Shown here in pieces: positions 1 through 64,000 of a stretch of DNA of 64,000 nucleotides; position 1 is the first letter of the stretch; each line of letters starts with the position of its first letter. Location: positions 9,714-73,713 of the forward strand of contig JACAEL010000071.1 of assembly GCA_013388835.1 (NCBI GenBank), given 5' to 3'. A model generated the notes under the pieces. The model searched no databases and had not been told where the DNA came from. It was given only the letters and a program-made list of their open reading frames with translations. This stretch comes from Candidatus Thorarchaeota archaeon (lineage in GTDB: Archaea; Asgardarchaeota; Thorarchaeia; Thorarchaeales; Thorarchaeaceae). Made by a program: the position numbers and the translations under genes.

Positions 1-510
1 CATGCTCGGACGAACGACTTGAGAATGCGTACGTCCTCCCTCAGTCTTGGATTCAATCTGCTGCTCACATAGCGTGTGTGGTGAACGGTTCTGTCGACTG
101 CGGTTATGGGTCCCCTCTCCTTTATGTCTGAAGCTGACAGGTTGAAGCAGGGCAGAATGTCAACTTCGAGTCCGCTGTGCGCAAGCGAGAGGTATGGGTG
201 CTGGGAATAGGTCTTCTGGATGTTTTCAGCGCTGACCAAGCGTGCTGCCGGGATGAACCAGTCGTTGACTATGTCTTCCATTGTCTGTCTCAATGCAGCT
301 TCTCTCTCGCGCATTGGCAGTCCGAGTGTGTGCTCGTAATCCTCAGGAATGAGCCCAACGAAGAGGTCGATGTCCGATGCTCCCCTCAGTTGTGTCTGCT
401 TCTTCCCTGTAGACCCCTCTGGTTCAATGAATGCGTATGACCTGCCAATCTGCTCTGCTCTGTCTCTCAGAGCATCGGAGACACTCCTAATGATTGACTG
501 CTGAAGCATG
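1..510 (-). CDS. cca: CCA-adding tRNA nucleotidyltransferase (archaeal class I), N-terminal part; gene runs off the window start
   Basis: Manual reverse-strand translation from the ATG at 510: MLQQSIIRSVSDALRDRAEQIGRSYAFIEPEGSTGKKQTQLRGASDIDLFVGL...TAVDRTVHHTRYV. The GS..DIDLFV nucleotidyltransferase motif matches the archaeal CCA enzyme. An in-frame stop lies upstream at 598-600. Not in the ORF track because no stop falls inside the window. Confidence 0.6.
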
Positions 511-706
511 ACCTCTTTCTGTAGGGGTGTGACCACCGAGAGGACTGATTCTCTCACAGCTTTGCTCAGGAGCCCGTCCAATGTTCAGACCTTGTGTTCA
601 GCTACACCCGTCGTGGCTAAGAAGCTTGGCCCATGCGTCATGACACCTCACATCTTTATACGATGCTCCTCCAGCCGCATCAGTACCGACTGAGGGACGC
701 AAGACA

Positions 707-1201
707 TTGACAACGATTCTGCCCATCGCGATATCGATTCTCCGTTATGGAAAGGACTACCTGTTCATCAGGCGCGAGAAGCCTCCCTACGAGGGCTTGT
801 GGAGTCTGGTCGGCGGAAAGATCTCTGAGGGGGAACATATACGCAGTGCCGCGATACGGGAGGTCATGGAAGAGACCGGCGCTCAGAAAGTTGACAATTA
901 CGACTACCGAGGAGTGGTTTCTGAGCGACTTGTCGACGCGAATGGACGCCTAATGGCGCATTTCCTGATATTCGTGTCTTATGCCGAGATTGACCGATGC
1001 GATGTCAGAAGCAGCGAGGGCGCACTCGGTCTGTTCTCCGAAGACCTCGTGTTGTCGCAAGACAAGGCTTTTCTTCCATCCGACTGGTTCATGTTCAGAG
1101 AGCTTCGAAGACCGAGAAGTGAACTCGGAATGTATGAGGCGGAGCTGGCCCGAACCGATTCGCAGTACTCTTTAATCTACTTCAGGGAAGCGGGACGTTG
1201 A
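707..1201 (+). CDS. NUDIX hydrolase
   Basis: Nudix box GGKISEGEHIRSAAIREVMEETG (GX5EX7REUXEEXGU pattern). Confidence 0.7.
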   Translation: MTTILPIAISILRYGKDYLFIRREKPPYEGLWSLVGGKISEGEHIRSAAIREVMEETGAQKVDNYDYRGVVSERLVDANGRLMAHFLIFVSYAEIDRCDVRSSEGALGLFSEDLVLSQDKAFLPSDWFMFRELRRPRSELGMYEAELARTDSQYSLIYFREAGR

Positions 1202-2175
1202 AGACTGGCGATATTGAAGTGACACCACTGGCCTCTGAGAGCATCGGAGTCAGGTCTATGTGTACCTTGGTCAAGACTCCAGACATAGTCGTGCTCCTAG
1301 ACCCCTCGGCTGCTCTGGCTATGCGCTTCCAGCTGGAGCCTCATCCAAGCGAGTACCGTGAGCTTATGCGACGCCTCGAGCGCATATTCGTTGCGGCGCG
1401 AAGTGCCGATGTGATCTCCATCTCGCACTATCACCATGACCATGTCCGACCGGGTTTCACAGACTTCAGGTACCTGTTCAGTTCGAAGGAGGAACTGCTC
1501 CGTATGGTTGAGGGAAAGACCGTGTTGGCCAAAGACAACCGAGAACACATCAACCCGTCACAGAGGCGAAGGGGCTTCTATTTTGAAAGGGATGTAGCAG
1601 AGACTGCCGAGTCTGTCCACTGGGCAGACAATCAGGAGTTCCACTATGGAGGGACCTCTGTGAAGTACTCTCCCCCACTGCCTCATGGTCGGGATGGCAG
1701 TCCGCTGGGTTTTGTTCTGGCCACCATCATCACGCATGGTGACAATACGGTCTTGTTCGCGCCCGACGTTCAGGGGCCCGCCAGCCGCACAACTCTGGAG
1801 TACCTCAAGTCCATCCCTGCCGATGTTGCCATAGTTGGTGGTCCTCCGTTGTATCTGGATACATTCACTCCAGATGAACGGCGCCAAGCACAGGAGTCGC
1901 TTCTGCAACTCTCCAAAGCCTTTCCCGTCCTAGTCGTGGACCATCATCTCGCGCGCATAGCTACATACAATGAGTGGTTGTCACCCGTCGTGGATACCGG
2001 CCACTCCGTAGACCATGAGGTCCTCACCATGGCTGAGCTTGCTGGTGAGCCGAGAAGGTTTCTGGAGGCTGCCAGACGTCAGAACTACGACACGGACCCA
2101 CCGAGCCAGGAGTTTGTCGAGTGGGCTTCATCATCTGACGAGTTCAAGTCTGCAAACAAGCCCCCGGGAGTGTGA
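1198..2175 (+). CDS. Metallo-beta-lactamase-fold hydrolase (UPF0282-like)
   Basis: HYHHDH (HxHxDH) metal-binding motif. 325 aa. Start overlaps the upstream stop (ATGA coupling). Confidence 0.55.
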   Translation: MKTGDIEVTPLASESIGVRSMCTLVKTPDIVVLLDPSAALAMRFQLEPHPSEYRELMRRLERIFVAARSADVISISHYHHDHVRPGFTDFRYLFSSKEELLRMVEGKTVLAKDNREHINPSQRRRGFYFERDVAETAESVHWADNQEFHYGGTSVKYSPPLPHGRDGSPLGFVLATIITHGDNTVLFAPDVQGPASRTTLEYLKSIPADVAIVGGPPLYLDTFTPDERRQAQESLLQLSKAFPVLVVDHHLARIATYNEWLSPVVDTGHSVDHEVLTMAELAGEPRRFLEAARRQNYDTDPPSQEFVEWASSSDEFKSANKPPGV

Positions 2176-2241
2176 CTGTGGTCAATATGGGCGCGAGGAC
2201 ATGCGCGACACCTTTTTTGGCGAATGAACTGAGACTGTCCC

Positions 2242-2517
2242 ATGATGGAATTGACCGACAGTACGCTAGACGGAGTGGGCACAGACACAACCAAGTACCT
2301 TATTGGAGATATGGGAGTTGAGATTCTCTGTCTAGTGGATCAGGGCTGCACCGACGACAATGACCTTGTTCGACTGGGCGGCCTCTCGATGAGCTGTCTG
2401 GAAGTCAAGATCCCCTTGCTCACCACACTGGGTCTACTGATTGTGGGAGCGGAAGGATACAGACTGACTCCGGCCGGACAGGCCTTCTTGGAGGGTATGC
2501 TCGGTTGGGCGTCCTAA
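2242..2517 (+). CDS. Hypothetical protein (possible winged-helix-like)
   Basis: ORF only. Overlaps the next ORF in another frame. Confidence 0.2.
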   Translation: MMELTDSTLDGVGTDTTKYLIGDMGVEILCLVDQGCTDDNDLVRLGGLSMSCLEVKIPLLTTLGLLIVGAEGYRLTPAGQAFLEGMLGWAS

Positions 2518-2918
2518 AGGAACTGACCGAGGGGTTGGTATCTCTAGTCAGAGGATGTAGTATTGACCTCAAGCATCTCGGGTCGACCGTGGGTCTTACT
2601 GATGGCTCACCAGTCCTTATTGTTGCCACCAAGAGCGGCTTTCTCCGCGTGATTCCTGTTGCCAGTAGACATATCGCGCAGATTCGTATTGCCTTCACCC
2701 TAAGCAGGTTTCGACACTCCGCGCATTCGCTTCTATCATTGATACGAGGCCGTGAGATGCAGATGGTGCATTCGACTGGTTTCTGTCCAATGCATGACCG
2801 ATGCATTTGGGAGGGGTATTTCTTGGCTGGCGAGAGAGACAAGATTGAAGAGCTATGTGCATTGGTGCGCAAGATGGACGACGTACTCGGTGTTGAAGTG
2901 ACGTATCTCTCAGCGTGA
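2505..2918 (+). CDS. Hypothetical protein
   Basis: ORF only. The C-terminal half is loosely reminiscent of a small ligand-binding (RAM/ACT-like) domain. Confidence 0.25.
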   Translation: MGVLKELTEGLVSLVRGCSIDLKHLGSTVGLTDGSPVLIVATKSGFLRVIPVASRHIAQIRIAFTLSRFRHSAHSLLSLIRGREMQMVHSTGFCPMHDRCIWEGYFLAGERDKIEELCALVRKMDDVLGVEVTYLSA

Positions 2919-3484
2919 CGAGGAGGCCGCAGGCTTTGGAAGGCAACAAGACCCGGGAAATCATCAGTAGGTTCAGGCGAGCCAACTCCGAAGCTGACGA
3001 GTGCCTCCAAAGCGAGGAGTACCAGCAGGCCATGGCACTCTATTACGACGCAAGTCAGTCCGCAGATGAGATGTGCGAGAGGTTCCTCACTCTCCTCATT
3101 CGTACTGCGCCCAGTACTGCACATCGTACACTGATTGTAGAAGTCCTAGCATGGCGTCTCCGCTACTATATGACTCAGTATGACTACCATCTGGCCGTCG
3201 CACAGACTCTGTCGGGGCTGCCTAGAGATGAGTGGATTGCCCGACTTGAAACAATACTTGTGCTCTCCCAGACCTTGGTCACGAAGCTTCTGCCAGTCCT
3301 TCGTGAAGTAGATGACGTTGCGATAAAGATGAGAATCCAAGAGGCTCTGCGTGACTGGGTATCGGGTATCCGTCGTCTTGTTACAAATCTGAGGAGTTGG
3401 GGGTTGGCGAGCGCTCAGGCATCAGGAGTGCTCGAATGGGCGTTAGACAACAATCTTGACGCTGTCATCATTGATAGCCGCTAA
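2915..3484 (+). CDS. Hypothetical alpha-helical protein
   Basis: 189-aa ORF whose start overlaps the upstream stop. Protein-like composition, no recognisable motif. Confidence 0.35.
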   Translation: MTRRPQALEGNKTREIISRFRRANSEADECLQSEEYQQAMALYYDASQSADEMCERFLTLLIRTAPSTAHRTLIVEVLAWRLRYYMTQYDYHLAVAQTLSGLPRDEWIARLETILVLSQTLVTKLLPVLREVDDVAIKMRIQEALRDWVSGIRRLVTNLRSWGLASAQASGVLEWALDNNLDAVIIDSR

Positions 3485-3488
3485 CATG

Positions 3489-3716
3489 TCAGGTCTTCTT
3501 CGCAGTCGCATCCACAAGCGAAACTGCCACTTCAGTGTCTGCAATCTGATATTGACTGTCGATGTAGCAGACCAGAAAATGGTCATTGTGACGAATGACT
3601 ATGGGAATCGGAAAACGCTTCACTTCCTTCAGGGCTTCTAGTGGCGCCTTCCAGTAAATGGTTTCCTTGCATACAGGACACTGCAGCCATTTCAGCCCTT
3701 CAGACATCGATACCAC
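3489..3716 (-). CDS. Small hypothetical protein with a CxxC motif
   Basis: 75-aa ORF containing CPVC. Weak call. Confidence 0.2.
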   Translation of the reverse strand: MVSMSEGLKWLQCPVCKETIYWKAPLEALKEVKRFPIPIVIRHNDHFLVCYIDSQYQIADTEVAVSLVDATAKKT

Positions 3717-4091
3717 CTATCAGTTCAGGAGCGGGCGAAGACGGGCGTAACCAAAACATGCCTATAACGTTTTCTTCATCAGATTCGCGAGTGTCAACAT
3801 GGGCATCTGTGCCATTGTTCGAACTCCTCATGGCGCCAATTAGGCGGTTCGGTCGATTCGCGCGTTCATCAACGCCCTCTCAGATTTGGTCCCTCCTCGA
3901 TGGCCAGATCCCTCCTCGGCGTCCTTGCGACTGGCCTACTGCGACTTACACGAAGACCAGTCTAGGTCAGGCGAACCGGGGAACCGGACATGGGCAAATT
4001 GAAGAGAACCTGAGATGACCTCCGTGCAGTCGAGTACTCTCCAGCATTACAGCAGCTGGTTACGAGATGCCTCTCTAAAGTCATTGTCTGC

Positions 4092-4922
4092 TTATTCATC
4101 AATGTCCGTGTCCCATGCGCCGGGGTCCTCAATGTCTCTGCTCAGGATTGGTCTTCTTCTTCGTGCCAAGTCTGAAACATCCATTCTGTCACTGTCGACA
4201 ACGAGCTCTTTCGACTCCTCGTCGAGATAAGCTGGGATTATGCCCTCATCAATCCCACGTTTCACAAGACCCTCAACACGATGTGGCTCTAGGCCTGTGC
4301 TCTCAGACAGACTGGCTATACTGACAGCGACTTCGGACTCCAGAGAGGTCCTCACGAAGTCTGCAAAGAGCAATACAAACTGGCGTTTCACCCTCGATAC
4401 ACCCTCTCTTGTCATCACTCGGACGAGAGCTGCATCGATGTACTTCTCGGCATCACCGAACTGATACTCACTGAGCATCAGAGCAAGATTGATCAGCTCC
4501 TTGGCCTGCCCATGTGTCGTTTCTGCGGCTGCATGTATGAGCTGGCGTGCGAGTTCGAGGTCTCCTCCCATTATGGAGCTGAATGCACCGTCCACGAACC
4601 TCTTAGGATTCTTCTCGTGCTCTGCCGCAAGTATGAACGCCTCTGAGGCGATTTGGCAGTCAATCTCGTACTTCTGATGCTGTCCCTCTAGTATCCAGAA
4701 GTACGCCGCCTCCATCATCGCCTCCCCTGCGGGACCGTAACTGTGGCAGAGCATACCGTGTTCATAGGCACGCTCATAGGACGTTGCTGCCTTGGCGTAC
4801 TGCTCCCATCGCCTCCAACACTCGGCAGCTTGAATGAACAGCTCCACCGCCTCAGTGTTGCAGCCCAGCTTGGCCATGTCGTCGGCCATGCTGTCAAGCG
4901 TATCACAGTCGGAGGACGGCAT
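4092..4922 (-). CDS. TPR-like helical repeat protein with a C-terminal winged-helix (PCI-like) region
   Basis: Helical repeat composition (AYEHG..EAAYFW..). C-terminal segment LSESTGLEPHRVEGLVKRGIDEGIIPAYLDEE resembles a wHTH. Confidence 0.4.
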   Translation of the reverse strand: MPSSDCDTLDSMADDMAKLGCNTEAVELFIQAAECWRRWEQYAKAATSYERAYEHGMLCHSYGPAGEAMMEAAYFWILEGQHQKYEIDCQIASEAFILAAEHEKNPKRFVDGAFSSIMGGDLELARQLIHAAAETTHGQAKELINLALMLSEYQFGDAEKYIDAALVRVMTREGVSRVKRQFVLLFADFVRTSLESEVAVSIASLSESTGLEPHRVEGLVKRGIDEGIIPAYLDEESKELVVDSDRMDVSDLARRRRPILSRDIEDPGAWDTDIDE

Positions 4923-4991
4923 AGGTAAGACACTCCCATGTTGACTGCTTGCTTCCTAGCCAGATTTAGGTGTCGATGTGATCCACTGTGT

Positions 4992-5678
4992 CTATTTGTC
5001 CGAGACTATTGCTCCGTCCTTCATCCGGAGTACTCTCCTGGCGTACTTCACCAGCTCTTCGTTATGTGTTACGAGGACCACCGTCATGTTCTTCTCCTTG
5101 GCCACTTTGGAGATGAAGCGCATGACAGTCTCTCCGGTCTTACTGTCTAGGTTGCCGGTGGGCTCGTCGCAGAACAGGATTGGAGGGTTGTTGACCAGAG
5201 CACGGGCTATGGCAATACGCTGTTGTTCTCCTCCTGACATCTGACGTGGGAAGTGATCCTTTCGTTCGAGCATGTCCACCTCGCGAAGAACCTCAAGGGC
5301 CATCGCCTCCTGCTTTTCTCTCTTGAGCTCGTCACTGGGCCACAACACGGCCTCAACATTTTCCTGAGCGGTAAGGTCCTCTAAGAGGAGGAACGCTTGA
5401 AACACGAAGCCGATCTTCAGTGCTCTGAGTTTGGGCATATCGCGTTCGCTAATGAGCGTCACATCAACACCATCAAGCAATACCCTCCCGGAAGTGGGAG
5501 CTTCCAGACCTGACATGACATGGAGGAGGGTGGACTTTCCACAGCCACTGGGCCCCACTACGGCAATAAACTCGCCACGGTCTATCTCGAGGCTGATGTT
5601 CTTAAGCGCTGCAACTGTCTTCTTGCCCCGACCGTATTCCTTGTTTACATCTTGGACTGAGATTATTGAGTTTGCCAT
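4992..5678 (-). CDS. ABC transporter ATP-binding protein (MacB/LolD-type)
   Basis: Walker A GPSGCGKST, Q-loop, signature LSGGEQQR, Walker B ILFCDEPTGNLD. Confidence 0.85.
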   Translation of the reverse strand: MANSIISVQDVNKEYGRGKKTVAALKNISLEIDRGEFIAVVGPSGCGKSTLLHVMSGLEAPTSGRVLLDGVDVTLISERDMPKLRALKIGFVFQAFLLLEDLTAQENVEAVLWPSDELKREKQEAMALEVLREVDMLERKDHFPRQMSGGEQQRIAIARALVNNPPILFCDEPTGNLDSKTGETVMRFISKVAKEKNMTVVLVTHNEELVKYARRVLRMKDGAIVSDK

Positions 5679-5682
5679 GCTT

Positions 5683-6204
5683 CTATTCCTCCCTCAGCGC
5701 TCTCATCGGTGGAATCCTCATCGCTCTGGCTTGTGCGAGAGCAAGGCCTGGAATCTGTAGGATTACTATGTAGAACAGTGTCAGAATCATTGGGCTGAAT
5801 CCCACGACTATCAGGTCTCTAATGTTCCCCAGTAACTCTATCTGACCTACGTAGGATATGAGTCCTAGAACCTCGACACTGACTTGAAAGACGAGCAGGA
5901 ACGAAGTCAAGGCCACGATTATCACTTCTCCAACCAAGAGAAGAAGGATCTCATCGTTCGCCCACGATACACACTTCAGGATTGCTATGTCTCTTCTTCT
6001 GAACTGAGCTATCAGAATGGCGTAGACCGTGGCCACGATGAGCGCCATACCCAGCAGCGGCAGCTCGAAACCTGGTGGTCCTCCCTGCTGCAGGCCTCTT
6101 CCAACAACTATGTACAGTACTGCATAGATTATAATGAATGCAGTGACTCTCTTCTTGGCGCGGAATGCGAGCCGAAAGCTCTTGAATAGTATTCTTATGT
6201 TCAA
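5683..6204 (-). CDS. ABC transporter permease, FtsX-like (4 TM)
   Basis: Hydrophobic 173-aa protein immediately upstream of the MacB-type ATPase, with a 4-nt gap. Confidence 0.55.
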   Translation of the reverse strand: MNIRILFKSFRLAFRAKKRVTAFIIIYAVLYIVVGRGLQQGGPPGFELPLLGMALIVATVYAILIAQFRRRDIAILKCVSWANDEILLLLVGEVIIVALTSFLLVFQVSVEVLGLISYVGQIELLGNIRDLIVVGFSPMILTLFYIVILQIPGLALAQARAMRIPPMRALREE

Positions 6205-6287
6205 GAGGATGACCTCCCACTTAGCGTGTAGTGGCTGCAGGTTGTCAACGCCCCAGCCTAATGTACATTGCGCCTGCTAATACCGGC

Positions 6288-6482
6288 TCAGTTCCCTTCA
6301 TCCAGTTCGGAGAGGGCTGTTGGAGGCACTCCATCCACCCACAGCTCCTTCATCAATAGGTCCCTAATGGCAACCCTGATTGCTTCGCTCCGCGATGGAT
6401 ACATGCCTTTCTTTACGAGCTTGTCTACGCCATCGACGTATATGTCGCTCATCTTGACCGTGATAAGCCGCATCTTGCTCAC
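6288..6482 (-). CDS. Ribbon-helix-helix (CopG family) transcriptional regulator
   Basis: RLITVKM...SRSEAIRVAIRDLL is the classic RHH beta-strand plus helix pattern. Sits at the head of the ABC exporter operon. Confidence 0.55.
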   Translation of the reverse strand: MSKMRLITVKMSDIYVDGVDKLVKKGMYPSRSEAIRVAIRDLLMKELWVDGVPPTALSELDEGN

Positions 6483-6786
6483 ATCTGACCAGTCTGCAAC
6501 ACGCCGGCTTGGTATAAGAACAGTATGCCTCTGTCACCAATGAAAGTACTTGTCATTGTACATCTGCAAATCATTCAACGGACTGTGAGCGAGGACAGCA
6601 GTCGGTGGAGCCAACCGACTCGGGTGACATCTTCGCCTCACTCCATTGGAGAAAGCTCTAAATGCTAAGGGACAAGAAACAGCGTTGAAGACCAAGCGGT
6701 ATAGATGTGACTGTGACTCTTGGCCCCTTCTAAGCACTTGGTATAGTAGAAAGAGAGGCTTTCGGTTGACAGACACTTTCGATTAC

Positions 6787-7302
6787 ATGAGGAAGGTGTG
6801 CATGATTGGTGCGGGGGGTAGTGGGAAGACCGCCCTTGTCAACCGATTCCTGACGCAGAAGTTCTCAGAGCAGTACATTGTCACGATTGGTTCTCAGTTT
6901 GCTGTGAAGACCGTGACCACCCAAGACGCGAAGGGTGCCGATGTTGTCGTCAAATTACTAGTCTGGGACTTGGCCGGACAGGAACGGTTCGACTTCATCA
7001 GGACAAGCTACTACAGAGGCTCGAAGGGTGCCCTCCTTGTCTACGATGTGACGCGCAAGAGCACATGGGTTGAGCTACCCAAGTGGATCCAGGAGACTGA
7101 CACTGCGCTGGGCCAGAGAATCCCCATAATCCTTCTGGCTAACAAAGTTGACCTTGTGGAAGAGCGAGTGATTACGACAGAGATGGGCCAAGACTTCGTC
7201 ACGGAGAACAGACTGGCAGGGTATCTCGAGACGAGTGCTCTCACAGGGCAGAATGTCGAGAAGGCCTTCCACCTTTTGGCGAAGGCGAGCATTAACGGCT
7301 AG
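6787..7302 (+). CDS. Rab/Ras-like small GTPase
   Basis: G1 GAGGSGKT, switch I YIVTIGSQF, G3 WDLAGQERF, G4 NKVD, G5 ETSAL. Start placed at the internal ATG at 6787 just before the P-loop; the track ORF begins at 6646. Confidence 0.8.
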   Translation: MRKVCMIGAGGSGKTALVNRFLTQKFSEQYIVTIGSQFAVKTVTTQDAKGADVVVKLLVWDLAGQERFDFIRTSYYRGSKGALLVYDVTRKSTWVELPKWIQETDTALGQRIPIILLANKVDLVEERVITTEMGQDFVTENRLAGYLETSALTGQNVEKAFHLLAKASING

Positions 7303-7389
7303 TAGAAATCCACAGTGGGATTCGATTGCCTGTACCAGCTAGAGGATATATAGGACTGGTGCTCGCGTAGATGCGTAACACATAGTGAG

Positions 7390-8538
7390 TTGAGCATCTT
7401 GACACCCACAAGACTTGACCTGAAACTGCTTGAAACGCTGTGCAATGCCTTTGGGCCGAGCGGATTCGAACACGAGGTGCAGAGGATAGTACGAGACTAC
7501 GGATCAAAGTACGCGGAAGAGGTGCTTCATGACCGAATGGGCTCGCTGGTGTTCAGGCGGGGAAAGACTGGACCGAAAGTCATGCTTGCCGGTCATGTCG
7601 ACGAGATTGGCTTTGTCATAACCGAGATTGACAAGAACGGCTTCTTGAAGTTCCATCAGCTTGGAGGATGGTGGGACCAGACGCTACTGGCGCAGGAGGT
7701 GGTAATTGCCCCGTCTGAAGGAAAGGAGAAGGTCATAGGCATCATTGGTGCTCCCCCACCCCATGTTCTCTCGGTTGAAGACCGCGCCAAGGTGATGACC
7801 AAGGAGCGTATGTACTTTGACATCGGGTGCAGCTCTGCCGACGAGGTGAAAGAGCTCGGCATTCGAGTCGGAGACCCTGCCGTTCCATACTCCTTCTTCC
7901 GGACCATGAAGCGCATCAAGAAAGAGAAGGACGGGGACGACAAGGATGCGAAGGAGACGACCAGGGAAGCGCATCTCGCAGTGTCAAAGGCCTTCGATGA
8001 CCGAATAGGTGTGTTCATTGGTCTGGAAGTCTTGAAACGGTTGTCGGAAGACAAGGTGGGTCACCAGAACAGCGTCTACTTTGTGTCCACCACACAGGAG
8101 GAAGTGGGACTGAGAGGTGCTCAGACTGCGGCTCAGATGATCATGCCCGACATAGGCTTCTCCCTCGATGTGGACATATCCGGTGATGTGCCCAGTGCGG
8201 AAGGTCTTGTGCAGAAGATGGGCAAAGGAGTCTCTGTGTCTGCCGGCGACGGATCGATGATTCCGAATCCGCGGCTGAGGAAGTTCGTCCTGAAGGTCGC
8301 AGAGGAGATGAAGATCAAGCACCAACCTGCGTTCCTTAAGGCTGGGGGCACAGATGCTGGTGCAATCCATGTGACAGGAAGCGGTGTCCCATCGCTGTTC
8401 ATAGGCATCCCCACACGACACATCCACTCTCATCACGCGATGTTGGACCTTGACGATGTGGAGAACGCTGTTCAGCTCTTGGTGGAAGTCATCAAGCGAC
8501 TTGACGAGAAGACCGTGAAGAGCTTTACCGAGCTCTAG
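7390..8538 (+). CDS. M42 family aminopeptidase (TET/FrvX-like)
   Basis: 382 aa. GHVDEIGFV and other M42 metal-binding blocks. Confidence 0.8.
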   Translation: MSILTPTRLDLKLLETLCNAFGPSGFEHEVQRIVRDYGSKYAEEVLHDRMGSLVFRRGKTGPKVMLAGHVDEIGFVITEIDKNGFLKFHQLGGWWDQTLLAQEVVIAPSEGKEKVIGIIGAPPPHVLSVEDRAKVMTKERMYFDIGCSSADEVKELGIRVGDPAVPYSFFRTMKRIKKEKDGDDKDAKETTREAHLAVSKAFDDRIGVFIGLEVLKRLSEDKVGHQNSVYFVSTTQEEVGLRGAQTAAQMIMPDIGFSLDVDISGDVPSAEGLVQKMGKGVSVSAGDGSMIPNPRLRKFVLKVAEEMKIKHQPAFLKAGGTDAGAIHVTGSGVPSLFIGIPTRHIHSHHAMLDLDDVENAVQLLVEVIKRLDEKTVKSFTEL

Positions 8539-8610
8539 TGTGAATGAAAGCATGGAGGTCCGGGCTCAACAATCCGCCGGGCCTCCGTGCACTCTGCTGG
8601 TGGGGATGTA

Positions 8611-9735
8611 CTACCTCTCTCTATTTCCCTCGATGAACTCGTCAACACGTTTTCTTGCTTCGAAGTCGTCGATCTGATACCTCGGATGCTTGAACGAGTA
8701 CGAGCATATGCTTGACAGTTCCCCGCCAATGCCACGGTCCAGCGCTATCTTGACCGCACGCGCAACATCGATGATGACTCCTCCACTGTTCGGCGAGTCC
8801 TGAACAGAGAGCTTGAGCGTAAGGTCAAGTGGGAGGTCACCAAAGGCCCTAGACCGCATTGTGATGTAGCACACCTTGTTGTCACCCAGAAACGGCACAT
8901 AGTCGCTGGGGCCTATCTTGGTCGGAAGCTCATACGGAACGCAGCTAGTTACTGCCTCTGTCTTGCTAATCCTCTTCGACTTTAGGCGGCTCTCTACCTG
9001 CATATTCTCGAAGTCGGTGTTTCCACCTATGTTGAGTTGGTACGTGTTCTCGATGATTAGGCCTCTTTGATGGTAGAGCTGAGTGAGCACTCTGTGCAGA
9101 ATTGTGGCTCCAAGTTGGCTCTTGATGTCGTCGCCGGCACAGGGTATGCCGCGTCTCTCGAACTCCTTGGCGAGAGGACTGCTCGGGTCCGAAACAATGA
9201 ACTCCGGAATCGCGTTGATGTACCCTACGCCGGCTTCCAGAGCGGCCTTGGCATATATCCGAGACCCTTCCGCACTTCCCACCGGCAGGTAGCTGATGAG
9301 CATGTCTGCGTCTGCCTTCTTTAGCTCATCCGCGACATCCACCGGTTTCATTTCCTTCTCATCGTACGTGTAGAAGGACTCCCTCATGTGAGGCGCCACC
9401 CCGTCGGAGATTGGCCCCGGAAGGACCTTCACACCTGTCTTGGGCACATCTGGTGCAAACACAGCACAGCAGTTTGGCTTGGCCCAGATGGCATCTGCAA
9501 TGTCAAGGCCAATCTTGTTCTTGTTGACCTCAAAAGCTGCAACGAACCTGAGGTCCTTAGGGAAATAGCCTCCGAAGTCCACATGCATCAGCCCGGGGAC
9601 TTCTTCGTTTCTCTTTGCATGTCTGTAGTAGTGAGCACCCTGGATGAGTGCGGAGGCACAGTTGCCGAGTCCTGCTATGGCAATTCGTATTTCTCCCACT
9701 AGGCTCAGACCTTCTTCGAAGTATTCTCTGGTCAT
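8611..9735 (-). CDS. myo-Inositol-1-phosphate synthase
   Basis: N-terminal IRIAIAGLGNCASALIQG Rossmann motif and overall MIPS length and pattern. Confidence 0.8.
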   Translation of the reverse strand: MTREYFEEGLSLVGEIRIAIAGLGNCASALIQGAHYYRHAKRNEEVPGLMHVDFGGYFPKDLRFVAAFEVNKNKIGLDIADAIWAKPNCCAVFAPDVPKTGVKVLPGPISDGVAPHMRESFYTYDEKEMKPVDVADELKKADADMLISYLPVGSAEGSRIYAKAALEAGVGYINAIPEFIVSDPSSPLAKEFERRGIPCAGDDIKSQLGATILHRVLTQLYHQRGLIIENTYQLNIGGNTDFENMQVESRLKSKRISKTEAVTSCVPYELPTKIGPSDYVPFLGDNKVCYITMRSRAFGDLPLDLTLKLSVQDSPNSGGVIIDVARAVKIALDRGIGGELSSICSYSFKHPRYQIDDFEARKRVDEFIEGNRER

Positions 9736-9938
9736 AGAATAGTGAGCATATTTAACCCTATCGAGCTGACCGAGGAGAGTCGCAGCTCAGCAGGTCTCTA
9801 TCGTACTACTGGCCCGTGTGTGAAGATGTGCTATGTGTGGAGTGCTCTGCTGCCGGCCCCATCTGTGGAAGTAGTCCAAGTCAGCGTGTGGATCTGGCCC
9901 GTTTCACTGAAGTCCTTCAGTGGGCCGGTTTCTCTGAG

Positions 9939-10580
9939 TCACCGGTCATCTCTGAATAGTGTCATGGCCGCAGCCATGGAGACCTCTCTTGCGACATTTG
10001 GGTCATCTGATGTGCCAATGACCACTGCATCACCATCTTCCGGTTTGAGACTGTCCAGGAGCAGCAGGGTCTGCCTCTCATACACTCTCAGGACCTGGAA
10101 GTCATCGGGAGGCATCACCAGGAGTCCATTCCTGTATACCAATGTGGTGGCACCTGCCGAATCGAGGCCTCCGTGGACTATTGCCTCGTCTCTCTGTCTT
10201 ATCCCGTTTGTGACGTGTTTGGCTCGCCCTCTCACCAGATTCGCATACGCCTTCTTGTAGAGCACGAGGCCTCTGAGGTCTAGGAACAGCCCCATTGGGA
10301 TGTCGGCTGTTATGGCCTTGAACAGCGCCAGTCCCTTCTGTGTGAGTCTCTGTCCTTGCTTGCCATCAGCTTCTGTGAACCCCTCTTCAGTGAGTCGCTT
10401 GATGAGCGTCCTGACACTGCCCTCGCCAATGGACATGTTCTCACACATCTCATATCTTCCGAGAGGCTGTTCGCGCCCTATCATAACAAGCGCAACAGCC
10501 ACATGATATGGCCTAAACACAGGGGGGACTCTACCATCTGCTGGCTCTGCAAGACGAGTCATTGTGCGCAACCATGACAA
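9939..10580 (-). CDS. Winged-helix DNA-binding domain protein with an uncharacterised C-terminal domain
   Basis: N-terminal wHTH-like segment (GSVRTLIKRLTEEGFTE). The C-terminal domain is unassigned. Confidence 0.35.
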   Translation of the reverse strand: MSWLRTMTRLAEPADGRVPPVFRPYHVAVALVMIGREQPLGRYEMCENMSIGEGSVRTLIKRLTEEGFTEADGKQGQRLTQKGLALFKAITADIPMGLFLDLRGLVLYKKAYANLVRGRAKHVTNGIRQRDEAIVHGGLDSAGATTLVYRNGLLVMPPDDFQVLRVYERQTLLLLDSLKPEDGDAVVIGTSDDPNVAREVSMAAAMTLFRDDR

Positions 10581-10585
10581 GTGCT

Positions 10586-11230
10586 CTAACTCTCCGCATG
10601 CGCTTCCTGCGAGTCGCTTAATTGCTCTTCCGCTCTCAAATCGCTTTCACTCAGGTCTGAGGGGCCGCCTGTCTTCAGAACCTGAGTGATGGCACCGTGG
10701 AGTGGCGGTGTGACAAGAGGGAATAGAACTGCATTCGAGACCACATGCATCAGCATGAACGGGATGCCTGTGACAAGCACAGCCCCAATCGGGATGCCCG
10801 TAGTCCATGACCAGGCGATGTTTGTGACCAAGTCAAAGTAGAATGTACCCAGCGCACCTGCGAGTGTCAGAACTACCAGATGCGCACGGTTGTTCCGTTT
10901 CCAGAGTCTAGATCCCATATACGCGCCAAGTGCAACGATGAGTATCCAGCCGCAGACTTGGCCAAGCCAGATCTGCGGTACAAAGGCTCCCCATGGGTTG
11001 AACCAGCTATAGACAATCGACATCAGTATGACACATGTGAGCGCAGTTGAGAATCCAAAGACTGAGGCAGTCACAAAGAGCACTGTTGTGCCCAGTTCGA
11101 CGTTCGGTATTGCCACAAGCGCATAGTTGCCAACGAGCGCGAGAGCACTCATGATGGCAATCATCGAGAGATGTTCGCTAGAGCGAAGCCGAACGTATGC
11201 GGATGATGCGCCCACTAGCCGCCACCCCAC
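10586..11230 (-). CDS. Integral membrane protein (ECF-transporter S-component-like)
   Basis: About 6 predicted TM helices, 214 aa, sits in a locus with a DUF4430-like protein. Confidence 0.35.
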   Translation of the reverse strand: MGWRLVGASSAYVRLRSSEHLSMIAIMSALALVGNYALVAIPNVELGTTVLFVTASVFGFSTALTCVILMSIVYSWFNPWGAFVPQIWLGQVCGWILIVALGAYMGSRLWKRNNRAHLVVLTLAGALGTFYFDLVTNIAWSWTTGIPIGAVLVTGIPFMLMHVVSNAVLFPLVTPPLHGAITQVLKTGGPSDLSESDLRAEEQLSDSQEAHAES

Positions 11231-11247
11231 GCTCTTCTCACGGACCT

Positions 11248-11988
11248 CTATCTTCTTCTCGTCCAGATGATAACGACTGCCAGTATGGCTGCGACTGTTA
11301 CTCCTGCCACGATAGGAAGCAGTAATCCTCCGGCGTAGGTCACCGACTGCAACTCAATTGTCAGGTTGTAGTCTTGACCGAAGCTGTAGAACGTGCTCCC
11401 TTCTACCAATATGCCTGTCACAGTGTCATAGGCCAGTCGGGTCTTCTGAGCCTTTCCGAAGGCGGGGGCGTCTTGTTCGTATTCCAAGACCATGCATAGG
11501 TAGGCGTGACCTGTCGCAGTCACTTCCTTGAATGACGACTGAACTGTGCCATTCATGTAGTTGCCTGCAACCCTACTGGCGGCCTGATAGGCTGTCTGGT
11601 TGAGAAGCGCAAAGCTCTCATTTCCAACAGGGACAACGAGTCCCGGCAGCCATGGGGTGAGCCCCCATATGCTTAGAGTCAAGTCCTTCGCAATGTCAGT
11701 GTCCTTTCCCTTCCAAGTCGCATTTCCAAGGGTGAGTGTCCCATTGACATCCTCGCCAATCTCGGTCACCTGAAAGACCATCATGCTGTTCTTCGCAGCG
11801 AGCCACTTTCCCGACCCCGAAAAGAACAGTTCAAACGGCACGTCAGGAGCCTCCAGGACAGTCCACGAGATGACGGGTGTGCCAAAGGGGCCCGGTTGCA
11901 ACACGCCACTGTACTGCATACCTGCGGCTACTGCCGTAGCAGGTTGGAACATCATGAGTATCATTAGGCATAGTAGTGTCTTGTTCAT
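11248..11988 (-). CDS. Secreted, C-terminally membrane-anchored protein with many N-glycosylation sequons
   Basis: Signal peptide MNKTLLCLMILMMFQPATAVAAG, multiple NxT/S sequons, C-terminal TM helix followed by RRR. Confidence 0.45.
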   Translation of the reverse strand: MNKTLLCLMILMMFQPATAVAAGMQYSGVLQPGPFGTPVISWTVLEAPDVPFELFFSGSGKWLAAKNSMMVFQVTEIGEDVNGTLTLGNATWKGKDTDIAKDLTLSIWGLTPWLPGLVVPVGNESFALLNQTAYQAASRVAGNYMNGTVQSSFKEVTATGHAYLCMVLEYEQDAPAFGKAQKTRLAYDTVTGILVEGSTFYSFGQDYNLTIELQSVTYAGGLLLPIVAGVTVAAILAVVIIWTRRR

Positions 11989-12503
11989 GTGTGCGGTCCT
12001 CTCCTCAGGTTGACGCGGCCGACTACTAGTACCAGCGCGAATGAGACTGCAACTAGGGCTGTGAGTAGCAATAGAAGCGGCTCAGGGGCTTCCGTGTTCT
12101 CGGTAGAAAACGCCGAAGCAGTCAACTTCCAGACGACATGATCTCCATCACTGATCCTGTGCTTGTTGGCTGCCACGGTGCCGAAGACCCCGTTCACCCA
12201 GTACTGCCACCAGCGACCTTCCACTGGCATGTTGGTTACGCCCGCAATGGATGTCACGAAAGCCAAGTCTCCGGTCCATGAAACGGTCACTTCGACAGCA
12301 CTCTGTGTCAGGTTAAGAACGTCTGTGCCCTCCAAGTCGCTGAATGATATGACCGTTCCATTTCCGAAGTCTAGACCGAGTGTGACACCGACGGCTGCTG
12401 GGGTTGTGGCGTCAGCATGAGCGCTCACGGCAGGAATGTGCATTGTCACAGCTACCAGAGCCATGCAGGCAACCAGTGCCAATCGTCGCAGTGTAGTCAC
12501 CAC
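11985..12503 (-). CDS. DUF4430-like secreted protein, C-terminally anchored
   Basis: Signal peptide. C-terminal signature W.YWVNG....G......ISDGD.V.W typical of DUF4430 (a transcobalamin-like fold). C-terminal TM helix. Confidence 0.45.
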   Translation of the reverse strand: MVTTLRRLALVACMALVAVTMHIPAVSAHADATTPAAVGVTLGLDFGNGTVISFSDLEGTDVLNLTQSAVEVTVSWTGDLAFVTSIAGVTNMPVEGRWWQYWVNGVFGTVAANKHRISDGDHVVWKLTASAFSTENTEAPEPLLLLLTALVAVSFALVLVVGRVNLRRGPHT

Positions 12504-12662
12504 CTTCTAGGATAGGTTGACCTACGAGATGCTGAGCTTCATTTAAGCATTACTGACGAGCGGTTGTCTTGAGAATGAGATGGTTTTTAGGGGGTCTGTC
12601 TGTGTGAGTCCATGCCGCAGTTCATGTGGAATGGCCAAAGATGAAAGGAGCTTGACACTGCC

Positions 12663-13325
12663 TTGGATGAAGGAATAGGCCCGCCCACGCACAAGTCAAG
12701 ACACAGAGGCCATCTGTTCGTTCTCGAGGGGATTGACGGAGCAGGCAAGACCGTAGTCTGCGAGTCCGTACTCCGAATACTCTTGGAGGACGGTACTGAC
12801 GCTGTGCGACTTAGGGAACCCACAAAGGAGAGCAGGTGGGGGAAGGAGATCTGGGAGCGTTCGAGAGCTGGAACGCTATCCCCCTCCGAGGAGCTAGATC
12901 TGTTCATGTTGGACCGCAGATGGAACGTGGAGAACAGGATTCGGCCAGCACTGGAGTCGGGCAAAGTGGTTGTGATGGACCGGTACTTCTTTGCCACAGG
13001 CGCATATCAGAGCACCAGTACGGGAATTGACTGGAGGGAAATCCTGCGAAGGAATCGTGAAGAGGTGGGAGCTCCTGAACCAGACTTGGTGTTCTTGCTT
13101 GACCTCCCTGTCGACGAAGCACTCCGCAGGGTCGGCTTTAGGACCAGTGAACCTAACAGGCAGTTTGAGAGGATGGAGCGACTTGTGCGAGTCAGACAGA
13201 ACTACCTTGAGATGGCTCGGGAAGACTCTGCCAATTACGTAGTTGTCGATGCAACACAGTCAGTGGATCAGGTCATACATGATGTGTACTGTAGAATCTA
13301 TGATTGGTTGCGAGGCCAGACATGA
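12663..13325 (+). CDS. tmk: Thymidylate kinase
   Basis: P-loop LEGIDGAGKT, DRYFFATGAYQ motif, about 220 aa. Confidence 0.8.
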   Translation: MDEGIGPPTHKSRHRGHLFVLEGIDGAGKTVVCESVLRILLEDGTDAVRLREPTKESRWGKEIWERSRAGTLSPSEELDLFMLDRRWNVENRIRPALESGKVVVMDRYFFATGAYQSTSTGIDWREILRRNREEVGAPEPDLVFLLDLPVDEALRRVGFRTSEPNRQFERMERLVRVRQNYLEMAREDSANYVVVDATQSVDQVIHDVYCRIYDWLRGQT

Positions 13326-13578
13326 GTGGACTGGTATACGCCAGAACAACGACCCCGTGAGATGCAGACTGATACCACTTGTGAGCTCTGTCAATGTCGA
13401 CTAATATGTGGAGTTCTCAAATGTGCTGCAAGAGTCTGCAAAACCTACCAAGCTGAGAAAGACGCAGAGCAGCCTTTTGGCGAACGATTTTTGCAGAAGC
13501 TTTTTTAATCCGGTAACCCGACCCGTTCATGGTACAGCAAATCTCGTCATATCTCGACCTTTCAGGGAGACCGCAATA

Positions 13579-14718
13579 ATGCCCGTGGCGATGCTGCTCA
13601 TAGACTGGGACTCGAAAATAGGCGCTGTGCTCAAGGCAAAAGTTCCTGCAGACTTTGCTGACTACTATCGGGAGGACCTAAACACAGAGATCATGCGTAT
13701 CTTCACATCCCATGCCATGGGTGATGCGACAGCTGGTTTTGCATCTCTGAGTGTTAGAATTGGTGGAGAAGAGTACAACGTCGCGTCATACTACACAGGT
13801 GTAGTGAGAGAAGAGGAGCAGTACTGTGTCTCGCTTCTCCTGACCTCCAATGAGGACCCAAAGACGTACGAGGCCGCTCTGACATCGATAGTCTCTCCAC
13901 TAACGAACTCAGTGACGTCGCTCACCGATGTCGAGCTTCAGTCAGAGCTTGAGAACACCTATCGACGCATCATACGGTTGGCTGGAATGACCGATGAGAG
14001 CAGGCTCGCTCGGTTGTTCTCCGATGAGGTGGCTCGCGCAGTATTTCCCAAGCTCTGGCGTGGCGGCATATCCAAAGAAGACCTCGAGGAATGGCTCAAG
14101 ATGGTTACCGGTCTTCCGAGCGTAAGCGTTGACTCGGTAATTGCTCCCTTCGAAGAACTCGGTCTGGTGAAGACCGAGTGGGTTGATGAGATTGGCCGCA
14201 CCTGTGTGTTCATGATAAAGGACCTAGAAGTGTTTCGTGCTCCACCCTTGGTTGCCATGGAAGCCGCCTCGTCGATTCTTGACCCTGAACTGGCCGCCGA
14301 GTACAAGGCAGAGGTGATGGAGTTCCTGACCGAGTGGCAGAAGACCCCTGAGGACACTGTGTCCGTCGCTCAGGTTCTTGCTGACCCGGACTGCTATGAT
14401 GTGCTGAGCGAGCTCAGGATGCGACCAGTGAACATCGCGGAGCTTGAAGCAAGTCTTGGGATTCCCGCCAAGGAGATGCGGACTGCCATTCAGACACTGA
14501 AGAAGTACAGGATAGTTTCCGAGAAACGCCGCAAGGGTCCTTCTGGTGACTATGACAAGTGGCTCTTCCTTCTCAACGACATAAGGGTCAGGTTGTTCTT
14601 CCCCGAGTACTTCCTCCAGACTCTTGTTGCAGAGCTTGAAAAGGCACCCGACGACTCCCGACAGATGGAGATGGTGCACCATCATCTTCGGCTGCTCCGT
14701 GACAACTTTCCACGTTAG
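13579..14718 (+). CDS. Hypothetical protein with a C-terminal winged-helix domain
   Basis: The internal ATG at 13579 (MPVAMLLIDWDSKIGAVL) is the likely start. The C-terminus (DVLSELRMRPVNIAELEASLGIPAKEMRTAIQTLKKYRIV) is wHTH-like. The N-terminal alpha/beta region is unassigned. Confidence 0.4.
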   Translation: MPVAMLLIDWDSKIGAVLKAKVPADFADYYREDLNTEIMRIFTSHAMGDATAGFASLSVRIGGEEYNVASYYTGVVREEEQYCVSLLLTSNEDPKTYEAALTSIVSPLTNSVTSLTDVELQSELENTYRRIIRLAGMTDESRLARLFSDEVARAVFPKLWRGGISKEDLEEWLKMVTGLPSVSVDSVIAPFEELGLVKTEWVDEIGRTCVFMIKDLEVFRAPPLVAMEAASSILDPELAAEYKAEVMEFLTEWQKTPEDTVSVAQVLADPDCYDVLSELRMRPVNIAELEASLGIPAKEMRTAIQTLKKYRIVSEKRRKGPSGDYDKWLFLLNDIRVRLFFPEYFLQTLVAELEKAPDDSRQMEMVHHHLRLLRDNFPR

Positions 14719-15114
14719 TCCGTCCGTGTTTCTGCATGTGAGCTGTGACTAGGAAGGTTCATATGCCCTCCAGTTGCGCATTTGCATTGAGGATCTGATT
14801 TGTTCAGGTCCGAGCTCTACACTGGGAAGCGCCTTTCCCGTCTGAAACTCGCATTCACAAGATTGGTCCCAAGTCTGAGTTTCTAGCATTGGTCCCTCTG
14901 CAAGACTTGTCTTGCAGGTATTCGCACATACCGATTTCTAGCGCAACCTGGTGGAGAGCTGGTCCACATGACCTGACGGATGCGGAATCCGCCTCGTGCG
15001 GGTTTCGCCTCCCCCCTGTCGTTCGGTCATCTTGTAAACTCCATCGGAAGTATGTACATGAAGGTTTAATTTGCATCCTATCGGAGTAGACACTTGAAGC
15101 ATGAGTGAGTCCCA

Positions 15115-16776
15115 ATGATTCATAACACGTTCCTCATACGCGTTTCCACACTAAAGATCCTTGCAAACTCCAGCTATTGGCCTGTCAAGGTGAATCAGAA
15201 GGACATCAAGGAGTTTGTCACGACAAGTACTGAACTGAGGGCCGCAGATGTCAGTCTGAGAGATCTTCCGTTGATTGTGGGTGACAACAAGTTCGGTGGG
15301 AAGGAGATAGTAAAAGACCTCCTTCTGGTGTTCGCTTGCGACCGCAATGAGGATGATCACAGCCTCCAAGACCGATTGACGCAGGCTTCAAAGATTCTGA
15401 AGAAGCGAATTGCCGAGGTCGGACTCGATTCTGTCATTACAGATTATGCGCGGTTGATTGAGGAATCGGTCACAACGCGACTGAAGATTGCTCTCGTTGG
15501 GGAAGGTGGTGTGGGTAAGACCACTGCTCTTCATCTCCTTCTTGGGGACACTCCTCCACTCCAGTATGTACCCACAATCGCACTGAATCTTGAGACCGTT
15601 GAGAACATCCGATTTGGAAACTACTCTCTGGTCATCTGGGACTTTGCCGGGCAGGAGCGATTCAGGACGCTGTGGCGGTTCTACTTCCATGGTGCTGACG
15701 TCATCTTCCTGGTGTGCGACTCGACACTCAGGAATGTGATAATCAGCAAGGACATCCTGAAGCTTATTCGACGTGATGCTCCCAAGGTGCCCGTGTTTGC
15801 CATTGCTAACAAACAGGACAAGCCCAACGCCATGAAGCCTGAGGTTGTCCAGAAGGTCCTAGGTGTGCCTACCTACCCGATGGTGGCCATCGACAAGGCA
15901 AAGCGTGATGAGATGCTTCGGATCCTCATGACCGCAGCAGCACAGTATGTTGGAGTTGCTCTCCCAGATGTTCCAGCAAAGGACCTATTGCGATTCACTG
16001 ACGAGGCCACAGAGCGGGCCTCAAAGGTCACTGTTCGGGGCGAAAAGCAAACCAAAGCGACCGACGAAGGTGTTGTGGAAGTTGTGGAAGAGGTCCTTGT
16101 GGATGAGGCTGGCCATGTTGTGGAAGCAGATGGCGAATACGAGATAGTCGAAGAGGTCGAGGAAATAGTAGACACGGTTGAAGAGGAAACGCCATCAGTG
16201 CCCACAGCCAGAATGGAACCGGCCGCTCATACTGTAGAAGAGCAGGGAACGGTTGCAGAAGAGCAGGGAACGGTTACAGAAGAGCAGGGAACAGTTGCAG
16301 AAGAGCAGGGAACAGTTGCAGAAGAGCAGGGAACGCATCCTCCTTCAGATGATGTGGAACTGACCGCGGCAACTGAGAGCCAAGTCCGAATCAGCACTGA
16401 GCTGGGCGACGCTCAGATTGAAATCTCTGACTCGGAGATTGAGATCTCCGACTCTGAGATTGAGATTGAAGTGTCCGAAGAGGGAAACGGTGTTCAACTG
16501 GCCAAGGAGTTTCTGTGTCGTGAGCTTGAGGCTGACGAGATACTTGTCGAAGAGCTTGACGCCGTGCCCGCGACGGAGATTGACAAGGCCCTCGAAGCAC
16601 TCCGTAGCGACGAAGCAGCGGGCCCTGATGATGGCACACTCTCTCCCCAAGCAGTCGGTGACGATGAGAAGAAGGGACTAGTTCTTGTACTCGGACGCGA
16701 CAGTCTTCCCAAGTCTAATCAGGATGTCAAGGGCGGCACGAAACACACTGTAGAGTCCGGTACAGACGTAGAATGA
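15115..16776 (+). CDS. Multi-domain small GTPase: N-terminal unknown domain, Ras/Arf-like G domain, acidic tandem-repeat tail
   Basis: G1 GEGGVGKTT, switch I YVPTIALN, G3 WDFAGQERF, G4 NKQD. About 115 aa of unassigned sequence precede the G domain. C-terminal low-complexity tail with EEQGTVA x5 and SDSEIEI x3 repeats. Confidence 0.7.
   Translation: MIHNTFLIRVSTLKILANSSYWPVKVNQKDIKEFVTTSTELRAADVSLRDLPLIVGDNKFGGKEIVKDLLLVFACDRNEDDHSLQDRLTQASKILKKRIAEVGLDSVITDYARLIEESVTTRLKIALVGEGGVGKTTALHLLLGDTPPLQYVPTIALNLETVENIRFGNYSLVIWDFAGQERFRTLWRFYFHGADVIFLVCDSTLRNVIISKDILKLIRRDAPKVPVFAIANKQDKPNAMKPEVVQKVLGVPTYPMVAIDKAKRDEMLRILMTAAAQYVGVALPDVPAKDLLRFTDEATERASKVTVRGEKQTKATDEGVVEVVEEVLVDEAGHVVEADGEYEIVEEVEEIVDTVEEETPSVPTARMEPAAHTVEEQGTVAEEQGTVTEEQGTVAEEQGTVAEEQGTHPPSDDVELTAATESQVRISTELGDAQIEISDSEIEISDSEIEIEVSEEGNGVQLAKEFLCRELEADEILVEELDAVPATEIDKALEALRSDEAAGPDDGTLSPQAVGDDEKKGLVLVLGRDSLPKSNQDVKGGTKHTVESGTDVE
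16237..16341 (+). repeat. Tandem 21-bp repeat x5 (gaagagcagggaac[ga]gtt[ga]ca) encoding EEQGTVA heptads
   Basis: Direct read of the sequence. Five consecutive near-identical 21-mers. Confidence 0.8.
16414..16470 (+). repeat. Tandem 21-bp repeat about x2.7 (gagattga[ag]atctc[ct]gactc[gt]) encoding SDSEIEI
   Basis: Direct read of the sequence. Confidence 0.6.
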
Positions 16777-16902
16777 AGGTCTGAAGACGACTAGATGGAC
16801 CGATGCCTTCATTGGGTGGTTATTCACGGAACAGACCCACTTCTATGTAGATTGGCCCAGCGAGCCGAGGTTCTCCCTTCTAGCAAGTTCGGAGAGGATG
16901 GT

Positions 16903-17244
16903 ATGAGAATAAGCGATATTCAGGCCGGACAGAATGTGCCTGAGATCACGGTCAGAGTGGTTTCAGTCAGTCCTCCGAGGATAATCACGACTCGAGGTGG
17001 ACGTAAGACTCAGCTTCGAGAAGTGTTGGTAATGGACTCGTCGGGCGCCACGATAGTCCTGAGCCTTTGGGGCTTTGGCAGTGGTGATGAACTGAAGGGA
17101 GGTCAGATTGTCAAGATTACTGATGGTTGGGCAAAGGAATGGCAGGGGAAAATACAGCTCTCTCTGGGCAGAGCGGGAAAGGTCGATGTGATACCCGACG
17201 ATGGGAGTATACCTCCGATATCTGATCTGTCCAAGGGACGATGA
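16903..17244 (+). CDS. OB-fold nucleic-acid-binding protein (SSB/RPA-like)
   Basis: Start at the internal ATG at 16903, preceded by GGAGAGG. Sequence ITVRVVSVSPPRIITTRGGRKTQLREVLVMDSSGATIVLSLWG is typical of archaeal OB-fold SSB-like proteins. Confidence 0.45.
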   Translation: MRISDIQAGQNVPEITVRVVSVSPPRIITTRGGRKTQLREVLVMDSSGATIVLSLWGFGSGDELKGGQIVKITDGWAKEWQGKIQLSLGRAGKVDVIPDDGSIPPISDLSKGR

Positions 17245-17780
17245 CTCGAGCTAAGAAGTCCGATAGGAGCGTATCAATAGTCATGACCCGTGTCTATCTG
17301 TCAGGTCCGATAGTAGACGAGAGCCGCAGAGAAGACACCTTCTACAGGACCGTAGTCGTCACGCTCGAAGAAATGGGCCTCACAGTGTTTGCTCCTCAGT
17401 TTCTCCCATCTGATAGCCCAGACCGCATCTTTGAACGAGACACCAATGAAGTCCGGCTCTGTGATGTCCTAGTGGCAGAGGTCTCTAGCCCGTCGCACGG
17501 CGTTGGAATGGAGGTAATGCTTGCAGTCGAGCTCATGAAGCCCGTGTTGATGTTCAGTCGAAGAGGGTCTCAGCGGCTTTCCTGCATGCTGCGTGGTGCG
17601 ACCGGAAAGGCGCTCATCGAGTACTCGGACATCTCTGAGGTCCGAAGCCTACTTCAGAGCTTGGACTTTGATAGTCTGATTGTGCAGAGGTGTCCCGGCT
17701 GTGGTTCACAGGTCGCTCAAGTCACCGAAGACCGCCTCAGATGTGTGGCGTGCGGTCGGGAGTCGGTTCATCTGGTGTAA
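17241..17780 (+). CDS. Nucleoside 2-deoxyribosyltransferase-like domain fused to a C-terminal zinc ribbon
   Basis: RVYLSGPI motif characteristic of the NDT family; C-terminal CPGC...CVAC. The start overlaps the upstream stop (ATGA); the true start may be the ATG at 17283. Confidence 0.45.
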   Translation: MTRAKKSDRSVSIVMTRVYLSGPIVDESRREDTFYRTVVVTLEEMGLTVFAPQFLPSDSPDRIFERDTNEVRLCDVLVAEVSSPSHGVGMEVMLAVELMKPVLMFSRRGSQRLSCMLRGATGKALIEYSDISEVRSLLQSLDFDSLIVQRCPGCGSQVAQVTEDRLRCVACGRESVHLV

Positions 17781-17784
17781 GGCT

Positions 17785-18720
17785 ATGTCGAGCGGTGGTG
17801 GACTCGGGTCCCACAAACGTATCCGTATTGGATTGTTGCTGCTTCTGTCGATCTCCATGGTTTCCAGTGCCAGTGTTCTCATCAAGATGAGTAGTTCCCA
17901 TCCCCTGGTCATTGTGTTTTGGAGGACTCTCCTAGGAGGGATTCTAATGGCTTTGGCTGCACTCCCCCATCGAGGCTACCAGTCAATTGCCAGTGATGGA
18001 TTCAGAGAATGCTGGAAGTGGCTCCTGCTCATAGGCATGGTACTGAGTCTGCACTTCTATACCTGGTTCACATCACTCACACTCACCACAATCCCGGCCA
18101 GCGTGGCCTTGGTGAATATCTCACCTATTTTCACTGCAGCTTTCTCTACATTCGTTCTCCGAGAACCCCTTGGAAGAGTGTCATGGTCAGGGGTACTGGT
18201 GGCCGTGACAGGCGTCTTTGTCGTCGCATGGAATGACCTCACGGTTTCAGGACTCGGAGCGGTCACTGGCGACCTCCTCTCAATCATAAGTGGCTTCCTC
18301 TTGGCTGTGTATTTCATTGGCGGACGCCGATATGCCAAAGGACTTCCAATTGCTGTCTACACCATGATCGTCTATCTTTCTGCCGCAGGTGCCACTCTGT
18401 TACTCTGTTTTGCAATGTCCATAGATGTGGTAGTTCTAGACGCCGCAGAACTCACAATCTTCCTAGCACTGGCCCTCTTCCCGACTGCTCTTGGTCACTC
18501 AGTCAACAACTACCTCCTCACTCTGGTCCCAGCATATGTGGTGTCCTCTGCAGTGCTTGGAGAGCCCATTGGTGCGACCATTCTTGGTATACTGGTATTC
18601 GGAGAGAGTCAGATACCTACACCACTGGGTCTGGTAGGCTTTGTCGTTGTCCTATCCGGAATAGGACTGGTGCTTGCAGGAGTTGGTCGTGGCTCTTCAC
18701 AGTCCGACCATGGCACTTGA
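17785..18720 (+). CDS. DMT-superfamily (EamA-like) transporter
   Basis: About 10 TM helices in two EamA-like halves. Start at the ATG at 17785, directly after the upstream stop. Confidence 0.7.
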   Translation: MSSGGGLGSHKRIRIGLLLLLSISMVSSASVLIKMSSSHPLVIVFWRTLLGGILMALAALPHRGYQSIASDGFRECWKWLLLIGMVLSLHFYTWFTSLTLTTIPASVALVNISPIFTAAFSTFVLREPLGRVSWSGVLVAVTGVFVVAWNDLTVSGLGAVTGDLLSIISGFLLAVYFIGGRRYAKGLPIAVYTMIVYLSAAGATLLLCFAMSIDVVVLDAAELTIFLALALFPTALGHSVNNYLLTLVPAYVVSSAVLGEPIGATILGILVFGESQIPTPLGLVGFVVVLSGIGLVLAGVGRGSSQSDHGT

Positions 18721-18975
18721 GCAGCCGCCTGCTATACGAGTCCAAACCGGACAGGCTCTAGAATGTCCGGCTTCTGAGCACCTGCTGCTAACCGTTCATT
18801 CTTGGTTGGACAAAGTTGGACACAGGAGTCTTGTCACTCCCAGGATACGGCACTGGGGTCACTCCTTGAGGTCTCATGATGTGCCGAGCCGACCTCGAGC
18901 TCTCAGTTCCCGCACGGAGGTATACATGCACCACGCAGCGATGTCCAAGACCGTCCAACTTCTGGGCAGCTGCTG

Positions 18976-20430
18976 CTAACCCTTGATAACACCCATTGGT
19001 CTGAGTCGGACCACTTTCGTTGCAATCCCGACCGAGTCCGAGACCTTCACGACTTCGTCGACATCCTTGTAGGCTCCGGGTGCTTCTTCAGCAATCCCAA
19101 TGGCTTGGGGTGACTTGACTATGATGCCATCCTTCGCGAGACTGGCCTGTACCTCCCGACCCATAAACTCCCTCTTTGCCTTCTCACGGCTCATGAATCT
19201 GCCCGCACCGTGTGCTGTCGAGCCAAATGACAGTTCCATGGCGGTCGGGCTTCCAACGAGTATGTACGACGCCGTTCCCATTGTACCCGGGATCAGAACC
19301 GGCTGTCCGATGTTCTTGTACTCGGCAGGTGTCTCTGGATGACCGGGTGGGAATGCTCTCGTCGCCCCCTTCCTGTGAACTAGTACCTTGCGCTTCTTTC
19401 CCTCTACTACATGCTCCTCAACTTTGCCTATGTTATGTGCAACATCGTAGACCAGTCTCATCTGAAGGTCTTCAGCAGATTGCCCGAATACCTTTGCAAA
19501 GGCCTCTCTCGTCCAGTGCATCATCGCCTGTCGGTTGGCCCACGCATAGTTAGCTGCCGCGCTCATCGCACCCAAGTATGCCTGCCCCTCTGTTGAGGTG
19601 GTTGGCGTACAACACAGTTCTCTGTCCGGTACCTCGATGTTGTACTTCCTCATCGCTTGGGTCATGATTCTGATGTAGTCACTGCAGACTTGGTGTCCAA
19701 GACCTCTTGAACCACTGTGTATCATGACTGTGACCTGCCCGACCCTGGTTATTCCCATGGCCTTTGCAGCCGCCTCGTCATAGATTGTGTCCACGGTCTG
19801 AATCTCAAGGAAGTGGTTGCCCGAGCCAAGAGTCCCGACTTGCCCCACTCCCCTGCTCTTGGCGTCAGAGGACACCTTTGATGCATCAGCTATCTCAAGG
19901 CTTCCGCCAGCCTCTGTGTGTTCGAGGTCTTGCTCCCAACCGAGACCCTTCTCGATGGCCCACTTGGCACCGAGACTCAACACCTCGTCGACTCCTGATG
20001 AACCGCTCAGCCGGGTCAGTCCGGACTTTCCAACTCCCGTGGGTACATCTTGGAAGAGTCTGTCCACAAGTTCTCTTATCTTGGGTCTCACATCCTTCTC
20101 ATCCAGGCTGGTGGTCAGAACACGCACACCGCAGTTGATGTCATATCCGACCCCGCCGGGTGAAATGACCCCGCTGTCATAGTCTGTGGCCGCTACCCCG
20201 CCTATGGGGAAACCATAGCCCTGGTGTCCATCAGGAAGCACTATACTATGAGTGTAGACTCCGGGGAGGCATGCGACATTCGCTCCCTGCTCGAAGGTTG
20301 CGTCCTGTCGCATCTTATCTACAAGCCTCTGTGATGCATAGACTCTCACAGGTACTTTCATGCAGGGCTTGGTGCCCTTCGATATCTCGTAGACGTTGTC
20401 TCCTATTCTCTTGAGTTCCAAGACACTCAT
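18976..20430 (-). CDS. rtcB: RNA-splicing ligase RtcB
   Basis: RtcB blocks (GYGFPIGG, NCGVR, HNHAGR-like). Start placed at the internal ATG at 20430 (MSVLELKRI). Confidence 0.85.
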   Translation of the reverse strand: MSVLELKRIGDNVYEISKGTKPCMKVPVRVYASQRLVDKMRQDATFEQGANVACLPGVYTHSIVLPDGHQGYGFPIGGVAATDYDSGVISPGGVGYDINCGVRVLTTSLDEKDVRPKIRELVDRLFQDVPTGVGKSGLTRLSGSSGVDEVLSLGAKWAIEKGLGWEQDLEHTEAGGSLEIADASKVSSDAKSRGVGQVGTLGSGNHFLEIQTVDTIYDEAAAKAMGITRVGQVTVMIHSGSRGLGHQVCSDYIRIMTQAMRKYNIEVPDRELCCTPTTSTEGQAYLGAMSAAANYAWANRQAMMHWTREAFAKVFGQSAEDLQMRLVYDVAHNIGKVEEHVVEGKKRKVLVHRKGATRAFPPGHPETPAEYKNIGQPVLIPGTMGTASYILVGSPTAMELSFGSTAHGAGRFMSREKAKREFMGREVQASLAKDGIIVKSPQAIGIAEEAPGAYKDVDEVVKVSDSVGIATKVVRLRPMGVIKG

Positions 20431-20585
20431 CTCCGGCCTGTCTTCGTTGTCAGCAGAGTCTTTTGCTATAAGCGTTCCGAAACAGCCCAGTCCTGTGCGT
20501 CGCCGATTGCTTATTATGTGGCATTTCCAGTAGCTGAAGGTTGGTCCTGACAAGAAACAATGGACCAAGGAGGACAGAAAGCCGA

Positions 20586-21623
20586 GTGACCGACATACGG
20601 CTCACATCAATGGTGACAACTCATGGCTGAAGCTGTAAGGTAAAGCAAGATGAACTCACAGGCCTTCTGCAGGCGGCTGGTCTGCTGGAACCAGGAGCTG
20701 TCTGTTCAGGCGGGCTCGGAGAGGATGCTGTGGTCAGAGTAGTTCGCGAGGACCTCGCCGTGGTTGAGAACATCGACGTCTTCACTCCAATTCATGACGA
20801 CCCATTTGTGCAAGGGCAGATTGTTGCTTGCAATTCAACCAACGATGTCTTCACCATGGGGGTCACCGAGATTCTCTCCCTTCAGGCCTTCCTCGCCTAT
20901 CCTCCCACAGTGACCAGGGCTGTCGCGGCTGCTGTCCTGCGTGGAATGAACGACTTCATGAAGTCGGTTGGTTCACGCGTAATGGGTGGCCAGACCATAA
21001 CAAATCCCTGTCCTGCTTTCGGGGGTGTATGCATGGGCATTGCTCGACCCGACGAGATCATTCACTCTAACGGAGCTCGTGTCGGGGATGTCGTGGTACT
21101 CACAAAACCCCTAGGGATACAACCCGCAATGCGATCATATCGCGACATACAGGACGAGTCGAAGCGCGACCCTCTTCTTGCGCGATTCACTACGACCGAG
21201 CTGGAACGGATGCAGCAGACTGCAGTACGAATAATGACAAAGAGCGCTCTTGAAGTCGCGCGAGCGATGAGAGAGGTCGCCGCCCATGCTGCCACTGATG
21301 TCACTGGATTCGGCCTGCTCGGACATGGCTCTAATCTTGCTCGTATGAGTGGTGTCGACATTGTCTTCAGTCAGGTCCCAGTCATTCAGGGCACGCTTGA
21401 ACTGGCCAAGTTCTTTGGTCATCGACTCGCCACCGGGCGCGGCGCAGAAACAGCAGGAGGTGTGCTTGTGGTCATCGACAAGTCCCGTGTCGAGGAGTTC
21501 TGTGGAATCCTCGAAGGTCAGTCCCTCCCATGTTGGATTGTCGGCGAAGTGACTCGACCTAGTGGACTTCCCGAGGCAAGATTGGCCTCGGATGTTCAGT
21601 ATCTCGAAACTGGGTTCCCGTGA
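20586..21623 (+). CDS. selD: Selenophosphate synthetase SelD, selenocysteine-containing (in-frame UGA at 20628-20630)
   Basis: Manual translation from the GTG at 20586 gives (M)TDIRLTSMVTTHG-U-SCKVKQDELTGLL..., which aligns with E. coli SelD [30 protein letters not shown]. The TGA falls on Cys17. Downstream motifs DVFTPIHDDPFVQGQIV...DVFTMGV match SelD TDFFMPIVDNPFDFGRIA...DIFAMGG. An AAGGAGGA motif sits 12 nt upstream. The ORF track starts at 20730 because of the UGA. Confidence 0.75.
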
Positions 21624-21654
21624 TGTGGTCTTAACCCTCTGGGATTGCCACTGA

Positions 21655-21680
21655 GGACGGCCGCCGCAAGCGGCCAGTTT
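21655..21680 (+). promoter_or_regulatory. GC hairpin in the selD 3' UTR (GGCCGC-cgcaa-GCGGCC); candidate SECIS-like element
   Basis: Perfect 6-bp stem with a 5-nt loop, about 35 nt after the selD stop. No covariance-model support available. Confidence 0.15.
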
Positions 21681-21735
21681 CAAACCTCGGTCAGTTCTCT
21701 TCAGTCAGTCGCCGCTAGACAGCCCCTTCTGGTGG

Positions 21736-21900
21736 CTACCCGAGCAGGTGGTTCAGGCTGTCAAACAGCTCAGTGATGCCTTCCAGTGAGGAGAGGTCAA
21801 TCTCTGGGTCGATGAACTTCCTCAGCTCGGCAATCTCTGCGAGTTCTGGTTCTCGGAACAGCCAGAACTCCTCTTGGACCATTTCTCTAGACTCGGCCAT
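21736..21900 (-). CDS. Small acidic hypothetical protein (54 aa)
   Basis: Manual reverse translation gives MAESREMVQEEFWLFREPELAEIAELRKFIDPEIDLSSLEGITELFDSLNHLLG. It is the only ORF in a 470-bp gap. Confidence 0.15.
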   Translation of the reverse strand: MAESREMVQEEFWLFREPELAEIAELRKFIDPEIDLSSLEGITELFDSLNHLLG

Positions 21901-22097
21901 GTTCGACTTCACTCCAAAGTGAATCTCACAGTATACTTCGTGTTTTGCCGATATAACTTCTTTGTATGTGCCCTATTCTAGCGACATTGTGTCCTGACAG
22001 CGCCGGGTCTCAGCCCGAGCATCCAACGACAAACCATTTATCTCCCGGTTTACTGCAAGGTTTGTGCGGCTCTAGTTATCCAAGATGGTGAGCGTGA

Positions 22098-22799
22098 ATG
22101 AAGATTGTTGTAACGGGTCCATACGAAGCTGGCAAGAGCCTTCTCATTCATCACATAACAAATGGTGCATGCATAAACGTGGAACGGCGCGGGACCACCA
22201 TTGCCATGGATCATGGTGTGGCTAACGTGGATGGTATGACCGTCTTCCTCTTTGGCACTCCGGGTCTTCTGCGCTTCAGAACGATGCGAAAGATACTGAG
22301 TTCAGGTGCTGATGGAATCGTATTCGTAGTTGACTCAGCAGACAAGGAGTCCGACGCAAGAGCCAAGATGTTCTTCAGGGAGATTGCCTTCTTCCTTCCC
22401 GGTGTCCCCTGCGTGGTTGCTGCCAACAAACAGGACCTCTCTGCCGCCCGGCCAGTGGATGTATTGAGGGAGGACATGCGTTTCTTGGCCGGCGTTCCTG
22501 TGATACCGGTGTCCGCAAAGACAGGTGCAAATGTGGATGCTATGCTTCGCACGCTCCTGTTTCTTACCATGATGCAATGGAGTTCAGTCTTCACCAAGTT
22601 CGCTCAGTACAGCGGCACCTCCCACGGACTCAGTAGCCTGATGTCCGACCTGAAGATGGGGCGTGACCAAGTAGTCGGGTATCTTCGTAGATTCGAGCTC
22701 AGAAAGCTCCTTGAGGTGCAAGTGGGCGACGAGCAGTTCGTGGTCCGGGACTCTGTGAGACCTCTCTTGGAGAATCCGTCGATGCTCGTACGACGCTAG
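22098..22799 (+). CDS. MglA-like small GTPase
   Basis: P-loop GPYEAGKS, G3 with PG (FGTPGLLRF) as in MglA, G4 NKQD, 233 aa. Confidence 0.7.
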   Translation: MKIVVTGPYEAGKSLLIHHITNGACINVERRGTTIAMDHGVANVDGMTVFLFGTPGLLRFRTMRKILSSGADGIVFVVDSADKESDARAKMFFREIAFFLPGVPCVVAANKQDLSAARPVDVLREDMRFLAGVPVIPVSAKTGANVDAMLRTLLFLTMMQWSSVFTKFAQYSGTSHGLSSLMSDLKMGRDQVVGYLRRFELRKLLEVQVGDEQFVVRDSVRPLLENPSMLVRR

Positions 22800-22855
22800 A
22801 AGGTCATGGAGAAAGAATCAAAAGCGAGTGAAATGGCCCCGGTGCACAGACAGAG

Positions 22856-23782
22856 GTGAACCCCATGACCGAGGGCGACTCTTTCGAAGACCTTGACCCA
22901 GTACAACTCCTTGAACAGGCCGCAGCAGCTGAGCAAGCGGGTGACAAATCGACCGCGGCCAAAATACTCAACACGGTGGGCAATATCTACATGTCTGTTG
23001 CAGACTATCAGGAGGCCCTTACGAACTTCGAGCGTGCACTGAAGATGTATCAGGAGTTGGAAGAGGCGGCCGGAATTGGGGACACTATCTACAATCTCGG
23101 AGTCGCTCAGATCAACCTTGAGCGCTGGGAGGATGCTGCCAAGACCCTCAGTGAAGCTCTCGCTTTCTTTGAGAAGACCTCCAACGAAGATGGCACTGCA
23201 GACGCGCTCTACGGGTTGGCTCTTGCAAAGCTCGGTATGAATGCATTCGAAGAAGCCATGGAGTTCTTCAAGAAGGCCCAGCGTGTCTACAAGGCTGCCG
23301 GAAATGAGCAGGGCTTCGTGAGCACAGTCATGGATATCGGTAATGCATATGCCGACAAGGAGGACTGGGAGAACGCTGAGAAGACCTTCAAGAAGGCCCT
23401 GACAATCTATCGAGAACTGGATGACGCATCCGGCATCGCAGACGCTCTCTCGTTGTTGGGTGACATTGCTGAGACGCAGGAGAACCAGAAGAAGGCAGTG
23501 GAGCTGTTTGTGGAGGCTGCTCAATACTACGTCAAGGCTGGGATACTCGATATCGCCAGAGAGGTCATAGAACGAGCCGAGAGCAAGCTCTGGGATGTGC
23601 CCAAGGCAACTCGACGGCGCCTAAGACCGATGATTGACGAGGTGATTGACAACCTTCCTGAAGAACCTGAGGAAGAGGCGGAGGACGGGTCCGAACTCAG
23701 CGACGAGGACTTTGATGAGGAACTACTAGACATCGGGACTGAAGGTGAGGACTACTCCGACACGGACAACGACGTCGAGTGA
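22856..23782 (+). CDS. TPR-repeat protein with an acidic C-terminal tail
   Basis: Multiple 34-residue TPR-like units (W-LG-Y-A-F-A-P consensus positions). C-terminus EEPEEEAEDGSELSDEDFDEE... Confidence 0.75.
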   Translation: MNPMTEGDSFEDLDPVQLLEQAAAAEQAGDKSTAAKILNTVGNIYMSVADYQEALTNFERALKMYQELEEAAGIGDTIYNLGVAQINLERWEDAAKTLSEALAFFEKTSNEDGTADALYGLALAKLGMNAFEEAMEFFKKAQRVYKAAGNEQGFVSTVMDIGNAYADKEDWENAEKTFKKALTIYRELDDASGIADALSLLGDIAETQENQKKAVELFVEAAQYYVKAGILDIAREVIERAESKLWDVPKATRRRLRPMIDEVIDNLPEEPEEEAEDGSELSDEDFDEELLDIGTEGEDYSDTDNDVE

Positions 23783-23870
23783 TGTGGCACGAGCAGGCTC
23801 TGACGCCCGGTGGAACCGCAGACAAAACTCTAATACAGTTGCTTCCCTCTCCGGTCTGTATCCGAAGAGG

Positions 23871-26800
23871 ATGACTGTCATGTCCAAAGACTGCCGCAGT
23901 TTGCTCACCATCCTGACCTTTCTCCTAATCTTAGGTGCTAATTGGAGTCCTGGATTGCTTCAGAACACCGCCTCAGAGCATGCACGCGCCGGAGTGTTTC
24001 AACTGGCGGAGTTCATGGACACCTACAATACTGTTCCTCTGCGACGCGCTACCCTTGTCCATGCGGATTCCTCTTCCTACGTCGACGAGTTTGCGTATAT
24101 GGCCTCTATCCCGTCAGGCGTCTTCGTGAACGGTACTAGCCGATATATCTCTCCCATTCTCTTCTTCAATCAGTCCGACTCACAGAGATGGCTTCTTGAG
24201 GACTGGGTGGAGTATCTCGATGTCGATGGCGGGGTTACTCAGTTCACGGTGGTCGGGGATGCCACACTTGAGTCTGTGGAGTCCGTTGCTACAGCGCTCG
24301 GTGTGGTACCTTACCCATGGGTGCGGGGAGGGACCTCGGCAGAGATTGCAGCTTATCTTGCACTGGCCGACTGGAGCGAATCCGACTCTGCGGTCGTCGC
24401 CCTCTCACATGATGCCTGGACCACTCCTACTCCCCTGACAGGGGAATCGAGTCGGTCGATGGAGGGACTGACGACTGTGACACAGACCAGTCAAGTCACA
24501 GTCCTTTCCGACAACCCCTTTTCAGTATCCTTCTCTTCCACCTCCGGTGTTGGTTGGCTGGAGGGCGCATTCAACTGGACAGGTGACTTCTGGTGCACTC
24601 ATGTCTTGGACGATCCCCTTGGACATCATGTGGACTACTCGATAAGGAGCCAGACCTACTGGGAACGCTTCAGTCCACTTGTCCATGCGCCCGTGCCTCT
24701 CTACTTCTGGTATCCGAACACCGCAAACGGCACATGGGATGTCACAATCACTCCTCAATCGATAGGCATCTTCCCTGTCGTTCTTGACTTCGAGCTTATT
24801 CTTCACCCCGGGTACACGGAGTCTATCTCGGTCCCAGCCAACGCAAAGTCACTGGACGTCACTCTGTCTTGGGACAAGAGGGGTACTGACCTCAATCTCG
24901 CTCTGATCGACCCACAAGGACGGCTTGTCCAGTGGGCCCCCTCGGGTAGCCTGATCTCTGGTCCGGGACGCGAGTCTGTTTCGGTACCATACCCGATGGA
25001 GGGAGAGTGGCAGGTCGTTGTCGCCTGGATGAATGCTAATGGCGAGCAGAACAACGCGAAGGTCTCATGGGTCATTGAGCGGTTGCCTCAGGACCTGCAG
25101 TATTTTCTCGAGTCTGCTGCCAATGGTGCCGTCCTTGCTTCCCTTCTCAACTCCCCACTATTGTATACAGACGCAGCATCGGTCCCGGAGATAACGTCTT
25201 GGGTCATTGAAGAACTCGATGTCAACCACATCTTCTTGGTTGACCCCGCCAATCTGCACTCTGTATCGGTCATGACAGAACTCAGTTCACTTGGTGTTGT
25301 GGTCAATCTCTACAACTATCCCCTGGTCTCACAGTGGATTCGCCAGCTGTCCAAGAGCAATGATGTTGTCATCACTATTCCGCGTGGTGATGCATCGGAG
25401 TTCTTTCCAGCAGCTGCATACTCTGCAGCGTTTCATGGTGCTCCAGTCTTCTCTCTGTGTGACCAGCACAACGTGATGACCACGAGAGCTGAGGCAACAT
25501 GGTACCCGTATCTCATAGGACCAGAGATCGACATCTACATCACCAGTAGATACTCCACACGAAGTGAGAACGGCTGGTTCGACGAGCGCATACCTAACCG
25601 TTATACGATGACGAGTTCGGTTGAGGCGTTCGAGGGTTTCCTAGACGACCGGGGTGCGTATAACTCGACTGTCCCTCAGAAAGTGGTAGTCGTGTCCCCT
25701 GATACTGTCATCAAGACAAGCTTCGACCGGTCCATACAGAGCCACTTCTTGCCCGGTCGGATTCCTGCCGCAACACCCTCTCTGGCAGCGGTGCAGGTCA
25801 ATCGTGCGGCTCTCCACAGGTTCATTTTCCGGATCGCTGAGTCCGCAGACCGTGCGCTAGTGACGATGTATGCGTACACTCACGGTGCTCAGTTCATTGA
25901 CAACGGTGCCCAGATCCATACCATCTACCAATTTGAGAACACATCCGACTCTGTTCAAGACGCCGGGTTGGAAGTCGATGCTCATGTGGGCTACAGCGAA
26001 GTCTTCGCATCTCTCGCGGCTCAACCTGCCCTGTGGGTCCTTAGCACCCACGGGACGCTGACGCGCTATCCCACGGACCCTCCAGCTCGCCCGGGTGGAG
26101 ACGGTCTCTTCTCTCTGCGCAGCACGGATGCAGAGTATGGTCGTGAGAGTTCGTCAACCAGAGACGCAAATGCAGACAAACTGGTCAACCCTGTCCAGTT
26201 CACGGAAGAGGAGTCTCTTCATCGAATCGAGTCGACCGCCACGCTCGCGGCCGGTGTGGGTAACATGGGGTCTCCCATTGTTATTCTCACAGCCTGTCTT
26301 CTAGGAGGTTCAATGCTTCCCATGACGCTCATGGAGCACGGGGCTGTGTCAGTTGTGGCCTCGCCACGCACAGTCTATTTCCAGCCGGCTGCGATGGTAT
26401 CTCTGGTCATGCTTGAAGACCTCGCCAGCGGTGAGACCATTGGTAGCGCGCTTGGTCATGGAATCGTGCAGGTCTCATATGACTATTCAAATCCGCCCAG
26501 CCAAGACCCCAGAGACTATGCATGTCAGCATGTGCTCTTCGGCGATCCGAGCATCATGCTCTATGACCCTGATGCTGTTCCAAGGGTGCCTGCTGTAGAT
26601 GGGCAATCTGCAGTCTTTGGCTCTCACGTACCTGGACGTGGAACGAACCCGGTGGCTGCACTGGGCACCTCGAGTACGCTTCCGTCGGCACTCACACAAG
26701 CTGGCGTGGACTATGACTATTATGAGGTTGATAACTACTCTGGCTTCCGTAGCCTCCTTCCAGTCCGGAAGTGCGTGATTCTAGAACCTGGCTCTTACGA

Positions 26801-27743
26801 CTCATTCTCCGCATTGATGGCTGTAGATGCATCTGCTCTGGCAACATTTGTGTCCGGCGGTGGTGTCTTGGCCCTGATTGGCGTGTCCGACGATAGTGAA
26901 TGGCTCCCGTGGGGAGCTTCAGTCGACGAAGGTCCTAGCGGCCTGTCTATCGAACTCACTGACACTACACACCCTCTGATGACAACTCCCAATCTCCTCA
27001 ACAGCAGCACATCTTACCAAGGCCGTTTCTTGTCCATGTGGGAGAACTACTCGGTCCTTGCCACCGACCCCATAGGACCCGTAATCATCGCATCTTCTGT
27101 CGGCTTTGGAAAGGTGATGCTGTCAACCATCCGTCCTAGTGGCGAATGGCTGAACCAGTTTGTGGAGAACATCGCTCTGTGGGGCAACCAGCCGTCGCTG
27201 TGGTTGAGATCCATCTCACTCAGTCAGGTGATCATATGGGGCGGAGACCGTGTAACGGTCGTGCTCCGTATCACGGACCGTGTTGGCAAGCCTGTCTCCG
27301 GGGTTGCTCTGAGTCTACGGTTGAACTCCTCAGATGTCAGTGACAGACTCCACGAGACCACTCCTGGTCAGTTCAGCATACTGTTGGACGAGACGTGGAC
27401 GAATGAACATGTGGGTATGTTGACATTGAACCTGACAGCGAAGAAGGCTGGGCATGACACACTCACACTTGTGCTGTACCGATTCATGTACGTCCGGCCG
27501 TCGCCCTGGCCTGCGATAGCGATACTCTCGATTGGGATAATAGCGCTCTTCGTCGGGTATGCATATATCAAGCGACGCAGAGGTGAGACAATCCTACCAT
27601 CATGGCACCTTGGAAGCCTCATCAGAAGAGACAACATGACCAGAGAAGAGCGCAAGCGGAAGAAGGAGGAGGAACGCAGACGGAGAGAGGAGCGAAAGAA
27701 GAAGGAATCGGAGTTTGATGCCAAGGAGTTCTTTGGTGTATGA
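23871..27743 (+). CDS. Large (about 1,290 aa) type-I membrane surface protein with a highly charged cytoplasmic tail
   Basis: Signal peptide at the internal ATG at 23871 (MTVMSKDCRSLLTILTFLLILGA). Many NxS/T sequons. C-terminal TM helix AIAILSIGIIALFVGYAYI followed by an RRRGE...REERKRKKEEERRRREERKKKESEF tail. Confidence 0.6.
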   Translation: MTVMSKDCRSLLTILTFLLILGANWSPGLLQNTASEHARAGVFQLAEFMDTYNTVPLRRATLVHADSSSYVDEFAYMASIPSGVFVNGTSRYISPILFFNQSDSQRWLLEDWVEYLDVDGGVTQFTVVGDATLESVESVATALGVVPYPWVRGGTSAEIAAYLALADWSESDSAVVALSHDAWTTPTPLTGESSRSMEGLTTVTQTSQVTVLSDNPFSVSFSSTSGVGWLEGAFNWTGDFWCTHVLDDPLGHHVDYSIRSQTYWERFSPLVHAPVPLYFWYPNTANGTWDVTITPQSIGIFPVVLDFELILHPGYTESISVPANAKSLDVTLSWDKRGTDLNLALIDPQGRLVQWAPSGSLISGPGRESVSVPYPMEGEWQVVVAWMNANGEQNNAKVSWVIERLPQDLQYFLESAANGAVLASLLNSPLLYTDAASVPEITSWVIEELDVNHIFLVDPANLHSVSVMTELSSLGVVVNLYNYPLVSQWIRQLSKSNDVVITIPRGDASEFFPAAAYSAAFHGAPVFSLCDQHNVMTTRAEATWYPYLIGPEIDIYITSRYSTRSENGWFDERIPNRYTMTSSVEAFEGFLDDRGAYNSTVPQKVVVVSPDTVIKTSFDRSIQSHFLPGRIPAATPSLAAVQVNRAALHRFIFRIAESADRALVTMYAYTHGAQFIDNGAQIHTIYQFENTSDSVQDAGLEVDAHVGYSEVFASLAAQPALWVLSTHGTLTRYPTDPPARPGGDGLFSLRSTDAEYGRESSSTRDANADKLVNPVQFTEEESLHRIESTATLAAGVGNMGSPIVILTACLLGGSMLPMTLMEHGAVSVVASPRTVYFQPAAMVSLVMLEDLASGETIGSALGHGIVQVSYDYSNPPSQDPRDYACQHVLFGDPSIMLYDPDAVPRVPAVDGQSAVFGSHVPGRGTNPVAALGTSSTLPSALTQAGVDYDYYEVDNYSGFRSLLPVRKCVILEPGSYDSFSALMAVDASALATFVSGGGVLALIGVSDDSEWLPWGASVDEGPSGLSIELTDTTHPLMTTPNLLNSSTSYQGRFLSMWENYSVLATDPIGPVIIASSVGFGKVMLSTIRPSGEWLNQFVENIALWGNQPSLWLRSISLSQVIIWGGDRVTVVLRITDRVGKPVSGVALSLRLNSSDVSDRLHETTPGQFSILLDETWTNEHVGMLTLNLTAKKAGHDTLTLVLYRFMYVRPSPWPAIAILSIGIIALFVGYAYIKRRRGETILPSWHLGSLIRRDNMTREERKRKKEEERRRREERKKKESEFDAKEFFGV

Positions 27744-27848
27744 GTGTTTTGCGCAAATGAGTGGGTCGGACGCCCCATTCTCATAACAAGATTTTATAGT
27801 GGAGTGGATGCGACTCACCTCATCTACCTTGGTGTAGAGGTCAGCCAG

Positions 27849-28211
27849 ATGGCAAGCCGTGTAGACAAGATCAACTCAGCAATTCGCGATTTTGAAACAG
27901 TGCCCGGTGTGGAGGGCGCCGCACTAGTCTCTAGTGATGGTCTGATGATATCGTCAGCATTGCCTGAGAGTGAGCAGGAGCGCGTTGCCGCAATAAGCGC
28001 TGCGATGCTCTCCCTGGGTGAGAAGATCTCAGGTGAGCTCAATCGCGGCAGTTTCCTTGAAATATACGTGAAGAGTGAGAGGGGTTACACACTGATGACC
28101 TCTGTTGGGGACAATGCCCTCATGATGGTCCTGGCCAAGCCCGACGCACAGCTGGGGCTTATCTTCCTAGACATGAAGAGGCTGGCTCAGAGCCTCGTAG
28201 ACATACTGTAG
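27849..28211 (+). CDS. Roadblock/LC7 domain protein (MglB-like)
   Basis: Typical Roadblock pattern from the internal ATG at 27849: VPGVEGAALVSSDGLMISS...AAMLSLGE...GYTLMTSVGDNALMMVL. Confidence 0.75.
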   Translation: MASRVDKINSAIRDFETVPGVEGAALVSSDGLMISSALPESEQERVAAISAAMLSLGEKISGELNRGSFLEIYVKSERGYTLMTSVGDNALMMVLAKPDAQLGLIFLDMKRLAQSLVDIL

Positions 28212-28223
28212 ACGTGTGACCAT

Positions 28224-29480
28224 TCACCGGCGTCTTTTGTCAAGCCGCTCAACGACCAAGTCAATCAGCCGTCGAGCAACGTCCCTCTTTGAGGCCATGG
28301 GTACGTGTTCCAGAAACCCGTCCTCTCCCACTATCACCACTTCGTTGGTGTCGGAGCCGAACGCTACACCTCTCTTGCGTTCGTCGTTTCCCACTACGAG
28401 GTTGCATACCCCTGACAGTATCTTCTCGCGTGCCTTTGACTCGAGTTCGGCCTCACTGACCCCTGACTCGACTTTGAAACCCACTATGAACAGGTCGCTG
28501 TACTTGCGTCTCACCGTGTCGATTATCTTCGGGGTGGAGACCAACCTCACAGTGTAGGACTCGCCCGACGGACGTTTCCTGTCCTCCCTCTCCTCAGGCT
28601 CGAAGTCGAGCACTGCAGCCGACGAGATGAACACGTCAGCCTTCCTGTCTGCTATCGAAGAGAGTACTGAGTCGAGCATCTCCTTGGCAGTCTCGACTCG
28701 GATGGTGTCTAGGTGTTCGGGAACAGGTTGGCTCGTGGGGCCAAGCACCAATACGACCTCTCCTCCTCTTGCAGCTATCTCTTTCGCTGTCTCAATGCCC
28801 ATCTTGCCAGTCGATGGATTGGTCATGAAGCGCACGCGGTCCAGCCAACCTCTGGTGGGACCAGCTGTCACAACGAAGCTGTGCCCAACAAGGTCTCTGG
28901 GTCCCAGTATCTCAAAGACGGTCTCGACGACGGCTTCCACCGAGGAGATCTTCGCCTTGGCCTCTTCCATTCTTGGCGCCACTACTCTCACTCCCATGTC
29001 CTTCAGTCTCTGAATGTTGGCCAAGACTGCGGGATGATCATAGAGGGACTTGTGCATGGCGGGCACGATCACCACCGGTATGTGTGCTCCTATCGCAGAG
29101 GACACTGTTGTTGTCACAGGCGTGTCGTCTATGCCATTAGCTATCTTACCTATCGTGTTCGCCGTCGAAGGAGCAACAAGGACAAGGTCCACATGCTCGG
29201 GGTGGTCTCCGGCCAGACTTACGTGCTCAATCTGTCCTGTAAGCTCGGTTATCACAGGGTTTCCTGTTGCCCACTCCAGCAAGAACGGGTGAATGATCTT
29301 CTGTGCGCTCTCGCTCATCACCGAGTAGACCTCTGCCCCATGACGCATCAATGTGCGTGACAGATTCACACACTCGACAGCTGCCACGCTTCCTGTGACA
29401 CAGAGGGCAATTGTCTTTCCTGCTAGTGTGCTGCTGAGGCTACCCACAATCAGCTTGGAAGTGTGTTTCATGGGGAGCAA
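28224..29480 (-). CDS. coaBC: Bifunctional phosphopantothenoylcysteine decarboxylase / phosphopantothenate-cysteine ligase
   Basis: N-terminal flavoprotein motifs (LCVTGSVAA, PAMH, VAPSTANTIGKIANGIDD) and the C-terminal CoaB domain. Confidence 0.85.
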   Translation of the reverse strand: MLPMKHTSKLIVGSLSSTLAGKTIALCVTGSVAAVECVNLSRTLMRHGAEVYSVMSESAQKIIHPFLLEWATGNPVITELTGQIEHVSLAGDHPEHVDLVLVAPSTANTIGKIANGIDDTPVTTTVSSAIGAHIPVVIVPAMHKSLYDHPAVLANIQRLKDMGVRVVAPRMEEAKAKISSVEAVVETVFEILGPRDLVGHSFVVTAGPTRGWLDRVRFMTNPSTGKMGIETAKEIAARGGEVVLVLGPTSQPVPEHLDTIRVETAKEMLDSVLSSIADRKADVFISSAAVLDFEPEEREDRKRPSGESYTVRLVSTPKIIDTVRRKYSDLFIVGFKVESGVSEAELESKAREKILSGVCNLVVGNDERKRGVAFGSDTNEVVIVGEDGFLEHVPMASKRDVARRLIDLVVERLDKRRR

Positions 29481-29874
29481 ACTGACACCCTGTCATCAAG
29501 TCGGGAGCGCGTACTATTAACTTATCTGACCTCACCATCCGAGAATGGTACGCTGTACGCTCGTGTTTGCCTAATCTCCTCTCGTATACCTCATCGTCGC
29601 GTTTGTGCGTCGGTTTCCATGAACTCGAGACCTGCGTATGTGACTGTCGTTGGTGCGCTGCAGTAGTCTTCGGAGGGATTCCGCCGCCCGTCTGGACACT
29701 CCGGGCGGTGTCAATCTGGTAGTATGTACCACATGGCTCCTCTTGGCAGGAATATGGCTTCCGTGGATTGGATGCCCAACAGACTCAACAACATATCGGC
29801 CGTGTCATACCTACTCGTTGATGAGTAGCATGGTGTGCTTGAGCAAAGAATATATGCGCCAAGATTGGTGAGCG

Positions 29875-30834
29875 ATGGCAGTCTGCACTGCAGCCAGCCC
29901 CTGTTCAGACTTTAGAGGCATGCTCTGTGATTCAGGATTCCACACGTATGCCGCGCGCTTGGTGCTGAGACCTAGTTCGGAGGTGATTGAGAGAGCGTTG
30001 GCAAGGTCCTTAGACTGGGATGAGGTCCTTGGTGGTCTTTCACAGGAGAAGCGGGCTCGCTACATGGCATACGCAGAAGTTCTCGACTCGCTGGGAACGC
30101 CAAACCAGTCGATGTTCGTCTTGGACAGTGACAGCGAGTTTGACACATTCGACCGCGACTTCAGGGAGTTTCTCGCTCTCAGCGGGCGCGTGCCAAGTGA
30201 CAAGAAAGACCCTCCCTATCACGTCGTGAGGGTGGGTTATGATGGTGATATGCTCGACGACATGTTCCGAGTTGTGATCTCTCACGAGTCCAAGAACTTC
30301 AATCCTGCGAGACTGGACTCAAACATGCTCTACTCTAAACAGGCAATCTTCCAGCATCTCTACAACATCATCACCAAGGATCGGTTTGTCGTATTTCATG
30401 TCACGGAGTTTCCTCTGGCCTACTACTTCGAAACCGCTGTTGTAGTGGATGTTGAAGACCTCTCCGATGTCATGGACCAGACTGTGCATGACGAGACGAT
30501 CATGAGATACCTGAATGACCTCCGCAGACTTGGCCCGGACGAGCATCGCAAGACTTACAGCTTCTTCTACAGGATTAGCACCTCCCTCCTGATGGAGCTG
30601 TCCAATGCATTCCTGGTGGTTCCCACTGCAGAGATGAGCCGCCACATTGTGGTGACCAGCTGGCGCACGCAGACTCTTCTCTTGGGATTCAGCCCTCTCA
30701 CATGGTCCTCTGGCAGTTTCAGAATGTACGACTTGAGCGGTCGTGATATCGACGGCCGGTGGGCCTTCCCTGTTGCTTCCACCAGCGATGACCCGCGTGA
30801 GAAGGGCTACACTCGGCTGGTGCCTCTTGACTGA
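29875..30834 (+). CDS. Hypothetical protein embedded in the CoA biosynthesis locus
   Basis: 319-aa ORF with protein-like composition and no recognisable motif. Confidence 0.35.
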   Translation: MAVCTAASPCSDFRGMLCDSGFHTYAARLVLRPSSEVIERALARSLDWDEVLGGLSQEKRARYMAYAEVLDSLGTPNQSMFVLDSDSEFDTFDRDFREFLALSGRVPSDKKDPPYHVVRVGYDGDMLDDMFRVVISHESKNFNPARLDSNMLYSKQAIFQHLYNIITKDRFVVFHVTEFPLAYYFETAVVVDVEDLSDVMDQTVHDETIMRYLNDLRRLGPDEHRKTYSFFYRISTSLLMELSNAFLVVPTAEMSRHIVVTSWRTQTLLLGFSPLTWSSGSFRMYDLSGRDIDGRWAFPVASTSDDPREKGYTRLVPLD

Positions 30835-30931
30835 GCACAGGCCGCCATGTATATACACGTATATCCTGACTGGTGTCATCAATGAATGCATTTATACATG
30901 GCTTCTCAACACCTTCAATGAACGAGAAGCC

Positions 30932-31852
30932 ATGTCCTCGACTGAATTTGTCCGGTCATTTGTCCCCGGACATGTCACAGGTCTGTTCAGAATCATGGAC
31001 GGACCCGAGGACCCTTTGCAACGTGGTTCAGTCGGCGGGGGCTTCTCTGTAGAAATGGGAACGCTGACGACAGTGGCGTTGGAGCATCGCAATGAGACCA
31101 CGATTGATGTGTTCTACAACGGGACACCAATAGACGCTCCAGTGACACGTATGGTGGTAAAGAGAATGCTTGACGAGTCTGGCTCCGAACATGTCCATGT
31201 GACAGTGCGCCACGAGTCCGCACTGCAGATAGGGGCCGGGCTTGGGGCATCAGGAGCAGGGGCTCTCGGTACAGCCCTGTCTCTTGGAGAAGCCCTTGGA
31301 CAACACATGACTGTGAACGATGCTGCGCGTCATGCCCACAGTGCCGAAGTCCTGAACCGCACTGGTCTGGGCGATGTAATAGGTCAGGTTGTTGGCGGCG
31401 TAGAGGTGAGGTTGAAGCCTGGTGCTCCGGGGATAGGGCAGGCAGTACGTCTGGAATACCCCCGGGATATGCATGTCGTGTTGGCTGCCGCGAGCGGGAT
31501 TGAGACAAAGGCCGTACTCAGTGACCAAGACAAGCGGAAGCGCATCAATGAGTCCGGTGGCAGGCTGGTCGCTGATCTCCATCGGAGTCCTTCATTCGAG
31601 ACACTGATTGCAAAGTCTCGGGAGTTCACTGAGGCGACCGGTCTGTCTGCTCCTCGCGTTAGGAAGGCGCTCAAGCTCCTCTACGATGCAGGGTTTGAGG
31701 ACTCAAGCATGGTAATGCTTGGCGACTCGGTGTTCTGTTTCTGCGACGATGGGAGTGTACCGCGTGTGATCGATCTGCTCTGTAGACTGTGGCCCAGGTC
31801 CGAGGTACATGACACACACATTGCAGAAGTGGGAGGGCGTGTCCTGAGATGA
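30932..31852 (+). CDS. Pantoate kinase (archaeal GHMP-family, PoK)
   Basis: GHMP-kinase N-terminal block SFVPGHVTGLF, Gly-rich GAGLGASGAGALGTA. Position immediately upstream of PPS. Start at the internal ATG at 30932. Confidence 0.65.
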   Translation: MSSTEFVRSFVPGHVTGLFRIMDGPEDPLQRGSVGGGFSVEMGTLTTVALEHRNETTIDVFYNGTPIDAPVTRMVVKRMLDESGSEHVHVTVRHESALQIGAGLGASGAGALGTALSLGEALGQHMTVNDAARHAHSAEVLNRTGLGDVIGQVVGGVEVRLKPGAPGIGQAVRLEYPRDMHVVLAAASGIETKAVLSDQDKRKRINESGGRLVADLHRSPSFETLIAKSREFTEATGLSAPRVRKALKLLYDAGFEDSSMVMLGDSVFCFCDDGSVPRVIDLLCRLWPRSEVHDTHIAEVGGRVLR

Positions 31853-32667
31853 CCAGCACTGAGATTCCACATGATCACCCCCGAAGGGTCTCCCTGGAGA
31901 TTCGTCACAGGATAATAGAGGGACACAGAGCCAGTGTTGTGGCCACTGCAGGGCTGCTAGCGCATGGTCGTGGCGAGGCATTCGACTACTTGATTGGAGA
32001 ACGCACAACAGAAGTGGCTCGAATCGCCTCTCAAGTTGCGGTCGCGCACATGCTCTTGGCGAAACACCCAGTGATTAGTGTCAACGGAAACGCATGTTCG
32101 CTAGTGGCAAGAGACCTTGTGACCCTCTCCAATCTCACAGGCGCACCCCTCGAAGTCAACCTGTTCTACTACTCACCCGAGCGCGAGGATGCCATTGTCC
32201 ATGCTCTGAGGGAGGCTGGCGCATCAGAAGTCTTGGGCACCAGAGACCGTCCATCTGTCACGATTCCAGAGCTAAGTAGCAACAGGCGGAAGGTCGACCC
32301 GGAGGGTATTGGCGGAGCTGATGTTGTTCTGGTGCCGCTTGAAGACGGCGACCGAACAGAGGCACTCCGAAGAGTCGGCAAGATGGTCCTTGCAATCGAC
32401 CTCAATCCGATGAGCCGGACCTCAGTCCATGCGAACGTCACGGTTGTAGACAACATCGTCCGTGCCCTTCCGTTGATGGTGGAATTCGCACGAGACCTGT
32501 CCAATGCAGACACTTCGACTCTCAGACGCATAACCACCCACTTCGACAATGCTGAGAACCTGAGAGAGTCTGTTGACATTATGCTTCAGCATCTACAGGA
32601 GTGGGCTCTTTCGTTGCACACACAGTCTGGAGAAACCTTGAGAAGCAGGGAGGTTCAGACACGATGA
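31849..32667 (+). CDS. 4-phosphopantoate-beta-alanine ligase (archaeal phosphopantothenate synthetase, PPS)
   Basis: LLAHGRGEAFDYLIGE matches the archaeal PPS/COG1701 family. ATGA overlap with both neighbouring genes. Confidence 0.7.
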   Translation: MTSTEIPHDHPRRVSLEIRHRIIEGHRASVVATAGLLAHGRGEAFDYLIGERTTEVARIASQVAVAHMLLAKHPVISVNGNACSLVARDLVTLSNLTGAPLEVNLFYYSPEREDAIVHALREAGASEVLGTRDRPSVTIPELSSNRRKVDPEGIGGADVVLVPLEDGDRTEALRRVGKMVLAIDLNPMSRTSVHANVTVVDNIVRALPLMVEFARDLSNADTSTLRRITTHFDNAENLRESVDIMLQHLQEWALSLHTQSGETLRSREVQTR

Positions 32668-33650
32668 AACTGGTCTTCGTAGGCGCGGGAGCAGTCGGCT
32701 GCATGTATGGCGGTATGTTGCTGCTTTCCGGTCACCATGTCACCTTTGTAGGTAGACCCCCGCACACAGATGCAGTCCGAGAGCACGGTCTACATGTCAG
32801 CGGCGTTATGGGCGACCACGTCCTGCACCCGCAGATAACAGACGATGCGTCCACCATATCTCGCGCCGATTTCGTCTTCATCACAACCAAGGCGTATGAC
32901 ACCTTGGAAGCTGCTCGAGAGATTCGTCATCTGGTGGATTCAGGGTCATACGTTGTCATTCTTCAGAACGGCATAGGAACTGAGAGGGCTGTCGCGAGTG
33001 AGCTTCACACTACAAGAGTGATACGTGCTACAACCTGTGCCGGTGCCAGGAAGACCAGTCACAACGAAGTGGTCATCACAGGTTTCGGTGTCACGGAGAT
33101 TGGCACGCACTATCCCGAGCATCAGGACGCCACTCAGACCGTAGCCTCCCTAATCGAGAAGGCAGGCTTCCCTGTCAGGGCATCGGCAAACCTTGATGGA
33201 CTGGTATGGACCAAGACAATCGTGAACTGTGGCATCAATCCCGTCGGTGCCCTGACAGGAATGACAAACGGGGAGATTCACGACTGTCTCTCTCTCCGAC
33301 CGGTCGTCATAGGTCTAGTTGACGAGGCGACCCGTGTTGCCCGTGCGATGGGCATTCACTTGACCACTGATGACCCTGTCCGCTACACACTTGGGACAGC
33401 CAAGGCTACCGCGAGCAACATCAACTCGATGCTTCAAGACCTAAGAGCAGGGAAGCGTACCGAGATTGACCACATGACGGGTGCTGTCGTACGTCTCGGA
33501 CGAGAGCTGGGCGTCCCAGTCCCTCTGAGTGAGGCGGTATACGCTCTTGTGACCGCTCTTGAGTCGAAGGTCCGTTCTCGCCAACAGAGGCTCTCTCGTG
33601 AGGAAACACTGACCCCAGAGCGGCTTATCCAAGAGCTGACATCTAGCTGA
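32664..33650 (+). CDS. panE: 2-dehydropantoate 2-reductase (ketopantoate reductase)
   Basis: N-terminal Rossmann MKLVFVGAGAVGCMYG, ApbA/PanE pattern. Start at the ATG at 32664, which overlaps the PPS stop. Confidence 0.75.
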   Translation: MKLVFVGAGAVGCMYGGMLLLSGHHVTFVGRPPHTDAVREHGLHVSGVMGDHVLHPQITDDASTISRADFVFITTKAYDTLEAAREIRHLVDSGSYVVILQNGIGTERAVASELHTTRVIRATTCAGARKTSHNEVVITGFGVTEIGTHYPEHQDATQTVASLIEKAGFPVRASANLDGLVWTKTIVNCGINPVGALTGMTNGEIHDCLSLRPVVIGLVDEATRVARAMGIHLTTDDPVRYTLGTAKATASNINSMLQDLRAGKRTEIDHMTGAVVRLGRELGVPVPLSEAVYALVTALESKVRSRQQRLSREETLTPERLIQELTSS

Positions 33651-34320
33651 ACATGGCCTTTGCCATCTCATATGAGCGGAGCGCTGCTCTCGTTCCTCCG
33701 TGTCTGATTGATCCCATGTGACCGGCAAGAGCAATGTCAAAGTCAATCTGCGCGACTCTACGGAGCGACTCCACCAGCTGCTTCGGGTCTCCCGTTGGAA
33801 AGTCTACCCGGCCAAAGCTGCCTCCCGGAAACATGGTGTCCCCTGTGATCAATAGGCGAAGGGACTCTTCGTGAAGGCATATGCTTCCTATCGAGTGACC
33901 TGGGGTGTGGTGAACCTTGAGACGAATGTCACCAAAACTGAGGACTTGATCCTGCTCCAGTGGCTGACTGATTTTGAACTTGGGCAGTGTCCCCCCGAAA
34001 GTGTCTGCAAGTGTGAGGTGCATGTCGCCTGCGTTTATCCTGTCGGCCTCTGACTTGTGCAGATATGTCCTCAGTCCGCTGTTCTTCAACAGGTGCACCA
34101 CTCCTCCGATGTGGTCGATGTGAGAGTGCGTAAACACAACATCGGTTATGCCTTCCAGCGATGCTCCAACGTCCCGGAGTGCCCTATCCAGCATGTCCGG
34201 GTATAGCCCCGTTCCTGTGTCGACTAGCACTTGGTGGTCTCCACAGTCTATGTATACTACGTTGCTATCGAAAGAATAGCTCTCATTGAAGTAGACAGGT
34301 CCAACTATGTTCTCAAACAA
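33643..34320 (-). CDS. MBL-fold metallohydrolase (glyoxalase-II-like)
   Basis: HSHIDH (HxHxDH) motif and downstream His/Asp ligands. Confidence 0.75.
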   Translation of the reverse strand: MFENIVGPVYFNESYSFDSNVVYIDCGDHQVLVDTGTGLYPDMLDRALRDVGASLEGITDVVFTHSHIDHIGGVVHLLKNSGLRTYLHKSEADRINAGDMHLTLADTFGGTLPKFKISQPLEQDQVLSFGDIRLKVHHTPGHSIGSICLHEESLRLLITGDTMFPGGSFGRVDFPTGDPKQLVESLRRVAQIDFDIALAGHMGSIRHGGTRAALRSYEMAKAMFS

Positions 34321-34324
34321 GTTA

Positions 34325-35449
34325 TCACCTTAGTTGTTCTACGAGTCTGTCAATATCCGCCACGGTGTTGTAGAAGTGAGGTGACACTCTGAGCCTCCCG
34401 TTTCTTACGGAGCAGTGTATGCGGTGATTGAACAGTCGCTTGTTTACCTCATCAGCGTTTTCCACCTTGCACGAGACAATGGGCGAGTTGTTCTTCTCTC
34501 CAAACTCGTAGTATGGTATACGCAGTTCTCTTAGCCTCTTTCGCAAGTGGTCTGCACACTCCATGGCCGCCCTCTCACGAACCTTGGCCGGAAGAGCAAG
34601 AAGGACGTCGAGTGAGGGCTGAATCCCAACGAACGCCATCATCGCTGGAGAGCCAATCTGGAACTTCCTCGCATCTCCAAGTGGCCTCTTGTCCTTGTAT
34701 GTGAAGTCCTCAACACCCTCAACACCCCACCATCCGAGATATCGGGGTGTGAACCGCTCCATCGCCCTGTCTGAGACATACACGAATCCCGCGCCTATGG
34801 GCCCTATCATCCATTTGGCTGCTTGAGCAGCTGCAAAGTCAACTCCCGCATCCACTAGGCTGTAGTCCGCCCAACCTGCTGACTGAATCACATCTGCAAC
34901 TAGGAGTCCGCCCCTCTTGTGTACCTCCTCTGAGATTCGCTTGAGGTCCATCCTGTATCCTGATCCAAACTGCACATGACTCACCGCGACAACGGCCGTA
35001 TTGTCATCCATCATCCTGACAAAATCGTCAACTGAAGCCGCTCCGTCATGAGACCTGACGACACGGAGCTCTGCTCCGTAGAGTCTTGAGGCCTGCTGCC
35101 AAGGTATGTAGTTTGAGGGAAACTCGAGGTCACATATCACGATGTTTGAACCCTTCGGATAGTTGATTCCCTGTGCTGCTGCGTTTAGGCCGTCGCTTGT
35201 ACTTGTGACAAGTCCGTAGTTCTCTGTCTTCCCGCCGAGGAGCTTGGCCAACTTGCTCCTCACTGCTTTGAAGAGATCTAGGGTCTCCTGAAAGCTTCCA
35301 ATCGCCTTTGAGCTGTTCTCAAGGTATTCTACCACTGCTTCCCTCATGGAGACTGGTGCGATACCCGTTGAGGCTGTGTTGAGGTAGGTCATATCCTTGA
35401 GGGTGGGAAAGTTGGACTCGACGAAGGACTCTGCCACGATAGGGGTCAT
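34325..35449 (-). CDS. Class-V aminotransferase fold PLP-dependent enzyme (cysteine-desulfurase-like)
   Basis: Fold-type I class-V pattern with SHVQFGSG; 374 aa. Confidence 0.7.
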   Translation of the reverse strand: MTPIVAESFVESNFPTLKDMTYLNTASTGIAPVSMREAVVEYLENSSKAIGSFQETLDLFKAVRSKLAKLLGGKTENYGLVTSTSDGLNAAAQGINYPKGSNIVICDLEFPSNYIPWQQASRLYGAELRVVRSHDGAASVDDFVRMMDDNTAVVAVSHVQFGSGYRMDLKRISEEVHKRGGLLVADVIQSAGWADYSLVDAGVDFAAAQAAKWMIGPIGAGFVYVSDRAMERFTPRYLGWWGVEGVEDFTYKDKRPLGDARKFQIGSPAMMAFVGIQPSLDVLLALPAKVRERAAMECADHLRKRLRELRIPYYEFGEKNNSPIVSCKVENADEVNKRLFNHRIHCSVRNGRLRVSPHFYNTVADIDRLVEQLR

Positions 35450-35863
35450 GCGCCGTGCACAGTTGAATGTACAAGATAAACCTCACTGGATGTCGAAGTC
35501 AGTCTCGACACCGAAGATTTAAGACACGTGTGCAATCCGTAAATACCCGCGAGTGGATGGTACGTGTTCCGGAGGTTGCTGACGCGTTTGAAGCGTTCAC
35601 CAAAGGTAATGACTCCAGAGGACTCCAAGCTCACATCTGCGCCATCAACCCCTGACGCACCGACGTCTTCGACCACTGAAGCCCGGATGTCTTCTACCAC
35701 CGAAGCCCCCTCGACCCCCCTCCCTGCTCCGCTTCCTGGGGAGAGGCGGACTGTGACACCTATGGGCACGCTAGTGGCATCATCACAGGACCTGAGTATT
35801 GACGCCACCAGCACAGCCAACAGGGCGAAGGCAGCGCAGGTCCGACCCCAGAGGGTTGTTGAC

Positions 35864-36442
35864 ATGGTCCCTGGACAGGCACTGAAGCGCGACGCTGAAG
35901 GTCGCATACATCTCAAGATTGTCTTCTATGGTCCGTCTCTGTCAGGCAAGACTACTGCGCTTCGCTGGCTCTTCGCCAATGTGAGGTCACTCTCAAAGAG
36001 CAAGATCGTGGAGATTGGAGACGAGCTTGGACGAACGACATTCTTTGACTTCATTCCGGTTGCCGCCAGTGACAAGATAGTATTCGACGTGTTCACAGTG
36101 GCAGGTCAGCGAAGGCATGCTCAAAGCAGAATCTTCGTGCTGAGAGATGCTGATGGAATAATCTTCATGGCTGACTCGAGGCCGGAGGCAATGAACGAGA
36201 ACCTTGCGTCCATACAGGAGCTGAGGATTGCTCTTGGTACTGATAAGATGGTCTCAATACCCATCATCATAGCACTCAACAAGAGGGACTTGCCAAACGC
36301 GCTCCCTGTGAACTACATGATCGAGGCGTTGGATGCTGAGGGACTGCCCTATTTCCCAACGATTGCTACCGATGGTATGAATCTGCTCAGGATGTTCCAG
36401 CGAGTACTGAGAGATGCACTCATCTTCAAAGTGGGTATCTAG
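35864..36442 (+). CDS. MglA-like small GTPase (orphan; possible Ser/Thr/Pro-rich N-terminal extension from 35564)
   Basis: KIVFYGPSLSGKTT P-loop, TVAGQRRH G3, NKRD G4. Start assigned to the ATG at 35864; the longer ORF begins at 35564. Confidence 0.65.
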   Translation: MVPGQALKRDAEGRIHLKIVFYGPSLSGKTTALRWLFANVRSLSKSKIVEIGDELGRTTFFDFIPVAASDKIVFDVFTVAGQRRHAQSRIFVLRDADGIIFMADSRPEAMNENLASIQELRIALGTDKMVSIPIIIALNKRDLPNALPVNYMIEALDAEGLPYFPTIATDGMNLLRMFQRVLRDALIFKVGI

Positions 36443-37167
36443 CTCATAGGTAGTTGTCCTAGTTGCAGCTGCTCGATGAGCTGAATGAGCTCCTCTGATG
36501 CCTGTTCCATGATGAGCCTGCCCTTCTCAGCTGATGCCTTTGTCGGGTCGCCAAACACCGCCTTCGGATAGAGTTCCTGTCTGTAGTTGCCAGATATGAT
36601 CTTGAACTTCGGAGTCACTCTCGAAGCTGGAGGTGGTGGACCCACGACAAGTTCCGGACGCACATGCATCACCTCGGATGTCTCATCTTCGGCCGCGTGT
36701 CCCTCAGGAGTCTCCAGCACAATCTGTCTGGCGGACTTTGCCAGGTCAACCCACCAGTTGACTATTATGACCGCTCTCTCCGCATTGAGAGTCGTCTTCT
36801 TTGCAGCCTCTTGAAGCGCTGAGACATTGCCTCCGTGACCGTTCAGTGCCACAATGTACCTGAAACCATGTCTAAACACCGCGGACATTACCTCTGCGTA
36901 CAGCTCTGTGAGCGTCTTGGTGCTCACAGAGACCGTGCCTGAGAACTCGTCAAACCACCAGCTGTCTCCGAACGGTATCGGAGGCAGAACTAGTGCATTT
37001 GTCTTGGTTGCGACGACTCCGGCCAGATACTGCGGCAATATGATATCTGTACCAAGTGGCAAGTGAGTGCCGTGTGCCTCTACTGCCCCCGTCTGCATGA
37101 CAGCTACCTCAGTCTCACGCATTGCTCTCGTGAAGCCCACGTTTGTGAGGTCCATCCAGAATGGCAT
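36439..37167 (-). CDS. Creatininase-family amidohydrolase (ArfB-like)
   Basis: Conserved EAHGTHLPLGTD and ALNGHGGN motifs. Confidence 0.7.
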   Translation of the reverse strand: MPFWMDLTNVGFTRAMRETEVAVMQTGAVEAHGTHLPLGTDIILPQYLAGVVATKTNALVLPPIPFGDSWWFDEFSGTVSVSTKTLTELYAEVMSAVFRHGFRYIVALNGHGGNVSALQEAAKKTTLNAERAVIIVNWWVDLAKSARQIVLETPEGHAAEDETSEVMHVRPELVVGPPPPASRVTPKFKIISGNYRQELYPKAVFGDPTKASAEKGRLIMEQASEELIQLIEQLQLGQLPMS

Positions 37168-37516
37168 CTTCTCTATGGTGTCGGTTGACTTCGCATTTAA
37201 TTAACCTTCGGGACATTGAGCTGTATCGGCTTGCGCAACCGGTATGCTGATAACCGGACTGTTGTCGGCTGCGACACATATGCCTAGTGCTCAGGTCTGG
37301 GCCCACTGGCTACAACACGAGTTCTGATGGAGACTTTCGTTACATCTTGACTCAGAAGGCCAGACACTGTCAAGTGGAAAGGGTCCGGGAGGTGTCGTAT
37401 GCTATGCTGGCGCTGCGTGTCCACACTGAACTCGCATTCGAGGCTGTACGACCGAAAAGATTTTAGTGCCCACTTCAGTGGTTGAAGTGACGGTTGGATT
37501 CGTTGTTTCCAACCAC

Positions 37517-37619
37517 AGCCCCGTGGTGTAGCGGTCCATCATCAGCGGCTCTGGTGTGCGCGAGGTCATATCACGCACAGAGACCCCGCTGGACCCAGGT
37601 TCGAGTCCTGGCGGGGCTA
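37517..37619 (+). tRNA. tRNA-Gln (anticodon CTG) with a 30-nt intron at 37/38; CCA encoded at 37620-37622
   Basis: Manual fold. Acceptor AGCCCCG/CGGGGCT (A1:U72), D-loop AGCGGTCC with G18G19, anticodon stem AGCGG/CCGCT, loop CU-CUG-G then a 30-nt insert, variable loop GGAC, T-arm CCAGG-TTCGAGT-CCTGG, discriminator A. Confidence 0.7.
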
Positions 37620-37764
37620 CCACTCCTTCTATTCTGGACGTCCATCTTATGACTCTCACTCGCAGGCGAATCTGTCATCAGCCTTCTGTCTCTATTCTGC
37701 TTCTGGTTATCATGAGCGACAGAGAGTCTTGTACTGACTTGTGCCATTACTCGAAGGATCCTGC

Positions 37765-37773
37765 TTTTTTTTT
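37765..37773 (+). terminator. Poly-T tract (T9), possible archaeal termination signal
   Basis: T9 run seen directly, 145 nt downstream of the tRNA. Confidence 0.2.
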
Positions 37774-38010
37774 CGTCTAATGCCTCCCTAAAGAAGACAA
37801 CCCGCAGATTTATAGGGCAAAAGCTCATCAATTGCATTGGAACAAAGCGACCCGTAGTAATGATTCTTCATTGATTCCTGTAGCATGAGTCTGCGTCCCT
37901 CCCGGCGGAGATTCACAGGGCGGGTCGCTCCCCATGTTCCATGACAGGCTTGCAGGAAGAAGCAAGATTCATATCGGCATGTCCCCCTCCCCGGTCTGGA
38001 TGGAAGCAGT

Positions 38011-38790
38011 ATGGAGACTGTTGAAAGCGGCTGGGACGATTTCTGGGCTGAGGTCATGCGCGTCAAGTATCGTAGTTCGGTTCAAGGTATCGCCCAGTAC
38101 GACGATATGCTTGTCGAGTGCTGTATCCAGCTGCTCGCTCTGAAGAGAGGTGATGCCATTCTTGACATCGCGTGTGGAGCAGGTGACCACAGTCTTCTCT
38201 TTTGCAGGCACGGTCTTGAGGTGACCGGGTTTGACATCTCAAAGACACTGATCAAGACGGCGCAGCAGAGAGCACTACAACAGTCGCTCGATGTTGACTT
38301 TCACGTTGGCGACATGAGAGTGATGAAGCTGAAGAGGAAGTACAATGGGGCGGCCATTCTGAGCCACAGCTTTGGCTTCTTTGACGACGAAGTGAACCGA
38401 CGGATCTTGGAGCGCGTGCATGACTCGCTTCTCGAAGGAGGCGGCCTCTTGATTGACCTCATGAATCCGTACAACCTCCCACGCTTTCATCCGACATGGA
38501 CGAAGCTCGAAGGGGGATATCTGCTCACCGAACCATATGTTCTGGATGCGCAGGCAGGAGTACTTCGCGGTCGACCCGCCGTCTTCATTGACACTGACAG
38601 GGATAGAGTGATTCTGATGAACTCTGATGCGATGTCCAACAATGACATTCGGATGTACACTGCGCTTGAGATACGATCACTGCTTGAGGATGCTGGCTTC
38701 ATCAGGATTGACATGTATGGTCAGAACAAGCTTCCGCGTGTACCGTACTCTGCAAGTTCCGAACGGATGGTAGTGGTTGCATTCAGGTAG
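38011..38790 (+). CDS. Class I SAM-dependent methyltransferase
   Basis: Motif I LDIACGAGDHS and an acidic residue at the end of beta2 (GFDIS). Confidence 0.75.
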   Translation: METVESGWDDFWAEVMRVKYRSSVQGIAQYDDMLVECCIQLLALKRGDAILDIACGAGDHSLLFCRHGLEVTGFDISKTLIKTAQQRALQQSLDVDFHVGDMRVMKLKRKYNGAAILSHSFGFFDDEVNRRILERVHDSLLEGGGLLIDLMNPYNLPRFHPTWTKLEGGYLLTEPYVLDAQAGVLRGRPAVFIDTDRDRVILMNSDAMSNNDIRMYTALEIRSLLEDAGFIRIDMYGQNKLPRVPYSASSERMVVVAFR

Positions 38791-38910
38791 CGTATATGAC
38801 GATAGTCTTTTATGGAGCACAAATGTGAAGCGACCTGTCGCCGATGCCCGACCGGCGGATTAAGTCGAGTTCTCTCGAGCTGGCAGAATCAGCCTGAGAT
38901 AGAGCTCTGC

Positions 38911-41145
38911 ATGACTAGGGTGAGCAACTTGGTCAAAATCAAGGATCCAGAGGCAATCAAGAAGCTCATAATGTCCGATGACTTTGAGCACAAACGCATC
39001 ATATCGATATCTGCACATATCGACCATGGGAAGACCACCACGAGTGACTATCTGCTGCGTGCAGCCGGTCTGATGAGTGACGCTGCCGCAGGCCAAGCTC
39101 TGATGACCGATAGTGACGAGGAAGAACAGGCGCGAGGAATCACGATATTCACATCCGTCGTACTGCTGAACTTCGAAATTGACGGTGAGGAGTATCTGGT
39201 TCAGCTCTCTGACACTCCAGGACATCTCTCATTCACAGGAGAGGTGTCTCGTGCACTAAGAGCAAGCGACGGTGCGGTGATTCTGGTCGATGCGCTTGAG
39301 GGCGTGATGCCCCAGACAGAAACCAACATCCGTCTGTCAGTTGGAGGCGAGGCGTGCCGACCTGTACTCTTTGTCAACAAGGTGGACCGGCTGATAAACG
39401 AGCTGAAGTTGCCGCCCAAGAAGGTCTCGGAGAGAATCGATGCCATCATTGCCAAGGTGAACGAACTCATCAGGAAGGTGGCACCGCCAGAGATGGCAAA
39501 GTCGTGGCAAGTGAGTTTCGCAGACGCCAGTGTTGCAATAGGCAGCGCCAAGACCGGGTGGGCCTTCACAATCAGCACACTCAAGAAGAAAGGCATAAAC
39601 CCAATGGTCGTCTTCGAGAAGTACAACCAAGGCCAAGCGGACTGGCTCCGGGCGAATCTGCCCCTGGATGAGGCGCTTCTTGAGATGATTGTCAAGCACC
39701 TGCCTAACCCCCGTGAGGCACAGAAGTACAAGATCCCTCGAATTTGGAGAGGCGATCTGCAGACCCCTGCCGGTCAGGCCTTGCTTGCTTGTGACCCCAA
39801 GGGTCCCCTGATTGGCATGATCACCAAGATATTCGTAGATCCAAAGAGCAAGCGACCAACACTCATCGGTCGCGTCTTCTCGGGGACTCTTAAGGCCCAA
39901 CAGGAGGTTCGACTGGTGAACATGAAGCAGAACGCTCGCATCAAGCGTCTGGGGGTACAGGAGATCACGGACATCCTGGACATGGAGGAGATTCCCGCAG
40001 GCAACCTGTTTTCGGTCTTTGGCTTCATGTGCCCGGCAGGCGAGTCCTTTGTTGACCCGGACTCGGACCTACCTGGTTTCGAGGCCATAGTTTATGCCAG
40101 CGAACCTGTGGTCAGTCGCAGTATTAGGCCGGTGGACCCTTCTGACATCGCCAAGCTGGGTGAGACCGTGTCAAAGTGGATCATGGCTGACCCAACCGCA
40201 CGTTTCGTGCATGACAAGGAGTCTGGAGAGTACCGTCTTGATGGTATTGACCCTCTTCAGATTGAGATTCTGACTAAGCGTATCGATGAACAGGTCAAGA
40301 TTAAGGTGTCTGAGCCTGTGATAGTCTACCGTGAGAAGATTAGTCAGCGAGGAGCCGAGTTCCACACAAAGTCCCCGAATGGTCACAACCGACTCAAGCT
40401 GTATGTCGAGCCCCTAGATGAAAAGACAGTCGAGCTGATTCGGAAGAAGCGAATCACAGCTGAACAGGGTGCCCGTGAGCGAGCAGACATCCTCAGGGAA
40501 GAAGCAGGCTGGGACCCGAAGGAGGCGAGGAAGATACTTGACATCTACGAGTCCTCCATGCTTGTTGACGCCATGTCCGGTGTTCAGAGATTCGACAGGA
40601 TACTGCCGTATGTCCAGTCCACCTTCAGAGAGTTTATCGACTCCGGTCCCCTTGCCCACGAACCAGTCATGGGTGTCAAGGTGGTCATTACTGATGCTAC
40701 CGTCCACACTGACCCCGCACACACTGGTTACAGTGAAATTGCCATAATGACCTCTGCGGCTCTCAACCTGTCGTTCCTCTCCGGTGCGCCATCAATACAC
40801 GAACCGGTGCTCTCCGTTGACATCAAGACCCCTTCAGACACCCAGGGACAGGTCATCAAGGTGCTCACTGGTCACAGGGGGCAGATTGTGACGATTGAGC
40901 CTGAGGAGGAGACTGTGACAATCAAGGGCACACTTCCGACCGCAGAGACCATTGGCATAGCCGATGAGTTCAGAAGCGCCACATCCGGCCGCAGTTTCTT
41001 CGGTTATGAGTTCAAGGGGTTCGATACACTGCCCCCCAGTCTGCAGCAGTCCAAGATACTTGAGATTCGCAAGCGGAAGAAGATGCCCGAGTCGATGCCT
41101 GATCCGAGCAACTGGGCCCGCTATGTCTACAAACGGACTGGCTAG
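38911..41145 (+). CDS. fusA: Translation elongation factor 2 (aEF-2)
   Basis: G domain AHIDHGKTT, DTPGH, NKVDR. Diphthamide-site HRG (VLTGHRGQIV). Start placed at the internal ATG at 38911. Confidence 0.9.
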   Translation: MTRVSNLVKIKDPEAIKKLIMSDDFEHKRIISISAHIDHGKTTTSDYLLRAAGLMSDAAAGQALMTDSDEEEQARGITIFTSVVLLNFEIDGEEYLVQLSDTPGHLSFTGEVSRALRASDGAVILVDALEGVMPQTETNIRLSVGGEACRPVLFVNKVDRLINELKLPPKKVSERIDAIIAKVNELIRKVAPPEMAKSWQVSFADASVAIGSAKTGWAFTISTLKKKGINPMVVFEKYNQGQADWLRANLPLDEALLEMIVKHLPNPREAQKYKIPRIWRGDLQTPAGQALLACDPKGPLIGMITKIFVDPKSKRPTLIGRVFSGTLKAQQEVRLVNMKQNARIKRLGVQEITDILDMEEIPAGNLFSVFGFMCPAGESFVDPDSDLPGFEAIVYASEPVVSRSIRPVDPSDIAKLGETVSKWIMADPTARFVHDKESGEYRLDGIDPLQIEILTKRIDEQVKIKVSEPVIVYREKISQRGAEFHTKSPNGHNRLKLYVEPLDEKTVELIRKKRITAEQGARERADILREEAGWDPKEARKILDIYESSMLVDAMSGVQRFDRILPYVQSTFREFIDSGPLAHEPVMGVKVVITDATVHTDPAHTGYSEIAIMTSAALNLSFLSGAPSIHEPVLSVDIKTPSDTQGQVIKVLTGHRGQIVTIEPEEETVTIKGTLPTAETIGIADEFRSATSGRSFFGYEFKGFDTLPPSLQQSKILEIRKRKKMPESMPDPSNWARYVYKRTG

Positions 41146-41263
41146 CGTGTTCTGAGTAGCGCTCTTCGGAGCGCTACCATTCTGTCTTCTCGCATGAGAA
41201 AGGACGTGCAGGCGGTATCTATTTCTCTCCGTATCACGAATTGACAACCGAGCTGAAACGCGA

Positions 41264-42595
41264 GTGGAATCGAAGAAGCTGCTGGCTGACCTCGTTGCCT
41301 TTGACACCGTTAGCGACCCCGAGAAGAATCGGCGTCCGTCGAGTGAATGCCCCCAATACATCAATTCCCACCTTGATGCGTTGGGAGTCAGGACTGAGTT
41401 ATTGGAACACGAAGGTGTCTATACTTCTCTGGGTGTGATGGGCACTGGAGGTGACGTGATTCTCTTTCTCACACACTTCGATGTTGTACCCCCGGGAAAC
41501 GGGTGGGAGAGCGACCCGTTCACCCTTATTGTGAAAGATGACAAGGCATTTGGACGCGGTAGCAGCGATGACAAGGGCAACATAGTGTCTGTGCTCTTGC
41601 TTGCAGAGAAACTGGCTGAATCCAAGTTGCCATGCACCGTGCTGTTCGCAGCCACCGGGGATGAAGAAGTAGGCGGAGTGAACGGCGCAGGGTATCTCAG
41701 AGAGCACCTTCGCAGTGAGGGTCTCTCTCCACGCTATGTGCTTGTTGCTGACGGCATCCATCAGCAGGTGATATTCAGGCGCCGGAACATACTGCCTGCA
41801 ACGATAACAGTGCGACCAGTGAAGCAGTACACCACTGGGACAGTGGAACCCGTCCGGTTCAACACTGACACATTCGGTTCTCAGACGCGACACTCGGCAT
41901 ACCTGCGGCTCGGTGTGGACAGACATGCCATGCTTGCCGCCTCGCGGTATCTGGAGTCACATCCGACCTCACTAGTCAAGGACATCCGGGGTGCGTTCAT
42001 CAAATCAAACGTGGTTCCCGACTGGGTGGAGTTGGACCTCGTTAGCCCTTCCGACTCTGGTGAGCAAGTGGAGTATGACCTCGCTTTGACCGGCCTGATG
42101 CGGTCCTTGCTTGCAATCTCCTGCGCGAGCTTTCCGACGAGGCCGTCAGAGAGGGGTACGATCGTTGCCCCGAACCTACTAGGCCTAAAGGACGGGGTCT
42201 GGAGGCTATACTGTGACGTCAGAGCAATGACGAATGACGGGGGTGCTGTAAAGCGAGCCATAGAGGGGGCACTGGGCGGTCGTGTTGAAGCAGAATCAGT
42301 CCATGTGGACAGCGGTGCGGGCTTCGTCGATTCTGATACACAGTCGTACTTCATGAGAGCTGCAGCACACTCACTGAAGAAGGCCGGACTCCCATGTCAG
42401 TTTGTCGAGGGTGGCGGCGCGTCAGACTCTCGGTTCTTTGTCGGCAAAGGTGTCCAGGTCTTTGACTTTGGCCCCGAGGGTGATAACATCCATGGTCCCA
42501 ACGAGTGGGTCTCTCTGAGTTCGATTGAGAAGAACACGGAGTTCTTCTATGCGCTCACTGAGACGATAGCGTACGACCATCCTAAGGGGAGATAG
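41264..42595 (+). CDS. M20 family metallopeptidase (ArgE/DapE-like)
   Basis: HFDVVPPG, GRGSSDDKG and other M20 metal-ligand blocks. Confidence 0.75.
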   Translation: MESKKLLADLVAFDTVSDPEKNRRPSSECPQYINSHLDALGVRTELLEHEGVYTSLGVMGTGGDVILFLTHFDVVPPGNGWESDPFTLIVKDDKAFGRGSSDDKGNIVSVLLLAEKLAESKLPCTVLFAATGDEEVGGVNGAGYLREHLRSEGLSPRYVLVADGIHQQVIFRRRNILPATITVRPVKQYTTGTVEPVRFNTDTFGSQTRHSAYLRLGVDRHAMLAASRYLESHPTSLVKDIRGAFIKSNVVPDWVELDLVSPSDSGEQVEYDLALTGLMRSLLAISCASFPTRPSERGTIVAPNLLGLKDGVWRLYCDVRAMTNDGGAVKRAIEGALGGRVEAESVHVDSGAGFVDSDTQSYFMRAAAHSLKKAGLPCQFVEGGGASDSRFFVGKGVQVFDFGPEGDNIHGPNEWVSLSSIEKNTEFFYALTETIAYDHPKGR

Positions 42596-45500
42596 GTGAC
42601 ATTCCCACCTTCACCTTCAGGTCATCTATCTCCCACTCCTTGACGAACGCATGTTCTTTCCACTTGACTCTTGCATCTGGACCTAGTATGTCTATCTTCG
42701 CAGCCCGTGTTTCACCTGCCAGGTACCCACCAACGGACTTGGCCAGCTCTGCCGACTCCGCCTCCGAGAACTGGACAACTAGATCTATCGACTGCTCCAC
42801 TCTCAGGTTCAGTTCCTTCCGCATAACCTGAACCCTCCTTGTGACGTCCCTGATCAGCCCCTCTGCCTCAAGCTCTCTGGTCCTTGTCATGTCGACATAT
42901 ACCTTGCCTATCTTGCTATGGGCGAGTCCGAGATGGTCTGGCATGGTCTCTTCGAATTCTAGGTCCCCGGGTTCAAGGACTATGTTCTCTCCCCGCACCT
43001 CTATTCTTGCGCTACCCTTTTCCAGTTCTCTCCTGAGCGCGGCAGCGTCCCCCTGCTGCAATGTGGCGACTATGTCTTTCATCAGTGACTTGTACTTTGG
43101 ACCGAGAACCTTGTAGTTTGGCTTCACAATCAGTCTGACGAAGCCTGCCATTACGTCTGTCATGTGTACTTCGAACTCCCGAGTGTTCAGATCGCTCCTT
43201 AGCACTTCAGCCAGGCTTCTTGCTCTCGCAGCCACCTCATCAGAGACCGGCACAAGCATGATTCTGGCCACTGGATGTCTGAGCTTCACTCCCTTCTTGT
43301 TCCTGGCATTACTGGCAGCACTCCTGAGTTCCTGAAGTACCTCGAATGTGGCCTCCATCTCCTTGTCCAAGAGCTTCTTCTCGACGCGGGGCATGTCCGT
43401 CATGTTGATTGACCCGGGCAGTCCGTCCATGAAGCGAGTGAAGAAGTCCCTGTGGAGCTTCTCGGCAAGGAATGGTGTGAACACACTCAACGCCCTTGTG
43501 AGCGTCTGAAGAGTGTAGTACATGACATCGTACGCCATTATCTTCCTCGGGTCCTCGCTGTCCAGCCAGACTCGCTTCTTGACCAGAGGTATGTAGACCC
43601 TGCTCAGGTCCTCGCTCAAGAAGTCGATCAGTGCTCTGCTGGCTTGGTGGTAGAAGTACTTCCCCATGTGCTCATGATACTCTCCAAGCACAGTCTGAAC
43701 CCTTGAGAGAAGCCACCGGTCCTCCAAATCGGCCTTGCGAAGCCCCCTTCTCATCCTCTTCTCATCGAATCTGAACTTGTCCAGTTCCATGTATGTCTCG
43801 GCGAATAGAAAGACGTTCCACAGGATGTCGAGGTACTTCCTTGTGAACTCGACCTCCTTCGGATCGTAGTTCATGCTGGACCACGGCGTAGACCTGCTCA
43901 ACATGAAGAGCCGAAACACGTCTGCTCCGACCTTGTCCAGCTCGTCCTTCATCCAGACGACGTTGCCCTTGGACTTGCTCATCTTCCCGCCCTTTTCATC
44001 AAGCACGTGACCTTGACTCACGCAGGTCTTGAATGGATAGCTGTCGTGCATGACAGTTGATGTGTACAGGAGACTGTAGAACCAGCCACGAGACTGGTCC
44101 ACTCCCTCAGTTATGAAGTCGTAGGGGAACAGTGTCTTGAAGAGACTGGGGTCTCTGAGATAGTCGACACTCGCCGTGTGTGCCATTCCCGAGTCCAACC
44201 AGCAGTCGGTGACGAACGGCTCACGCAGCATACGACCTCCGCACTTCTCGCACTTGAGCACGACCGCGTCGACCCAAGGGCGATGCAGCTCAAAATCCTT
44301 TGGGAGTCTGCCCGCACGCTTCTTCAGTTCGTCTCTTGAACCAATCACAACCTCGTGTTTGCATTTCTCGCAGACCCATACGGGCAATGGTGTGCCCCAT
44401 ATTCGCGAGCGCGATATGCACCAGTCGTCCGCATTGGCCAGCCAGTCACCGAATCTTCCGGTTCCTGCCCACTCAGGGGTCCACTGGATCTGGTTATTCT
44501 TCTCGACCAGACGGTCTCTCACGCCTATCATCTTGAGGAACCACTGCGACGAGTCTGCAAGGTAGATGAGCGGTGTGTCACACCTCCAACAGTGCGGATA
44601 CTCGTGTTCTATTGTTTCCTCGTGCACAAGGAGACCCCTCTCCCGTAGCATCTTAGGGACGTCCTTATTCACATCGAACACATACTTCCCTTGGAAGAGC
44701 GGTACTTCTTCCGTGAATCTCCCTGTCTTGGTGACCGGGCAGAAGACCGGGACCCCATACTTGACACCCACCTCGAAGTCGTCAGGGCCGAACCCGGGCG
44801 CCGTGTGGACGAGTCCTGTGCCATCCTCGACGGTGACGTGTTCGCCCACAACCACCGCGTGCATATACCCTTCTGTGTGTTCGCTGTGGAAAGGCACCTC
44901 TGCTTTGAACGGATGCTCATACTTCCATCCGAGCATCTCCTCTCCTCGGCATGAATCAACGATGCTGAACTTCTCCACACCTGCCTTCTGCATGACCGTT
45001 CCGACTAGGTTCTCAACAAGCCACCAGTGCTCGATGCCAACCTTCACTCTCACATACGTGAAGTCAGGATGGACCGAGACCATCTCATTAGAAAGGAGTG
45101 TGAAGGGTGTGGTGGTCCATACTACAAGGTACTCGTTCTCGCGCCCGTACAACGGAAACTTGACGTAGATGGACGGGTCGACCTTGGTGGCATAGCCCTG
45201 AGAGACTTCATGACCAGAGACCGCCGTCACACAGCGCGGGCAAGAGGGATTCACTCTGTATCCTCTGCCGAGAAGTCCCTTCTCGCTTGCCATCTTCAGA
45301 AAGTGCCACACATGCTCTATGTAGTCATCTCTTCTGGTCTGGTAGGCCGTTTCGAAGTCCAGCCACAGTCCGAGTCTCACAGAGTCTCGCACCCATCCAG
45401 CCAAGTAGTAGTCGACAAGTTCCTTGCACTTCTTGACAAACACGTCCATGCCCAGTGTCTTCTCTATGTCCCCCTTGTCAGCGATGCCCTGACTACGCTC

Positions 45501-45785
45501 GACCTCAAGCTCCACAGGTAGCCCTTGCATGTCCCAGCCACCTCGCCTCCAGACATTGTAGCCCATCATGGTCATGTACCTGATTTGAGCATCTTTCATG
45601 GCTCTGCCGCGAGCGTGACCAGCATGCATGAATCCGTTTGTTGTAGGGGGTCCCTCAAGGAAGCTCCACTTCGGACCGGATAACCTAGACTCTACAGTCT
45701 TCTGACAAGTGCAGTCCTTCTCCCAGAACTGCAGGACTTCCTTCTCTATGGCTACAGGGTCGTACCGTTTCGGCAATGGGCTCAT
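42582..45785 (-). CDS. ileS: Isoleucyl-tRNA synthetase
   Basis: Class I HIGH (HAGHARG) and KMSKS motifs; about 1,068 aa. Start at the internal ATG at 45785 with AGGAGA 4 nt upstream. Confidence 0.9.
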   Translation of the reverse strand: MSPLPKRYDPVAIEKEVLQFWEKDCTCQKTVESRLSGPKWSFLEGPPTTNGFMHAGHARGRAMKDAQIRYMTMMGYNVWRRGGWDMQGLPVELEVERSQGIADKGDIEKTLGMDVFVKKCKELVDYYLAGWVRDSVRLGLWLDFETAYQTRRDDYIEHVWHFLKMASEKGLLGRGYRVNPSCPRCVTAVSGHEVSQGYATKVDPSIYVKFPLYGRENEYLVVWTTTPFTLLSNEMVSVHPDFTYVRVKVGIEHWWLVENLVGTVMQKAGVEKFSIVDSCRGEEMLGWKYEHPFKAEVPFHSEHTEGYMHAVVVGEHVTVEDGTGLVHTAPGFGPDDFEVGVKYGVPVFCPVTKTGRFTEEVPLFQGKYVFDVNKDVPKMLRERGLLVHEETIEHEYPHCWRCDTPLIYLADSSQWFLKMIGVRDRLVEKNNQIQWTPEWAGTGRFGDWLANADDWCISRSRIWGTPLPVWVCEKCKHEVVIGSRDELKKRAGRLPKDFELHRPWVDAVVLKCEKCGGRMLREPFVTDCWLDSGMAHTASVDYLRDPSLFKTLFPYDFITEGVDQSRGWFYSLLYTSTVMHDSYPFKTCVSQGHVLDEKGGKMSKSKGNVVWMKDELDKVGADVFRLFMLSRSTPWSSMNYDPKEVEFTRKYLDILWNVFLFAETYMELDKFRFDEKRMRRGLRKADLEDRWLLSRVQTVLGEYHEHMGKYFYHQASRALIDFLSEDLSRVYIPLVKKRVWLDSEDPRKIMAYDVMYYTLQTLTRALSVFTPFLAEKLHRDFFTRFMDGLPGSINMTDMPRVEKKLLDKEMEATFEVLQELRSAASNARNKKGVKLRHPVARIMLVPVSDEVAARARSLAEVLRSDLNTREFEVHMTDVMAGFVRLIVKPNYKVLGPKYKSLMKDIVATLQQGDAAALRRELEKGSARIEVRGENIVLEPGDLEFEETMPDHLGLAHSKIGKVYVDMTRTRELEAEGLIRDVTRRVQVMRKELNLRVEQSIDLVVQFSEAESAELAKSVGGYLAGETRAAKIDILGPDARVKWKEHAFVKEWEIDDLKVKVGMSPISP

Positions 45786-46055
45786 TATGGTCTCCTCTTG
45801 TTGGTCATCAGTCTTTGAGAACAGAGCGGCTATCATGTTTGTCATCAGGAGAGTGCACTGGATCAGTCTTCGCAGACTTGCGACCAGACTTGCTGGATGA
45901 TTTGGCAATCCATCCTTTTCTCACCTGATTGGCTTGGGGTGGTCACTCACCTAAACCTGTTAAAAACCTTAGGCTAAGTCTTCTTGACCCACCTGTTGGA
46001 TGGGCGAGTGTATGCGCTGAAGACTTAATTACGTGGAACGCAATGGTGATGCTGT

Positions 46056-46736
46056 GTGGTTACTATGAGCGCTCTGGAGAATCGGACACTTGACAAGCTG
46101 TTCGACATGGTCCTGAATGTGCTGTGGCAGGACCGTCTAGAACTCTGGACTGCAGTGAGAAAGAAGATGGACACTGAGGGCGTAGAGTCTGCCAAGACTG
46201 CGTTCAGAGGAGCGTTGAGTCGATTCATGGGCGGCCCTCTGAAGGACCAGATTGACGTGAGGTGGGGTATGCGCCTATGTATGCACTGCAATGATGAGAA
46301 CATCGAGAAGAACGGGATTGCCTACGTCACTCCGTCGGGCGACGGTTTGGAGTTCAATCAGTGTCTTAACTGTAGGATAGGTATGGTCTACAAGGTTGTT
46401 GCTGCAAACGCACACCTTGACACGTATACAATAGCCCTAGGTCAGCCCAAGCAGTTCAACGGCTTCTCCTTCTACTGGGACGCGATTGTACCTGATTCAC
46501 TACGCTACAAGCTCCCTCTCTACGAGGTGATTCGAGATGGTCAGTGGATTGGGACAGTCAGTATTGACAAGTCACTCAAACCATCACTGCTTCGGTTTGA
46601 GGACATGAAGCACGGGGTCGATCGAGGCGACAGGAGTGTCTGGACCGAGGCATTGCCAGCAGACCTCCTTGCGGGCGTCCAGTCCTTCATCGAAGTGGCT
46701 CGGAACCATCTAGACGTGGCGCTGGCCATCTCGTAG
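46056..46736 (+). CDS. Hypothetical protein with a CxxC...CxxC zinc-ribbon-like motif
   Basis: CMHC...CLNC. No other recognisable motif. Confidence 0.3.
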   Translation: MVTMSALENRTLDKLFDMVLNVLWQDRLELWTAVRKKMDTEGVESAKTAFRGALSRFMGGPLKDQIDVRWGMRLCMHCNDENIEKNGIAYVTPSGDGLEFNQCLNCRIGMVYKVVAANAHLDTYTIALGQPKQFNGFSFYWDAIVPDSLRYKLPLYEVIRDGQWIGTVSIDKSLKPSLLRFEDMKHGVDRGDRSVWTEALPADLLAGVQSFIEVARNHLDVALAIS

Positions 46737-46755
46737 CCAAGGAGGCAGGGACCTC

Positions 46756-47070
46756 TTGGCAAGAGAAAAACTGGTGCGCGACCGCATACCGGACCTGATT
46801 CGAAGCAGCGGACAGACTCCCGTTGTGCGGACTGCACTTAAGGAGGAGCTTGACCATCTGCTTCGTCTGAAGGTACTTGAGGAGGCGGAGGAGCTCTTTT
46901 CATCCGGGTCGAACGAGGAACTCGCAGACATAGTTGAGGCAGTACTCCAGTTGGCCAAGACGCGGGGGATATCACGAGAACAACTCGACCTCATCGTGGC
47001 AAAAAAGCGAGCCGATCGTGGGGGGTTTGAGATGGGTTATGTTCTCACTCTCCCCACTGAGGAGGACTAG
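46756..47070 (+). CDS. MazG-like all-alpha nucleotide pyrophosphohydrolase
   Basis: N-terminal KLVRDRIPD and the EEAEEL..EELADIVEAVL pattern typical of HisE/MazG-like NTP-PPases. Confidence 0.45.
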   Translation: MAREKLVRDRIPDLIRSSGQTPVVRTALKEELDHLLRLKVLEEAEELFSSGSNEELADIVEAVLQLAKTRGISREQLDLIVAKKRADRGGFEMGYVLTLPTEED

Positions 47071-47188
47071 GAATCCCTCCTTTCATACTCTGAAACATCT
47101 GACAACGGTTATATACTCCCTCCTCAGGCTCAGAGTCAGAATACCACTCGCTTCAGTGGTGGTACTACAATTCCTGGAGAGTCATCTA

Positions 47189-48835
47189 ATGGAACCAGAA
47201 GTCAAGAAGGTGCCCGAGGTGCCACCCACCCATGTCACAGGTGGGCATGACATCAAGAGGTACCATGTCGAGAAGTATCCCCCGCGAACCCTACCACACA
47301 AGACTCAGTCGATTTGCCCAGAGTGTTTCCTGACGGACGACAAGGTGGTCGTCATCGATGCGATGCTATACGAGGAAGATGGCAAGGTCATGTACAAGAA
47401 GACATGTGAGAAACACGGGGAGTTCATCGATGTCTACTGGGGCGATGCCGAGATGTACAGGCGTGCCTCGACATACTGGTACAAGTCCGTGGGGCTTGAC
47501 AATCCGCGGACCCAGACAGTCCTTGGCTGCCCACAAGACTGCGGGCAGTGTCCCGAACACAAGTCCCATACCGCACTTGCTCTTCTTGACGTCACCAACA
47601 GGTGTAACCTTCGCTGCCCAATCTGTTTCGCACAGGCAGCTGAGTCGGGTAGTGTGTATGAACCGACACCGGAAGAAGTGCTTGAGATGATGAAGAATCT
47701 CAGGAGTAACATGCCGGTTCCGGCCCCGGCCATTCAGTTTGCGGGCGGTGAGCCGACAGTCAGCAAGCACATTCTCCAGTACATCCGATGGGCAAAGCAG
47801 CTTGGTTTCAGACATGTACAGATAGCGAGCAATGCCATCCGTGTGGCCAAGAGCTTGGAGTTCGCCCGTCAGTTGAAAGAGGCTGGCCTGTCAACAATAT
47901 ACATGCAGTTTGATGGTGTGACGCCAGAACCATATCTGACAGCACGCGGTGTTGATCTCTTTCCAATCAAGCAGCAAGCCATCAAGAACTGCAGGGAGGT
48001 CGGACTGGACTCACTCGTCCTGGTTCCAACTGTCGTGAGAGGAGTCAACGACGATCAGCTGGGTAGGATAATCGAGTTTGCAGTACAGAACCGCGATGTC
48101 ATACGCTGCGTCAACTTCCAGCCTGTGAGCATAACTGGCCGTATTGACCATGATGCACGCCACAGGATGCGCATCACCATTCCGGATGCAATACACAAGA
48201 TCGAGGAACAGACTGGCGGAAGAATACCCGCTTCGGAATGGTATCCTGTTCCAGCGATGATGCCCGTCGGAAGGGCTCTCGGACTCATGAAGGGTACTCC
48301 TCAGCTGGAACTGAGTTCACACTTCGCCTGCGGAATGTCGACCTTCCTCTATGTCGATGAGGATGGTAGCTATGAGCCAATTACCAAGCTCATAGATGTC
48401 GAGAAGTTCCTTGAGTTGCTTGTGGAGATCTCCGAGCTGTTTGTCCAGGGCAAGAGAGGAGCGAGCGCAAGGGCGAAGGCCAAGCTGGCGGGAGGTGCTC
48501 GCCACATAAAGCGCAAGGGCCTGATAAAGGACCTAGTCAGCGCCTTCCTCAACCGCGGCGATTACGAGTCGCTCTCAAAGTTCATGGAACGCGTAATCAT
48601 GGTGGGCATGATGCACTTCCAAGACCCGTACAACTTCGACTTGGAACGAGTTCAGCACTGTGACATAAACTATGCAGTGCCAGATGGGCGAATCATCCCG
48701 TTCTGCACGATGAACACAATCCACAGACCACTGATTGAGAAGAAGTTAGCAAAGTCCATCGATCAGTGGCGAAAGGGTCACAAGCCCGATCAAGTCGAGG
48801 AGGACAGCATCGTCAGACCCTTCCAAGGTTCGTAA
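47189..48835 (+). CDS. Radical SAM protein with an N-terminal Cys-ribbon (tetraether-lipid-synthase Tes-like)
   Basis: CNLRCPICF radical-SAM cluster motif. N-terminal CPEC...C..HG module. About 548 aa from the ATG at 47189. Tes assignment is tentative. Confidence 0.55.
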   Translation: MEPEVKKVPEVPPTHVTGGHDIKRYHVEKYPPRTLPHKTQSICPECFLTDDKVVVIDAMLYEEDGKVMYKKTCEKHGEFIDVYWGDAEMYRRASTYWYKSVGLDNPRTQTVLGCPQDCGQCPEHKSHTALALLDVTNRCNLRCPICFAQAAESGSVYEPTPEEVLEMMKNLRSNMPVPAPAIQFAGGEPTVSKHILQYIRWAKQLGFRHVQIASNAIRVAKSLEFARQLKEAGLSTIYMQFDGVTPEPYLTARGVDLFPIKQQAIKNCREVGLDSLVLVPTVVRGVNDDQLGRIIEFAVQNRDVIRCVNFQPVSITGRIDHDARHRMRITIPDAIHKIEEQTGGRIPASEWYPVPAMMPVGRALGLMKGTPQLELSSHFACGMSTFLYVDEDGSYEPITKLIDVEKFLELLVEISELFVQGKRGASARAKAKLAGGARHIKRKGLIKDLVSAFLNRGDYESLSKFMERVIMVGMMHFQDPYNFDLERVQHCDINYAVPDGRIIPFCTMNTIHRPLIEKKLAKSIDQWRKGHKPDQVEEDSIVRPFQGS

Positions 48836-49532
48836 CCATTGCCTAGAAGTCGGACATCGACAGGCACATGCCACAAGATGGTCATGAGCCCCGGGTAGCT
48901 GCACTGAGTCAGAACTCAATTGGCTCCTTCAGGCAGCTTCAAGGAGTAATCTCAGTGCAGGCCCCTGGGAGTACAGGCCCCTGGGAGTAGCAGGCCTCCT
49001 CTGCTAGACTGTGTGCATCTAGGAATGGACGACCAGTAGACAGGCATCATTCGAAGGGCTATCCCTGTCCGGGAGATCGTTCGACAAGTCCTACCTTTGA
49101 TGCCCCTTATTGTCGAACTTGCAGCCGTACTAGGAAAAGTCCAAAGTAGAAACCTTAAATAGCAGCTGTGAGGATGCATATACACCCAACGGCATGTAAG
49201 AACCAAGACAGTCTGATAGCAAAGGCGGGTGCGTGGGCTAGTTTTTCGTTACATGCCCTCAATTACGAAACTCCCCCCTCCTACCACGATTACCCACACA
49301 CCCGCCACCTCATTGTTCTGTGTGATTGTCCTGCAGTCAGAGAGCCCTAATCAACAGAATCCACTCTCGCCAATGTGGCAGACTGATAGTTGAATCAAGT
49401 CTATGAAGAAACGGCATGCCCGGAGAATATGCTTTCTATGGAGTCGCTGTAGTAGCATGAGTGCCAGAACCGCACCTAGGTCATGTAGCATGGTTAATTA
49501 GCCGGTTGTGGAATTCCTGTCGAGTGTGTTCA

Positions 49533-50447
49533 ATGAAGCGGAGTTCAGAGATACCGGTTCTTCAGGTTGACGCATACACAGACGTCCCATATGGTGGAAA
49601 TCCTGCTGTAGTTGTGCTTCGGGCTGACCGTCTCGATGAGAAGATGACCGAGCGGGTGAGCCGTGAGATGGCCGTTGCGCAGACGGTGTTTGTGTACCCG
49701 TCCAAGAAGGCTGATATGCGACTGAGGTTCATGACCCCTCGTGGCGAGATGGCTTTCTCGGGTCATCTTGTGACCGCGGCTCTCGCAGCGCTCCTAGACA
49801 CCGGTGACATAGAGGCTGTGGCCGATGTGAGCATGTTCACCGCCGAAACCGCATCTGGCATTGTCCAAGTGGAAGTCGTGAAGAACGAGAGCACCGGCAT
49901 GCATGAGATCCAGATTTCTCGTGAGAGTCCCAAGTTCATGAACACATATGACCCAAAGGAGTATGCTGAGGCGCTAGGTCTGAACCTCGCAGACATAATG
50001 ACGCAGGGCCCCATCCAGACTGTGAGCACAGGTATTCCTCAGGTCATGATTCCCGTGAGGACCATAAAGGCACTCGAGCGCGTCCATCCGAACTGGGACC
50101 GTCTCGACGCTCTCCAGAAAGAGTCTGACTGGCTCTCCATGCAGTTGTTCACGAGAGAGACTCTTGAACCCACTTCAGATGTGCACGTCCGCCACTTTGC
50201 CCCCGCGCTTGGGATTCCCGAGGACCCTGTCACAGGCTCTGGTGCAGCGAGCATGGGGAGCTACATGATAAAGTACGGTCTGTTCGAACCCACCATACCT
50301 GTCACTAGTATTGTTGTTGAACAGGGGCACTTCATGAAGCGACCGGGGAAGCTCTTCATAGAGGTTCAAGGCGATGCAACTGATATTAGGCTCGTGAAGG
50401 TGAGCGGGACCTGTGTGATTGTCATGCGTGGACTACTACTGATATAG
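49533..50447 (+). CDS. PhzF-family isomerase-like protein
   Basis: N-terminal VDAYTDVPYGGNPAVVV and overall PhzF/DAP-epimerase-like pattern. Confidence 0.7.
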   Translation: MKRSSEIPVLQVDAYTDVPYGGNPAVVVLRADRLDEKMTERVSREMAVAQTVFVYPSKKADMRLRFMTPRGEMAFSGHLVTAALAALLDTGDIEAVADVSMFTAETASGIVQVEVVKNESTGMHEIQISRESPKFMNTYDPKEYAEALGLNLADIMTQGPIQTVSTGIPQVMIPVRTIKALERVHPNWDRLDALQKESDWLSMQLFTRETLEPTSDVHVRHFAPALGIPEDPVTGSGAASMGSYMIKYGLFEPTIPVTSIVVEQGHFMKRPGKLFIEVQGDATDIRLVKVSGTCVIVMRGLLLI

Positions 50448-50853
50448 GTCTTCGACTCTGATGACACTCTACAGCACCTATGTCAAGCATCCAGTCACCT
50501 GCCCGAGCCGTGACCAGGCATAGTGGACACTGTGAGCATGGCGATTGATAGGGGTCGTCGTTCCGATGCTGCGTCTTGCAGACATGAGGCAGGAGCTGCA
50601 TGGTTAGACATGAATCATGGTGACGAATGGCAATATGAGAATCCTCTCACACGCCAGTAGTGTCGATGCAGCGGCGAATGTTGCCACGACTCTTGTGGCG
50701 TCTACTTCATCGAACCGCAGGCAGTTGTGGCTTCTTCTCTTTCCGGGCTCTATGGTGAGCTTCGCCAATTCGTGAACCAATGTTCGACACAATGAGAAAT
50801 GCCTAAATAGGCCGCAATATGCCCGGACGTCACAGATGGAGTGAGGTCTGCAC

Positions 50854-51936
50854 TTGTCGAACTTCGAGGAAACAATGAAAGCCGAGCTGAATACGGTGAA
50901 CCAAGCACTCGCCGAGTACATGGACCTGAAGGTCAAGCAGGGTCAGCAGCTTGGGCTGATACACGAACACTACTACCGCAGTGTCACCGAGTACCTCACT
51001 CGGGGGGGCAAGCGACTACGCCCTCTTTTAGTGGTCACTGGCTATAAGGCTGTCAGCGAACAGGTGAAGCTCAAGCATCTCTACAGAGCATCATGTGCCC
51101 TCGAACTGCTCCATAACGGGTCGCTTCTACACGATGATCTGATAGACCATGATGAAACCAGACGCGGAGGACCCACGATGCATGCTCTCTACAGGGAGTG
51201 GTACAAGAAGAACAGGCGATCTGACGAGGAACGAGCCAGAGACTTTGGTGCGGCGATGGCAATCCTCGGTGGTGATATACTCCTGAACATGGGCTGTCAG
51301 ATAATAACCGACTCCAACCTTGACCCAGAGACTGCCACTGCGTGTTTCAAGTACTATCAGGACGCATACCAGCAGCTTGCTGATGGCGTCATGTTGGAGA
51401 TGGTGATGATTCAAGACCCGAATGCCTCACCAGACATGTACTTGACAATGGTTCGCCTGAAGACGGCTGTGCTGTTTGAGAAGTCTCTCCTCATGGGTGC
51501 GACTATGGCCAGAGCATCCGCATCACAGCTCTCCGCTCTTGGTACGTTTGGTGTAAAGGTCGGTCAAGCGTTTCAGATGCAGGATGATATACTTGGTTCG
51601 TTCGGAGATGAGCGAGTGACAGGCAAGTCGGCTGATGGGGACATTCGCGAGGGCAAGAAGACGATGCTTGTCATACAGGCGTATGCTCTCGGCTCAGAAG
51701 CCCACAGAAAGACACTGGAGTCGCTGCTCGGTAAGCAAAACATGACTGCGGATGAGGTTGCGACGGTTCGCAAGGTGTTCAAGGAATCGGGCGCCCTAGA
51801 TGCTGCGACGAGAATCATGAAGCAGCTTCTCGCCGAAGGAAAGGCCGCTCTAGACAGCGCCAAACCACCACTGAACCCCAAGGGCAAGCAGTTCCTAGTT
51901 GATCTTGCCGACTTCTTGATAGAGAGAGCATACTAG
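50854..51936 (+). CDS. idsA: Geranylgeranyl diphosphate synthase (trans-polyprenyl synthetase)
   Basis: First and second aspartate-rich motifs (LLHDDLIDHDETRRG; FQMQDDILG). Confidence 0.8.
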   Translation: MSNFEETMKAELNTVNQALAEYMDLKVKQGQQLGLIHEHYYRSVTEYLTRGGKRLRPLLVVTGYKAVSEQVKLKHLYRASCALELLHNGSLLHDDLIDHDETRRGGPTMHALYREWYKKNRRSDEERARDFGAAMAILGGDILLNMGCQIITDSNLDPETATACFKYYQDAYQQLADGVMLEMVMIQDPNASPDMYLTMVRLKTAVLFEKSLLMGATMARASASQLSALGTFGVKVGQAFQMQDDILGSFGDERVTGKSADGDIREGKKTMLVIQAYALGSEAHRKTLESLLGKQNMTADEVATVRKVFKESGALDAATRIMKQLLAEGKAALDSAKPPLNPKGKQFLVDLADFLIERAY

Positions 51937-51945
51937 GCGAGCGCA

Positions 51946-52575
51946 TCATCCGGTCTCGATGAGACGAAGCGAGAGGAGAATCATGTCCTCCCCCTTAGCG
52001 TCGAGTAGGTGTTCCATCTCCCGCTTCAGAGATGGTGCTTGAGTGTTGAGATACTCCTCCAGCTCTCTCCGGGACGCTGTCAGAGCCTTTCTCATGTTCT
52101 CCACATGCTTCAGCATCAGTCGAAGTGAAGCTTCATCCGTTGGCTTCCCCGCGAAGAGCTTGGCTCTCATCGTACGGAGTATGTCCTCCGCAATGGCCTT
52201 TGACTCGCTTACTACGCGGTCTCCCGTCCTCCCAGGAATCTCATAGCCCGCCACAAATGCGCGCTGCGCCTCTTCCAGCTGCCTGATCTTGCGTGGGATT
52301 AACACATCCTCAATCCGGTCTTCTACCACAAGCCTCTTCCAAGCCCTGTTTCCGTGAAGTTCCAGTGGGGCCACGTATCCCTTGGCTTGCATCCTTGCTA
52401 GGAGTTTCCTGAACCCCTCTAGTGTGGTCAGTGAGTGTCTGCTTGATATGTGCAGAAACTTCTGGAATAGTGTCGCTTCGAACTCCACTATTGCTGTTCC
52501 AAAGGATGACAGTGCGCTTCTCTCGAGCAGGCTGTCATCAATGTCCTGTGGTTCCGGTGATGCAGACAACCGCAC
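51946..52575 (-). CDS. Hypothetical protein (possible N-terminal wHTH)
   Basis: 209-aa ORF. Segment TLEGFRKLLARMQAKGYV is wHTH-like. Confidence 0.3.
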   Translation of the reverse strand: MRLSASPEPQDIDDSLLERSALSSFGTAIVEFEATLFQKFLHISSRHSLTTLEGFRKLLARMQAKGYVAPLELHGNRAWKRLVVEDRIEDVLIPRKIRQLEEAQRAFVAGYEIPGRTGDRVVSESKAIAEDILRTMRAKLFAGKPTDEASLRLMLKHVENMRKALTASRRELEEYLNTQAPSLKREMEHLLDAKGEDMILLSLRLIETG

Positions 52576-52746
52576 ACCCCGCTGAATTCCTAAGTACTAG
52601 TAGTACTATAACGCATATAGAGATTTGCAGAACGGCATACTGCACCATTTAGCGAACAATCTTAGCAATTATCGGTAACTAACACTCGTGCGCCGATGAA
52701 GTGACATGCCCGAGGCAGTGTTCATCATGTGCTGCCGCTGTACGAT

Positions 52747-55266
52747 CTAGACTACTCCTCTTCGCTTGAGGACCACTACAAGTGCGACAACTGCTATCAA
52801 CACGCCCACTCCGACAGAGAGAGTCATCGGATCAAGTACCACACCCCCTGTTTCGGAAACGATTTCAACTACGCGTGTGCGCAAGTTGTATGTGTGATTG
52901 GCATCGTCAACAATGACCACACGGAACGTCACGTTCGTAGAAGAGGTGTACGGTCCGAGCGTCTTCTCGTAGGTGGTCCAGCCAACACTCATGGCCACGC
53001 TCTTCTCGCCTGAACCATCATCATAGACGAGGTTGACTGCAGATATCCTCCCGCGTGAGAGTGCATCAGTGTGATATGTGATGGTTATGCTGTTTCCAGA
53101 GGCCGCCGGGTTTATCTTGTGGGTGACATTGTCAATGACTCCGGTATGAGTGAGAAGAACGGGCGACAGATATGACGTCAGATTGATCGAAACGATGTTC
53201 AGCCAGTACTCAACAAACCCACCATCATCAGATGTGCCCGTGCGCGTGTAGGTTTCAGAGTTGTTTGCGCCAGCGACAACAGTCTGAGTGACCGTATCAA
53301 CAGTGAGCGAGTGCAGCGCGCACATGGACGTGTTCATCGAGATGGGATAGGTATGGTTGTTCCTGATCCTAAAGAGAAGTGGGAATTGAGTATTGGGCTC
53401 CACATAGACAGCTGCGTCCATCTGGATATCAATGCCTAGAGCCTCTTCGGAAGTCGCATTGATGGCGAGTCTCGATGCACGGGACGGGTTCCAGCTGTCG
53501 AGAGCGACGCTGGCAGCTTGAAGGTAAGCTTCGGAAAGGCCTATACTCGTCGTGGAGCTAATCGCAGCAATTGTGTCCTGTGCAGTCTCAAGCTGGGTCT
53601 CCGCCAGTGACATCAATTCCAGATAACGGTTCACCCACACCGCTTGGCCGAATACCATGTTGTTTACCCGGTCAAGGATTACGAGTCTTCGGTTCAAAAT
53701 GGCATCTACAAGGTCCGCATCAGCAATCTGCCCGTTTGGTCCGGAGGGGTTCTGTACGAATACAGCATTCAGCACCTGACCGACGAACGATGCGGAGTGG
53801 CCGTCACTGGCGCCAACAAAGTTCTTGAAATAGGCTGCTTCCCCACCGTAGAAGTATCCTGTGTTTACGATTTCAACTGCATCGTAACCATAATCGTCGA
53901 AGCGCTCGTAAGTGTCAGCATAAGAAGCGTCGATTGTGGGATGGCAAAGGATGGCGATGGCACCCTGTCCATGTGCTTGGTCCACTGCTTCTTGTTGACT
54001 GGACGTCCATATGTTCTCCGTCAGAGGGAATGCGACAGTGTGATGGACCGAAGACAGTTCCGCCCCAACAACTATGTGCACATCTAGGCCATGTGGTTGC
54101 GCGATGTCACGGACCGCCATCGCTCCTGTCACTCCTTCTATCGGCGTAGGATTCTTGTGTGCGTGGTCTGTGATGACCATGAAGTCAAGTCCCTTGTTCA
54201 GTCCAGCTGCAAGCATGCTCTCAGGAGTGTCAGCTCCATCACTATGTGTGGTATGATCATGAATTAGTCCAACAAACATGCTGTATTCCTGTAGTTCTGT
54301 TGTGCCTAGGCTTGGGCCTGTGCCCGCTCTCACGGCAGCGAGTTCGGGAATGACCGCGGTCCTCTGTGTGTTGTGCGCGACCCAGTCAATGACATTGAGA
54401 CTGAACTGGAAGTGTGAATCTCCATGCCCGTATGACCTCTGGCGATACACGTAGAATGGCCCCGGAGCTCCGGAGAATACGACTCTTCCCGCCCCGGCCT
54501 CTGCAATCGCCACAATGCTCTTCCCATCCTTGGTGACCACAGTAGTGGCATTGCCCGTGACCTCCAGAGAGCAACCAAAGAGCTGGTCGCCCTGAATAAG
54601 AAGATCTGTGACTCCGACAGTCAGACTGTGTGCGACAAACGAACTGGTAGTGTCGCGTGTCTTGTCCTCGTTGAAGATCACCCCATAATCCTCGGAGATG
54701 GGGTTCAGGTTCTTGCCTGAGAATCCCCACCAGTTGTCGCTGTCTGCACCGACCAGTACAAGCCCGCCTCCATTTCTTACGAACGCATGGACCGCCTCTA
54801 CCTCAGAGGCGGTGAGTGCAATCATGGGGAAGAAAATGACCAGGATGTCATATCCGGTCAGTACTCCCGAATCGAGTGCTTGGTCAAAGTTGGTTGAGGA
54901 GTTGTAACCATTGACACCGAGCATCCACCCAAAAAGTGACGCGTTTCCCGGTGCCCACAGGCTGCTCCCGTTCGCAGTGTGCGCCTCGTCAAACAGCACG
55001 TTCTTGGAAAGAAGACCGTCTGCAGTAGCCATGCTGCCTGTGTCAGCAGGATGGCTCATGTTGACAAAAGGACTCGATGTCATGATGAGAAGCAGAATGA
55101 CTAGGTCAAGTACCGGGTGTTTCAATGATGGAACCTCTTCGGAGATGGTACAGCCTAGTATTGGGTGTGGCAAGACATAAGCCTTCTTCCAAGTGCAGGA
55201 CGAAAGAGCGCGACATGCTGAATGAGACGAAAGAGGGCGTGTGACAGCGGCCGTAAGGTTGGACAC
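52747..55266 (-). CDS. Secreted, C-terminally anchored PHP-domain metallophosphoesterase-like surface protein
   Basis: PHP hallmark HDHTTHSDG plus downstream His ligands. N-terminal hydrophobic signal region. Many NxS/T sequons. C-terminal TM helix followed by KRRG. The exact start is uncertain. Confidence 0.55.
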   Translation of the reverse strand: MSNLTAAVTRPLSSHSACRALSSCTWKKAYVLPHPILGCTISEEVPSLKHPVLDLVILLLIMTSSPFVNMSHPADTGSMATADGLLSKNVLFDEAHTANGSSLWAPGNASLFGWMLGVNGYNSSTNFDQALDSGVLTGYDILVIFFPMIALTASEVEAVHAFVRNGGGLVLVGADSDNWWGFSGKNLNPISEDYGVIFNEDKTRDTTSSFVAHSLTVGVTDLLIQGDQLFGCSLEVTGNATTVVTKDGKSIVAIAEAGAGRVVFSGAPGPFYVYRQRSYGHGDSHFQFSLNVIDWVAHNTQRTAVIPELAAVRAGTGPSLGTTELQEYSMFVGLIHDHTTHSDGADTPESMLAAGLNKGLDFMVITDHAHKNPTPIEGVTGAMAVRDIAQPHGLDVHIVVGAELSSVHHTVAFPLTENIWTSSQQEAVDQAHGQGAIAILCHPTIDASYADTYERFDDYGYDAVEIVNTGYFYGGEAAYFKNFVGASDGHSASFVGQVLNAVFVQNPSGPNGQIADADLVDAILNRRLVILDRVNNMVFGQAVWVNRYLELMSLAETQLETAQDTIAAISSTTSIGLSEAYLQAASVALDSWNPSRASRLAINATSEEALGIDIQMDAAVYVEPNTQFPLLFRIRNNHTYPISMNTSMCALHSLTVDTVTQTVVAGANNSETYTRTGTSDDGGFVEYWLNIVSINLTSYLSPVLLTHTGVIDNVTHKINPAASGNSITITYHTDALSRGRISAVNLVYDDGSGEKSVAMSVGWTTYEKTLGPYTSSTNVTFRVVIVDDANHTYNLRTRVVEIVSETGGVVLDPMTLSVGVGVLIAVVALVVVLKRRGVV

Positions 55267-55537
55267 TCACGGGATTGGCCAAGTACTCCTGCACGGAGTG
55301 TGTATGAGTGAGACTCCAGGCCTTCACACCGGTCTACCGAGCCATGCGAAGGTTGTAGACGCTCACCACTAGGCGTCCAAGACCTGCTGAAAGAACGCTC
55401 ACAAGGCTCTCAGCGCCATCTCGATTAGAACAGAAAAATAAGACCGGTCCCCATCCAAGCGTCGGGGGCCGGGCAAGTCATGTGTGACTCCTAGAGCCAG
55501 ACTGATTGGTACTCGGTCTGGACTCGCAAAGTGCCAT

Positions 55538-56584
55538 CTACTTCTTCTTCATCAACGCAACGATGATGACTATTACGACCACCGCGCCAACACCTATCCC
55601 AACGTATAGTAATGTCATGTCGACGGGTGGATTGGTGGCATACTTCAGACCAAAGTCAATCGTTTGGAGTACCAGATAGTAGCCGTCCAGAGTGACACCG
55701 TAGTATTGATGAGAATACATTGGTTGGTAGTCACCGTATGGTGAAGCTCCTGAGACCACTATCACCCCATTGCCGCTCGAACCTGCGTTGATTTCAATGG
55801 TCATGGCGACAAATGCCCCTTTTGCACCCGCTGTATGGGCGTAGGGATTGAGTGTGTCACTGTCCACAATGGTCGCATTGCCACCATAGTACAGCAACGG
55901 GTAGACATTCGGAATGTTGACCGTTTCTAGTGCTACGGGTGCGACATTTTCGCCGGGATTGGCGCTATTGCTGCCGTACAAGAGTGTGGGACCATGCATC
56001 AGCACCTTCGTGACATTGTGCACGATGCTCGCGACAAAGGCATTTGTGCTCGTGCCGTTGGCCACAGGCCTGTATGCTGCTGCGCAATTTGAAATCGGGT
56101 CTTGGACTGCAGTCGGCTCTCCATAGACGTGGGACTTGACAGCCTCGAGGATTGCTGTCATGTTATCGTTGATAAACTGGCCGTCATTCGCACCACCGTG
56201 GTAGTCCGAGTCGTATGCAACCCAAATGAACTTGTTACCAGTCGCAAACCAAGCCGCTATGGCATCCCTCTCTGCTTGGAGATAGCCTGAAGTCGCCCCG
56301 TATATGGACGTCAGCACAAGTCCGTCAAGGTCTGACAGAAATGTCGAGTTGATGCCTCCCTTGGCCCAGACGGTCTCATATCCGAGCCTAGTCAGGTTCG
56401 CGCTCAGCAGGTTGTCAAGCGGTGCGATACCCGCCTTGTACTCGCCATGCGAATACGAGAACCCAATCTTTAGAGGTTCTGGGGTCTGTGCTGCTGCTGG
56501 TGGCGGACCAATCAGGATTGGAATGAAGAGAGCTGCAAGCAATGCTAACGATGCAATTCTCTTCACTTGAAGTTTGGAATCCAT
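55538..56584 (-). CDS. Secreted protein with a C-terminal membrane anchor (hypothetical)
   Basis: Signal peptide from the internal ATG at 56584 (MDSKLQVKRIASLALLAALFIPILIG). C-terminal TM helix followed by KKK. N-glycosylation sequons. Confidence 0.4.
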   Translation of the reverse strand: MDSKLQVKRIASLALLAALFIPILIGPPPAAAQTPEPLKIGFSYSHGEYKAGIAPLDNLLSANLTRLGYETVWAKGGINSTFLSDLDGLVLTSIYGATSGYLQAERDAIAAWFATGNKFIWVAYDSDYHGGANDGQFINDNMTAILEAVKSHVYGEPTAVQDPISNCAAAYRPVANGTSTNAFVASIVHNVTKVLMHGPTLLYGSNSANPGENVAPVALETVNIPNVYPLLYYGGNATIVDSDTLNPYAHTAGAKGAFVAMTIEINAGSSGNGVIVVSGASPYGDYQPMYSHQYYGVTLDGYYLVLQTIDFGLKYATNPPVDMTLLYVGIGVGAVVVIVIIVALMKKK

Positions 56585-56914
56585 TGTTCTAATCCTCCGT
56601 ATGGTCTTCAAGGTCGAAGACAATACTCGTGCTGGTTCGTATGATAAAACCTTTTCGAGATGCACTCGGACAACTTCACTTGACCTCTTCCACGAACATG
56701 AAACGACTAGGAGTATCCACATCCTTCTTGTGGGCAACCTTTGGGCCTCCTAAGGCGTGCCTGTTGTGAATGAGAACCGCAAGAGACCCGCGGGAAACGG
56801 ATTGGATTGCACGACGCTGGACATAGTGCCGCTGTTGAAAAGGCTTAATTACTCTGGTCTGACTAGTCCATGCTTGTAACCTCCAGAAAGGAGTCAATCC
56901 AACGAGGATTCAAC

Positions 56915-58348
56915 ATGAGCGAGTTTGAGTCTGCTGCCAACACCAAGAAGATTGTGCTTGGTGTGGTCGTTCTTGCTGTCGTAATTGGTGGCACTGTCAT
57001 CGGCATGTCCCTTATCGGTGGCGGTCCCACTGGACCCCCCGGAAAGGCACTGACCATTCTTACGAGACATGATGTGTCAATCCAATCCGTCTTCCGAAGT
57101 GCATTCCTGAACAGCGACTTTGCCAAGGCGAATCACATCACGGAGATCACATGGAAGACGTCCACTGGGGAGTTCTGGGACGAGCTAATCGCGGCTGGTG
57201 GCATTGATGTGTGTTGGGGTGGCGGTCCCACGCTGTTCGACCAGCTGCTCAGAGACGGCCGCCTTGCCCCTCTCACCAGTCCTCTCATGACTGCTGCTCT
57301 CGCAAGGGTCAACAACACATTGGCTGGTGCAGACATGAAGCGCAACAACACCCTTGGTCAGACAATGTGGGTGGCAGCAGCCATCTCATCGTTTGGATTC
57401 ATCGTGAATCATGCGTTCTTGGATGAGTATCAATTGCCAGTACCCCACAAGTGGACCGACCTTGCAAATGCCACATATGGAAAACTACTGCCCACAATCC
57501 CGACGTTGGCGATGGGTAATGCGCCGGGTACCACATCCAACACACGAATCTACGAGATCATAACACAGGCTCTTGGATGGGATGATGGTTGGATTACCAT
57601 GGCGCGCATGGCAGGGAGTGCTCGCATATACCCCGGGTCTGTTGAAACCCAGACCGCTGCAGAGACAGGGCAAGTTGGCGTTGCAATGGCGATTGACTTC
57701 TACGGCTACCTGAGCCAATCAAAGAACCCCGACTGCGAGTACATCATCCCGCAGGGACAGACGATTGTAAATGGAGACCCGATTGCCATTCCCTTCAATG
57801 CTCCCAACATGACTCTGTCAGAAGGGTTCTTGGACTGGATGTTTATGCCGGAGACACAAGCACTGTGGCTGAACCCCAATATCATGCGGATGCCCGTAAT
57901 GAGAGAGGCATTTGACACTCCATATGGCTCGACGAAGACTACTCTCTATGCGACCTTCAACCAGACTGTTCAGAACACTGGCATAGACTTCAATGATACC
58001 CTCTCTGTCCTGACGAATACTGCCTTCACGAAGTATTTCGAAGCTGTATTCACCGACGCGCATAACGAGCTAGTCTCCTGCTGGGACCTGATGGTGGATG
58101 CTCTTCTTGCCGGTCATATTTCAGAGGCTGAGTTCAACAGCTTCGCCATTCAGATGGGAACTCCAGTAACAATCGTAGACCCAAAGTCATCGCTTTCAAG
58201 AAAGTTTACGGTCCAGTATGCGATTGACATGAACAGTGACATGATTTCTGACCCGACTTATGCAGAACAGGTACAGAATCTGTGGACGACAGCAGCGAAG
58301 GCTCAGTATGCCGCAGTCTATGCAGCCGTTGACGCGCTTGTACCATAG
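56915..58348 (+). CDS. ABC transporter substrate-binding protein (Fe(III)/polyamine-type, family 1)
   Basis: N-terminal membrane anchor, then a periplasmic-binding-protein type II pattern resembling iron(III) SBPs. Heads the permease/ATPase operon. Confidence 0.65.
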   Translation: MSEFESAANTKKIVLGVVVLAVVIGGTVIGMSLIGGGPTGPPGKALTILTRHDVSIQSVFRSAFLNSDFAKANHITEITWKTSTGEFWDELIAAGGIDVCWGGGPTLFDQLLRDGRLAPLTSPLMTAALARVNNTLAGADMKRNNTLGQTMWVAAAISSFGFIVNHAFLDEYQLPVPHKWTDLANATYGKLLPTIPTLAMGNAPGTTSNTRIYEIITQALGWDDGWITMARMAGSARIYPGSVETQTAAETGQVGVAMAIDFYGYLSQSKNPDCEYIIPQGQTIVNGDPIAIPFNAPNMTLSEGFLDWMFMPETQALWLNPNIMRMPVMREAFDTPYGSTKTTLYATFNQTVQNTGIDFNDTLSVLTNTAFTKYFEAVFTDAHNELVSCWDLMVDALLAGHISEAEFNSFAIQMGTPVTIVDPKSSLSRKFTVQYAIDMNSDMISDPTYAEQVQNLWTTAAKAQYAAVYAAVDALVP

Positions 58349-58664
58349 TGTTCATTCCACATCAAGCCCGCTAGAGTTTCGCGGTTGCGTAAGCAAGACG
58401 AGCCTTGCCCGTGTGGCAGGGCTCACCGCACCACCTTAGGTCACAGGTCCGGACAACCGATGGCATGCCGAGTCTGTTGACTGTAACGTTGCAGACTGAC
58501 AGTCAAATTCGAAGAAGGCTACGGATACCTATAATAGACAGGCTGCGAACAGGGCTTCAGCGTCCTGCCCTGTTATGCCGTCAGAGCTACGTACGCCTTC
58601 GCAGTAGGTGCGAGTCCAGTACTCAGACGTCCCCACACGGCAGTTCGTGAGGCGAACCTGACAG

Positions 58665-60692
58665 ATGCGCGAGAAGCAGCCCGCTGATGAGCCAGAACTT
58701 GAGTCGGCACGCCCGTTGGACCAGCTGCTCTCGGGACTTCGGAGGCTTCCAGCTTCTGTAAGGTCCCGAATGAAGCGACTACGTACTTCAGTAGTGTCGC
58801 ACTCTTCGTGGCATCATCGGGTGAAACGCCTTCTGAGGAACCCCCGGAGTTCGATTGCCGAATCCATATCGAAGATGCGACGCGAGTTGGACTCTTTGTC
58901 GTGGTTTCAGATAGCTGCAGTACTCACGGTGTTCATGCTGTTCCTTGTTCTGCCTCTGCTGAGCGTCTTCTTCATGGCCTTCTACGACACAACCACGGGC
59001 CTGCCTTCACTCGTGAACTTTGTGACTCTGTTCAGGGACACCAACTTCTGGCCTTGGCAGTACGACCCTGAAACCGGTTGGACTAGTTACGTAGACCTGA
59101 CCACAGTCACATCCGGCGGGGATCTAGTCGTTCTTCAGGGGTGGGACTTCGGCGCGGTTCTGAACTCCATCTATGTGGCTGTCATAGTGACTGCCTTCTC
59201 AGTCCTGCTAGGCGTCTTCTTTGCTTTCGTGATTGCAAGGTACGACTTTCCCGGCAAGTCGGTTGTCCGAACACTGTTGATATTCCCAATTCTGGCCACT
59301 CCGTTCATAGGCGCCATTGGCATTGAACGTTTCATGGGTCGTGCAGGCTTCTTCAACAATCTCTTCTATACAACGCTTCAGTGGATTCCCTTTAGATTCG
59401 AACTTAGAGGGCTGGCTGCAATAGTGTTTGTGCAGAGCCTTTCGCTGTTCTCACTGGTATACCTCAATGCGTACTCCTCGTTTGTGGGGATTGACCCGTC
59501 ACTTGAAGAGCAGGCTGAGAACTTGGGCGCCACTGGCTTCACTCTATTCAGGAAGGTGACTCTCCCGTTGGCCATGCCCGGTATCCAGGCCGGTGCGATA
59601 CTGACCTTCATCTTGAGCATTGAAGACCTAGGGACTCCACTAGTGTACTCCGAAGACCAGCAGGCCCAGAAGACCATGGCCTATCAGGTCTATCAGAGCA
59701 TTATCAGCAGGCAGTCCGGTGTCATACCTCCTGCAGGTCCGGCCGTCGGAATGATACTACTTGTCTTTGCCCTTCTTGGTTTCCTCGCCATCCGTCGATA
59801 TGCGTCCCTCCGGTCATACGCCTCGGGTTCCAAAGGCGGCCAGTGGAATCCTCGTACAAGAAGACTGAGCGCCGGGACATCTCTTGTTCTGTATTCGCTC
59901 ATGATTCCGCTTCTCTTTCTCGCCCTAATCCCGAAAATCGCTGTCATCATCCTTTCCTTTGCTCGTACCTGGTCTACAGACTCCGTCCTACCTGACAGCT
60001 GGACGCTGGACAACTATTCTGTGCTGTGGCAGTATGACAATGTTGCAAACTCGATAAACCTCACTCTAATCTACGGTGTGATAGCAACCATCATCATAGT
60101 GTTTCTCGGAGTCAGCGCGGCATACCTCATCGCACGACGCGACATACCATTCAAGACTGGGCTTGACCTATTGGTCACATCGCCGATTGCACTGCCCGGC
60201 ATAGTGATTGCGACAGGTTACTTCACTCTGTTCTACAACACTCCATTGCTCCCTCAGAATCACCCTGCCTTCCTGATAACAATGTCTTATGCAGTAAGGA
60301 AGTTCCCATTCACGGTGAGAGCTGCGTATGCGGGCCTGCAGTCGACTCCCGTGGCGCTGGAAGAGGCCTCCATGAGCGTAGGCGCCAGCAAGCAACAGAC
60401 CTTCACCAAGATTGTGCTGCCGCTGATTGGAGTGAGTGTATTGGCTGGTGCCCTTCTCTCATTTGTCTACTCGGTCAGTGAGGTCAGTACCAGCCTGATT
60501 CTAGGAAGTATCGGTCACGCTGAGGCTCCGATGACCTTCTGGACCAATGAGATTCTGAACGCCACTGGGCAGTATGGTGGTTACTTCAACGCAGCCTGTC
60601 TGGGCGTGCTCATGATGATTCTCCAGATGATTGTCATTACGGTGACAAACAGGATACTTGGAGCTAGGTCTTCTGCAATGACTGGGATATGA
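58665..60692 (+). CDS. ABC transporter permease with two fused transmembrane domains (FbpB-like)
   Basis: Two EAA-like permease halves, about 12 TM helices. Alternative start at the ATG at 58875. Confidence 0.75.
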   Translation: MREKQPADEPELESARPLDQLLSGLRRLPASVRSRMKRLRTSVVSHSSWHHRVKRLLRNPRSSIAESISKMRRELDSLSWFQIAAVLTVFMLFLVLPLLSVFFMAFYDTTTGLPSLVNFVTLFRDTNFWPWQYDPETGWTSYVDLTTVTSGGDLVVLQGWDFGAVLNSIYVAVIVTAFSVLLGVFFAFVIARYDFPGKSVVRTLLIFPILATPFIGAIGIERFMGRAGFFNNLFYTTLQWIPFRFELRGLAAIVFVQSLSLFSLVYLNAYSSFVGIDPSLEEQAENLGATGFTLFRKVTLPLAMPGIQAGAILTFILSIEDLGTPLVYSEDQQAQKTMAYQVYQSIISRQSGVIPPAGPAVGMILLVFALLGFLAIRRYASLRSYASGSKGGQWNPRTRRLSAGTSLVLYSLMIPLLFLALIPKIAVIILSFARTWSTDSVLPDSWTLDNYSVLWQYDNVANSINLTLIYGVIATIIIVFLGVSAAYLIARRDIPFKTGLDLLVTSPIALPGIVIATGYFTLFYNTPLLPQNHPAFLITMSYAVRKFPFTVRAAYAGLQSTPVALEEASMSVGASKQQTFTKIVLPLIGVSVLAGALLSFVYSVSEVSTSLILGSIGHAEAPMTFWTNEILNATGQYGGYFNAACLGVLMMILQMIVITVTNRILGARSSAMTGI

Positions 60693-60693
60693 G

Positions 60694-61863
60694 GTGCTAG
60701 AGATGGTAGAGATTCGCTTGGAGAACTTGAGAAAGACCTTTGGTGAGGTGGTCGCCACTGATGAGGTCAACATGACCCTACATGAGGGAGAGCTCTCGAC
60801 GCTGCTCGGTCCCTCTGGCTGCGGCAAGACCACCCTGCTTCGGATCATTGCAGGGTTCTACTATCCGGACCACGGCAAGGTATACTTTGATGACCGCGAT
60901 GTCACTCTGGTCCCGCCACACAAACGCAACACGGGGATGTGCTTCCAGAACTACGCTTTGTGGCCACACATGTCGGTGTTCGATAACGTGGCCTTTGGAC
61001 TCAAGCTCAAACGTGTCAATGGCATGAAGTACACGCGGGCTGCCATTGAGAAGCGTGTCATGAACGCACTGAGTCTTGTCCGAATGGAGGGGCTTGAGAA
61101 TCGTCACATCCATCAGCTGTCAGGCGGGCAACAGCAGAGAGTAGCACTGGCCAGAGCACTGGTCATCGAACCTGACGTGCTCCTCCTAGACGAGCCCTTG
61201 TCCAATCTCGACGCCAAACTGAGGAACGAGATGCGCGAGGAGATAATCCGTATCCACAGAGAGTTGTCAATCACCACTGTGTATGTTACGCATGACCAGC
61301 ATGAAGCCCTGAGTATCTCCGACAGAGTCGCTGTGATGGACAAGGGATATGTTCAGCAGTTCGGAACGCCCAAGGAGATCTATACGATCCCCCAGACCAT
61401 CTTCGTCGCTGACTTCATCGGACGCTGTACGTTCATCAAGGGCACGATTTCAGGGATTGACGACTATCTGGAGGTCAGGATTTCCAGTGGCTCCGTTCTG
61501 ACTGGCAAGGCGACCATTAACGGCTATCCATTCGAGATGGGCGAGGAGGTCGTGTGTGCGATTCGCCCCGAGGCGCTCAACCTGACTCTCGCGGACCATG
61601 CTGACAATGAGATCACTGGTGTTGTCACACGGACCATCTATGTTGGGGATTCGCTTGAGGCGTACTTTGACGTGGGTGGCACCCCAGCCCAAGCGCTCTT
61701 GAAACCCGAGTCCAAAGTCAAGGTCGGGGACACAATCCGTCTGTATGCACCGCGTCAGGAGGTAATGGTTCTGCCGATGGGTGGTGTGGATGCTCTGAGA
61801 AAGGTCCCAGGCCACCCGCTCTTCACGCCTAGCGGCACCTCTACTGCCTCAAGTAGTGCCTGA
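60694..61863 (+). CDS. ABC transporter ATP-binding protein (FbpC/PotA-type)
   Basis: Walker A GPSGCGKTT, signature LSGGQQQR, Walker B LLLDEP, C-terminal TOBE-like domain. Confidence 0.85.
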   Translation: MLEMVEIRLENLRKTFGEVVATDEVNMTLHEGELSTLLGPSGCGKTTLLRIIAGFYYPDHGKVYFDDRDVTLVPPHKRNTGMCFQNYALWPHMSVFDNVAFGLKLKRVNGMKYTRAAIEKRVMNALSLVRMEGLENRHIHQLSGGQQQRVALARALVIEPDVLLLDEPLSNLDAKLRNEMREEIIRIHRELSITTVYVTHDQHEALSISDRVAVMDKGYVQQFGTPKEIYTIPQTIFVADFIGRCTFIKGTISGIDDYLEVRISSGSVLTGKATINGYPFEMGEEVVCAIRPEALNLTLADHADNEITGVVTRTIYVGDSLEAYFDVGGTPAQALLKPESKVKVGDTIRLYAPRQEVMVLPMGGVDALRKVPGHPLFTPSGTSTASSSA

Positions 61864-63871
61864 TGCTGACCGCCACCCCTCTCCTAAAGGCCCTCATTCC
61901 CCTGCCGCTCAGAAGCGCCTTTCCCACACCGAGCAAAACCCCTCTCGTGTCAGTCACAAGCACCTCCTCGCCGGGCCGAAGCTCCGGATCTGCATAGTGG
62001 ATGAATCTCGCCAAGGCCGACTTGCCCTCCGCAACGAACTCCACGGCGTCGTCCTCGACTGCAACGATGTATCGTCTGTCCAGCCCTGCCTTGAGCATTG
62101 CGCTTCCACCCAGAAAGGTGGGGGTGAGCAGTCCTGTGTTGGGCACAAGTGTGAAGAGAACTCCCTCCTCAGAGTGTATCTGCCTTATCTTCCCGGTGGA
62201 CCTTGAGACACTGATGCGAAAGTTCTCTGGGTGGAGTCTGTTCAGGTCGAGTGACCACTGATATGCAAAGACCGCCTTCAGTAGCCGTGTTTCCCACGGT
62301 GCAGGGTCATGTGTGTGGTCGGGTATCAACGATGCAGCCTCCGAGACACTATCGACAGAGTGGACGTGCGTCTTATCCAACACATCCCTGACAGAGTCTG
62401 TTGGTGTCCTTCTGGAAAGCCAGATTATTCTGTCATACTCTGTTTTGTCGATGAGTCTTCGGACTCTGTGAGCAGCGACACTGATTGTCTCGTGGTCAAT
62501 TGTCTCCGGAAACACTGATTGCTGAGCTGGATGCACCTGCCCCAGTTCCCAGGGGACAACTCCTATCGGTGTCACGAAGTGGAGTAGCACATCTTCTGGT
62601 GCGACTCCGAGGACAAGCTTCAGCACATCCGGAGCGCTTTCATGGAATGGTCTGTCGCCTAGATGGGGCACGAGCACAACCGTCTTGGTCTTCACGTACG
62701 GATACCGTTCAATAATCCTTGAGTGGAATCTCTCGAATACGGGATGCTTTGCCGTTTCACAGCCGGTGTAGAAGACCGACACACCCGTACCGACTGGGTC
62801 TTCTCTCTCAATCTGCTCTCCGTGGTCTAGCAGAACGTGAAGCGCCTCCAGGAGTCTGGGGTGGGCCCGGGCCCTCTTTGAAGCCAGTTCAAGCAGCCGT
62901 CCCTCAGAGATGGCCTGTCGCACCGTGCGCATCTCGGCTGCTGTCACATATAGGTTATGCCGCATGAGAGCAAGGTCCCTCTCTGGCTTCTCCATTGTGC
63001 TCAGTTCTTGGACTGAAGTGCTGGAGCACACGGGGCAGGGACAGGTAAGCTCTCGGAGATCCTTCAAATGCACGCTGCCATCTGGCAGCATCATTCTGCC
63101 ATCCTGAGCGAACTTCGCATATGAGGCCGAGTCGAAGAGGTCGCACCCCAGCAGAGTGGCGAAGGGGAGGAACATCGGATGCCCACAGCCGAACAGATGG
63201 ACTGGTCTGTTGAGCGGAAGGTGCCTCTTCGCAGCCAGTGTTGCTCGCACGACATCTGCGTAGCGGTACTGCTCCATCATCGGAACGACCCCGCCGACAG
63301 GATGGACTTCGAAGTCAAGCTTGGCCATCTCAATTGCGGAGCGTTCTCGGAGGTCCGGAAAGACACCTCCCTGCACTGTGCCGGCGAGCATCATCTCGCC
63401 CTTCTCGTGCACGGACGCTGCTGCTCGTTCGAGTGACACTCGTACGTCTTCCTCAACCTTCTGTCGACCTACGTCCAGTGCAGAGAACACATCGAGTATC
63501 GTGCCTATGTCTGACCCTATCGCCCGTTGGAATCGGACTATCTCGAGGTGGTCAATCTCGTTCTCCGGAAGTGCATGGAAGTACATCTGGAATGTGCCGG
63601 AATCGGTCATTATCGGGCCGTCAAAGTCAAGAAGTGCATGCACCCCCTCGCTCAATGCTCTCTCTCTGAACTCGGCCCTTGACTTGATGATGTAGGAGTT
63701 CGTTATCACCATCTCGAAGCCGTATTGATGTCGAAGTTCCTTAGGAGATATGGCGGTCTTGCCCGGATGGACCACCGGCATGATGAGCGGTGTGGTCACT
63801 GCCCCGTGCCCTGTGGACAGCCTACCCAGTCTGGCCAGGCCATCACACGCTTTCACTTCGAACTGATCCAT
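61841..63871 (-). CDS. tgtA: Archaeosine tRNA-guanine transglycosylase (ArcTGT) with C-terminal extensions
   Basis: N-terminal FEVKACDGLARLGRLSTGHGAVTTPLIMPV and a Zn-site CxCxxC...H pattern (CPCPVCSS). Confidence 0.85.
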   Translation of the reverse strand: MDQFEVKACDGLARLGRLSTGHGAVTTPLIMPVVHPGKTAISPKELRHQYGFEMVITNSYIIKSRAEFRERALSEGVHALLDFDGPIMTDSGTFQMYFHALPENEIDHLEIVRFQRAIGSDIGTILDVFSALDVGRQKVEEDVRVSLERAAASVHEKGEMMLAGTVQGGVFPDLRERSAIEMAKLDFEVHPVGGVVPMMEQYRYADVVRATLAAKRHLPLNRPVHLFGCGHPMFLPFATLLGCDLFDSASYAKFAQDGRMMLPDGSVHLKDLRELTCPCPVCSSTSVQELSTMEKPERDLALMRHNLYVTAAEMRTVRQAISEGRLLELASKRARAHPRLLEALHVLLDHGEQIEREDPVGTGVSVFYTGCETAKHPVFERFHSRIIERYPYVKTKTVVLVPHLGDRPFHESAPDVLKLVLGVAPEDVLLHFVTPIGVVPWELGQVHPAQQSVFPETIDHETISVAAHRVRRLIDKTEYDRIIWLSRRTPTDSVRDVLDKTHVHSVDSVSEAASLIPDHTHDPAPWETRLLKAVFAYQWSLDLNRLHPENFRISVSRSTGKIRQIHSEEGVLFTLVPNTGLLTPTFLGGSAMLKAGLDRRYIVAVEDDAVEFVAEGKSALARFIHYADPELRPGEEVLVTDTRGVLLGVGKALLSGRGMRAFRRGVAVSIRHYLRQ

Positions 63872-64000
63872 GCGCTATCGCGATGACTCACTTCGAACTC
63901 TTTAAGACAGTATGCGTCCGCCTGCGCCCGTGGATGACACAAGAGCTCTCCTTGTTCAGCGACGACGCAGGTCTGAGCCTGACCTTCTGGACGAATTCCA

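Follow-up and report, generated by a model that had tools for sequence, protein, structure and literature searches.

Longin domains fused to Arf-like GTPases of Asgard archaea have been on record since 2016, and five such fusions were already reported from Lokiarchaeum. The closest described GTPases are those of the ArfL group (Klinger et al. 2016; Vargova et al. 2024/2025), above all its longin-fused members such as NVM28342.1 from Helarchaeota. This group, according to Vargova et al., is restricted to Asgard archaea and has no direct relation to eukaryotic Arf. A small GTPase with a platform of the longin/roadblock superfamily is also found in Rag/Gtr GTPases with roadblock domains and in MglA-MglB. 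Pairs of an Arf-like GTPase and a longin fold are also formed by SR-β with the SRX of SR-α, and by Arf1 with the σ and μ longin subunits of the AP and COPI coats.

The gene described here lies in a 64,000-nucleotide stretch of a Candidatus Thorarchaeota metagenome-assembled genome (MAG); this whole stretch is referred to as the window. The ORF list gave a 553-aa frame at 15115-16776 on the + strand, the extent proposed in the initial annotation, and its product is NCBI NWF96811.1, a Ca. Thorarchaeota protein, in line with the Asgard origin that had been proposed for the fusion. NWF96811.1 is a genuine three-part small GTPase, consisting of a longin domain, an ArfL G domain and an acidic disordered tail. 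Asgard archaea are already known to have the longin + Arf-like design, and NWF96811.1 adds one more member to it. The gene and its two N-terminal parts are as follows.

15115..16776, + strand: complete CDS, 553 aa (ORF list; exact protein match to NWF96811.1; start position kept in orthologues)
15115..15471, + strand: longin domain, residues 1-119, predicted (AF2 pLDDT 95.1, pTM 0.89; Foldseek PDB matches)
15472..15963, + strand: small-GTPase (G) domain, assigned to the ArfL group, residues 120-283 (Pfam Arf E 2e-21; PDB Arf1 E 4e-19; motifs)
15499-15522, + strand: P-loop GEGGVGKT, residues 129-136
15640-15654, + strand: DFAGQ, residues 176-180
15808-15819, + strand: NKQD, residues 232-235

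The start MIHNTFL was kept in all orthologues, as ATG, GTG or TTG, and the longin-like region and the G domain form a single gene. The protein cluster of NWF96811.1 is a singleton, and the nearest orthologue is only ~75% identical. In the full-length AF2 model, residues 1-280 were confident, residues ~300-457 were disordered and residues 458-497 were helical with pLDDT 80-89. An Rfam search of the whole window returned no matches.

The longin and G domains

Pfam gave no match, longin families included, for the ~119 residues preceding the G domain, a region previously suggested to be roadblock- or longin-like. The AF2 model of residues 1-119 comprises strands 2-9 and 14-20, helix 28-44, strands 53-55, 58-66 and 69-75, and helices 81-102, 104-109 and 111-119, i.e. 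a β-β-α-β-β-β-α topology with two short helices. The longin fold spans ~120 aa in β-β-α-β-β-β-α-α order, with no N-terminal helix and an extra C-terminal helix. Foldseek against the PDB matched residues 1-119 to AP σ/μ-N, COPI ζ/δ, LAMTOR2, MglB and the VAMP7 longin (E ~1e-4, TM 0.55-0.69). The predicted topology, together with the matches to σ/μ adaptins, COPI ζ and the VAMP7 longin, identifies a longin rather than a roadblock; as modelled, residues 1-119 are a longin/roadblock-superfamily fold with longin topology.

The longin region shows 61% identity to the majority residue in the orthologue alignment, with I2, H3, L7, Y21, W22, E33, K59, F73 and D76 conserved. Its N-domain is homologous to that of the longin-fused ArfL NVM28342.1 from Helarchaeota (MIHSIYVIR...), with an hhalign probability of 89.5% and E 2e-6, whereas no relationship could be detected with the N-domain of KKK45962.1, an ArfL of Lokiarchaeum. 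GAP-type longins, i.e. the FLCN/SMCR8/NPRL2/C9orf72 class and related Asgard longins, carry a GP motif before β2 and an arginine finger (PMC12290439). The β1-β2 loop of the present longin reads VSTL (residues 10-13) and contains no GP motif, which sets the domain apart from that type. AP σ/μ and COPI ζ/δ were the top Foldseek hits. With SRX and the coat longins, the similarity is at the level of the fold only (8-19% identity), and there the two partners are separate polypeptides acting in trans.

The G domain carries the features of a Ras-superfamily small GTPase: G1 GxxxxGK[ST], the switch I Thr, G3 DxxGQ, G4 NKxD and a profile match. All motifs of the canonical G domain listed in the initial annotation were located, with GxxxxGKT at residue 129, PTI of switch I at residues 153-155, DFAGQ at residue 176 and NKQD at residue 232. 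The Pfam Arf match (E 2e-21) covered residues 120-274, Pfam Roc and Ras were also above their cut-offs, and TIGR00231 scored 66.8 bits with a 42.5-bit cut-off. The best PDB sequence match was Arf1 (E 4e-19). Among 59 orthologues, the G domain shows 94% identity to the majority residue.

Membership in ArfL is defined phylogenetically, by clustering with published ArfL proteins rather than with ArfR/Arf, RasL, RagGtr or MglA. The ArfL references are 35-45% identical to the G domain and cluster with it. In BLASTP, seven published ArfL G domains scored 99-134 bits, human ARF1 78, RasL 62, Rag at most 37, and Loki ArfR and MglA 35 each. A phylogeny against Arf and Asgard GTPase families, proposed earlier as a check, was computed by neighbour joining (NJ). 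It placed NWF96811.1 inside the ArfL clade (bootstrap 67) as sister to the Helarchaeales ArfL NVM28342.1 (bootstrap 79), a moderate support (67-79%) obtained with a small reference set of Helarchaeales and Loki rows and a single ArfR. ARF1 and Loki ArfR lay outside the clade holding NWF96811.1, which is not the placement of an ArfR/Arf protein. The earlier label of a Ras/Arf-like GTPase is thus sound as to Arf-like, given the Pfam Arf and PDB Arf1 matches, and can be refined: as far as sequence comparison goes, the G domain belongs to the Asgard-specific ArfL group and not to eukaryotic Arf/ArfR, Rag or Ras.

The likeness to eukaryotic Arf and Asgard ArfR includes the best Pfam and PDB sequence matches, similar switch I, interswitch and switch II regions, NKQD at G4, and fold matches of the G domain with TM 0.7-0.79. 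The top Foldseek matches of the full-length model included Arf1 and the Asgard protein GerdArfR1, and the scores did not separate Arf from Ran, Rab and Rho. Arfs proper are defined by an N-terminal amphipathic helix for nucleotide-dependent membrane binding, by an interswitch that toggles between the GDP and GTP states, and by placement with ArfR and eukaryotic Arf. Unlike these Arfs, NWF96811.1 has a longin domain instead of the N-terminal amphipathic helix, plus a long acidic tail. Residues 2-9 form longin β1 (pLDDT >90) and only longin helices precede the G domain, with no Arf-type amphipathic helix among them. As for Rag/Gtr and MglA-MglB, the N-domain structurally matches LAMTOR2 and MglB. 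However, the platform of NWF96811.1 is N-terminal with longin topology, whereas the roadblock of Rag is C-terminal, and the sequence similarity is weak (Pfam Gtr1_RagA 17 bits, with a 22-bit cut-off), which places the protein outside Rag. The G4 motif is NKQD, whereas the Asgard RagGtr references have mostly HKxD. Similarly, Pfam SRPRB reached 15.9 bits, below its 25-bit cut-off.

The acidic tail, its islands and its repeats

The tail (residues 284-553, 270 aa) contains 27.8% D+E and 7% K+R, and its net charge is -56. It had been described as ~270 residues of very acidic, low-complexity sequence; the acidity is real, but the tail is not uniformly of low complexity, as it holds conserved islands. 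The elements downstream of the G domain are listed below.

15961..16014, + strand: post-G element LPDVPAKDLLRFTDEA, residues 283-300 (alignments; paralogue C-termini; AF2)
16075..16170, + strand: tail island 1 (VVEVVEEVLVDEAGHVVEADGEYEIVEEVEEIVD), residues 321-352 (acidic-hydrophobic motif pair; 72% identity to the majority residue)
16171..16482, + strand: variable acidic spacer, residues 353-456 (27% identity to the majority residue, 68% occupancy)
16237..16341, + strand: 21-bp repeat, EEQGTV[A/T] x4 and a partial fifth (TRF 4.8 copies, 94% match, score 179)
16405..16467, + strand: 21-bp repeat, degenerate GDAQIEI and SDSEIEI x2 (TRF 2.9 copies, 82% match, score 85)
16483..16650, + strand: tail island 2, predicted helical module (…LAKEFLCRELEADEILVEELDAVPATEIDKALEALRSDEA…), residues 457-512 (58% identity to the majority residue, 98% occupancy)
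16660..16701, + strand: tail island 3, residues 516-529 (degenerate DDEKKGLVLVLGRD, compared with [ED]LExILG in orthologues; conservation profile)

The post-G element is also present in tail-less paralogues, and AF2 modelled residues 288-315 as a strand flanked by two helices, the first of them short. Island 1, modelled with low AF2 confidence, consists of two motifs that distinguish orthologues from paralogues: EEV.VDE.G was found in 54 of 60 orthologues vs 0 of 13 paralogues, and [DE][FYW]E[IVL][IVL]EE in 50 of 60 vs 0 of 13. A LIR/AIM-like reading of this island was suggested by nothing beyond the pattern [DE][FYW]E[IV][IV]EE and was dropped. The spacer (pLDDT ~28-36) is predicted to be disordered. 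Island 2 is predicted to form helices 458-470, 475-483 and 486-497 (pLDDT 80-89). It has no relative among PDB sequences, and a search of 5.8 billion proteins returned only seven matches, all short proteins of 111-152 aa. The island 3 motif [ED]LE.[ILF]L occurs in 31 of 60 orthologues and lies with a predicted helix (residues 516-526). Neither the PDB sequences nor, for island 2, the 5.8-billion-protein search yielded a relative of known function for the islands. AF2 modelled no α-β roadblock fold in the tail, which was instead disordered with short helices. The published ArfL descriptions that we consulted do not mention the acidic tail of the Thorarchaeota orthogroup (205-393 aa, three islands).

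Both tandem repeats fall within the spacer. The units of the first read EEQGTVA, EEQGTVT, EEQGTVA, EEQGTVA and a truncated EEQGT-HP, and their DNA differs by 1-2 nt; the unit pattern was matched four times vs 0.00 expected in 100 shuffles. The 21-bp repeat reported earlier at 16237-16341 was therefore confirmed, but not as five exact copies of EEQGTVA, since there are four full units, one with A→T, and a partial fifth. Likewise, SDSEIEI is repeated twice (16426-16467), not three times, and is preceded by a degenerate GDAQIEI unit (16405-16425). The two SDSEIEI units share 18 of 21 nt, with all differences synonymous. With matches of 94% and 82% in TRF, neither repeat is perfect at the DNA level, contrary to the initial annotation.

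Both repeats are unique to this lineage, and the EEQGTV repeat was found in 0 of 59 other orthologues. In 24 of 60 orthologues, the spacer holds in-frame repeats of a different, unrelated kind. Some orthologues have a related single-copy PDSEISIDIEL, akin to the SDSEIEI stretch. Two exact-pattern scans of metagenome contigs, one with two units and one with the flank plus a unit, gave no match. The length polymorphism that had been suspected does exist between species, as orthologue tails are mostly 205-393 aa long. Because they are sited in the spacer between conserved tail modules, the repeats look like neutral spacer variation and not a functional array, i.e. lineage-specific padding of little consequence in a fast-evolving region.

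Orthologues and gene neighbourhood

Orthologues were found at 68 loci, nearly all in Thorarchaeota MAGs, with the same three parts and a conserved gene order. Nearly all complete orthologues have acidic tails of 205-393 aa with 26-42% D+E, whereas the tails of the paralogues (~305 aa) are only 15-29 aa long. The order Tmk, 379-aa protein, GTPase, SSB-like OB fold, NDT-like protein is kept in >60 loci, with the NDT-like and Tmk assignments taken from Pfam. The neighbourhood also holds genes for RtcB, an AIR-synthase-related (AIRS-domain) protein and EamA. The two immediate neighbours are the following.

13579..14718, + strand: upstream neighbour, 379 aa (ArsR-type winged helix near the C-terminus; MPVAM start)
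16795..17244, + strand: downstream neighbour, single-OB-fold SSB homologue (start probably at the internal Met 16903)

The upstream ORF was listed from GTG at 13408, but its orthologues begin at MPVAM (13579). Of the 68 orthologue loci, 62 have this gene upstream of the GTPase, and contig ends account for five of the six that do not. Its product is 81-89% identical across Thorarchaeota. No Pfam family matches it, and profile searches of the PDB retrieved PH1932 (E 5e-5) and Mnd1 (E 0.006) over winged-helix regions. The 379-aa protein was also compared with the 1332-aa ORF of the window, and the two are unrelated. A 396-bp gap precedes the GTPase gene, which seems to have its own TATA-like element at ~15065-15072, so the arrangement gives no reason to assume that it is transcribed together with the upstream gene. 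A sigma-70 promoter and terminator scan gave counts at background level, and the sigma-70 model is uninformative for an archaeon. Downstream of the GTPase, 64 of 68 orthologue loci carry the SSB homologue (PDB Sulfolobus SSB 1o7i, E 3e-12), and here 18 bp separate the GTPase stop codon from the ORF.

Proposed working and alternative explanations

In our view, the best explanation overall, and a reasonably probable one, is a Thorarchaeota-wide longin-fused ArfL switch with a flexible partner-recruiting tail. In the AF2 model, the longin domain occupies the position of the membrane-binding amphipathic helix of true Arfs. The nucleotide-binding and catalytic motifs of the G domain, read from its sequence, appear intact and are extremely conserved. 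The tail is disordered yet has three conserved islands. The protein would act as a GTP/GDP-controlled switch, and the longin domain, by analogy with Rag, MglA and SR-β, may be a platform for dimerisation or regulator docking. The tail would serve as a flexible tether whose islands might recruit partner proteins, island 1 through its acidic-hydrophobic motif pair, island 2 as a small helical module and island 3 through a helix of the ELExILG type. The repeats between islands 1 and 2 would only change the spacer length, and both probably arose by lineage-specific replication slippage. The upstream winged-helix gene and the downstream SSB-like gene are candidate functional partners.

A Rag/MglA-type system, in which the longin domain would homo- or heterodimerise and the 379-aa protein would be the cognate GAP or GEF, a prokaryotic analogue of GATOR1, FLCN and C9orf72-SMCR8, is rather unlikely. 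The adjacency of the 379-aa gene to the GTPase in 62 of 68 loci and its 81-89% identity across the phylum speak for such a system; in a few genomes, however, further genes separate the pair. Its winged-helix region(s) (PH1932 E 5e-5, Mnd1 E 0.006) and an invariant N-terminal W-D-x-x-x-G, which resembles W33-D34...G38-P39 of C9orf72 (PMC12290439), would suit such a regulator; its motif, however, ends in G-A and not in G-P. Pfam NPR2, Folliculin and C9orf72 do not match the protein. In hhalign, the upstream family reached a probability of 0.3% with human NPRL2 and 2.5% with C9orf72, neither of them significant, the latter aligned over the longin region including WD...G; hhalign also found nothing in common between the 379-aa protein and the longin domain of the GTPase itself. 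On structural grounds, Tran et al. assign Asgard GTPases with a fused longin or roadblock domain to a Rag-like class; the Rag scores of NWF96811.1 are nevertheless poor (17 bits with Pfam Gtr1_RagA, whose cut-off is 22 bits; at most 37 bits with Asgard RagGtr), and NKQD at G4 departs from the HKxD of most Asgard RagGtr references. A broader version, in which the longin-ArfL GTPase, the tail modules and the 379-aa protein with its WD...G and winged helices make up a module dedicated to GTPase regulation, with the islands as docking sites and as the prokaryotic counterpart, or the precursor, of GATOR1, folliculin and C9orf72-SMCR8, seems to us decidedly unlikely.

That the protein is a true Arf-family (ArfR-type) membrane-recruitment switch, ancestral or related to Arf/Sar/SR-β and with a longin comparable to the SRX that binds SR-β, has a small probability. 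Arf1 as the top Pfam and PDB sequence match, the Arf-like signatures VPTIALNLETV and WDFAGQERFRTLWRFYF, and the high Foldseek rank of Arf1 and GerdArfR1 speak for it. However, Foldseek scores do not set Arf apart from Ran, Rab and Rho, all seven ArfL references outscored human ARF1 (99-134 vs 78 bits), and the protein nests in ArfL in the NJ tree, a group that Vargova et al. describe as Asgard-only and without a direct tie to eukaryotic Arf. Moreover, longin β1 begins at residue 2 where an amphipathic helix would be expected, and the strongly acidic tail argues against electrostatic membrane binding. We give equally little weight to a link between the tail and DNA or nucleotide metabolism, whether by mimicking nucleic acid or by serving as an acidic recruitment tail of the SSB type, along with the SSB-like OB-fold, thymidylate kinase and nucleoside deoxyribosyltransferase-like genes. 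The gene order conserved in >60 loci and the Sulfolobus SSB homologue (E 3e-12) 18 bp past the stop codon agree with it, but synteny among housekeeping genes (RtcB, AIRS-domain, EamA) may merely mark a stable chromosomal region, and the tail has no sequence feature linking it to DNA-binding proteins. An artefact behind the three-part ORF or the repeats (a gene-calling fusion, frameshift or MAG assembly error) is very improbable. The source is metagenome-assembled, the exact protein is a singleton, and frameshift-like defects do occur in some orthologues (the tail of L053 is basic and rich in K/R, and L055 and L008 are cut short); nonetheless, the frame through longin, G domain and acidic tail is kept in ~60 independent assemblies, and downstream of the repeats the conserved islands are found in the same frame. 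The repeat units differ by point substitutions, unlike collapsed or expanded identical copies, and typical Illumina reads are longer than the whole 105-bp array.

Longin/roadblock-fused small GTPases belong to the eukaryote-like repertoire of Asgard archaea, and one longin-ArfL orthologue is retained in essentially every sampled Thorarchaeota genome. To our knowledge, a function has been established for no ArfL protein. With its near-frozen G domain, fixed neighbourhood and conserved tail modules, the Thorarchaeota longin-ArfL is therefore a well-defined candidate for the first ArfL biochemistry.

Domain anatomy and family of the GTPase

The GTPase comprises an N-terminal domain of predicted longin fold, an extremely conserved G domain with intact motifs, and an acidic tail with conserved islands.

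15115..16776, + strand: GTPase ORF, 553 aa

An identical protein is deposited at NCBI (NWF96811.1, "GTP-binding protein", Ca. Thorarchaeota MAG) and is the sole member of its own 90% protein cluster. Residues 1-292 matched over 1,000 proteins in the database; of the named ones, the great majority carry a Thorarchaeota label. The start MIHNTFL is kept in orthologues (same-architecture GTPases at syntenic loci), with ATG, GTG or TTG as start codon; the N-terminal region is therefore part of the same gene as the G domain, as the initial annotation had proposed, and not a separate upstream gene or non-coding DNA. The G motifs that it listed were located at residues 129 (GEGGVGKT), 153 (PTI), 176 (DFAGQ) and 232 (NKQD), with the switch II Gln intact. 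In Pfam, residues 120-274 matched Arf (E 2e-21), Roc and Ras, and neither residues 1-119 nor the tail matched any family; the NCBIfam match was the generic small_GTP domain only.

The AlphaFold2 model of residues 1-121, built with a 61-sequence alignment, had a mean pLDDT of 95.1 and pTM of 0.89. Its elements follow the order β(2-9), β(14-20), α(28-44), β(53-55), β(58-66), β(69-75), α(81-102) and two short helices. Judged against the roadblock, longin and profilin topologies set out by Tran et al., the modelled domain is of the longin arrangement, lacking the N-terminal helix and carrying extra C-terminal helices. Foldseek against the PDB matched it to σ and μ-N adaptins, COPI ζ/δ, LAMTOR2/p14, MglB and the VAMP7 longin (E ~1e-4 to 1e-3, TM 0.55-0.69, identity 8-19%). 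By its topology, the N-terminus first suggested to be "roadblock- or longin-like" is longin. The GP motif, a mark of GAP-type longins (PMC12290439), is absent from the loop before β2.

By sequence, the closest solved relatives of the GTPase were Arf1 proteins (E 4e-19). Vargova et al. describe ArfL as confined to Asgard archaea and as having no direct link to eukaryotic Arf. In BLASTP against the published G domains that they list (Table S3), the window G domain scored 99-134 bits (35-45% identity) with seven references of ArfL, the Asgard-only Arf-like group, 78 bits with human ARF1, 62 bits with RasL, 37 bits or less with Asgard RagGtr, 35 bits with Lokiarchaeum ArfR (Asgard Arf-related group), and 35 bits or less with MglA. 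An NJ tree placed the window protein within ArfL together with its orthologues and paralogues (tail-less relatives elsewhere) (bootstrap 67), with Helarchaeota ArfL NVM28342.1 as their sister (bootstrap 79); the Ras/Arf-like assignment made initially thus stands, placed within the Asgard ArfL references. NVM28342.1 likewise begins MIHSIYVIR, and its N-domain aligned to the Thorarchaeota N-domain profile (hhalign probability 89.5%, E 2e-6); that of Lokiarchaeum ArfL KKK45962.1 did not align in hhalign. With the full-length model, Foldseek could not tell Arf, ArfR, Arl, Ran, Rab and Rho apart.

Conserved islands and repeats in the acidic tail

The tail (residues 284-553) contains 27.8% D+E and 7% K+R, with a net charge of -56, and nearly all complete orthologues have an acidic tail of 205-393 aa (D+E 26-42%); paralogues end 15-29 residues past the G domain. 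It is acidic, as first described, and not low-complexity throughout, since it includes conserved islands.

Conservation along the GTPase (identity to the majority residue across 59 orthologues)
Residues 1-119: longin domain, 61%
Residues 120-283: G domain, 94%
From residue 284: post-G element, 65%
Residues 321-352: island 1, 72%
Residues 353-456: spacer, 27%
Residues 457-512: island 2, 58%
Near residues 516-529: ELExILG-type element of the tail

The patterns EEV.VDE.G and [DE][FYW]E[IVL][IVL]EE occur in 54 and 50 of 60 orthologues, respectively, and in none of 13 paralogues. The full-length model was confident for residues 1-280 and below pLDDT 50 for about 300-457, both repeats included; helices were predicted at 458-497 (three, pLDDT 80-89) and 516-526. 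Island 2 had no sequence relative in the PDB, and its profile matched only seven short proteins (111-152 aa) among 5.8 billion.

Both tandem repeats sit in the non-conserved spacer. TRF found a first 21-bp repeat at 16236-16335 (4.8 copies, 94% match, score 179) and a second at 16407-16466 (2.9 copies, 82% match, score 85), neither of them perfect at the DNA level as had been claimed. The proposed five exact EEQGTVA units read, in frame, EEQGTVA, EEQGTVT, EEQGTVA, EEQGTVA and a truncated EEQGT-HP, with DNA units 1-2 nt apart. Likewise, three SDSEIEI units proved to be two, sharing 18 of 21 nt with all differences synonymous, preceded by a degenerate GDAQIEI. The EEQGTV[A/T] pattern occurred four times (0.00 expected in shuffles). 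The repeats first noticed are thus genuine, with copy number and exactness overstated.

The units differ from one another by point substitutions, which speaks against a simple assembly artefact. EEQGTVA was found in none of the 59 other orthologues; other in-frame repeats occupy the same tail region in 24 of 60 (e.g. 63 bp x2.2 at locus L029 and 27 bp x2.3 at L046), the window array having the top score, and in several orthologues the second unit is represented by one related copy, PDSEISIDIEL. This pattern is compatible with recurrent slippage in a spacer of loosely constrained length.

Orthologue P0013 at locus L053 (contig CAVSBO010000007.1) has a basic tail (15% D+E, 23% K+R) that includes a 51-bp repeat of its own. 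A frameshift through GAA/GAG-rich acidic codons would give such a K/R-rich tail, so that an error of assembly or sequencing is the probable cause. The orthologues at L008, L055 and L062 are truncated as well.

Distribution and conserved synteny

The scan, which took one genome for each species, yielded 79 loci. Almost all are from Thorarchaeota-labelled MAGs; the labels of a few read simply "archaeon", Promethearchaeota or Hermodarchaeota. When two further loci are included, an orthologue is present at 68 (longin and G domains 62-75% identical; one contig contributes two of these as overlapping pieces) and a paralogue at 13 (about 50%). Paralogue genes lie elsewhere in the genome, away from the orthologue locus, and some genomes have both, such as the bin27 chromosome (605-aa orthologue, 303-aa paralogue). 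At locus L002 (6001-7948), a 306-aa tail-less paralogue adjoins a second Arf-type G-domain protein (296 aa), which suggests a tandem pair, possibly a heterodimer.

The gene order common to orthologue loci is thymidylate kinase, 379-aa protein, GTPase, OB-fold protein, NDT-like protein, EamA, RtcB (opposite strand), AIRS-domain protein and 233-aa GTPase.

13579-14718, + strand: 379-aa protein; ORF listed from GTG 13408, orthologues begin MPVAM (13579)
16795-17244, + strand: single OB fold, homologue of crenarchaeal (Sulfolobus-type) SSB (PDB 1o7i, E 3e-12)
18976-20568, - strand: RtcB, listed as 530 aa from TTG
22098-22799, + strand: 233-aa GTPase, grouping with MglA2-5; 70-85% identity in most syntenic loci
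22856-23782, + strand: TPR protein
23745-27743, + strand: 1332-aa protein without Pfam match
27744-28211, + strand: Roadblock/LC7 protein

The last four form a second GTPase-related cluster (22098-28211). The Pfam RtcB domain begins at residue 94, and the true RtcB start is probably internal. The OB-fold ORF, which overlaps the start of the NDT-like gene (17241) by 4 bp, is probably over-extended, since the SSB-aligning region begins at an internal Met (16903).

The 379-aa protein is 81-89% identical across Thorarchaeota and exceeds RtcB in best-segment identity in the same tblastn table (75-90% versus 59-82%). It matched no Pfam family; its own family has 225 representatives at E ≤ 0.001, some of them fusions with SIR2_2 and TPR domains or with Laminin_G proteins of very large size. 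The family profile matched PH1932 (E 5e-5), which places a winged helix of the ArsR type close to the C-terminus, and Mnd1 (E 0.006), perhaps a second winged helix. The protein has an invariant N-terminal WDSKIG, reminiscent of WD...GP in C9orf72; the profile had no significant match to NPRL2 or C9orf72 (approximate reference sequences), and the protein did not resemble the GTPase's own longin domain.

An unusually long non-coding gap of 396 bp (14719-15114), with a G+C-rich stretch GGATGCGGAATCCGCCTCGTGCGGGTTTCGCCTCCCCCC and no Rfam match, precedes the GTPase. Given this gap and a TATA-like element roughly 45 nt ahead of the ATG (TTTAATTT, about 15065-15072), the gene may have its own promoter. 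Some orthologue loci have between one and three extra genes at this position.

Proposed role and significance

Longin and roadblock domains serve as platforms in Rag-Ragulator, MglA-MglB and SRβ-SRX. By analogy with these systems, the GTPase would act as a nucleotide-dependent switch, its longin domain would serve dimerisation or regulator docking, and the acidic tail would tether conserved modules to which partners bind, with the repeats doing no more than tuning spacer length. We regard this overall picture as somewhat favoured; any specific partner is far less certain.

The longin-GTPase architecture is already known in Asgard archaea, from a 2016 report of five longin domains in fusion with Arf-like GTPases of Lokiarchaeum (as cited in PMC4917890), the longin-GTPase and GTPase-roadblock architectures of the Asgard archaeon MK-D1 (Tran et al. 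2024), and longin domains at the N-termini of Asgard Arf proteins (Zhu et al. 2025). The published work compared here makes no mention of an acidic tail that bears conserved islands and is found throughout Thorarchaeota, of the near-invariance of the ArfL G domain in the Thorarchaeota orthologues, or of the constant association with the 379-aa gene. The significance would be greater if the 379-aa neighbour were the cognate longin-type regulator of the GTPase.

Follow-up and report, generated by a model that had tools for sequence, protein, structure and literature searches.

Selenocysteine (Sec) decoding in Asgard archaea has been proposed to bridge the SECIS systems of archaea and eukaryotes, SelD being the sole selenoprotein common to Asgard archaea and eukaryotes, and the case for such a bridge is already in print for the clade and the gene considered here. 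The closest description is that of Huang, Xiao & Zhang (2024, ISME J, PMC11227280). Its supplement holds a SelD entry, Thorarchaeia_GCA_013388835_U, with an X at the TGA, the Thorarchaeia selD SECIS is assigned there to type II, its core being GUGA_GA, and SECISearch3 is reported to have found nothing significant. Published data also record the Sec trait in 77% of Thorarchaeia and two further selenoproteins, Sec-containing and of the FrhA type, in GCA_013388835. UGA stop codons that overlap the SECIS core are likewise already on record in the literature. The methanogen SECIS is built around a kink-turn-like GAA_A motif with two invariant adenines, with a basal stem below it and a GC-rich apical stem above; GAA-to-GGA and GAA-to-GAG variants are inactive in M. 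maripaludis, and a lokiarchaeal SECIS is non-functional in that host (Peiter et al. 2025, RNA Biol, PMC11881835).

We analyzed a 64-kb stretch of DNA (the window) that carries a selD gene. A first-pass annotation made from the letters alone had taken this gene to encode a Sec-containing SelD and had used Sec to narrow the taxonomy of the source; the window does come from a Thorarchaeota (Asgard) MAG, and its SelD translation is identical to Thorarchaeia_GCA_013388835_U. Our analysis supports that annotation's reading at the level of sequence. We put at roughly 0.93 the joint probability that the gene product is a Thorarchaeota selenophosphate synthetase, complete and competent in catalysis, that its UGA codon 15 is decoded as Sec, and that a type II SECIS accompanies it.

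The selD gene and its in-frame TGA

The mechanical ORF call runs from GTG 20730 to 21623, as had been noted beforehand. Translation of 20586-21626 reads VTDIRLTSMVTTHG up to the in-frame TGA and SCKVKQDEL directly after it, and this TGA is the sole internal stop. With Cys written for the TGA, the extended ORF scored 305.6 bits against the NCBIfam SelD equivalog NF010705 (cut-off 291), a full-length match (residues 2-340 aligned to positions 4-343 of the 345-position profile), and 213.2 bits against TIGR00476 (cut-off 125). PRK14105/NF010705 is the best-scoring SelD model for this ORF, which contains the AIRS (PF00586) and AIRS_C (PF02769) domains and matches solved SelD/SEPHS1 structures with an E value of 6.5e-46. 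These data establish membership in the SelD family. The ATP/metal-binding residues D51, D68, N87 and D91 of E. coli SelD correspond in the alignment to Asp47, Asp64, Asn83 and Asp87 of the window protein.

The TGA occupies the Sec/Cys column of the family. Residues 3-30 align without gaps to residues 5-32 of the E. coli structure 3u0o, which places U15 on C17 and K18 on K20 and bears out both halves of the catalytic pair proposed in the first-pass annotation; the same column holds the Cys of the A. aeolicus SelD structure 2yye. The UGA therefore sits in the N-terminal Gly-rich loop, and the possibility raised earlier that it lies outside the conserved loop is contradicted. A scan of genome contigs with a SelD alignment, in which the patterns amounted to universal SelD motifs, gave at least three Thorarchaeota loci and at least one Helarchaeota locus, along with Cys-form outgroups for comparison. 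A metagenome scan with a codon pattern for FIET[DE]FP was too degenerate and returned 120 stretches, with L121 as the sole selD. All of the Sec-form Thorarchaeota loci (14/14), and one locus from Helarchaeota, keep TGA in this column, which is Cys in the Bathyarchaeota and haloarchaeal homologues and in one from Thorarchaeota. A Cys-form sibling protein (P0002), 70% identical, reads HG-C-SCKVKQDEL at the Sec site.

The start site is conserved too. The Shine-Dalgarno-like motif and GTG start predicted in the first-pass annotation recur as GGAGG-N12-start, exactly at codon -14, in all 14 Sec-form Thorarchaeota loci (GTG, with TTG in one), and several of these loci have an in-frame stop immediately 5' of the selD start. 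The GenBank product NWF96816.1 (318 aa) begins after the TGA and misses the Sec, and most database copies of the orthologues are truncated too, called at about 296 aa. All these entries are short because gene callers take the Sec codon for a stop, and automated Asgard annotations thus systematically lose the catalytic residue of SelD.

Table 1. Features of the selD locus and its predicted SECIS element (positions of the window).
Feature	Position	Strand	Remarks
Shine-Dalgarno-like AAGGAGGA	20567-20574	+	read directly; 11 nt upstream of GTG 20586
selD (selenophosphate synthetase), predicted full CDS	20586-21623	+	345 sense codons including Sec15; GTG start, TGA stop at 21621-21623
In-frame TGA, predicted to be read as Sec, residue 15	20628-20630	+	gapless alignment to E. 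coli SelD Cys17
Lys18 (AAG)	20637-20639	+	homologous to E. coli SelD Lys20
SECIS helix I, 5' strand GAAACUG	21606-21612	+	pairs with 21675-21681
Kink-turn bulged strand	21616-21623	+	C-stem U-C-C, bulge C-G-U, then G-A
SECIS helix II, type-II apex	21624-21652	+	8 pairs, all with compensatory changes
Kink-turn non-bulged strand, GAGGA motif	21653-21657	+	GAGG invariant 14/14, last A 13/14
Hairpin B, GGCCGC-CGCAA-GCGGCC	21659-21675	+	third junction arm between kink-turn and helix I 3' strand
SECIS helix I, 3' strand CAGUUUC	21675-21681	+	pairs with 21606-21612

A co-varying RNA element at the 3' end of selD

A structured RNA element spanning about 21606-21681 lies at the 3' end of 14/14 Sec-form Thorarchaeota selD loci. 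The 5' strand of its helix I is inside the CDS, where it covers the codons for Glu-Thr in the ETxFP motif at the C terminus. The kink-turn core (21616-21657) comprises UCC at 21616-18 on the Phe/Pro codons, the 3-nt bulge CGU at 21619-21 and GA at 21622-23, so that its G-UGA core includes selD's own stop codon; RNAalifold predicts that GGA 21655-57 pairs with the UCC. UUCCC-R-UGA is invariant in 14/14 Sec-form loci, and the R-UGA core and the GA of GAGGA, invariant in the same 14, are able to form tandem G.A pairs. The UCC/GGA stem and the 3-nt bulge agree with the kink-turn consensus, by which sheared pairs G21653.A21623 and A21654.G21622 would form in tandem. Helix II (5' strand 21624-31, 3' strand 21645-52) carries an unpaired UAA at 21632-34, which is AAAA or AAA in the orthologues and whose adenine at column 34 is invariant, and a ministem of CCC 21635-37 with GGG 21641-43. 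In the window copy a further pair, C21674 with G21613, can form.

Comparison across the 14 loci shows that this RNA co-varies. The seven pairs of helix I are 100% paired in the 14 sequences, and both of its variable pairs are compensated (GC to AU in the window, CG to UA in three sequences). All 8/8 pairs of helix II co-vary, with 85.7% of cells paired, in keeping with an upper stem of 6-15 bp with covariation as the mark of type II. For the full model, 94% of cells are paired, versus 84% in shuffles and 33-46% when the model is slid; 13 pairs show compensatory changes, and the observed values were reached in 0/500 shuffles. RNAalifold independently predicts the same structure. The ministem CC/GG is kept in 13/14 loci without covariation. 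Because neither the C-stem nor the ministem ever co-varies, both are placed by conservation and by the kink-turn consensus. Helix II of the window copy has just five standard pairs plus mismatches; folded alone, the window element gives back only helix I (z = -1.38), and the L004 element folded alone has a z of about -1.4. Such single-sequence folds are not informative alone, and only the comparative analysis carries weight.

The element is confined to Sec-form genes. A covariance model of it (R1) matched solely the 3' ends of Sec-form Thorarchaeota selD, with no further match in the 64-kb window and none in ten Cys-form loci (L201, L005-L013). The Cys-form sibling locus L201 ends in TAG and has neither the SECIS element nor hairpin B; this related gene, with the element lost and the stop codon switched, is a clean natural control. 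Rfam searches found no SECIS family at the gathering threshold across the whole window and no SECIS model at E<=10 on 20500-21900; four weak matches, to ncS54, Hrs13, the Lst thermometer and sR44, were attributed to chance.

The first-pass annotation had put forward a different candidate, the GC hairpin here called hairpin B, and a reading that takes this hairpin alone for a SECIS of methanogen (euryarchaeal) type is the least unlikely of the alternatives, though we judge it improbable. Hairpin B is perfect in the window, GC-rich and conserved, with a consensus stem of 5 bp (21660-64 with 21670-74) in which 3/5 pairs show compensatory changes and pairing holds in 97% of cells, and with a loop that in most loci reads YGCRA. 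Like the Methanococcus SECIS it is found in the 3'UTR, and GAGG could supply a lower stem with UUUC. That pairing of GAGG to the 3' strand of helix I (UUUC/UCUC) is 100% compatible across the loci; however, it shows no compensatory change and ranked below its competitor helix I, which does. It could represent an alternative conformer in which hairpin B is extended. We rejected the methanogen-type reading of hairpin B because the defining GAA_A motif is missing; its flanks, GAC_AG in the window, differ among the orthologues (GAG_AG, GAUU_CG and others). It is the other arm that holds the invariant UGA...GA kink-turn and the 8/8 co-varying helix, and eaSECIS-like matches in Asgard archaea were judged probably non-functional by Huang et al. 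(PMC11227280). The proposed hairpin is thus real, conserved and co-varying, but it is only an accessory arm of a larger element and not a SECIS by itself.

Decoding of the UGA and a proposed mechanism

Since the window is silent on which amino acid is inserted, we considered that the UGA might be read through as something other than Sec, either by a near-cognate tRNA carrying Cys or Trp or through reassignment of UGA. We regard this as slightly less probable still than a methanogen-type hairpin. TGA serves as an ordinary stop in the window, where it ends 24/55 called ORFs, and UGA is therefore not reassigned. The codon stands at the known Sec/Cys position of SelD, the SECIS-like kink-turn element strictly co-occurs with it, and the other selenoprotein genes of GCA_013388835, like the prevalence of the Sec trait among Thorarchaeia, also speak for Sec. 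The first-pass annotation expected the full Sec machinery elsewhere in the genome; within the 64-kb window we found no tRNA-Sec, EFSec, PSTK or SepSecS. Pfam and NCBIfam searches of the 51 window ORFs gave no Sec machinery and no further selenoprotein family, ARAGORN found no tRNA in the window, and the window holds no second selD.

The same use of TGA as a normal stop in this genome could suggest that the in-frame TGA truly terminates translation and that the product begins at GTG 20730 or at the start of NWF96816.1, as a SelD without its catalytic loop. Both the ORF caller and the GenBank annotation do begin after the TGA. We consider this very unlikely, since the 14 codons 5' of the TGA are conserved as protein and the Shine-Dalgarno motif and GTG are conserved at codon -14, findings that also oppose the truncated SelD from GTG 20730 that the first-pass annotation had allowed for. 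Pairwise differences over the 11 codons 5' of the TGA number 205/38/474 at codon positions 1/2/3, against 208/117/506 for the 11 codons 3' of it; on both sides of the TGA the changes fall mainly at third positions, and the stretch 5' of it is therefore translated in the selD frame, through the UGA. Moreover, a protein truncated in this way would lack the equivalents of Cys17 and Lys20, relatives carry Cys at the TGA column, and the co-varying SECIS is confined to TGA-containing genes.

There is very little to recommend a bacterial-type arrangement, in which a hairpin in the CDS just 3' of the UGA would direct recoding: over the 66 nt 3' of the UGA in the 14 loci, RNAalifold gave -2.5 kcal/mol and five weak pairs with no compensatory change, and third positions there vary as freely as they do elsewhere. 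Least credible is an assembly or sequencing error or a pseudogene, which a MAG source might suggest but which the same TGA in 14 independent assemblies and a Helarchaeota locus, in an otherwise intact ORF, argues strongly against.

We therefore return to Sec decoding by way of the 3' element. The element would be a eukaryote-like SECIS (Asgard 'eSECIS-like', type II) that directs recoding from about 990 nt downstream of the UGA. Its RNA is predicted to form a three-way junction in which helix I would bring the 3'UTR together with the Glu-Thr codons that lie shortly before the CDS ends. Next, the kink-turn, with its C-stem UCC/GGA, its bulge C-G-U and tandem G.A/A.G pairs formed by the G and A of the stop UGA with the GA of GAGGA, would lead into helix II with its unpaired adenines and ministem, and hairpin B would close the junction. 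On the model of eukaryotes and of proposals for Asgard archaea, the kink-turn may recruit the Sec-specific elongation factor with its Sec-tRNASec, either directly or via a protein of the L7Ae type; Asgard archaea have no known SBP2. The elongation factor would then deliver Sec at the distant UGA codon 15, and the terminal UGA inside the SECIS would not be recoded.

More tentatively, the selD SECIS of Thorarchaeota, and perhaps of Helarchaeota, may depart from the two-helix, eukaryote-like hairpin of published models in being a true three-way junction, with a closing helix on the Glu-Thr codons, a C-stem on the Phe-Pro codons and stop, and a functional hairpin B specific to selD; we think this possible, with the odds clearly against it. 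Hairpin B might serve as a second site of contact with protein, through which SelD would come first in Sec insertion under selenium scarcity. We did not find this architecture described in the text accessible to us.

Comparison with known selenocysteine systems

At the protein level, the E. coli (Cys17/Lys20) and A. aeolicus (Sec13) enzymes share with the window SelD the fold family and the N-terminal catalytic loop, where Sec/Cys and Lys fall at matching positions, at about 25-30% identity; among solved structures, human SEPHS1 and Leishmania SelD are nearest to the window protein. Bacterial Sec-selD genes carry their SECIS within the CDS, unlike the window gene, and no conserved hairpin of this bacterial kind was found directly 3' of the recoded UGA in the 14 loci. 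The Methanococcus and Methanopyrus SECIS (Peiter et al. 2025, PMC11881835) resembles the present element in its 3'UTR location, its GC-rich apical stem and its service to an orthologous Sec-SelD, but its defining GAA_A motif is missing here.

The lokiSECIS of the Lokiarchaeota SPS (SelD) gene (Mariotti et al. 2016, MBE, PMC4989117) is closer: it is a 3'-end kink-turn element, likened to eukaryotic type II, whose main stem is short and whose apex carries a further stem, and it may overlap the CDS with the core UGA acting as stop, all as in Thorarchaeota. An AUGA core that doubles as stop codon was noted for Lokiarchaeota VhuU.1 (PMC4989117), whereas in Thorarchaeota selD the overlap is the rule (14/14, as CCR-UGA). 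The Thorarchaeota core is G/A-UGA, against AUGA only in the lokiSECIS.

Eukaryotic type II SECIS elements, such as that of SEPHS2, share with the present one the [A/G]UGA...GA core, helix II, the unpaired adenines and the ministem. They likewise act from the 3' end over a distance, under a minimal-distance rule by which a UGA stop close by is spared. The Thorarchaeota element differs from them in its shorter helix II (about 8 bp), in the extra hairpin that would make a three-way junction and in its overlap with the CDS; the window element has no Rfam SECIS match, and for SBP2 no Asgard counterpart is known.

Compared with the account of Huang et al. (PMC11227280), the window gene shows no difference in kind. 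Its SECIS follows their description of a type II element with a GUGA_GA core, with UAA for the published [U/A][A/G]AA-like bulge, and the published G[A/U]G_C[U/A]C lower stem appears as GAA/UUC in the window and GAG/CUC in orthologues. The Sec-SelD gene and this SECIS type are thus correctly identified here but were already published in 2024, and the value of the present work is practical, not conceptual. In the parts of PMC11227280 accessible to us, we found no mention of hairpin B, of the UCC/GGA C-stem or of compensation through synonymous changes at the Glu-Thr codons. Our results make a small structural addition to the published picture: a closing helix set into the CDS and one more hairpin arm, both backed by covariation in the 14 loci.

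Reading through the TGA codon of selD

Profile searches were run on the 345-aa product of the window selD with Cys substituted for the internal stop. The product matched the NCBIfam equivalog NF010705 over its full length at 305.6 bits (cut-off 291) and TIGR00476 at 213 bits (cut-off 125), carried AIRS and AIRS_C domains, and matched solved SelD/SEPHS1 structures with E = 6.5e-46. Its N-terminus aligned without gaps to E. coli SelD, with residue 15 (TGA) on Cys17 and Lys18 on Lys20, which upholds the claim of the first-pass annotation that the UGA occupies the conserved Sec/Cys site. Asp47, Asp64, Asn83 and Asp87 aligned with E. coli Asp51, Asp68, Asn87 and Asp91. The TGA column is Cys in the A. 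aeolicus SelD structure, in Bathyarchaeota and haloarchaeal homologues, and in P0002, the closest relative of the window protein (70% identity).

Almost all database homologues are called at ~296 aa; NWF96816.1 (318 aa, truncated), named SelD and from a Candidatus Thorarchaeota MAG, is 100% identical to the window product. We fetched the DNA of 13 homologues called at ~296 aa, giving 14 loci with the window. In all 13, as in the window, a conserved (V/I)RLTAMVT(T/S)HG comes before a TGA that is in frame and at the identical column; one Helarchaeota locus likewise has TGA at this column. Over the 11 codons before the TGA, pairwise differences numbered 205/38/474 at codon positions 1/2/3, with Arg and Leu each written by 5 different codons across loci; after it they numbered 208/117/506. 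The like pattern on both sides shows that a single reading frame is under protein-coding selection through the TGA. Reassignment of TGA is dismissed because it serves as the stop codon for 24 of the window's 55 called ORFs.

In the mechanical ORF list the gene runs from GTG 20730 to 21623. Translation from the GTG at 20586 gives VTDIRLTSMVTTHG*SCKVKQDEL..., the sole internal stop being the TGA at 20628-30. Since GGAGG-N12-GTG lies at exactly codon -14 in 14/14 loci (TTG replacing GTG in one) and several have an in-frame stop immediately 5' of the start, we conclude that selD starts at 20586. Direct reading and translation agreed with the annotated positions of the GTG, the TGA, the Shine-Dalgarno-like sequence and a 3' hairpin.

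In many orthologues a three-codon mini-ORF (AUG/UUG-AGU-CAC-UAA/UAG) lies between GGAGG and GTG, abutting the selD start, and may act in translational coupling or regulation. Its AUG is absent from the window; in another locus, L202, the equivalent AUG begins an uninterrupted reading frame continuous with selD (MSHRV...).

A candidate SECIS element overlapping the stop codon

The Sec-form genes all end in CC[A/G]-TGA, followed by a conserved element of ~60 nt. We aligned window positions 21603-21690 with 13 orthologues and scored explicit structures. In the full five-helix model 94.0% of cells were paired, versus 83.8% in column shuffles and 33-46% with partners slid; compensatory changes occurred at 13 pairs, and the observed values were reached by 0/500 shuffles. 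RNAalifold predicted the same five helices from the alignment alone. In helix I, where both variable positions are compensated, GAG to GAA accompanies C to U (window), and ACC to ACU accompanies G to A (three loci). An alternative in which GAGG, rather than the coding sequence, is the partner of the 3' strand was compatible with the alignment but showed zero compensatory changes.

The invariant positions match what is expected of a canonical kink-turn, with UCC/GGA as the putative C-stem, a 3-nt bulge C-R-U and helix II as the predicted non-canonical stem. By analogy with the consensus, G21622.A21654 and A21623.G21653 would form the sheared tandem pairs; on the bulged strand, this G and A come from selD's own stop codon, of which they form the final two bases. 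By our reading a kink-turn SECIS overlapping the stop codon directs insertion of Sec at codon 15; we assign this mechanism a probability of about 0.93.

The first-pass annotation had proposed the perfect hairpin GGCCGC-cgcaa-GCGGCC (21659-75) as a candidate SECIS-like element. The hairpin exists, is conserved and belongs to the signal, but its role is that of an accessory arm in a three-way junction, not that of the SECIS-defining kink-turn; apart from this role, the earlier interpretation is supported overall. A methanogen-type SECIS is rejected for it, since it lacks the GAA_A motif essential in those elements (PMC11881835). That the three-way junction functions as a selD-specific SECIS we hold to be rather unlikely. 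A covariance model of the element matched solely the 3' ends of Sec-form Thorarchaeota selD genes, with no other match in the 64-kb window and none in ten Cys-form loci. Rfam SECIS families gave no match, and no conserved hairpin was found beside the recoded UGA.

In the Helarchaeota selD 3' flank (L004:3880-3965), the minimum-energy fold of this one sequence (z = -1.3) has the same three-way layout as the Thorarchaeota consensus. Its closing helix is CUUGGUG/CACCAAG, the kink-turn arm carries an AUGA...AA core, and CGCAA occurs in the loop of a second GC hairpin, GUGCC/GGCAC. The fold is only suggestive; its element begins just 3' of the stop codon, whereas the Thorarchaeota element includes it.

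A pyrimidine-rich tract follows the element (CCUCGG in the window, 21682-21700; CUCCUC or UCCUC, e.g. in L002, L209 and L210). It is complementary to the kink-turn GAGGA and to the 5' GGAGG, and could permit an alternative conformer or a 5'-3' contact.

Features of the selD locus and its surroundings
Feature	Coordinates	Strand	Remarks
Shine-Dalgarno-like AAGGAGGA	20567-74	+	read directly from sequence
selD terminal stop TGA	21621-23	+	from translation
Mini-ORF, window equivalent	20569-20588		carried by L002, L003, L121, L209-L212, ~20 nt upstream of selD start
Helix I	21606-12 with 21675-81		Glu-Thr codons, GAAACUG; 7 pairs, 100% cells paired, 2 compensated
C-stem	UCC 21616-18 with GGA 21655-57		3 pairs, 97.6%, 0 compensated
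Helix II	21624-31 with 21645-52		8 pairs, 85.7%, 8 compensated
Ministem	CCC 21635-37 with GGG 21641-43		2 pairs scored, 92.9%, 0 compensated
Hairpin arm	21660-64 with 21670-74		5 pairs, 97.1%, 3 compensated
Cys-form selD locus L201	L201:3001-4241		GCA_053491595.1, contig JBRCDP010000005.1; encodes P0002, Cys at Sec column
RtcB, mechanical ORF	18976-20568	-	530 aa, TTG start
Small ORF	21736-21912	-	58 aa, convergent with selD; no Pfam match
Ras/Arf-like small GTPase	22098-22799	+	
TPR protein	22856-23782	+	
1332-aa protein	23745-27743	+	no Pfam domain
Roadblock/LC7 protein	27744-28211	+	next after 1332-aa protein
Additional small GTPases	6646-7302, 15115-16776, 35564-36442		
Archaeal coenzyme A biosynthesis cluster	28224-33650		
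Dfp/CoaBC	28224-29480	-	
GHMP-family kinase	30743-31852		probably pantoate kinase
Phosphopantothenate synthetase	31849-32667		
Ketopantoate reductase	32601-33650		
Class V aminotransferase	34325-35449	-	weak SufS/CsdA-type cysteine desulfurase similarity

The Cys-form sibling and the gene neighbourhood

At L201, selD ends in TAG with 1 additional C-terminal residue, and the gap to the convergent small ORF is only 32 nt; the whole SECIS is absent, with nothing comparable in its place. The locus has the look of a recent change from Sec to Cys in which the element was lost. The upstream neighbour there is thymidylate kinase, not RtcB.

The gene order conserved in Thorarchaeota is EamA, RtcB (-), selD, a conserved 54-58-aa ORF (-), a Ras/Arf-like GTPase, a TPR protein and a ~1300-aa protein; the string from the GTPase to the 1332-aa protein (22098-27743, +) is kept beside selD to the limit of the fetched flanks, and in the window the Roadblock/LC7 protein comes next. 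The window GTPase and its Roadblock partner resemble MglA/MglB-type modules typical of Asgard genomes. The 58-aa ORF encodes a real small protein (49-65% identity across nine Thorarchaeota loci, Cys-form included; motif EFWLF...ELRKFIDPE[IL]DL...LNHLL), and its presence at the Cys-form locus too shows its independence from the SECIS. RtcB orthologues are called at 461-507 aa, with conserved sequence from near MSVLELKRIG; the window ORF is probably over-extended, and a start at ~20430 would leave a divergent intergenic region of ~155 nt before selD.

In Pfam or NCBIfam searches, 51 window ORFs included housekeeping genes and a CoA-biosynthesis cluster, together with several small GTPases of Asgard type, a Roadblock/LC7 protein and a SufS-like enzyme; EFSec, PSTK, SepSecS and other known selenoprotein families were absent from them. 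The 64-kb window holds no tRNA and no second selD. The class V aminotransferase scored at best 125 bits, under every NCBIfam cut-off (36 bits with the SclA selenocysteine lyase model); it could mobilise S or Se, and nothing ties it to selD.

Comparison with published Asgard selenoproteins

Mariotti et al. (2016, PMC4989117) likened the Loki SPS SECIS, whose main stem is short, to type II, reported one case of a SECIS core doubling as a stop codon, and explained why a nearby UGA escapes recoding. In the survey of >400 Asgard genomes by Huang, Xiao and Zhang (2024, PMC11227280), the text states that 77.4% of Thorarchaeia use Sec and that >90% of the Asgard archaea using Sec have SelD in selenoprotein form. 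It describes the Thorarchaeia selD elements as type II eSECIS-like, often with a GUGA_GA core, unpaired [U/A][A/G]AA and lower stems G[A/U]G_C[U/A]C. It also remarks, citing Mariotti et al. 2016, on the frequent overlap of UGA stop codons with the AUGA core. That text, supplementary figures aside, makes no mention that we found of the hairpin arm, the UCC/GGA C-stem, the compensatory synonymous Glu-Thr codon changes, or a Cys-form sibling with the element lost and a TAG stop; these may be a small addition to the published account, and we do not claim novelty for them.

Elsewhere in GCA_013388835, the supplement of PMC11227280 lists two FrhA/VhuU-type sequences with Sec (...VVRCYDCXLSCGAH...), as well as a second SelD, of Cys type, that carries a fused NifS-like domain at its N-terminus. 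Its SelD FASTA entry Thorarchaeia_GCA_013388835_U is identical to the window translation of 20541-21620, with X at the TGA. Since the entries coincide, the Sec finding is already published for this very gene and is already known.

What the first reader, a model, noticed from the sequence alone, without database searches (positions are those of the whole stretch)
22098..28211. Candidate novel operon: MglA-like GTPase, TPR protein, giant type-I membrane protein, Roadblock/LC7
Four co-directional genes are separated by only 57, 88 and 105 bp. They are an MglA-type GTPase (PG-containing G3), a TPR scaffold ending in a poly-acidic tail, a roughly 1,290-aa heavily N-glycosylation-sequon-rich extracellular protein with one TM helix and a 55-residue poly-basic/acidic cytoplasmic tail (RRRREERKKKE...), and a Roadblock/MglB-like protein. 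MglA-MglB pairs are normally adjacent. Here the pair brackets a transmembrane surface protein and a TPR adaptor. That arrangement suggests a GTPase switch coupled to an extracellular sensor or adhesion protein, possibly through electrostatic pairing of the acidic TPR tail with the basic cytoplasmic tail. Nothing like this arrangement is a described system as far as I know.
Basis: partly seen in the sequence, partly recalled or inferred. Interest (0 to 1): 0.75.

Follow-up and report, generated by a model that had tools for sequence, protein, structure and literature searches.

The report
Thorarchaeal GTPase–Roadblock cluster with surface protease
In Thorarchaeota (Asgard archaea), a small GTPase switch, its likely Roadblock regulator and a TPR adaptor are encoded in a conserved cluster around a membrane-anchored, gingipain-like surface protease whose cytoplasmic tail ends in a conserved motif; this gives a testable candidate for a matched GTPase, regulator and membrane partner in the archaea closest to eukaryotes.

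Summary
The window comes from a Candidatus Thorarchaeota MAG.

- **Gene 1** is an MglA group 2-5-type small GTPase. Its G2 is 'TT' and its G3 is 'GTPGL', so it has no Asp and no catalytic Gln.
- **Gene 2** is an LGN-like TPR protein with a conserved basic helix and an acidic tail.
- **Gene 4** is the ortholog of the crystallised Thor-RB Roadblock dimer (PDB 7F8M).

The order is kept in about 60 Thorarchaeota species, but the unrelated flanking genes are kept there too. The informative case is a divergent lineage (38-56% identity) that keeps only these four genes, with different flanks. Odinarchaeia keep the GTPase next to a TPR-like gene.

It is probably not one operon. Conserved TATA-like boxes precede the GTPase, the Roadblock and probably the giant gene.

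Best reading (about 0.45): a conservon-like or MglA/MglB-like G-protein module docked on the protease tail. It is a new variant of a known kind. I found no description of it in the literature searched.

The parts
22032..22043 (+). BRE/TATA-like box (AAACCATTTATC) about 55 nt upstream of the GTPase start; an SD-like GGTGAG lies at 22087-22092
   Evidence: One search gives the sequence. One search shows a conserved block (ACAAACCTTATAA) at the same distance in orthologous loci. One search finds an A/T hexamer at -75..-30 in 50/58 loci against 14.7% in coding background, and an SD in 54/58.
22098..22799 (+). Small GTPase of MglA group 2-5 type (233 aa). The G domain is residues 1-159: G1 at 22116-22139, G2 'GTTIAMD' at 22191-22211, G3 'FGTPGL' at 22251-22268, NKQD at 22425-22436, SAK at 22512-22520. 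A fused C-terminal winged-helix domain covers residues about 160-233 (22575-22796).
22810..22827 (+). Conserved spacer element AGAAAGAATCAAAAGCGA between the GTPase and TPR genes; function unknown. SD-like AGAGGTGA lies at 22852-22859.
   Evidence: TATA-like hexamers occur upstream of the TPR gene in only 16/58 loci, so GTPase and TPR are probably co-transcribed.
22865..23782 (+). Cytosolic TPR protein (305 aa). LGN/Pins-like TPR repeats cover residues about 30-230. An invariant basic helix WDxPKATRRRLR lies at 23591-23626. The acidic tail starts at LPEE (23654) and carries an FDEDLL-type motif at 23708-23731.
   Evidence: Pfam TPR_12 3e-30. In a profile search against PDB, the best natural match is GPSM2/LGN/Pins at 3e-29.
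23823..23837 (+). BRE/TATA-like box (CAAAACTCTAATACA) upstream of the giant gene
   Evidence: One search finds an A/T hexamer in 24/48 loci against 14.7% background.
23871..27743 (+). Type-I membrane-anchored surface protein (1290 aa). Domain order: signal-like segment (res 11-23); CWB2-like alpha/beta domain (about 50-180); beta-sandwich; PPC/jelly-roll (about 300-405); second CWB2-like domain (about 410-545); gingipain-like C25 peptidase domain (about 575-895, with His727 in STHGT at 26043-26057 and Cys809 in TACLLGG at 26289-26309); GATase1/GIFT-like alpha/beta domain (about 925-1105); Ig-like domain (about 1110-1210); TM helix 1212-1233 (27504-27569); KRRRGE stop-transfer (27570-27587); K/R/E-rich tail; conserved C-terminal FDAKEFFGV (27714-27740).
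27748..27757 (.). Palindrome TTTGCGCAAA 5 nt after the giant gene's stop codon. It recurs, sometimes twice, in the same spacer of several orthologous loci. It may be a transcription-factor site or a terminator-like element.
27785..27799 (+). BRE/TATA-like box (AACAAGATTTTATAG) about 50-55 nt upstream of the Roadblock start; SD-like AGAGGT lies at 27836-27841
   Evidence: The conserved block (CAATAAGTTATTATAG / ACAAGATTTTATAG) is. One search finds an A/T hexamer in 48/50 loci, sharply peaked at -60..-50, and an SD in 48/50.
27849..28211 (+). MglB-type Roadblock/LC7 protein (120 aa), with an 'SSDGL' Asp-Gly pair at 27930-27944. It is the ortholog of Thor-RB.
   Evidence: Pfam Robl_LC7 1.3e-19. 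PDB 7F8M at 2.3e-54. The SMTZ1-45 ortholog in the same cluster (L014:11773-12132) is identical to 7F8M at 119/120 positions. Thor-RB is KXH72322.1, a homodimer without a basic patch (PMC10933270).

Best explanation
The four genes form one functional module: a membrane-proximal G-protein switch attached to a surface protease.

**Components**
- The giant protein is a type-I, membrane-anchored, gingipain-like (clan CD, C25-type) cysteine peptidase displayed on the cell surface. Its short charged cytoplasmic tail ends in a conserved FDxKEFFGV-COOH motif.
- Three cytosolic proteins act on that tail. The first is an MglB-type Roadblock homodimer (Thor-RB ortholog). The second is an MglA group 2-5-type small GTPase that has lost both the G3 Asp and the catalytic Gln, so it should hydrolyse GTP poorly by itself, and that carries a fused winged-helix domain. 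The third is an LGN-like TPR adaptor with an acidic tail.

**Proposed working**
The tail recruits the Roadblock dimer and/or the TPR protein to the membrane. The Roadblock dimer sets the nucleotide state of the GTPase, as a GAP/GEF platform like MglB or CvnB. The GTP-bound GTPase engages the TPR protein as effector or adaptor. The result controls where and when the protease is deployed or retained (inside-out control).

**Shown here**
- Gene identities, folds and motifs.
- The conserved tail motif.
- Conservation of the four-gene set in a second lineage with different flanks.

**Inferred**
- Every protein-protein contact.
- The direction of signalling.
- The output.

I put the general claim, that the four genes are functionally linked, at about 0.65. 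I put the specific tail-docked, inside-out mechanism at about 0.35-0.4.
For: 1. **Conservation beyond background synteny.** In locus L052 (19.7 kb) of a divergent lineage, only four of 20 window genes lying within about 9 kb upstream or downstream of the cluster (13408-37167) are present. They keep the same order and strand: GTPase 56%, TPR 39%, giant 38%, and Roadblock 30% identity in the sister locus L066 (E 7e-15); the L052 Roadblock ORF matches Pfam Robl_LC7 at 4.7e-12. The flanks differ, with an S8 peptidase downstream.
2. **Odinarchaeia.** The closest GTPase homologs there (45-46% identity) sit 63 nt downstream of a TPR-like gene.
3. **GTPase and Roadblock signatures.** The GTPase carries the MglA group 2-5 signatures G2 'TT' and G3 'GTPG'. 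The Roadblock carries the Asp-Gly pair described for MglBs coupled to those groups.
4. **Tail motif tracks the cluster.** The tail ends in FDxKE[FY]FGV in Thor and TDV[KR]DILGV in the divergent lineage. Distant giant homologs that lack the neighbours also lack this tail: P0104 and P0105 have no C-terminal TM, and P0102 and P0103 have only a short basic stub.
5. **Strong constraint on the small proteins.** GTPase and Roadblock are as constrained as RtcB. Mean distances are 0.25 and 0.18 against 0.28 for RtcB.
6. **Precedents.** MglA-MglB (PMC4316618). The conservon/AGPS, which combines a membrane protein, a Roadblock, the HTH protein DUF742 acting as GEF, and an MglA-type GTPase (PMC13343842, PMC11343762). 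TPR proteins of the LGN type bind extended peptides; that point is established knowledge, and one search shows only the sequence similarity.
7. **No consistent terminators.** T5 runs follow the genes in only 2-8 of 50-58 loci, so read-through co-transcription is possible.
Against: - Within Thorarchaeota the unrelated flanks are equally syntenic: RtcB, an AIRS-like gene, CoaBC, a 319-aa unknown, and two further GTPases. About 60 loci therefore add little.
- The informative second lineage is represented by only two or three genomes.
- Conserved promoter-like boxes precede the GTPase, the giant gene and especially the Roadblock.
- The Odin TPR-like neighbour is not demonstrably orthologous. Pairwise E is 0.04, and it lacks the acidic tail and the PKATRRR motif. 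Odin shows no giant gene or Roadblock nearby.
- Hod and Hel homologs of the GTPase stand alone.
- A mirror-tree test gave no signal above controls.
- No interaction was modelled or measured.
- An MglA group-1-like GTPase 7.6 kb away could be the Roadblock's partner.
- C25 peptidases of sediment archaea are usually read simply as nutritional exoenzymes (10.1101/2025.03.11.642519).
Confidence: 0.45

Rival explanations
1. Neighbours without a common function. The cluster would be two or three independent units frozen together by the strong synteny of Thorarchaeial genomes: a cytosolic GTPase+TPR pair; a nutritional, membrane-anchored extracellular C25 protease; and a Roadblock protein that serves other GTPases, of which Asgard genomes encode many.
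For: - Flanking housekeeping genes are just as syntenic across about 60 Thor loci.
- Each gene except the TPR gene has its own conserved promoter-like box.
- The Odin lineage keeps only GTPase plus a TPR-like gene.
- Roadblock homologs elsewhere pair with other genes; for example, P0280 pairs with a V4R protein.
- An MglA1-like GTPase with an Arg-finger G2 and TVAGQ G3 lies 7.6 kb downstream and is syntenic in Thor.
- The mirror-tree test is uninformative.
- C25 peptidases are catalogued as peptide-degradation enzymes in Asgard MAGs.
Against: - The divergent lineage lost every flank, including both other GTPases, but kept exactly these four genes in order.
- A purely nutritional exoprotease has no obvious need for a conserved cytoplasmic C-terminal motif, and relatives outside the cluster lack that motif.
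- The Roadblock's Asp-Gly signature fits the MglA2-5 type rather than the group-1 type.
Confidence: 0.3
2. An outside-in, conservon-like sensor. The surface protein would report an extracellular event, such as substrate or partner contact or its own processing, through its tail to the Roadblock/TPR/GTPase complex. The GTPase's fused winged-helix domain would then bind DNA and change transcription.
For: - All four functional slots of the conservon/AGPS are filled: membrane protein, Roadblock, HTH module and MglA-type GTPase.
- The winged-helix domain has an Arg/Lys-rich third helix (GYLRRFELRKLLEV) that is conserved family-wide.
- It gives weak matches to IclR, TrmB and HTH_45 DNA-binding domains.
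- A conserved palindrome lies in the giant-Roadblock spacer.
Against: - No kinase or other signalling domain is present in the giant protein.
- The HTH matches are marginal (E 0.001-0.05), and there is no match to DUF742.
- In mycobacteria the DUF742 HTH protein acts as a GEF, not as a transcription factor (PMC11343762).
- pTM 0.88 suggests the winged helix packs on the G domain, which fits a regulatory or protein-binding role as well as a DNA-binding one.
Confidence: 0.12
3. A conflict or defence system of the NTPase + TPR + caspase-like protease kind.
Against: - PADLOC gives no hits except a generic TPR model.
- The best structural match is gingipain, not CHAT.
- The protease domain is extracellular (signal peptide plus C-terminal TM), so it cannot be gated directly by cytosolic TPR binding.
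- The locus is core, single-copy, fixed in place and flanked by housekeeping genes in all Thor genomes.
Confidence: 0.02

Closest known systems
Actinobacterial conservon / AGPS (CvnA-D; MfpB-E)
   Same: Both combine a membrane protein, an MglB-type Roadblock, an HTH-containing module and an MglA group 2-5-type GTPase (G3 GTPG, G2 TT) in one conserved cluster. Both are thought of as prokaryotic G-protein-coupled systems (PMC4316618, PMC13343842, PMC11343762).
   Different: - The membrane partner here is a 1290-aa surface peptidase, not a histidine-kinase-like sensor.
- The HTH is fused to the GTPase and shows no sequence match to DUF742.
- G4 and G5 are canonical NKQD/SAK, not NxFD/DAR.
- The catalytic Gln is replaced by Leu.
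- An extra TPR protein is present.
- The lineage is archaeal (Asgard).
- The genes have separate promoter-like boxes.
MglA/MglB polarity module of Myxococcus and Thermus, with TPR effector SgmX
   Same: A Ras-like GTPase without the G3 Asp is paired with a Roadblock homodimer. A TPR protein as GTP-state effector is a known theme; SgmX is cited from my own knowledge. Both systems control envelope machinery.
   Different: - MglA group 1 uses TVPGQ plus an intrinsic Arg finger. This GTPase has neither the Arg nor the Gln.
- mglA and mglB are adjacent in the known systems. Here two genes separate them.
- No motility genes are present.
Thor-RB (KXH72322.1, PDB 7F8M) of Tran et al. 2024
   Same: The Roadblock gene here is its direct ortholog (76% identity). 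The crystallised protein is encoded in the same four-gene cluster of SMTZ1-45 (L014).
   Different: The paper treats Thor-RB without genomic context and states that GTPase/RB matching is hard to predict from genome layout. A 2024 preprint proposed pairing it with Thor-Rab (KXH73347.1), which lies on another contig.
Gingipains RgpB/Kgp and PorU (peptidase family C25, clan CD)
   Different: - The Pfam C25 score for this protein is below the gathering threshold (13 bits).
- It is anchored by its own C-terminal TM helix with a cytoplasmic tail, rather than by a T9SS C-terminal domain.
- It has extra CWB2-like, PPC, GATase1/GIFT-like and Ig-like domains.
- Its activity and specificity are unknown.
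Ragulator-Rag (LAMTOR Roadblock dimers tethered to a membrane by LAMTOR1)
   Same: Both involve a Roadblock dimer acting as a membrane-tethered platform for a small GTPase. Thor-RB resembles LAMTOR2 as closely as it resembles MglB (PMC10933270).
   Different: This is an analogy only. The GTPase here has no Roadblock domain of its own and is of MglA type, not Rag type. Tethering through the giant protein's tail is inferred.

Membership tests
MglA family, groups 2-5 (Wuichet & Sogaard-Andersen 2014) | G3 lacks the universal Asp and reads G-T-P-G | tested here: met
   The motif FGTPGL lies at residues 52-57. F52, G53, P55 and G56 are invariant and T54 is nearly invariant (at least 90%) in 40 family members from Thor, Odin, Hel and Hod.
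MglA family, groups 2-5 (Wuichet & Sogaard-Andersen 2014) | Catalytic Gln directly after G3 (GTPGQ) | tested here: not met
   The position is Leu in all displayed family members except P0213, which has Met. This is the classic GTPase-dead substitution.
MglA family, groups 2-5 (Wuichet & Sogaard-Andersen 2014) | G2 has Thr-Thr, with no intrinsic Arg finger | tested here: met
   GTTIAMD at residues 32-38
MglA family, groups 2-5 (Wuichet & Sogaard-Andersen 2014) | Single-domain protein, genomically coupled to an MglB gene; placement by phylogeny | tested here: inconclusive
   [not shown]
MglB / Roadblock-LC7 (PF03259) | Robl_LC7 domain above the Pfam threshold, and a homodimeric alpha-beta-alpha fold | tested here: met
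   70.2 bits against a cut-off of 23. The protein is 76% identical to the ortholog that matches PDB 7F8M. Thor-RB is a crystallographic homodimer.
MglB / Roadblock-LC7 (PF03259) | GAP or GEF activity on the cognate GTPase | not testable with these tools
   This needs biochemistry. The only sequence support is the Asp-Gly pair typical of MglBs coupled to MglA2-5 (SSDGL).
Peptidase family C25 (gingipain), clan CD | Caspase-haemoglobinase fold of the gingipain type | tested here: met
   [not shown]
Peptidase family C25 (gingipain), clan CD | Catalytic His (H-G) and Cys (A-C) dyad | tested here: met
   H727 (STHG) and C809 (TAC) are invariant in 55 sequences down to 22% identity.
Peptidase family C25 (gingipain), clan CD | Pfam PF01364 above the gathering score | tested here: inconclusive
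   The window protein scores 13.3 bits against a cut-off of 23. Eight of 11 orthologs match at E<=0.05, best 3.8e-6. Many orthologs carry a precomputed PF01364 hit.
Actinobacterial conservon (AGPS) | CvnA: membrane histidine-kinase-like sensor | tested here: not met
   The giant protein has no HATPase or HisKA domain. Its domains are peptidase, CWB2-like, PPC, GATase1-like and Ig-like.
Actinobacterial conservon (AGPS) | CvnC: DUF742 (HTH) protein | tested here: not met
   No DUF742 hit for 12 C-terminal domains at E<=1. A fused winged helix may be an analogue.
Actinobacterial conservon (AGPS) | CvnD-type G4 NxFD and G5 DAR | tested here: not met
   NKQD and SAK
Operon (single transcription unit) | No internal promoters; co-transcription | tested here: not met
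   Conserved TATA-like boxes at -50 to -60 occur before the Roadblock (48/50), the GTPase (50/58) and the giant gene (24/48), but before the TPR gene in only 16/58. Coding background is 14.7%. T5 terminators are rare. No transcript data are available.
Known anti-phage defence systems (PADLOC) | Match to a defence-system protein model | tested here: not met
   Only a generic TPR model matched.

The most novel reading that the evidence does not exclude
The cluster would encode an archaeal, Ragulator-like arrangement. A conserved C-terminal tail motif of a type-I surface protein would recruit a Roadblock dimer and a naturally GTP-locked MglA-type GTPase, with an LGN-like TPR protein as effector. 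That would be a prokaryotic example of sorting or positioning of a membrane protein by cargo-tail recognition coupled to a small GTPase, in the archaeal group from which eukaryotes arose.
Probability: 0.15. Interest if true: 0.85.

Novelty: new variant of a known kind. Interest (0 to 1): 0.58.

Why it matters
Asgard archaea encode dozens of small GTPases and many Roadblock and longin proteins, but which regulator goes with which GTPase, and on what target, is unknown. Tran et al. 2024 state that genome layout generally does not help.

This cluster offers one concrete, conserved set. [quoted passage not shown] All of these are small or soluble enough for direct binding and GTPase assays.

The cluster also suggests that the Thor-Rab/Thor-RB pairing proposed in a 2024 preprint is probably not the cognate pair. 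If confirmed, it would extend conservon-like G-protein systems to archaea, with a surface protease in the 'receptor' slot.

Tried and rejected
- **Mirror-tree test.** I ran a partial-correlation test on 33 species, using RtcB, CoaBC and the 319-aa protein as background. Residual correlations among the four proteins (-0.11 to 0.37) were no higher than those with controls, so the test was inconclusive.
- **Odin TPR orthology.** BLASTP gave E=0.04 only, and the Odin protein has neither the acidic tail nor the PKATRRR motif. Orthology is not shown.
- **Fused winged helix as DUF742.** No hit was found. There were only marginal matches to IclR, TrmB and HTH_45.
- **Metagenome scan for more members of the divergent lineage.** It returned only one identical contig.
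- **Contexts of further GTPase homologs.** P0210, P0213, P0214 and P0217 have no TPR, Roadblock or giant gene nearby, or are cut by a contig end.
- **Other distant contexts.** The Roadblock homolog P0280 pairs with a V4R protein, not a GTPase. The distant giant homolog P0104 has no partners.
- **PADLOC.** Negative.
- **Rfam on the whole window.** Nothing was found.
- **Sequon enrichment.** It is only mild, z about 1.5.
- **OST48/Wbp1 and GOLD-domain resemblances of parts of the giant model.** I noted these but did not pursue them. They may reflect generic GATase1-like and jelly-roll folds.

Full report
**1. What is there**

ORF listing and reading of the spacers confirm four co-directional genes on the + strand:
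- a 233-aa GTPase (22098-22799);
- a 305-aa TPR protein (ATG 22865, preceded by AGAGGTGA, to 23782; a GTG at 22856 is the alternative start);
- a 1290-aa protein (ATG 23871 or 23880, to 27743);
- a 120-aa Roadblock protein (27849-28211).

The gaps are 56-65, 88 and 105 nt. Pfam gives Ras/small_GTP, TPR_12 (3e-30) and Robl_LC7 (1.3e-19). The giant protein is 100% identical to a hypothetical protein of a Candidatus Thorarchaeota MAG, so the window is Asgard archaeal. The flanks are housekeeping genes. Upstream lie RtcB and an AIR-synthase-related gene. Downstream lie CoaBC on the minus strand, an unknown 319-aa gene, a GHMP kinase, phosphopantothenate synthetase and PanE.

**2. The GTPase**

G1 (GPYEAGKS), G4 (NKQD) and G5 (SAK) are canonical. 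G2 reads GTTIAMD and G3 reads FGTPGL. Wuichet & Sogaard-Andersen define MglA groups 2-5 by exactly these features. G3 is GTPGQ without the otherwise universal Asp. G2 has Thr-Thr in place of the Arg finger of group 1 (PMC4316618).

There are two differences. First, the catalytic Gln is Leu in every displayed homolog across Thor, Odin, Hel and Hod, except P0213, which has Met. Gln-to-Leu is the substitution used experimentally to lock small GTPases in the GTP state. HodArfR1 Q72L is an example. Second, residues about 160-233 form a winged helix (H162-171, H177-185, H189-201, beta-hairpin 205-216) in a confident model (pLDDT 90.5, pTM 0.88).

The two-domain architecture is rare. Only about 20 of 1.84 billion 50%-identity representatives match the profile over its full length.

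**3. The TPR protein**

It has six or seven TPR_12-type repeats. The closest natural solved relatives are the peptide-wrapping TPR domains of LGN/GPSM2/Pins (3e-29). After the repeats comes an invariant basic helix (WDxPKATRRRLR). That is followed by LPEE and an acidic tail carrying an FDEDLL[ED]F-type motif. The tail's net charge is -8 to -24.

**4. The giant protein**

About 100 homolog clusters, nearly all Thorarchaeota, share 44-54% identity. An AF2 model of residues 45-1240 is confident (pLDDT 89.8, pTM 0.89).

The other domains are as follows:
- two alpha/beta domains like the CWB2 wall-binding domains of C. difficile Cwp6/Cwp8;
- a PPC/jelly-roll domain like that of Tk-SP;
- a GATase1/ThuA/GIFT-like domain;
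- an Ig-like domain.

The protein ends with a TM helix (1212-1233), a KRRRGE stop-transfer and a 30-59-residue K/R/E-rich tail. Its conserved end is FDxKE[FY]FGV, sometimes with one extra residue. The divergent lineage has TDV[KR]DILGV.

Sequons are only mildly enriched: 11 against 7.3 +/- 2.4 expected.

**5. The Roadblock**

It matches PDB 7F8M at 2.3e-54. The ortholog in Thorarchaeota SMTZ1-45 lies in the same four-gene cluster (L014). It is identical to the 7F8M sequence at 119 of 120 positions. That MAG is the source of Thor-RB (KXH72322.1), which Tran et al. 2024 crystallised as a homodimer lacking MglB's basic patch and proposed to be a protein-protein scaffold. I infer that 7F8M is Thor-RB.

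The paper does not discuss the gene's neighbours. It states that GTPase/RB matching is hard to read from genome layout. A 2024 preprint suggested Thor-Rab as partner, but Thor-Rab (KXH73347.1) is on a different contig. The published version modelled an unnamed 'Thorarchaeota pair' that I could not identify.

The Roadblock carries the Asp-Gly pair (SSDGL) reported for MglBs coupled to MglA2-5.

**6. Is it an operon?**

Probably not a single one. In 46-58 orthologous spacers, conserved A-rich/TATA-like blocks sit 50-60 nt before the starts of three genes. Examples are ACAAACCTTATAA before the GTPase, GGAAAACTCTATTTAC before the giant gene and CAATAAGTTATTATAG before the Roadblock. Each is followed by an SD-like GGTG/GAGG.

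Counting A/T-only hexamers at -75..-30 gives the following:

| Gene | Loci with hexamer |
|---|---|
| Roadblock | 48/50 |
| GTPase | 50/58 |
| Giant | 24/48 |
| TPR | 16/58 |
| Coding background | 14.7% |

The count for the giant gene is blurred by uncertain start calls. T5 runs after the stop codons are rare, so read-through is possible. The likely units are [GTPase-TPR], [giant] and [Roadblock].

**7. Synteny**

A genome scan found 65 loci, essentially one per Thorarchaeota species. Every locus with room has the four genes in order.

However, RtcB, CoaBC and the 319-aa gene are just as conserved around them. So are an Arf-like 553-aa GTPase upstream and an MglA group-1-like GTPase downstream. 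The AIRS-like gene is conserved in most loci. Within-class synteny therefore proves little.

The informative cases are these:

(a) A divergent lineage (L052, L066, L075) has GTPase 56%, TPR 39% and giant 38% identity. The L066 Roadblock is 30% identical to the window's (E 7e-15). The L052 Roadblock ORF matches Robl_LC7 at 4.7e-12. The order and strand are the same. None of the other 16 window genes lying within about 9 kb upstream or downstream of the cluster (13408-37167) is present, and an S8 peptidase lies downstream instead.

(b) In Odinarchaeia, the closest GTPase homologs (45-46%) lie 63 nt downstream of a 376-393-aa TPR-like gene, with no giant gene or Roadblock nearby. Orthology of that TPR protein is unproven.

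(c) Hod and Hel homologs (34-36%) stand alone.

(d) Distant giant homologs without the neighbours also lack the long motif-bearing tail.

**8. Mechanism**

The best-supported reading is a functionally linked module. Its logic is that of MglA/MglB and, more closely, of the actinobacterial conservon/AGPS. That system has a membrane protein, a Roadblock as likely GAP, an HTH protein (DUF742, shown to be a GEF in mycobacteria) and an MglA2-5-type GTPase. All four slots are filled here. The HTH is fused to the GTPase, a surface protease sits in the membrane slot, and there is an added LGN-like TPR adaptor.

I propose that the conserved tail end is the docking site for the Roadblock dimer and/or the TPR groove. 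The Roadblock would set the nucleotide state of a GTPase that cannot hydrolyse well alone. The GTP form would work through the TPR protein to control deployment of the protease. Every contact and the direction of control are inferred.

The rivals are as follows:
- independent neighbours (0.3);
- an outside-in sensor ending in DNA binding by the winged helix (0.12);
- a defence system (0.02; PADLOC negative).

**9. Novelty and interest**

Each component belongs to a known family. The design resembles known MglA/MglB and conservon systems, so this is a new variant of a known kind, not a new category. Full-text searches found no description of this cluster, nor of a GTPase-winged-helix fusion or a C25 protease linked to a GTPase module in Asgard archaea.

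Its value is practical. It names a specific, conserved and experimentally tractable GTPase/Roadblock/adaptor/membrane-partner set in Asgard archaea, and it gives genomic context to a published crystal structure.

Three things keep the score moderate. The distribution is restricted to Thorarchaeia plus one sister lineage. The GTPase is of prokaryotic (MglA) type. There is no interaction or expression evidence.

Noticed in passing
window 35858-36442 (+) (ORF from GTG 35564): An MglA group-1-like small GTPase: G1 GPSLSGKTT, G2 GRTTFFD (Arg next to the conserved Thr, the intrinsic Arg-finger position) and G3 FTVAGQ (compare MglA TVPGQ). It lies 7.6 kb downstream of the Roadblock, is syntenic in most Thor loci and is absent from the divergent-lineage loci. 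It is an alternative partner for the Roadblock.
   Followed up: partly
window 15115-16776 (+): A 553-aa multidomain GTPase. It has an unassigned N-terminal extension of about 115 aa, an Arf/Rab-like G domain (WDFAGQ), and a long acidic C-terminus with tandem AEEQGTV repeats. It is syntenic upstream of the cluster in Thorarchaeota.
   Followed up: partly
window 27748-27757 and the same spacer in several L-loci: The palindrome TTTGCGCAAA lies directly after the giant gene's stop codon, about 40 nt upstream of the Roadblock's TATA-like box. It occurs once or twice in a subset of orthologous spacers. It could be a regulator site or a terminator-like element.
   Followed up: no
[not shown]
   Followed up: no
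proteins P0283-P0297: After Thorarchaeota, among the closest relatives of this Roadblock are 143-aa proteins at 43-46% identity, two of them labelled Prochloraceae cyanobacteria. This hints at inter-domain transfer or deep conservation.
   Followed up: no
L073:8850-9867, L074:8805-9822: A 56%-identical Roadblock homolog in MAGs labelled Theionarchaea is followed 4 nt later by a V4R-domain gene (TRAPPC3-like fold family). No GTPase is nearby.
   Followed up: no
window 28224-33650: An archaeal coenzyme-A biosynthesis cluster lies directly downstream: CoaBC (minus strand, ending 12 nt after the Roadblock stop), an unknown conserved 319-aa gene, a GHMP (pantoate-kinase-like) gene, phosphopantothenate synthetase and ketopantoate reductase.
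   Followed up: partly
L052:4794-5702 (-): In the divergent lineage, the gene divergently upstream of the GTPase is a 302-aa protein with faint winged-helix (HTH_47) and Roadblock hits (E 0.02-0.05). It may be another regulator of the module.
   Followed up: no
window 27480-27503 (giant residues ~1204-1211): A conserved [IV]RP[SF]PW motif lies immediately before the TM helix in nearly all orthologs. Its position is reminiscent of sortase-type sorting signals. However, a 30-59-residue tail follows, which standard archaeosortase signals lack.
   Followed up: no
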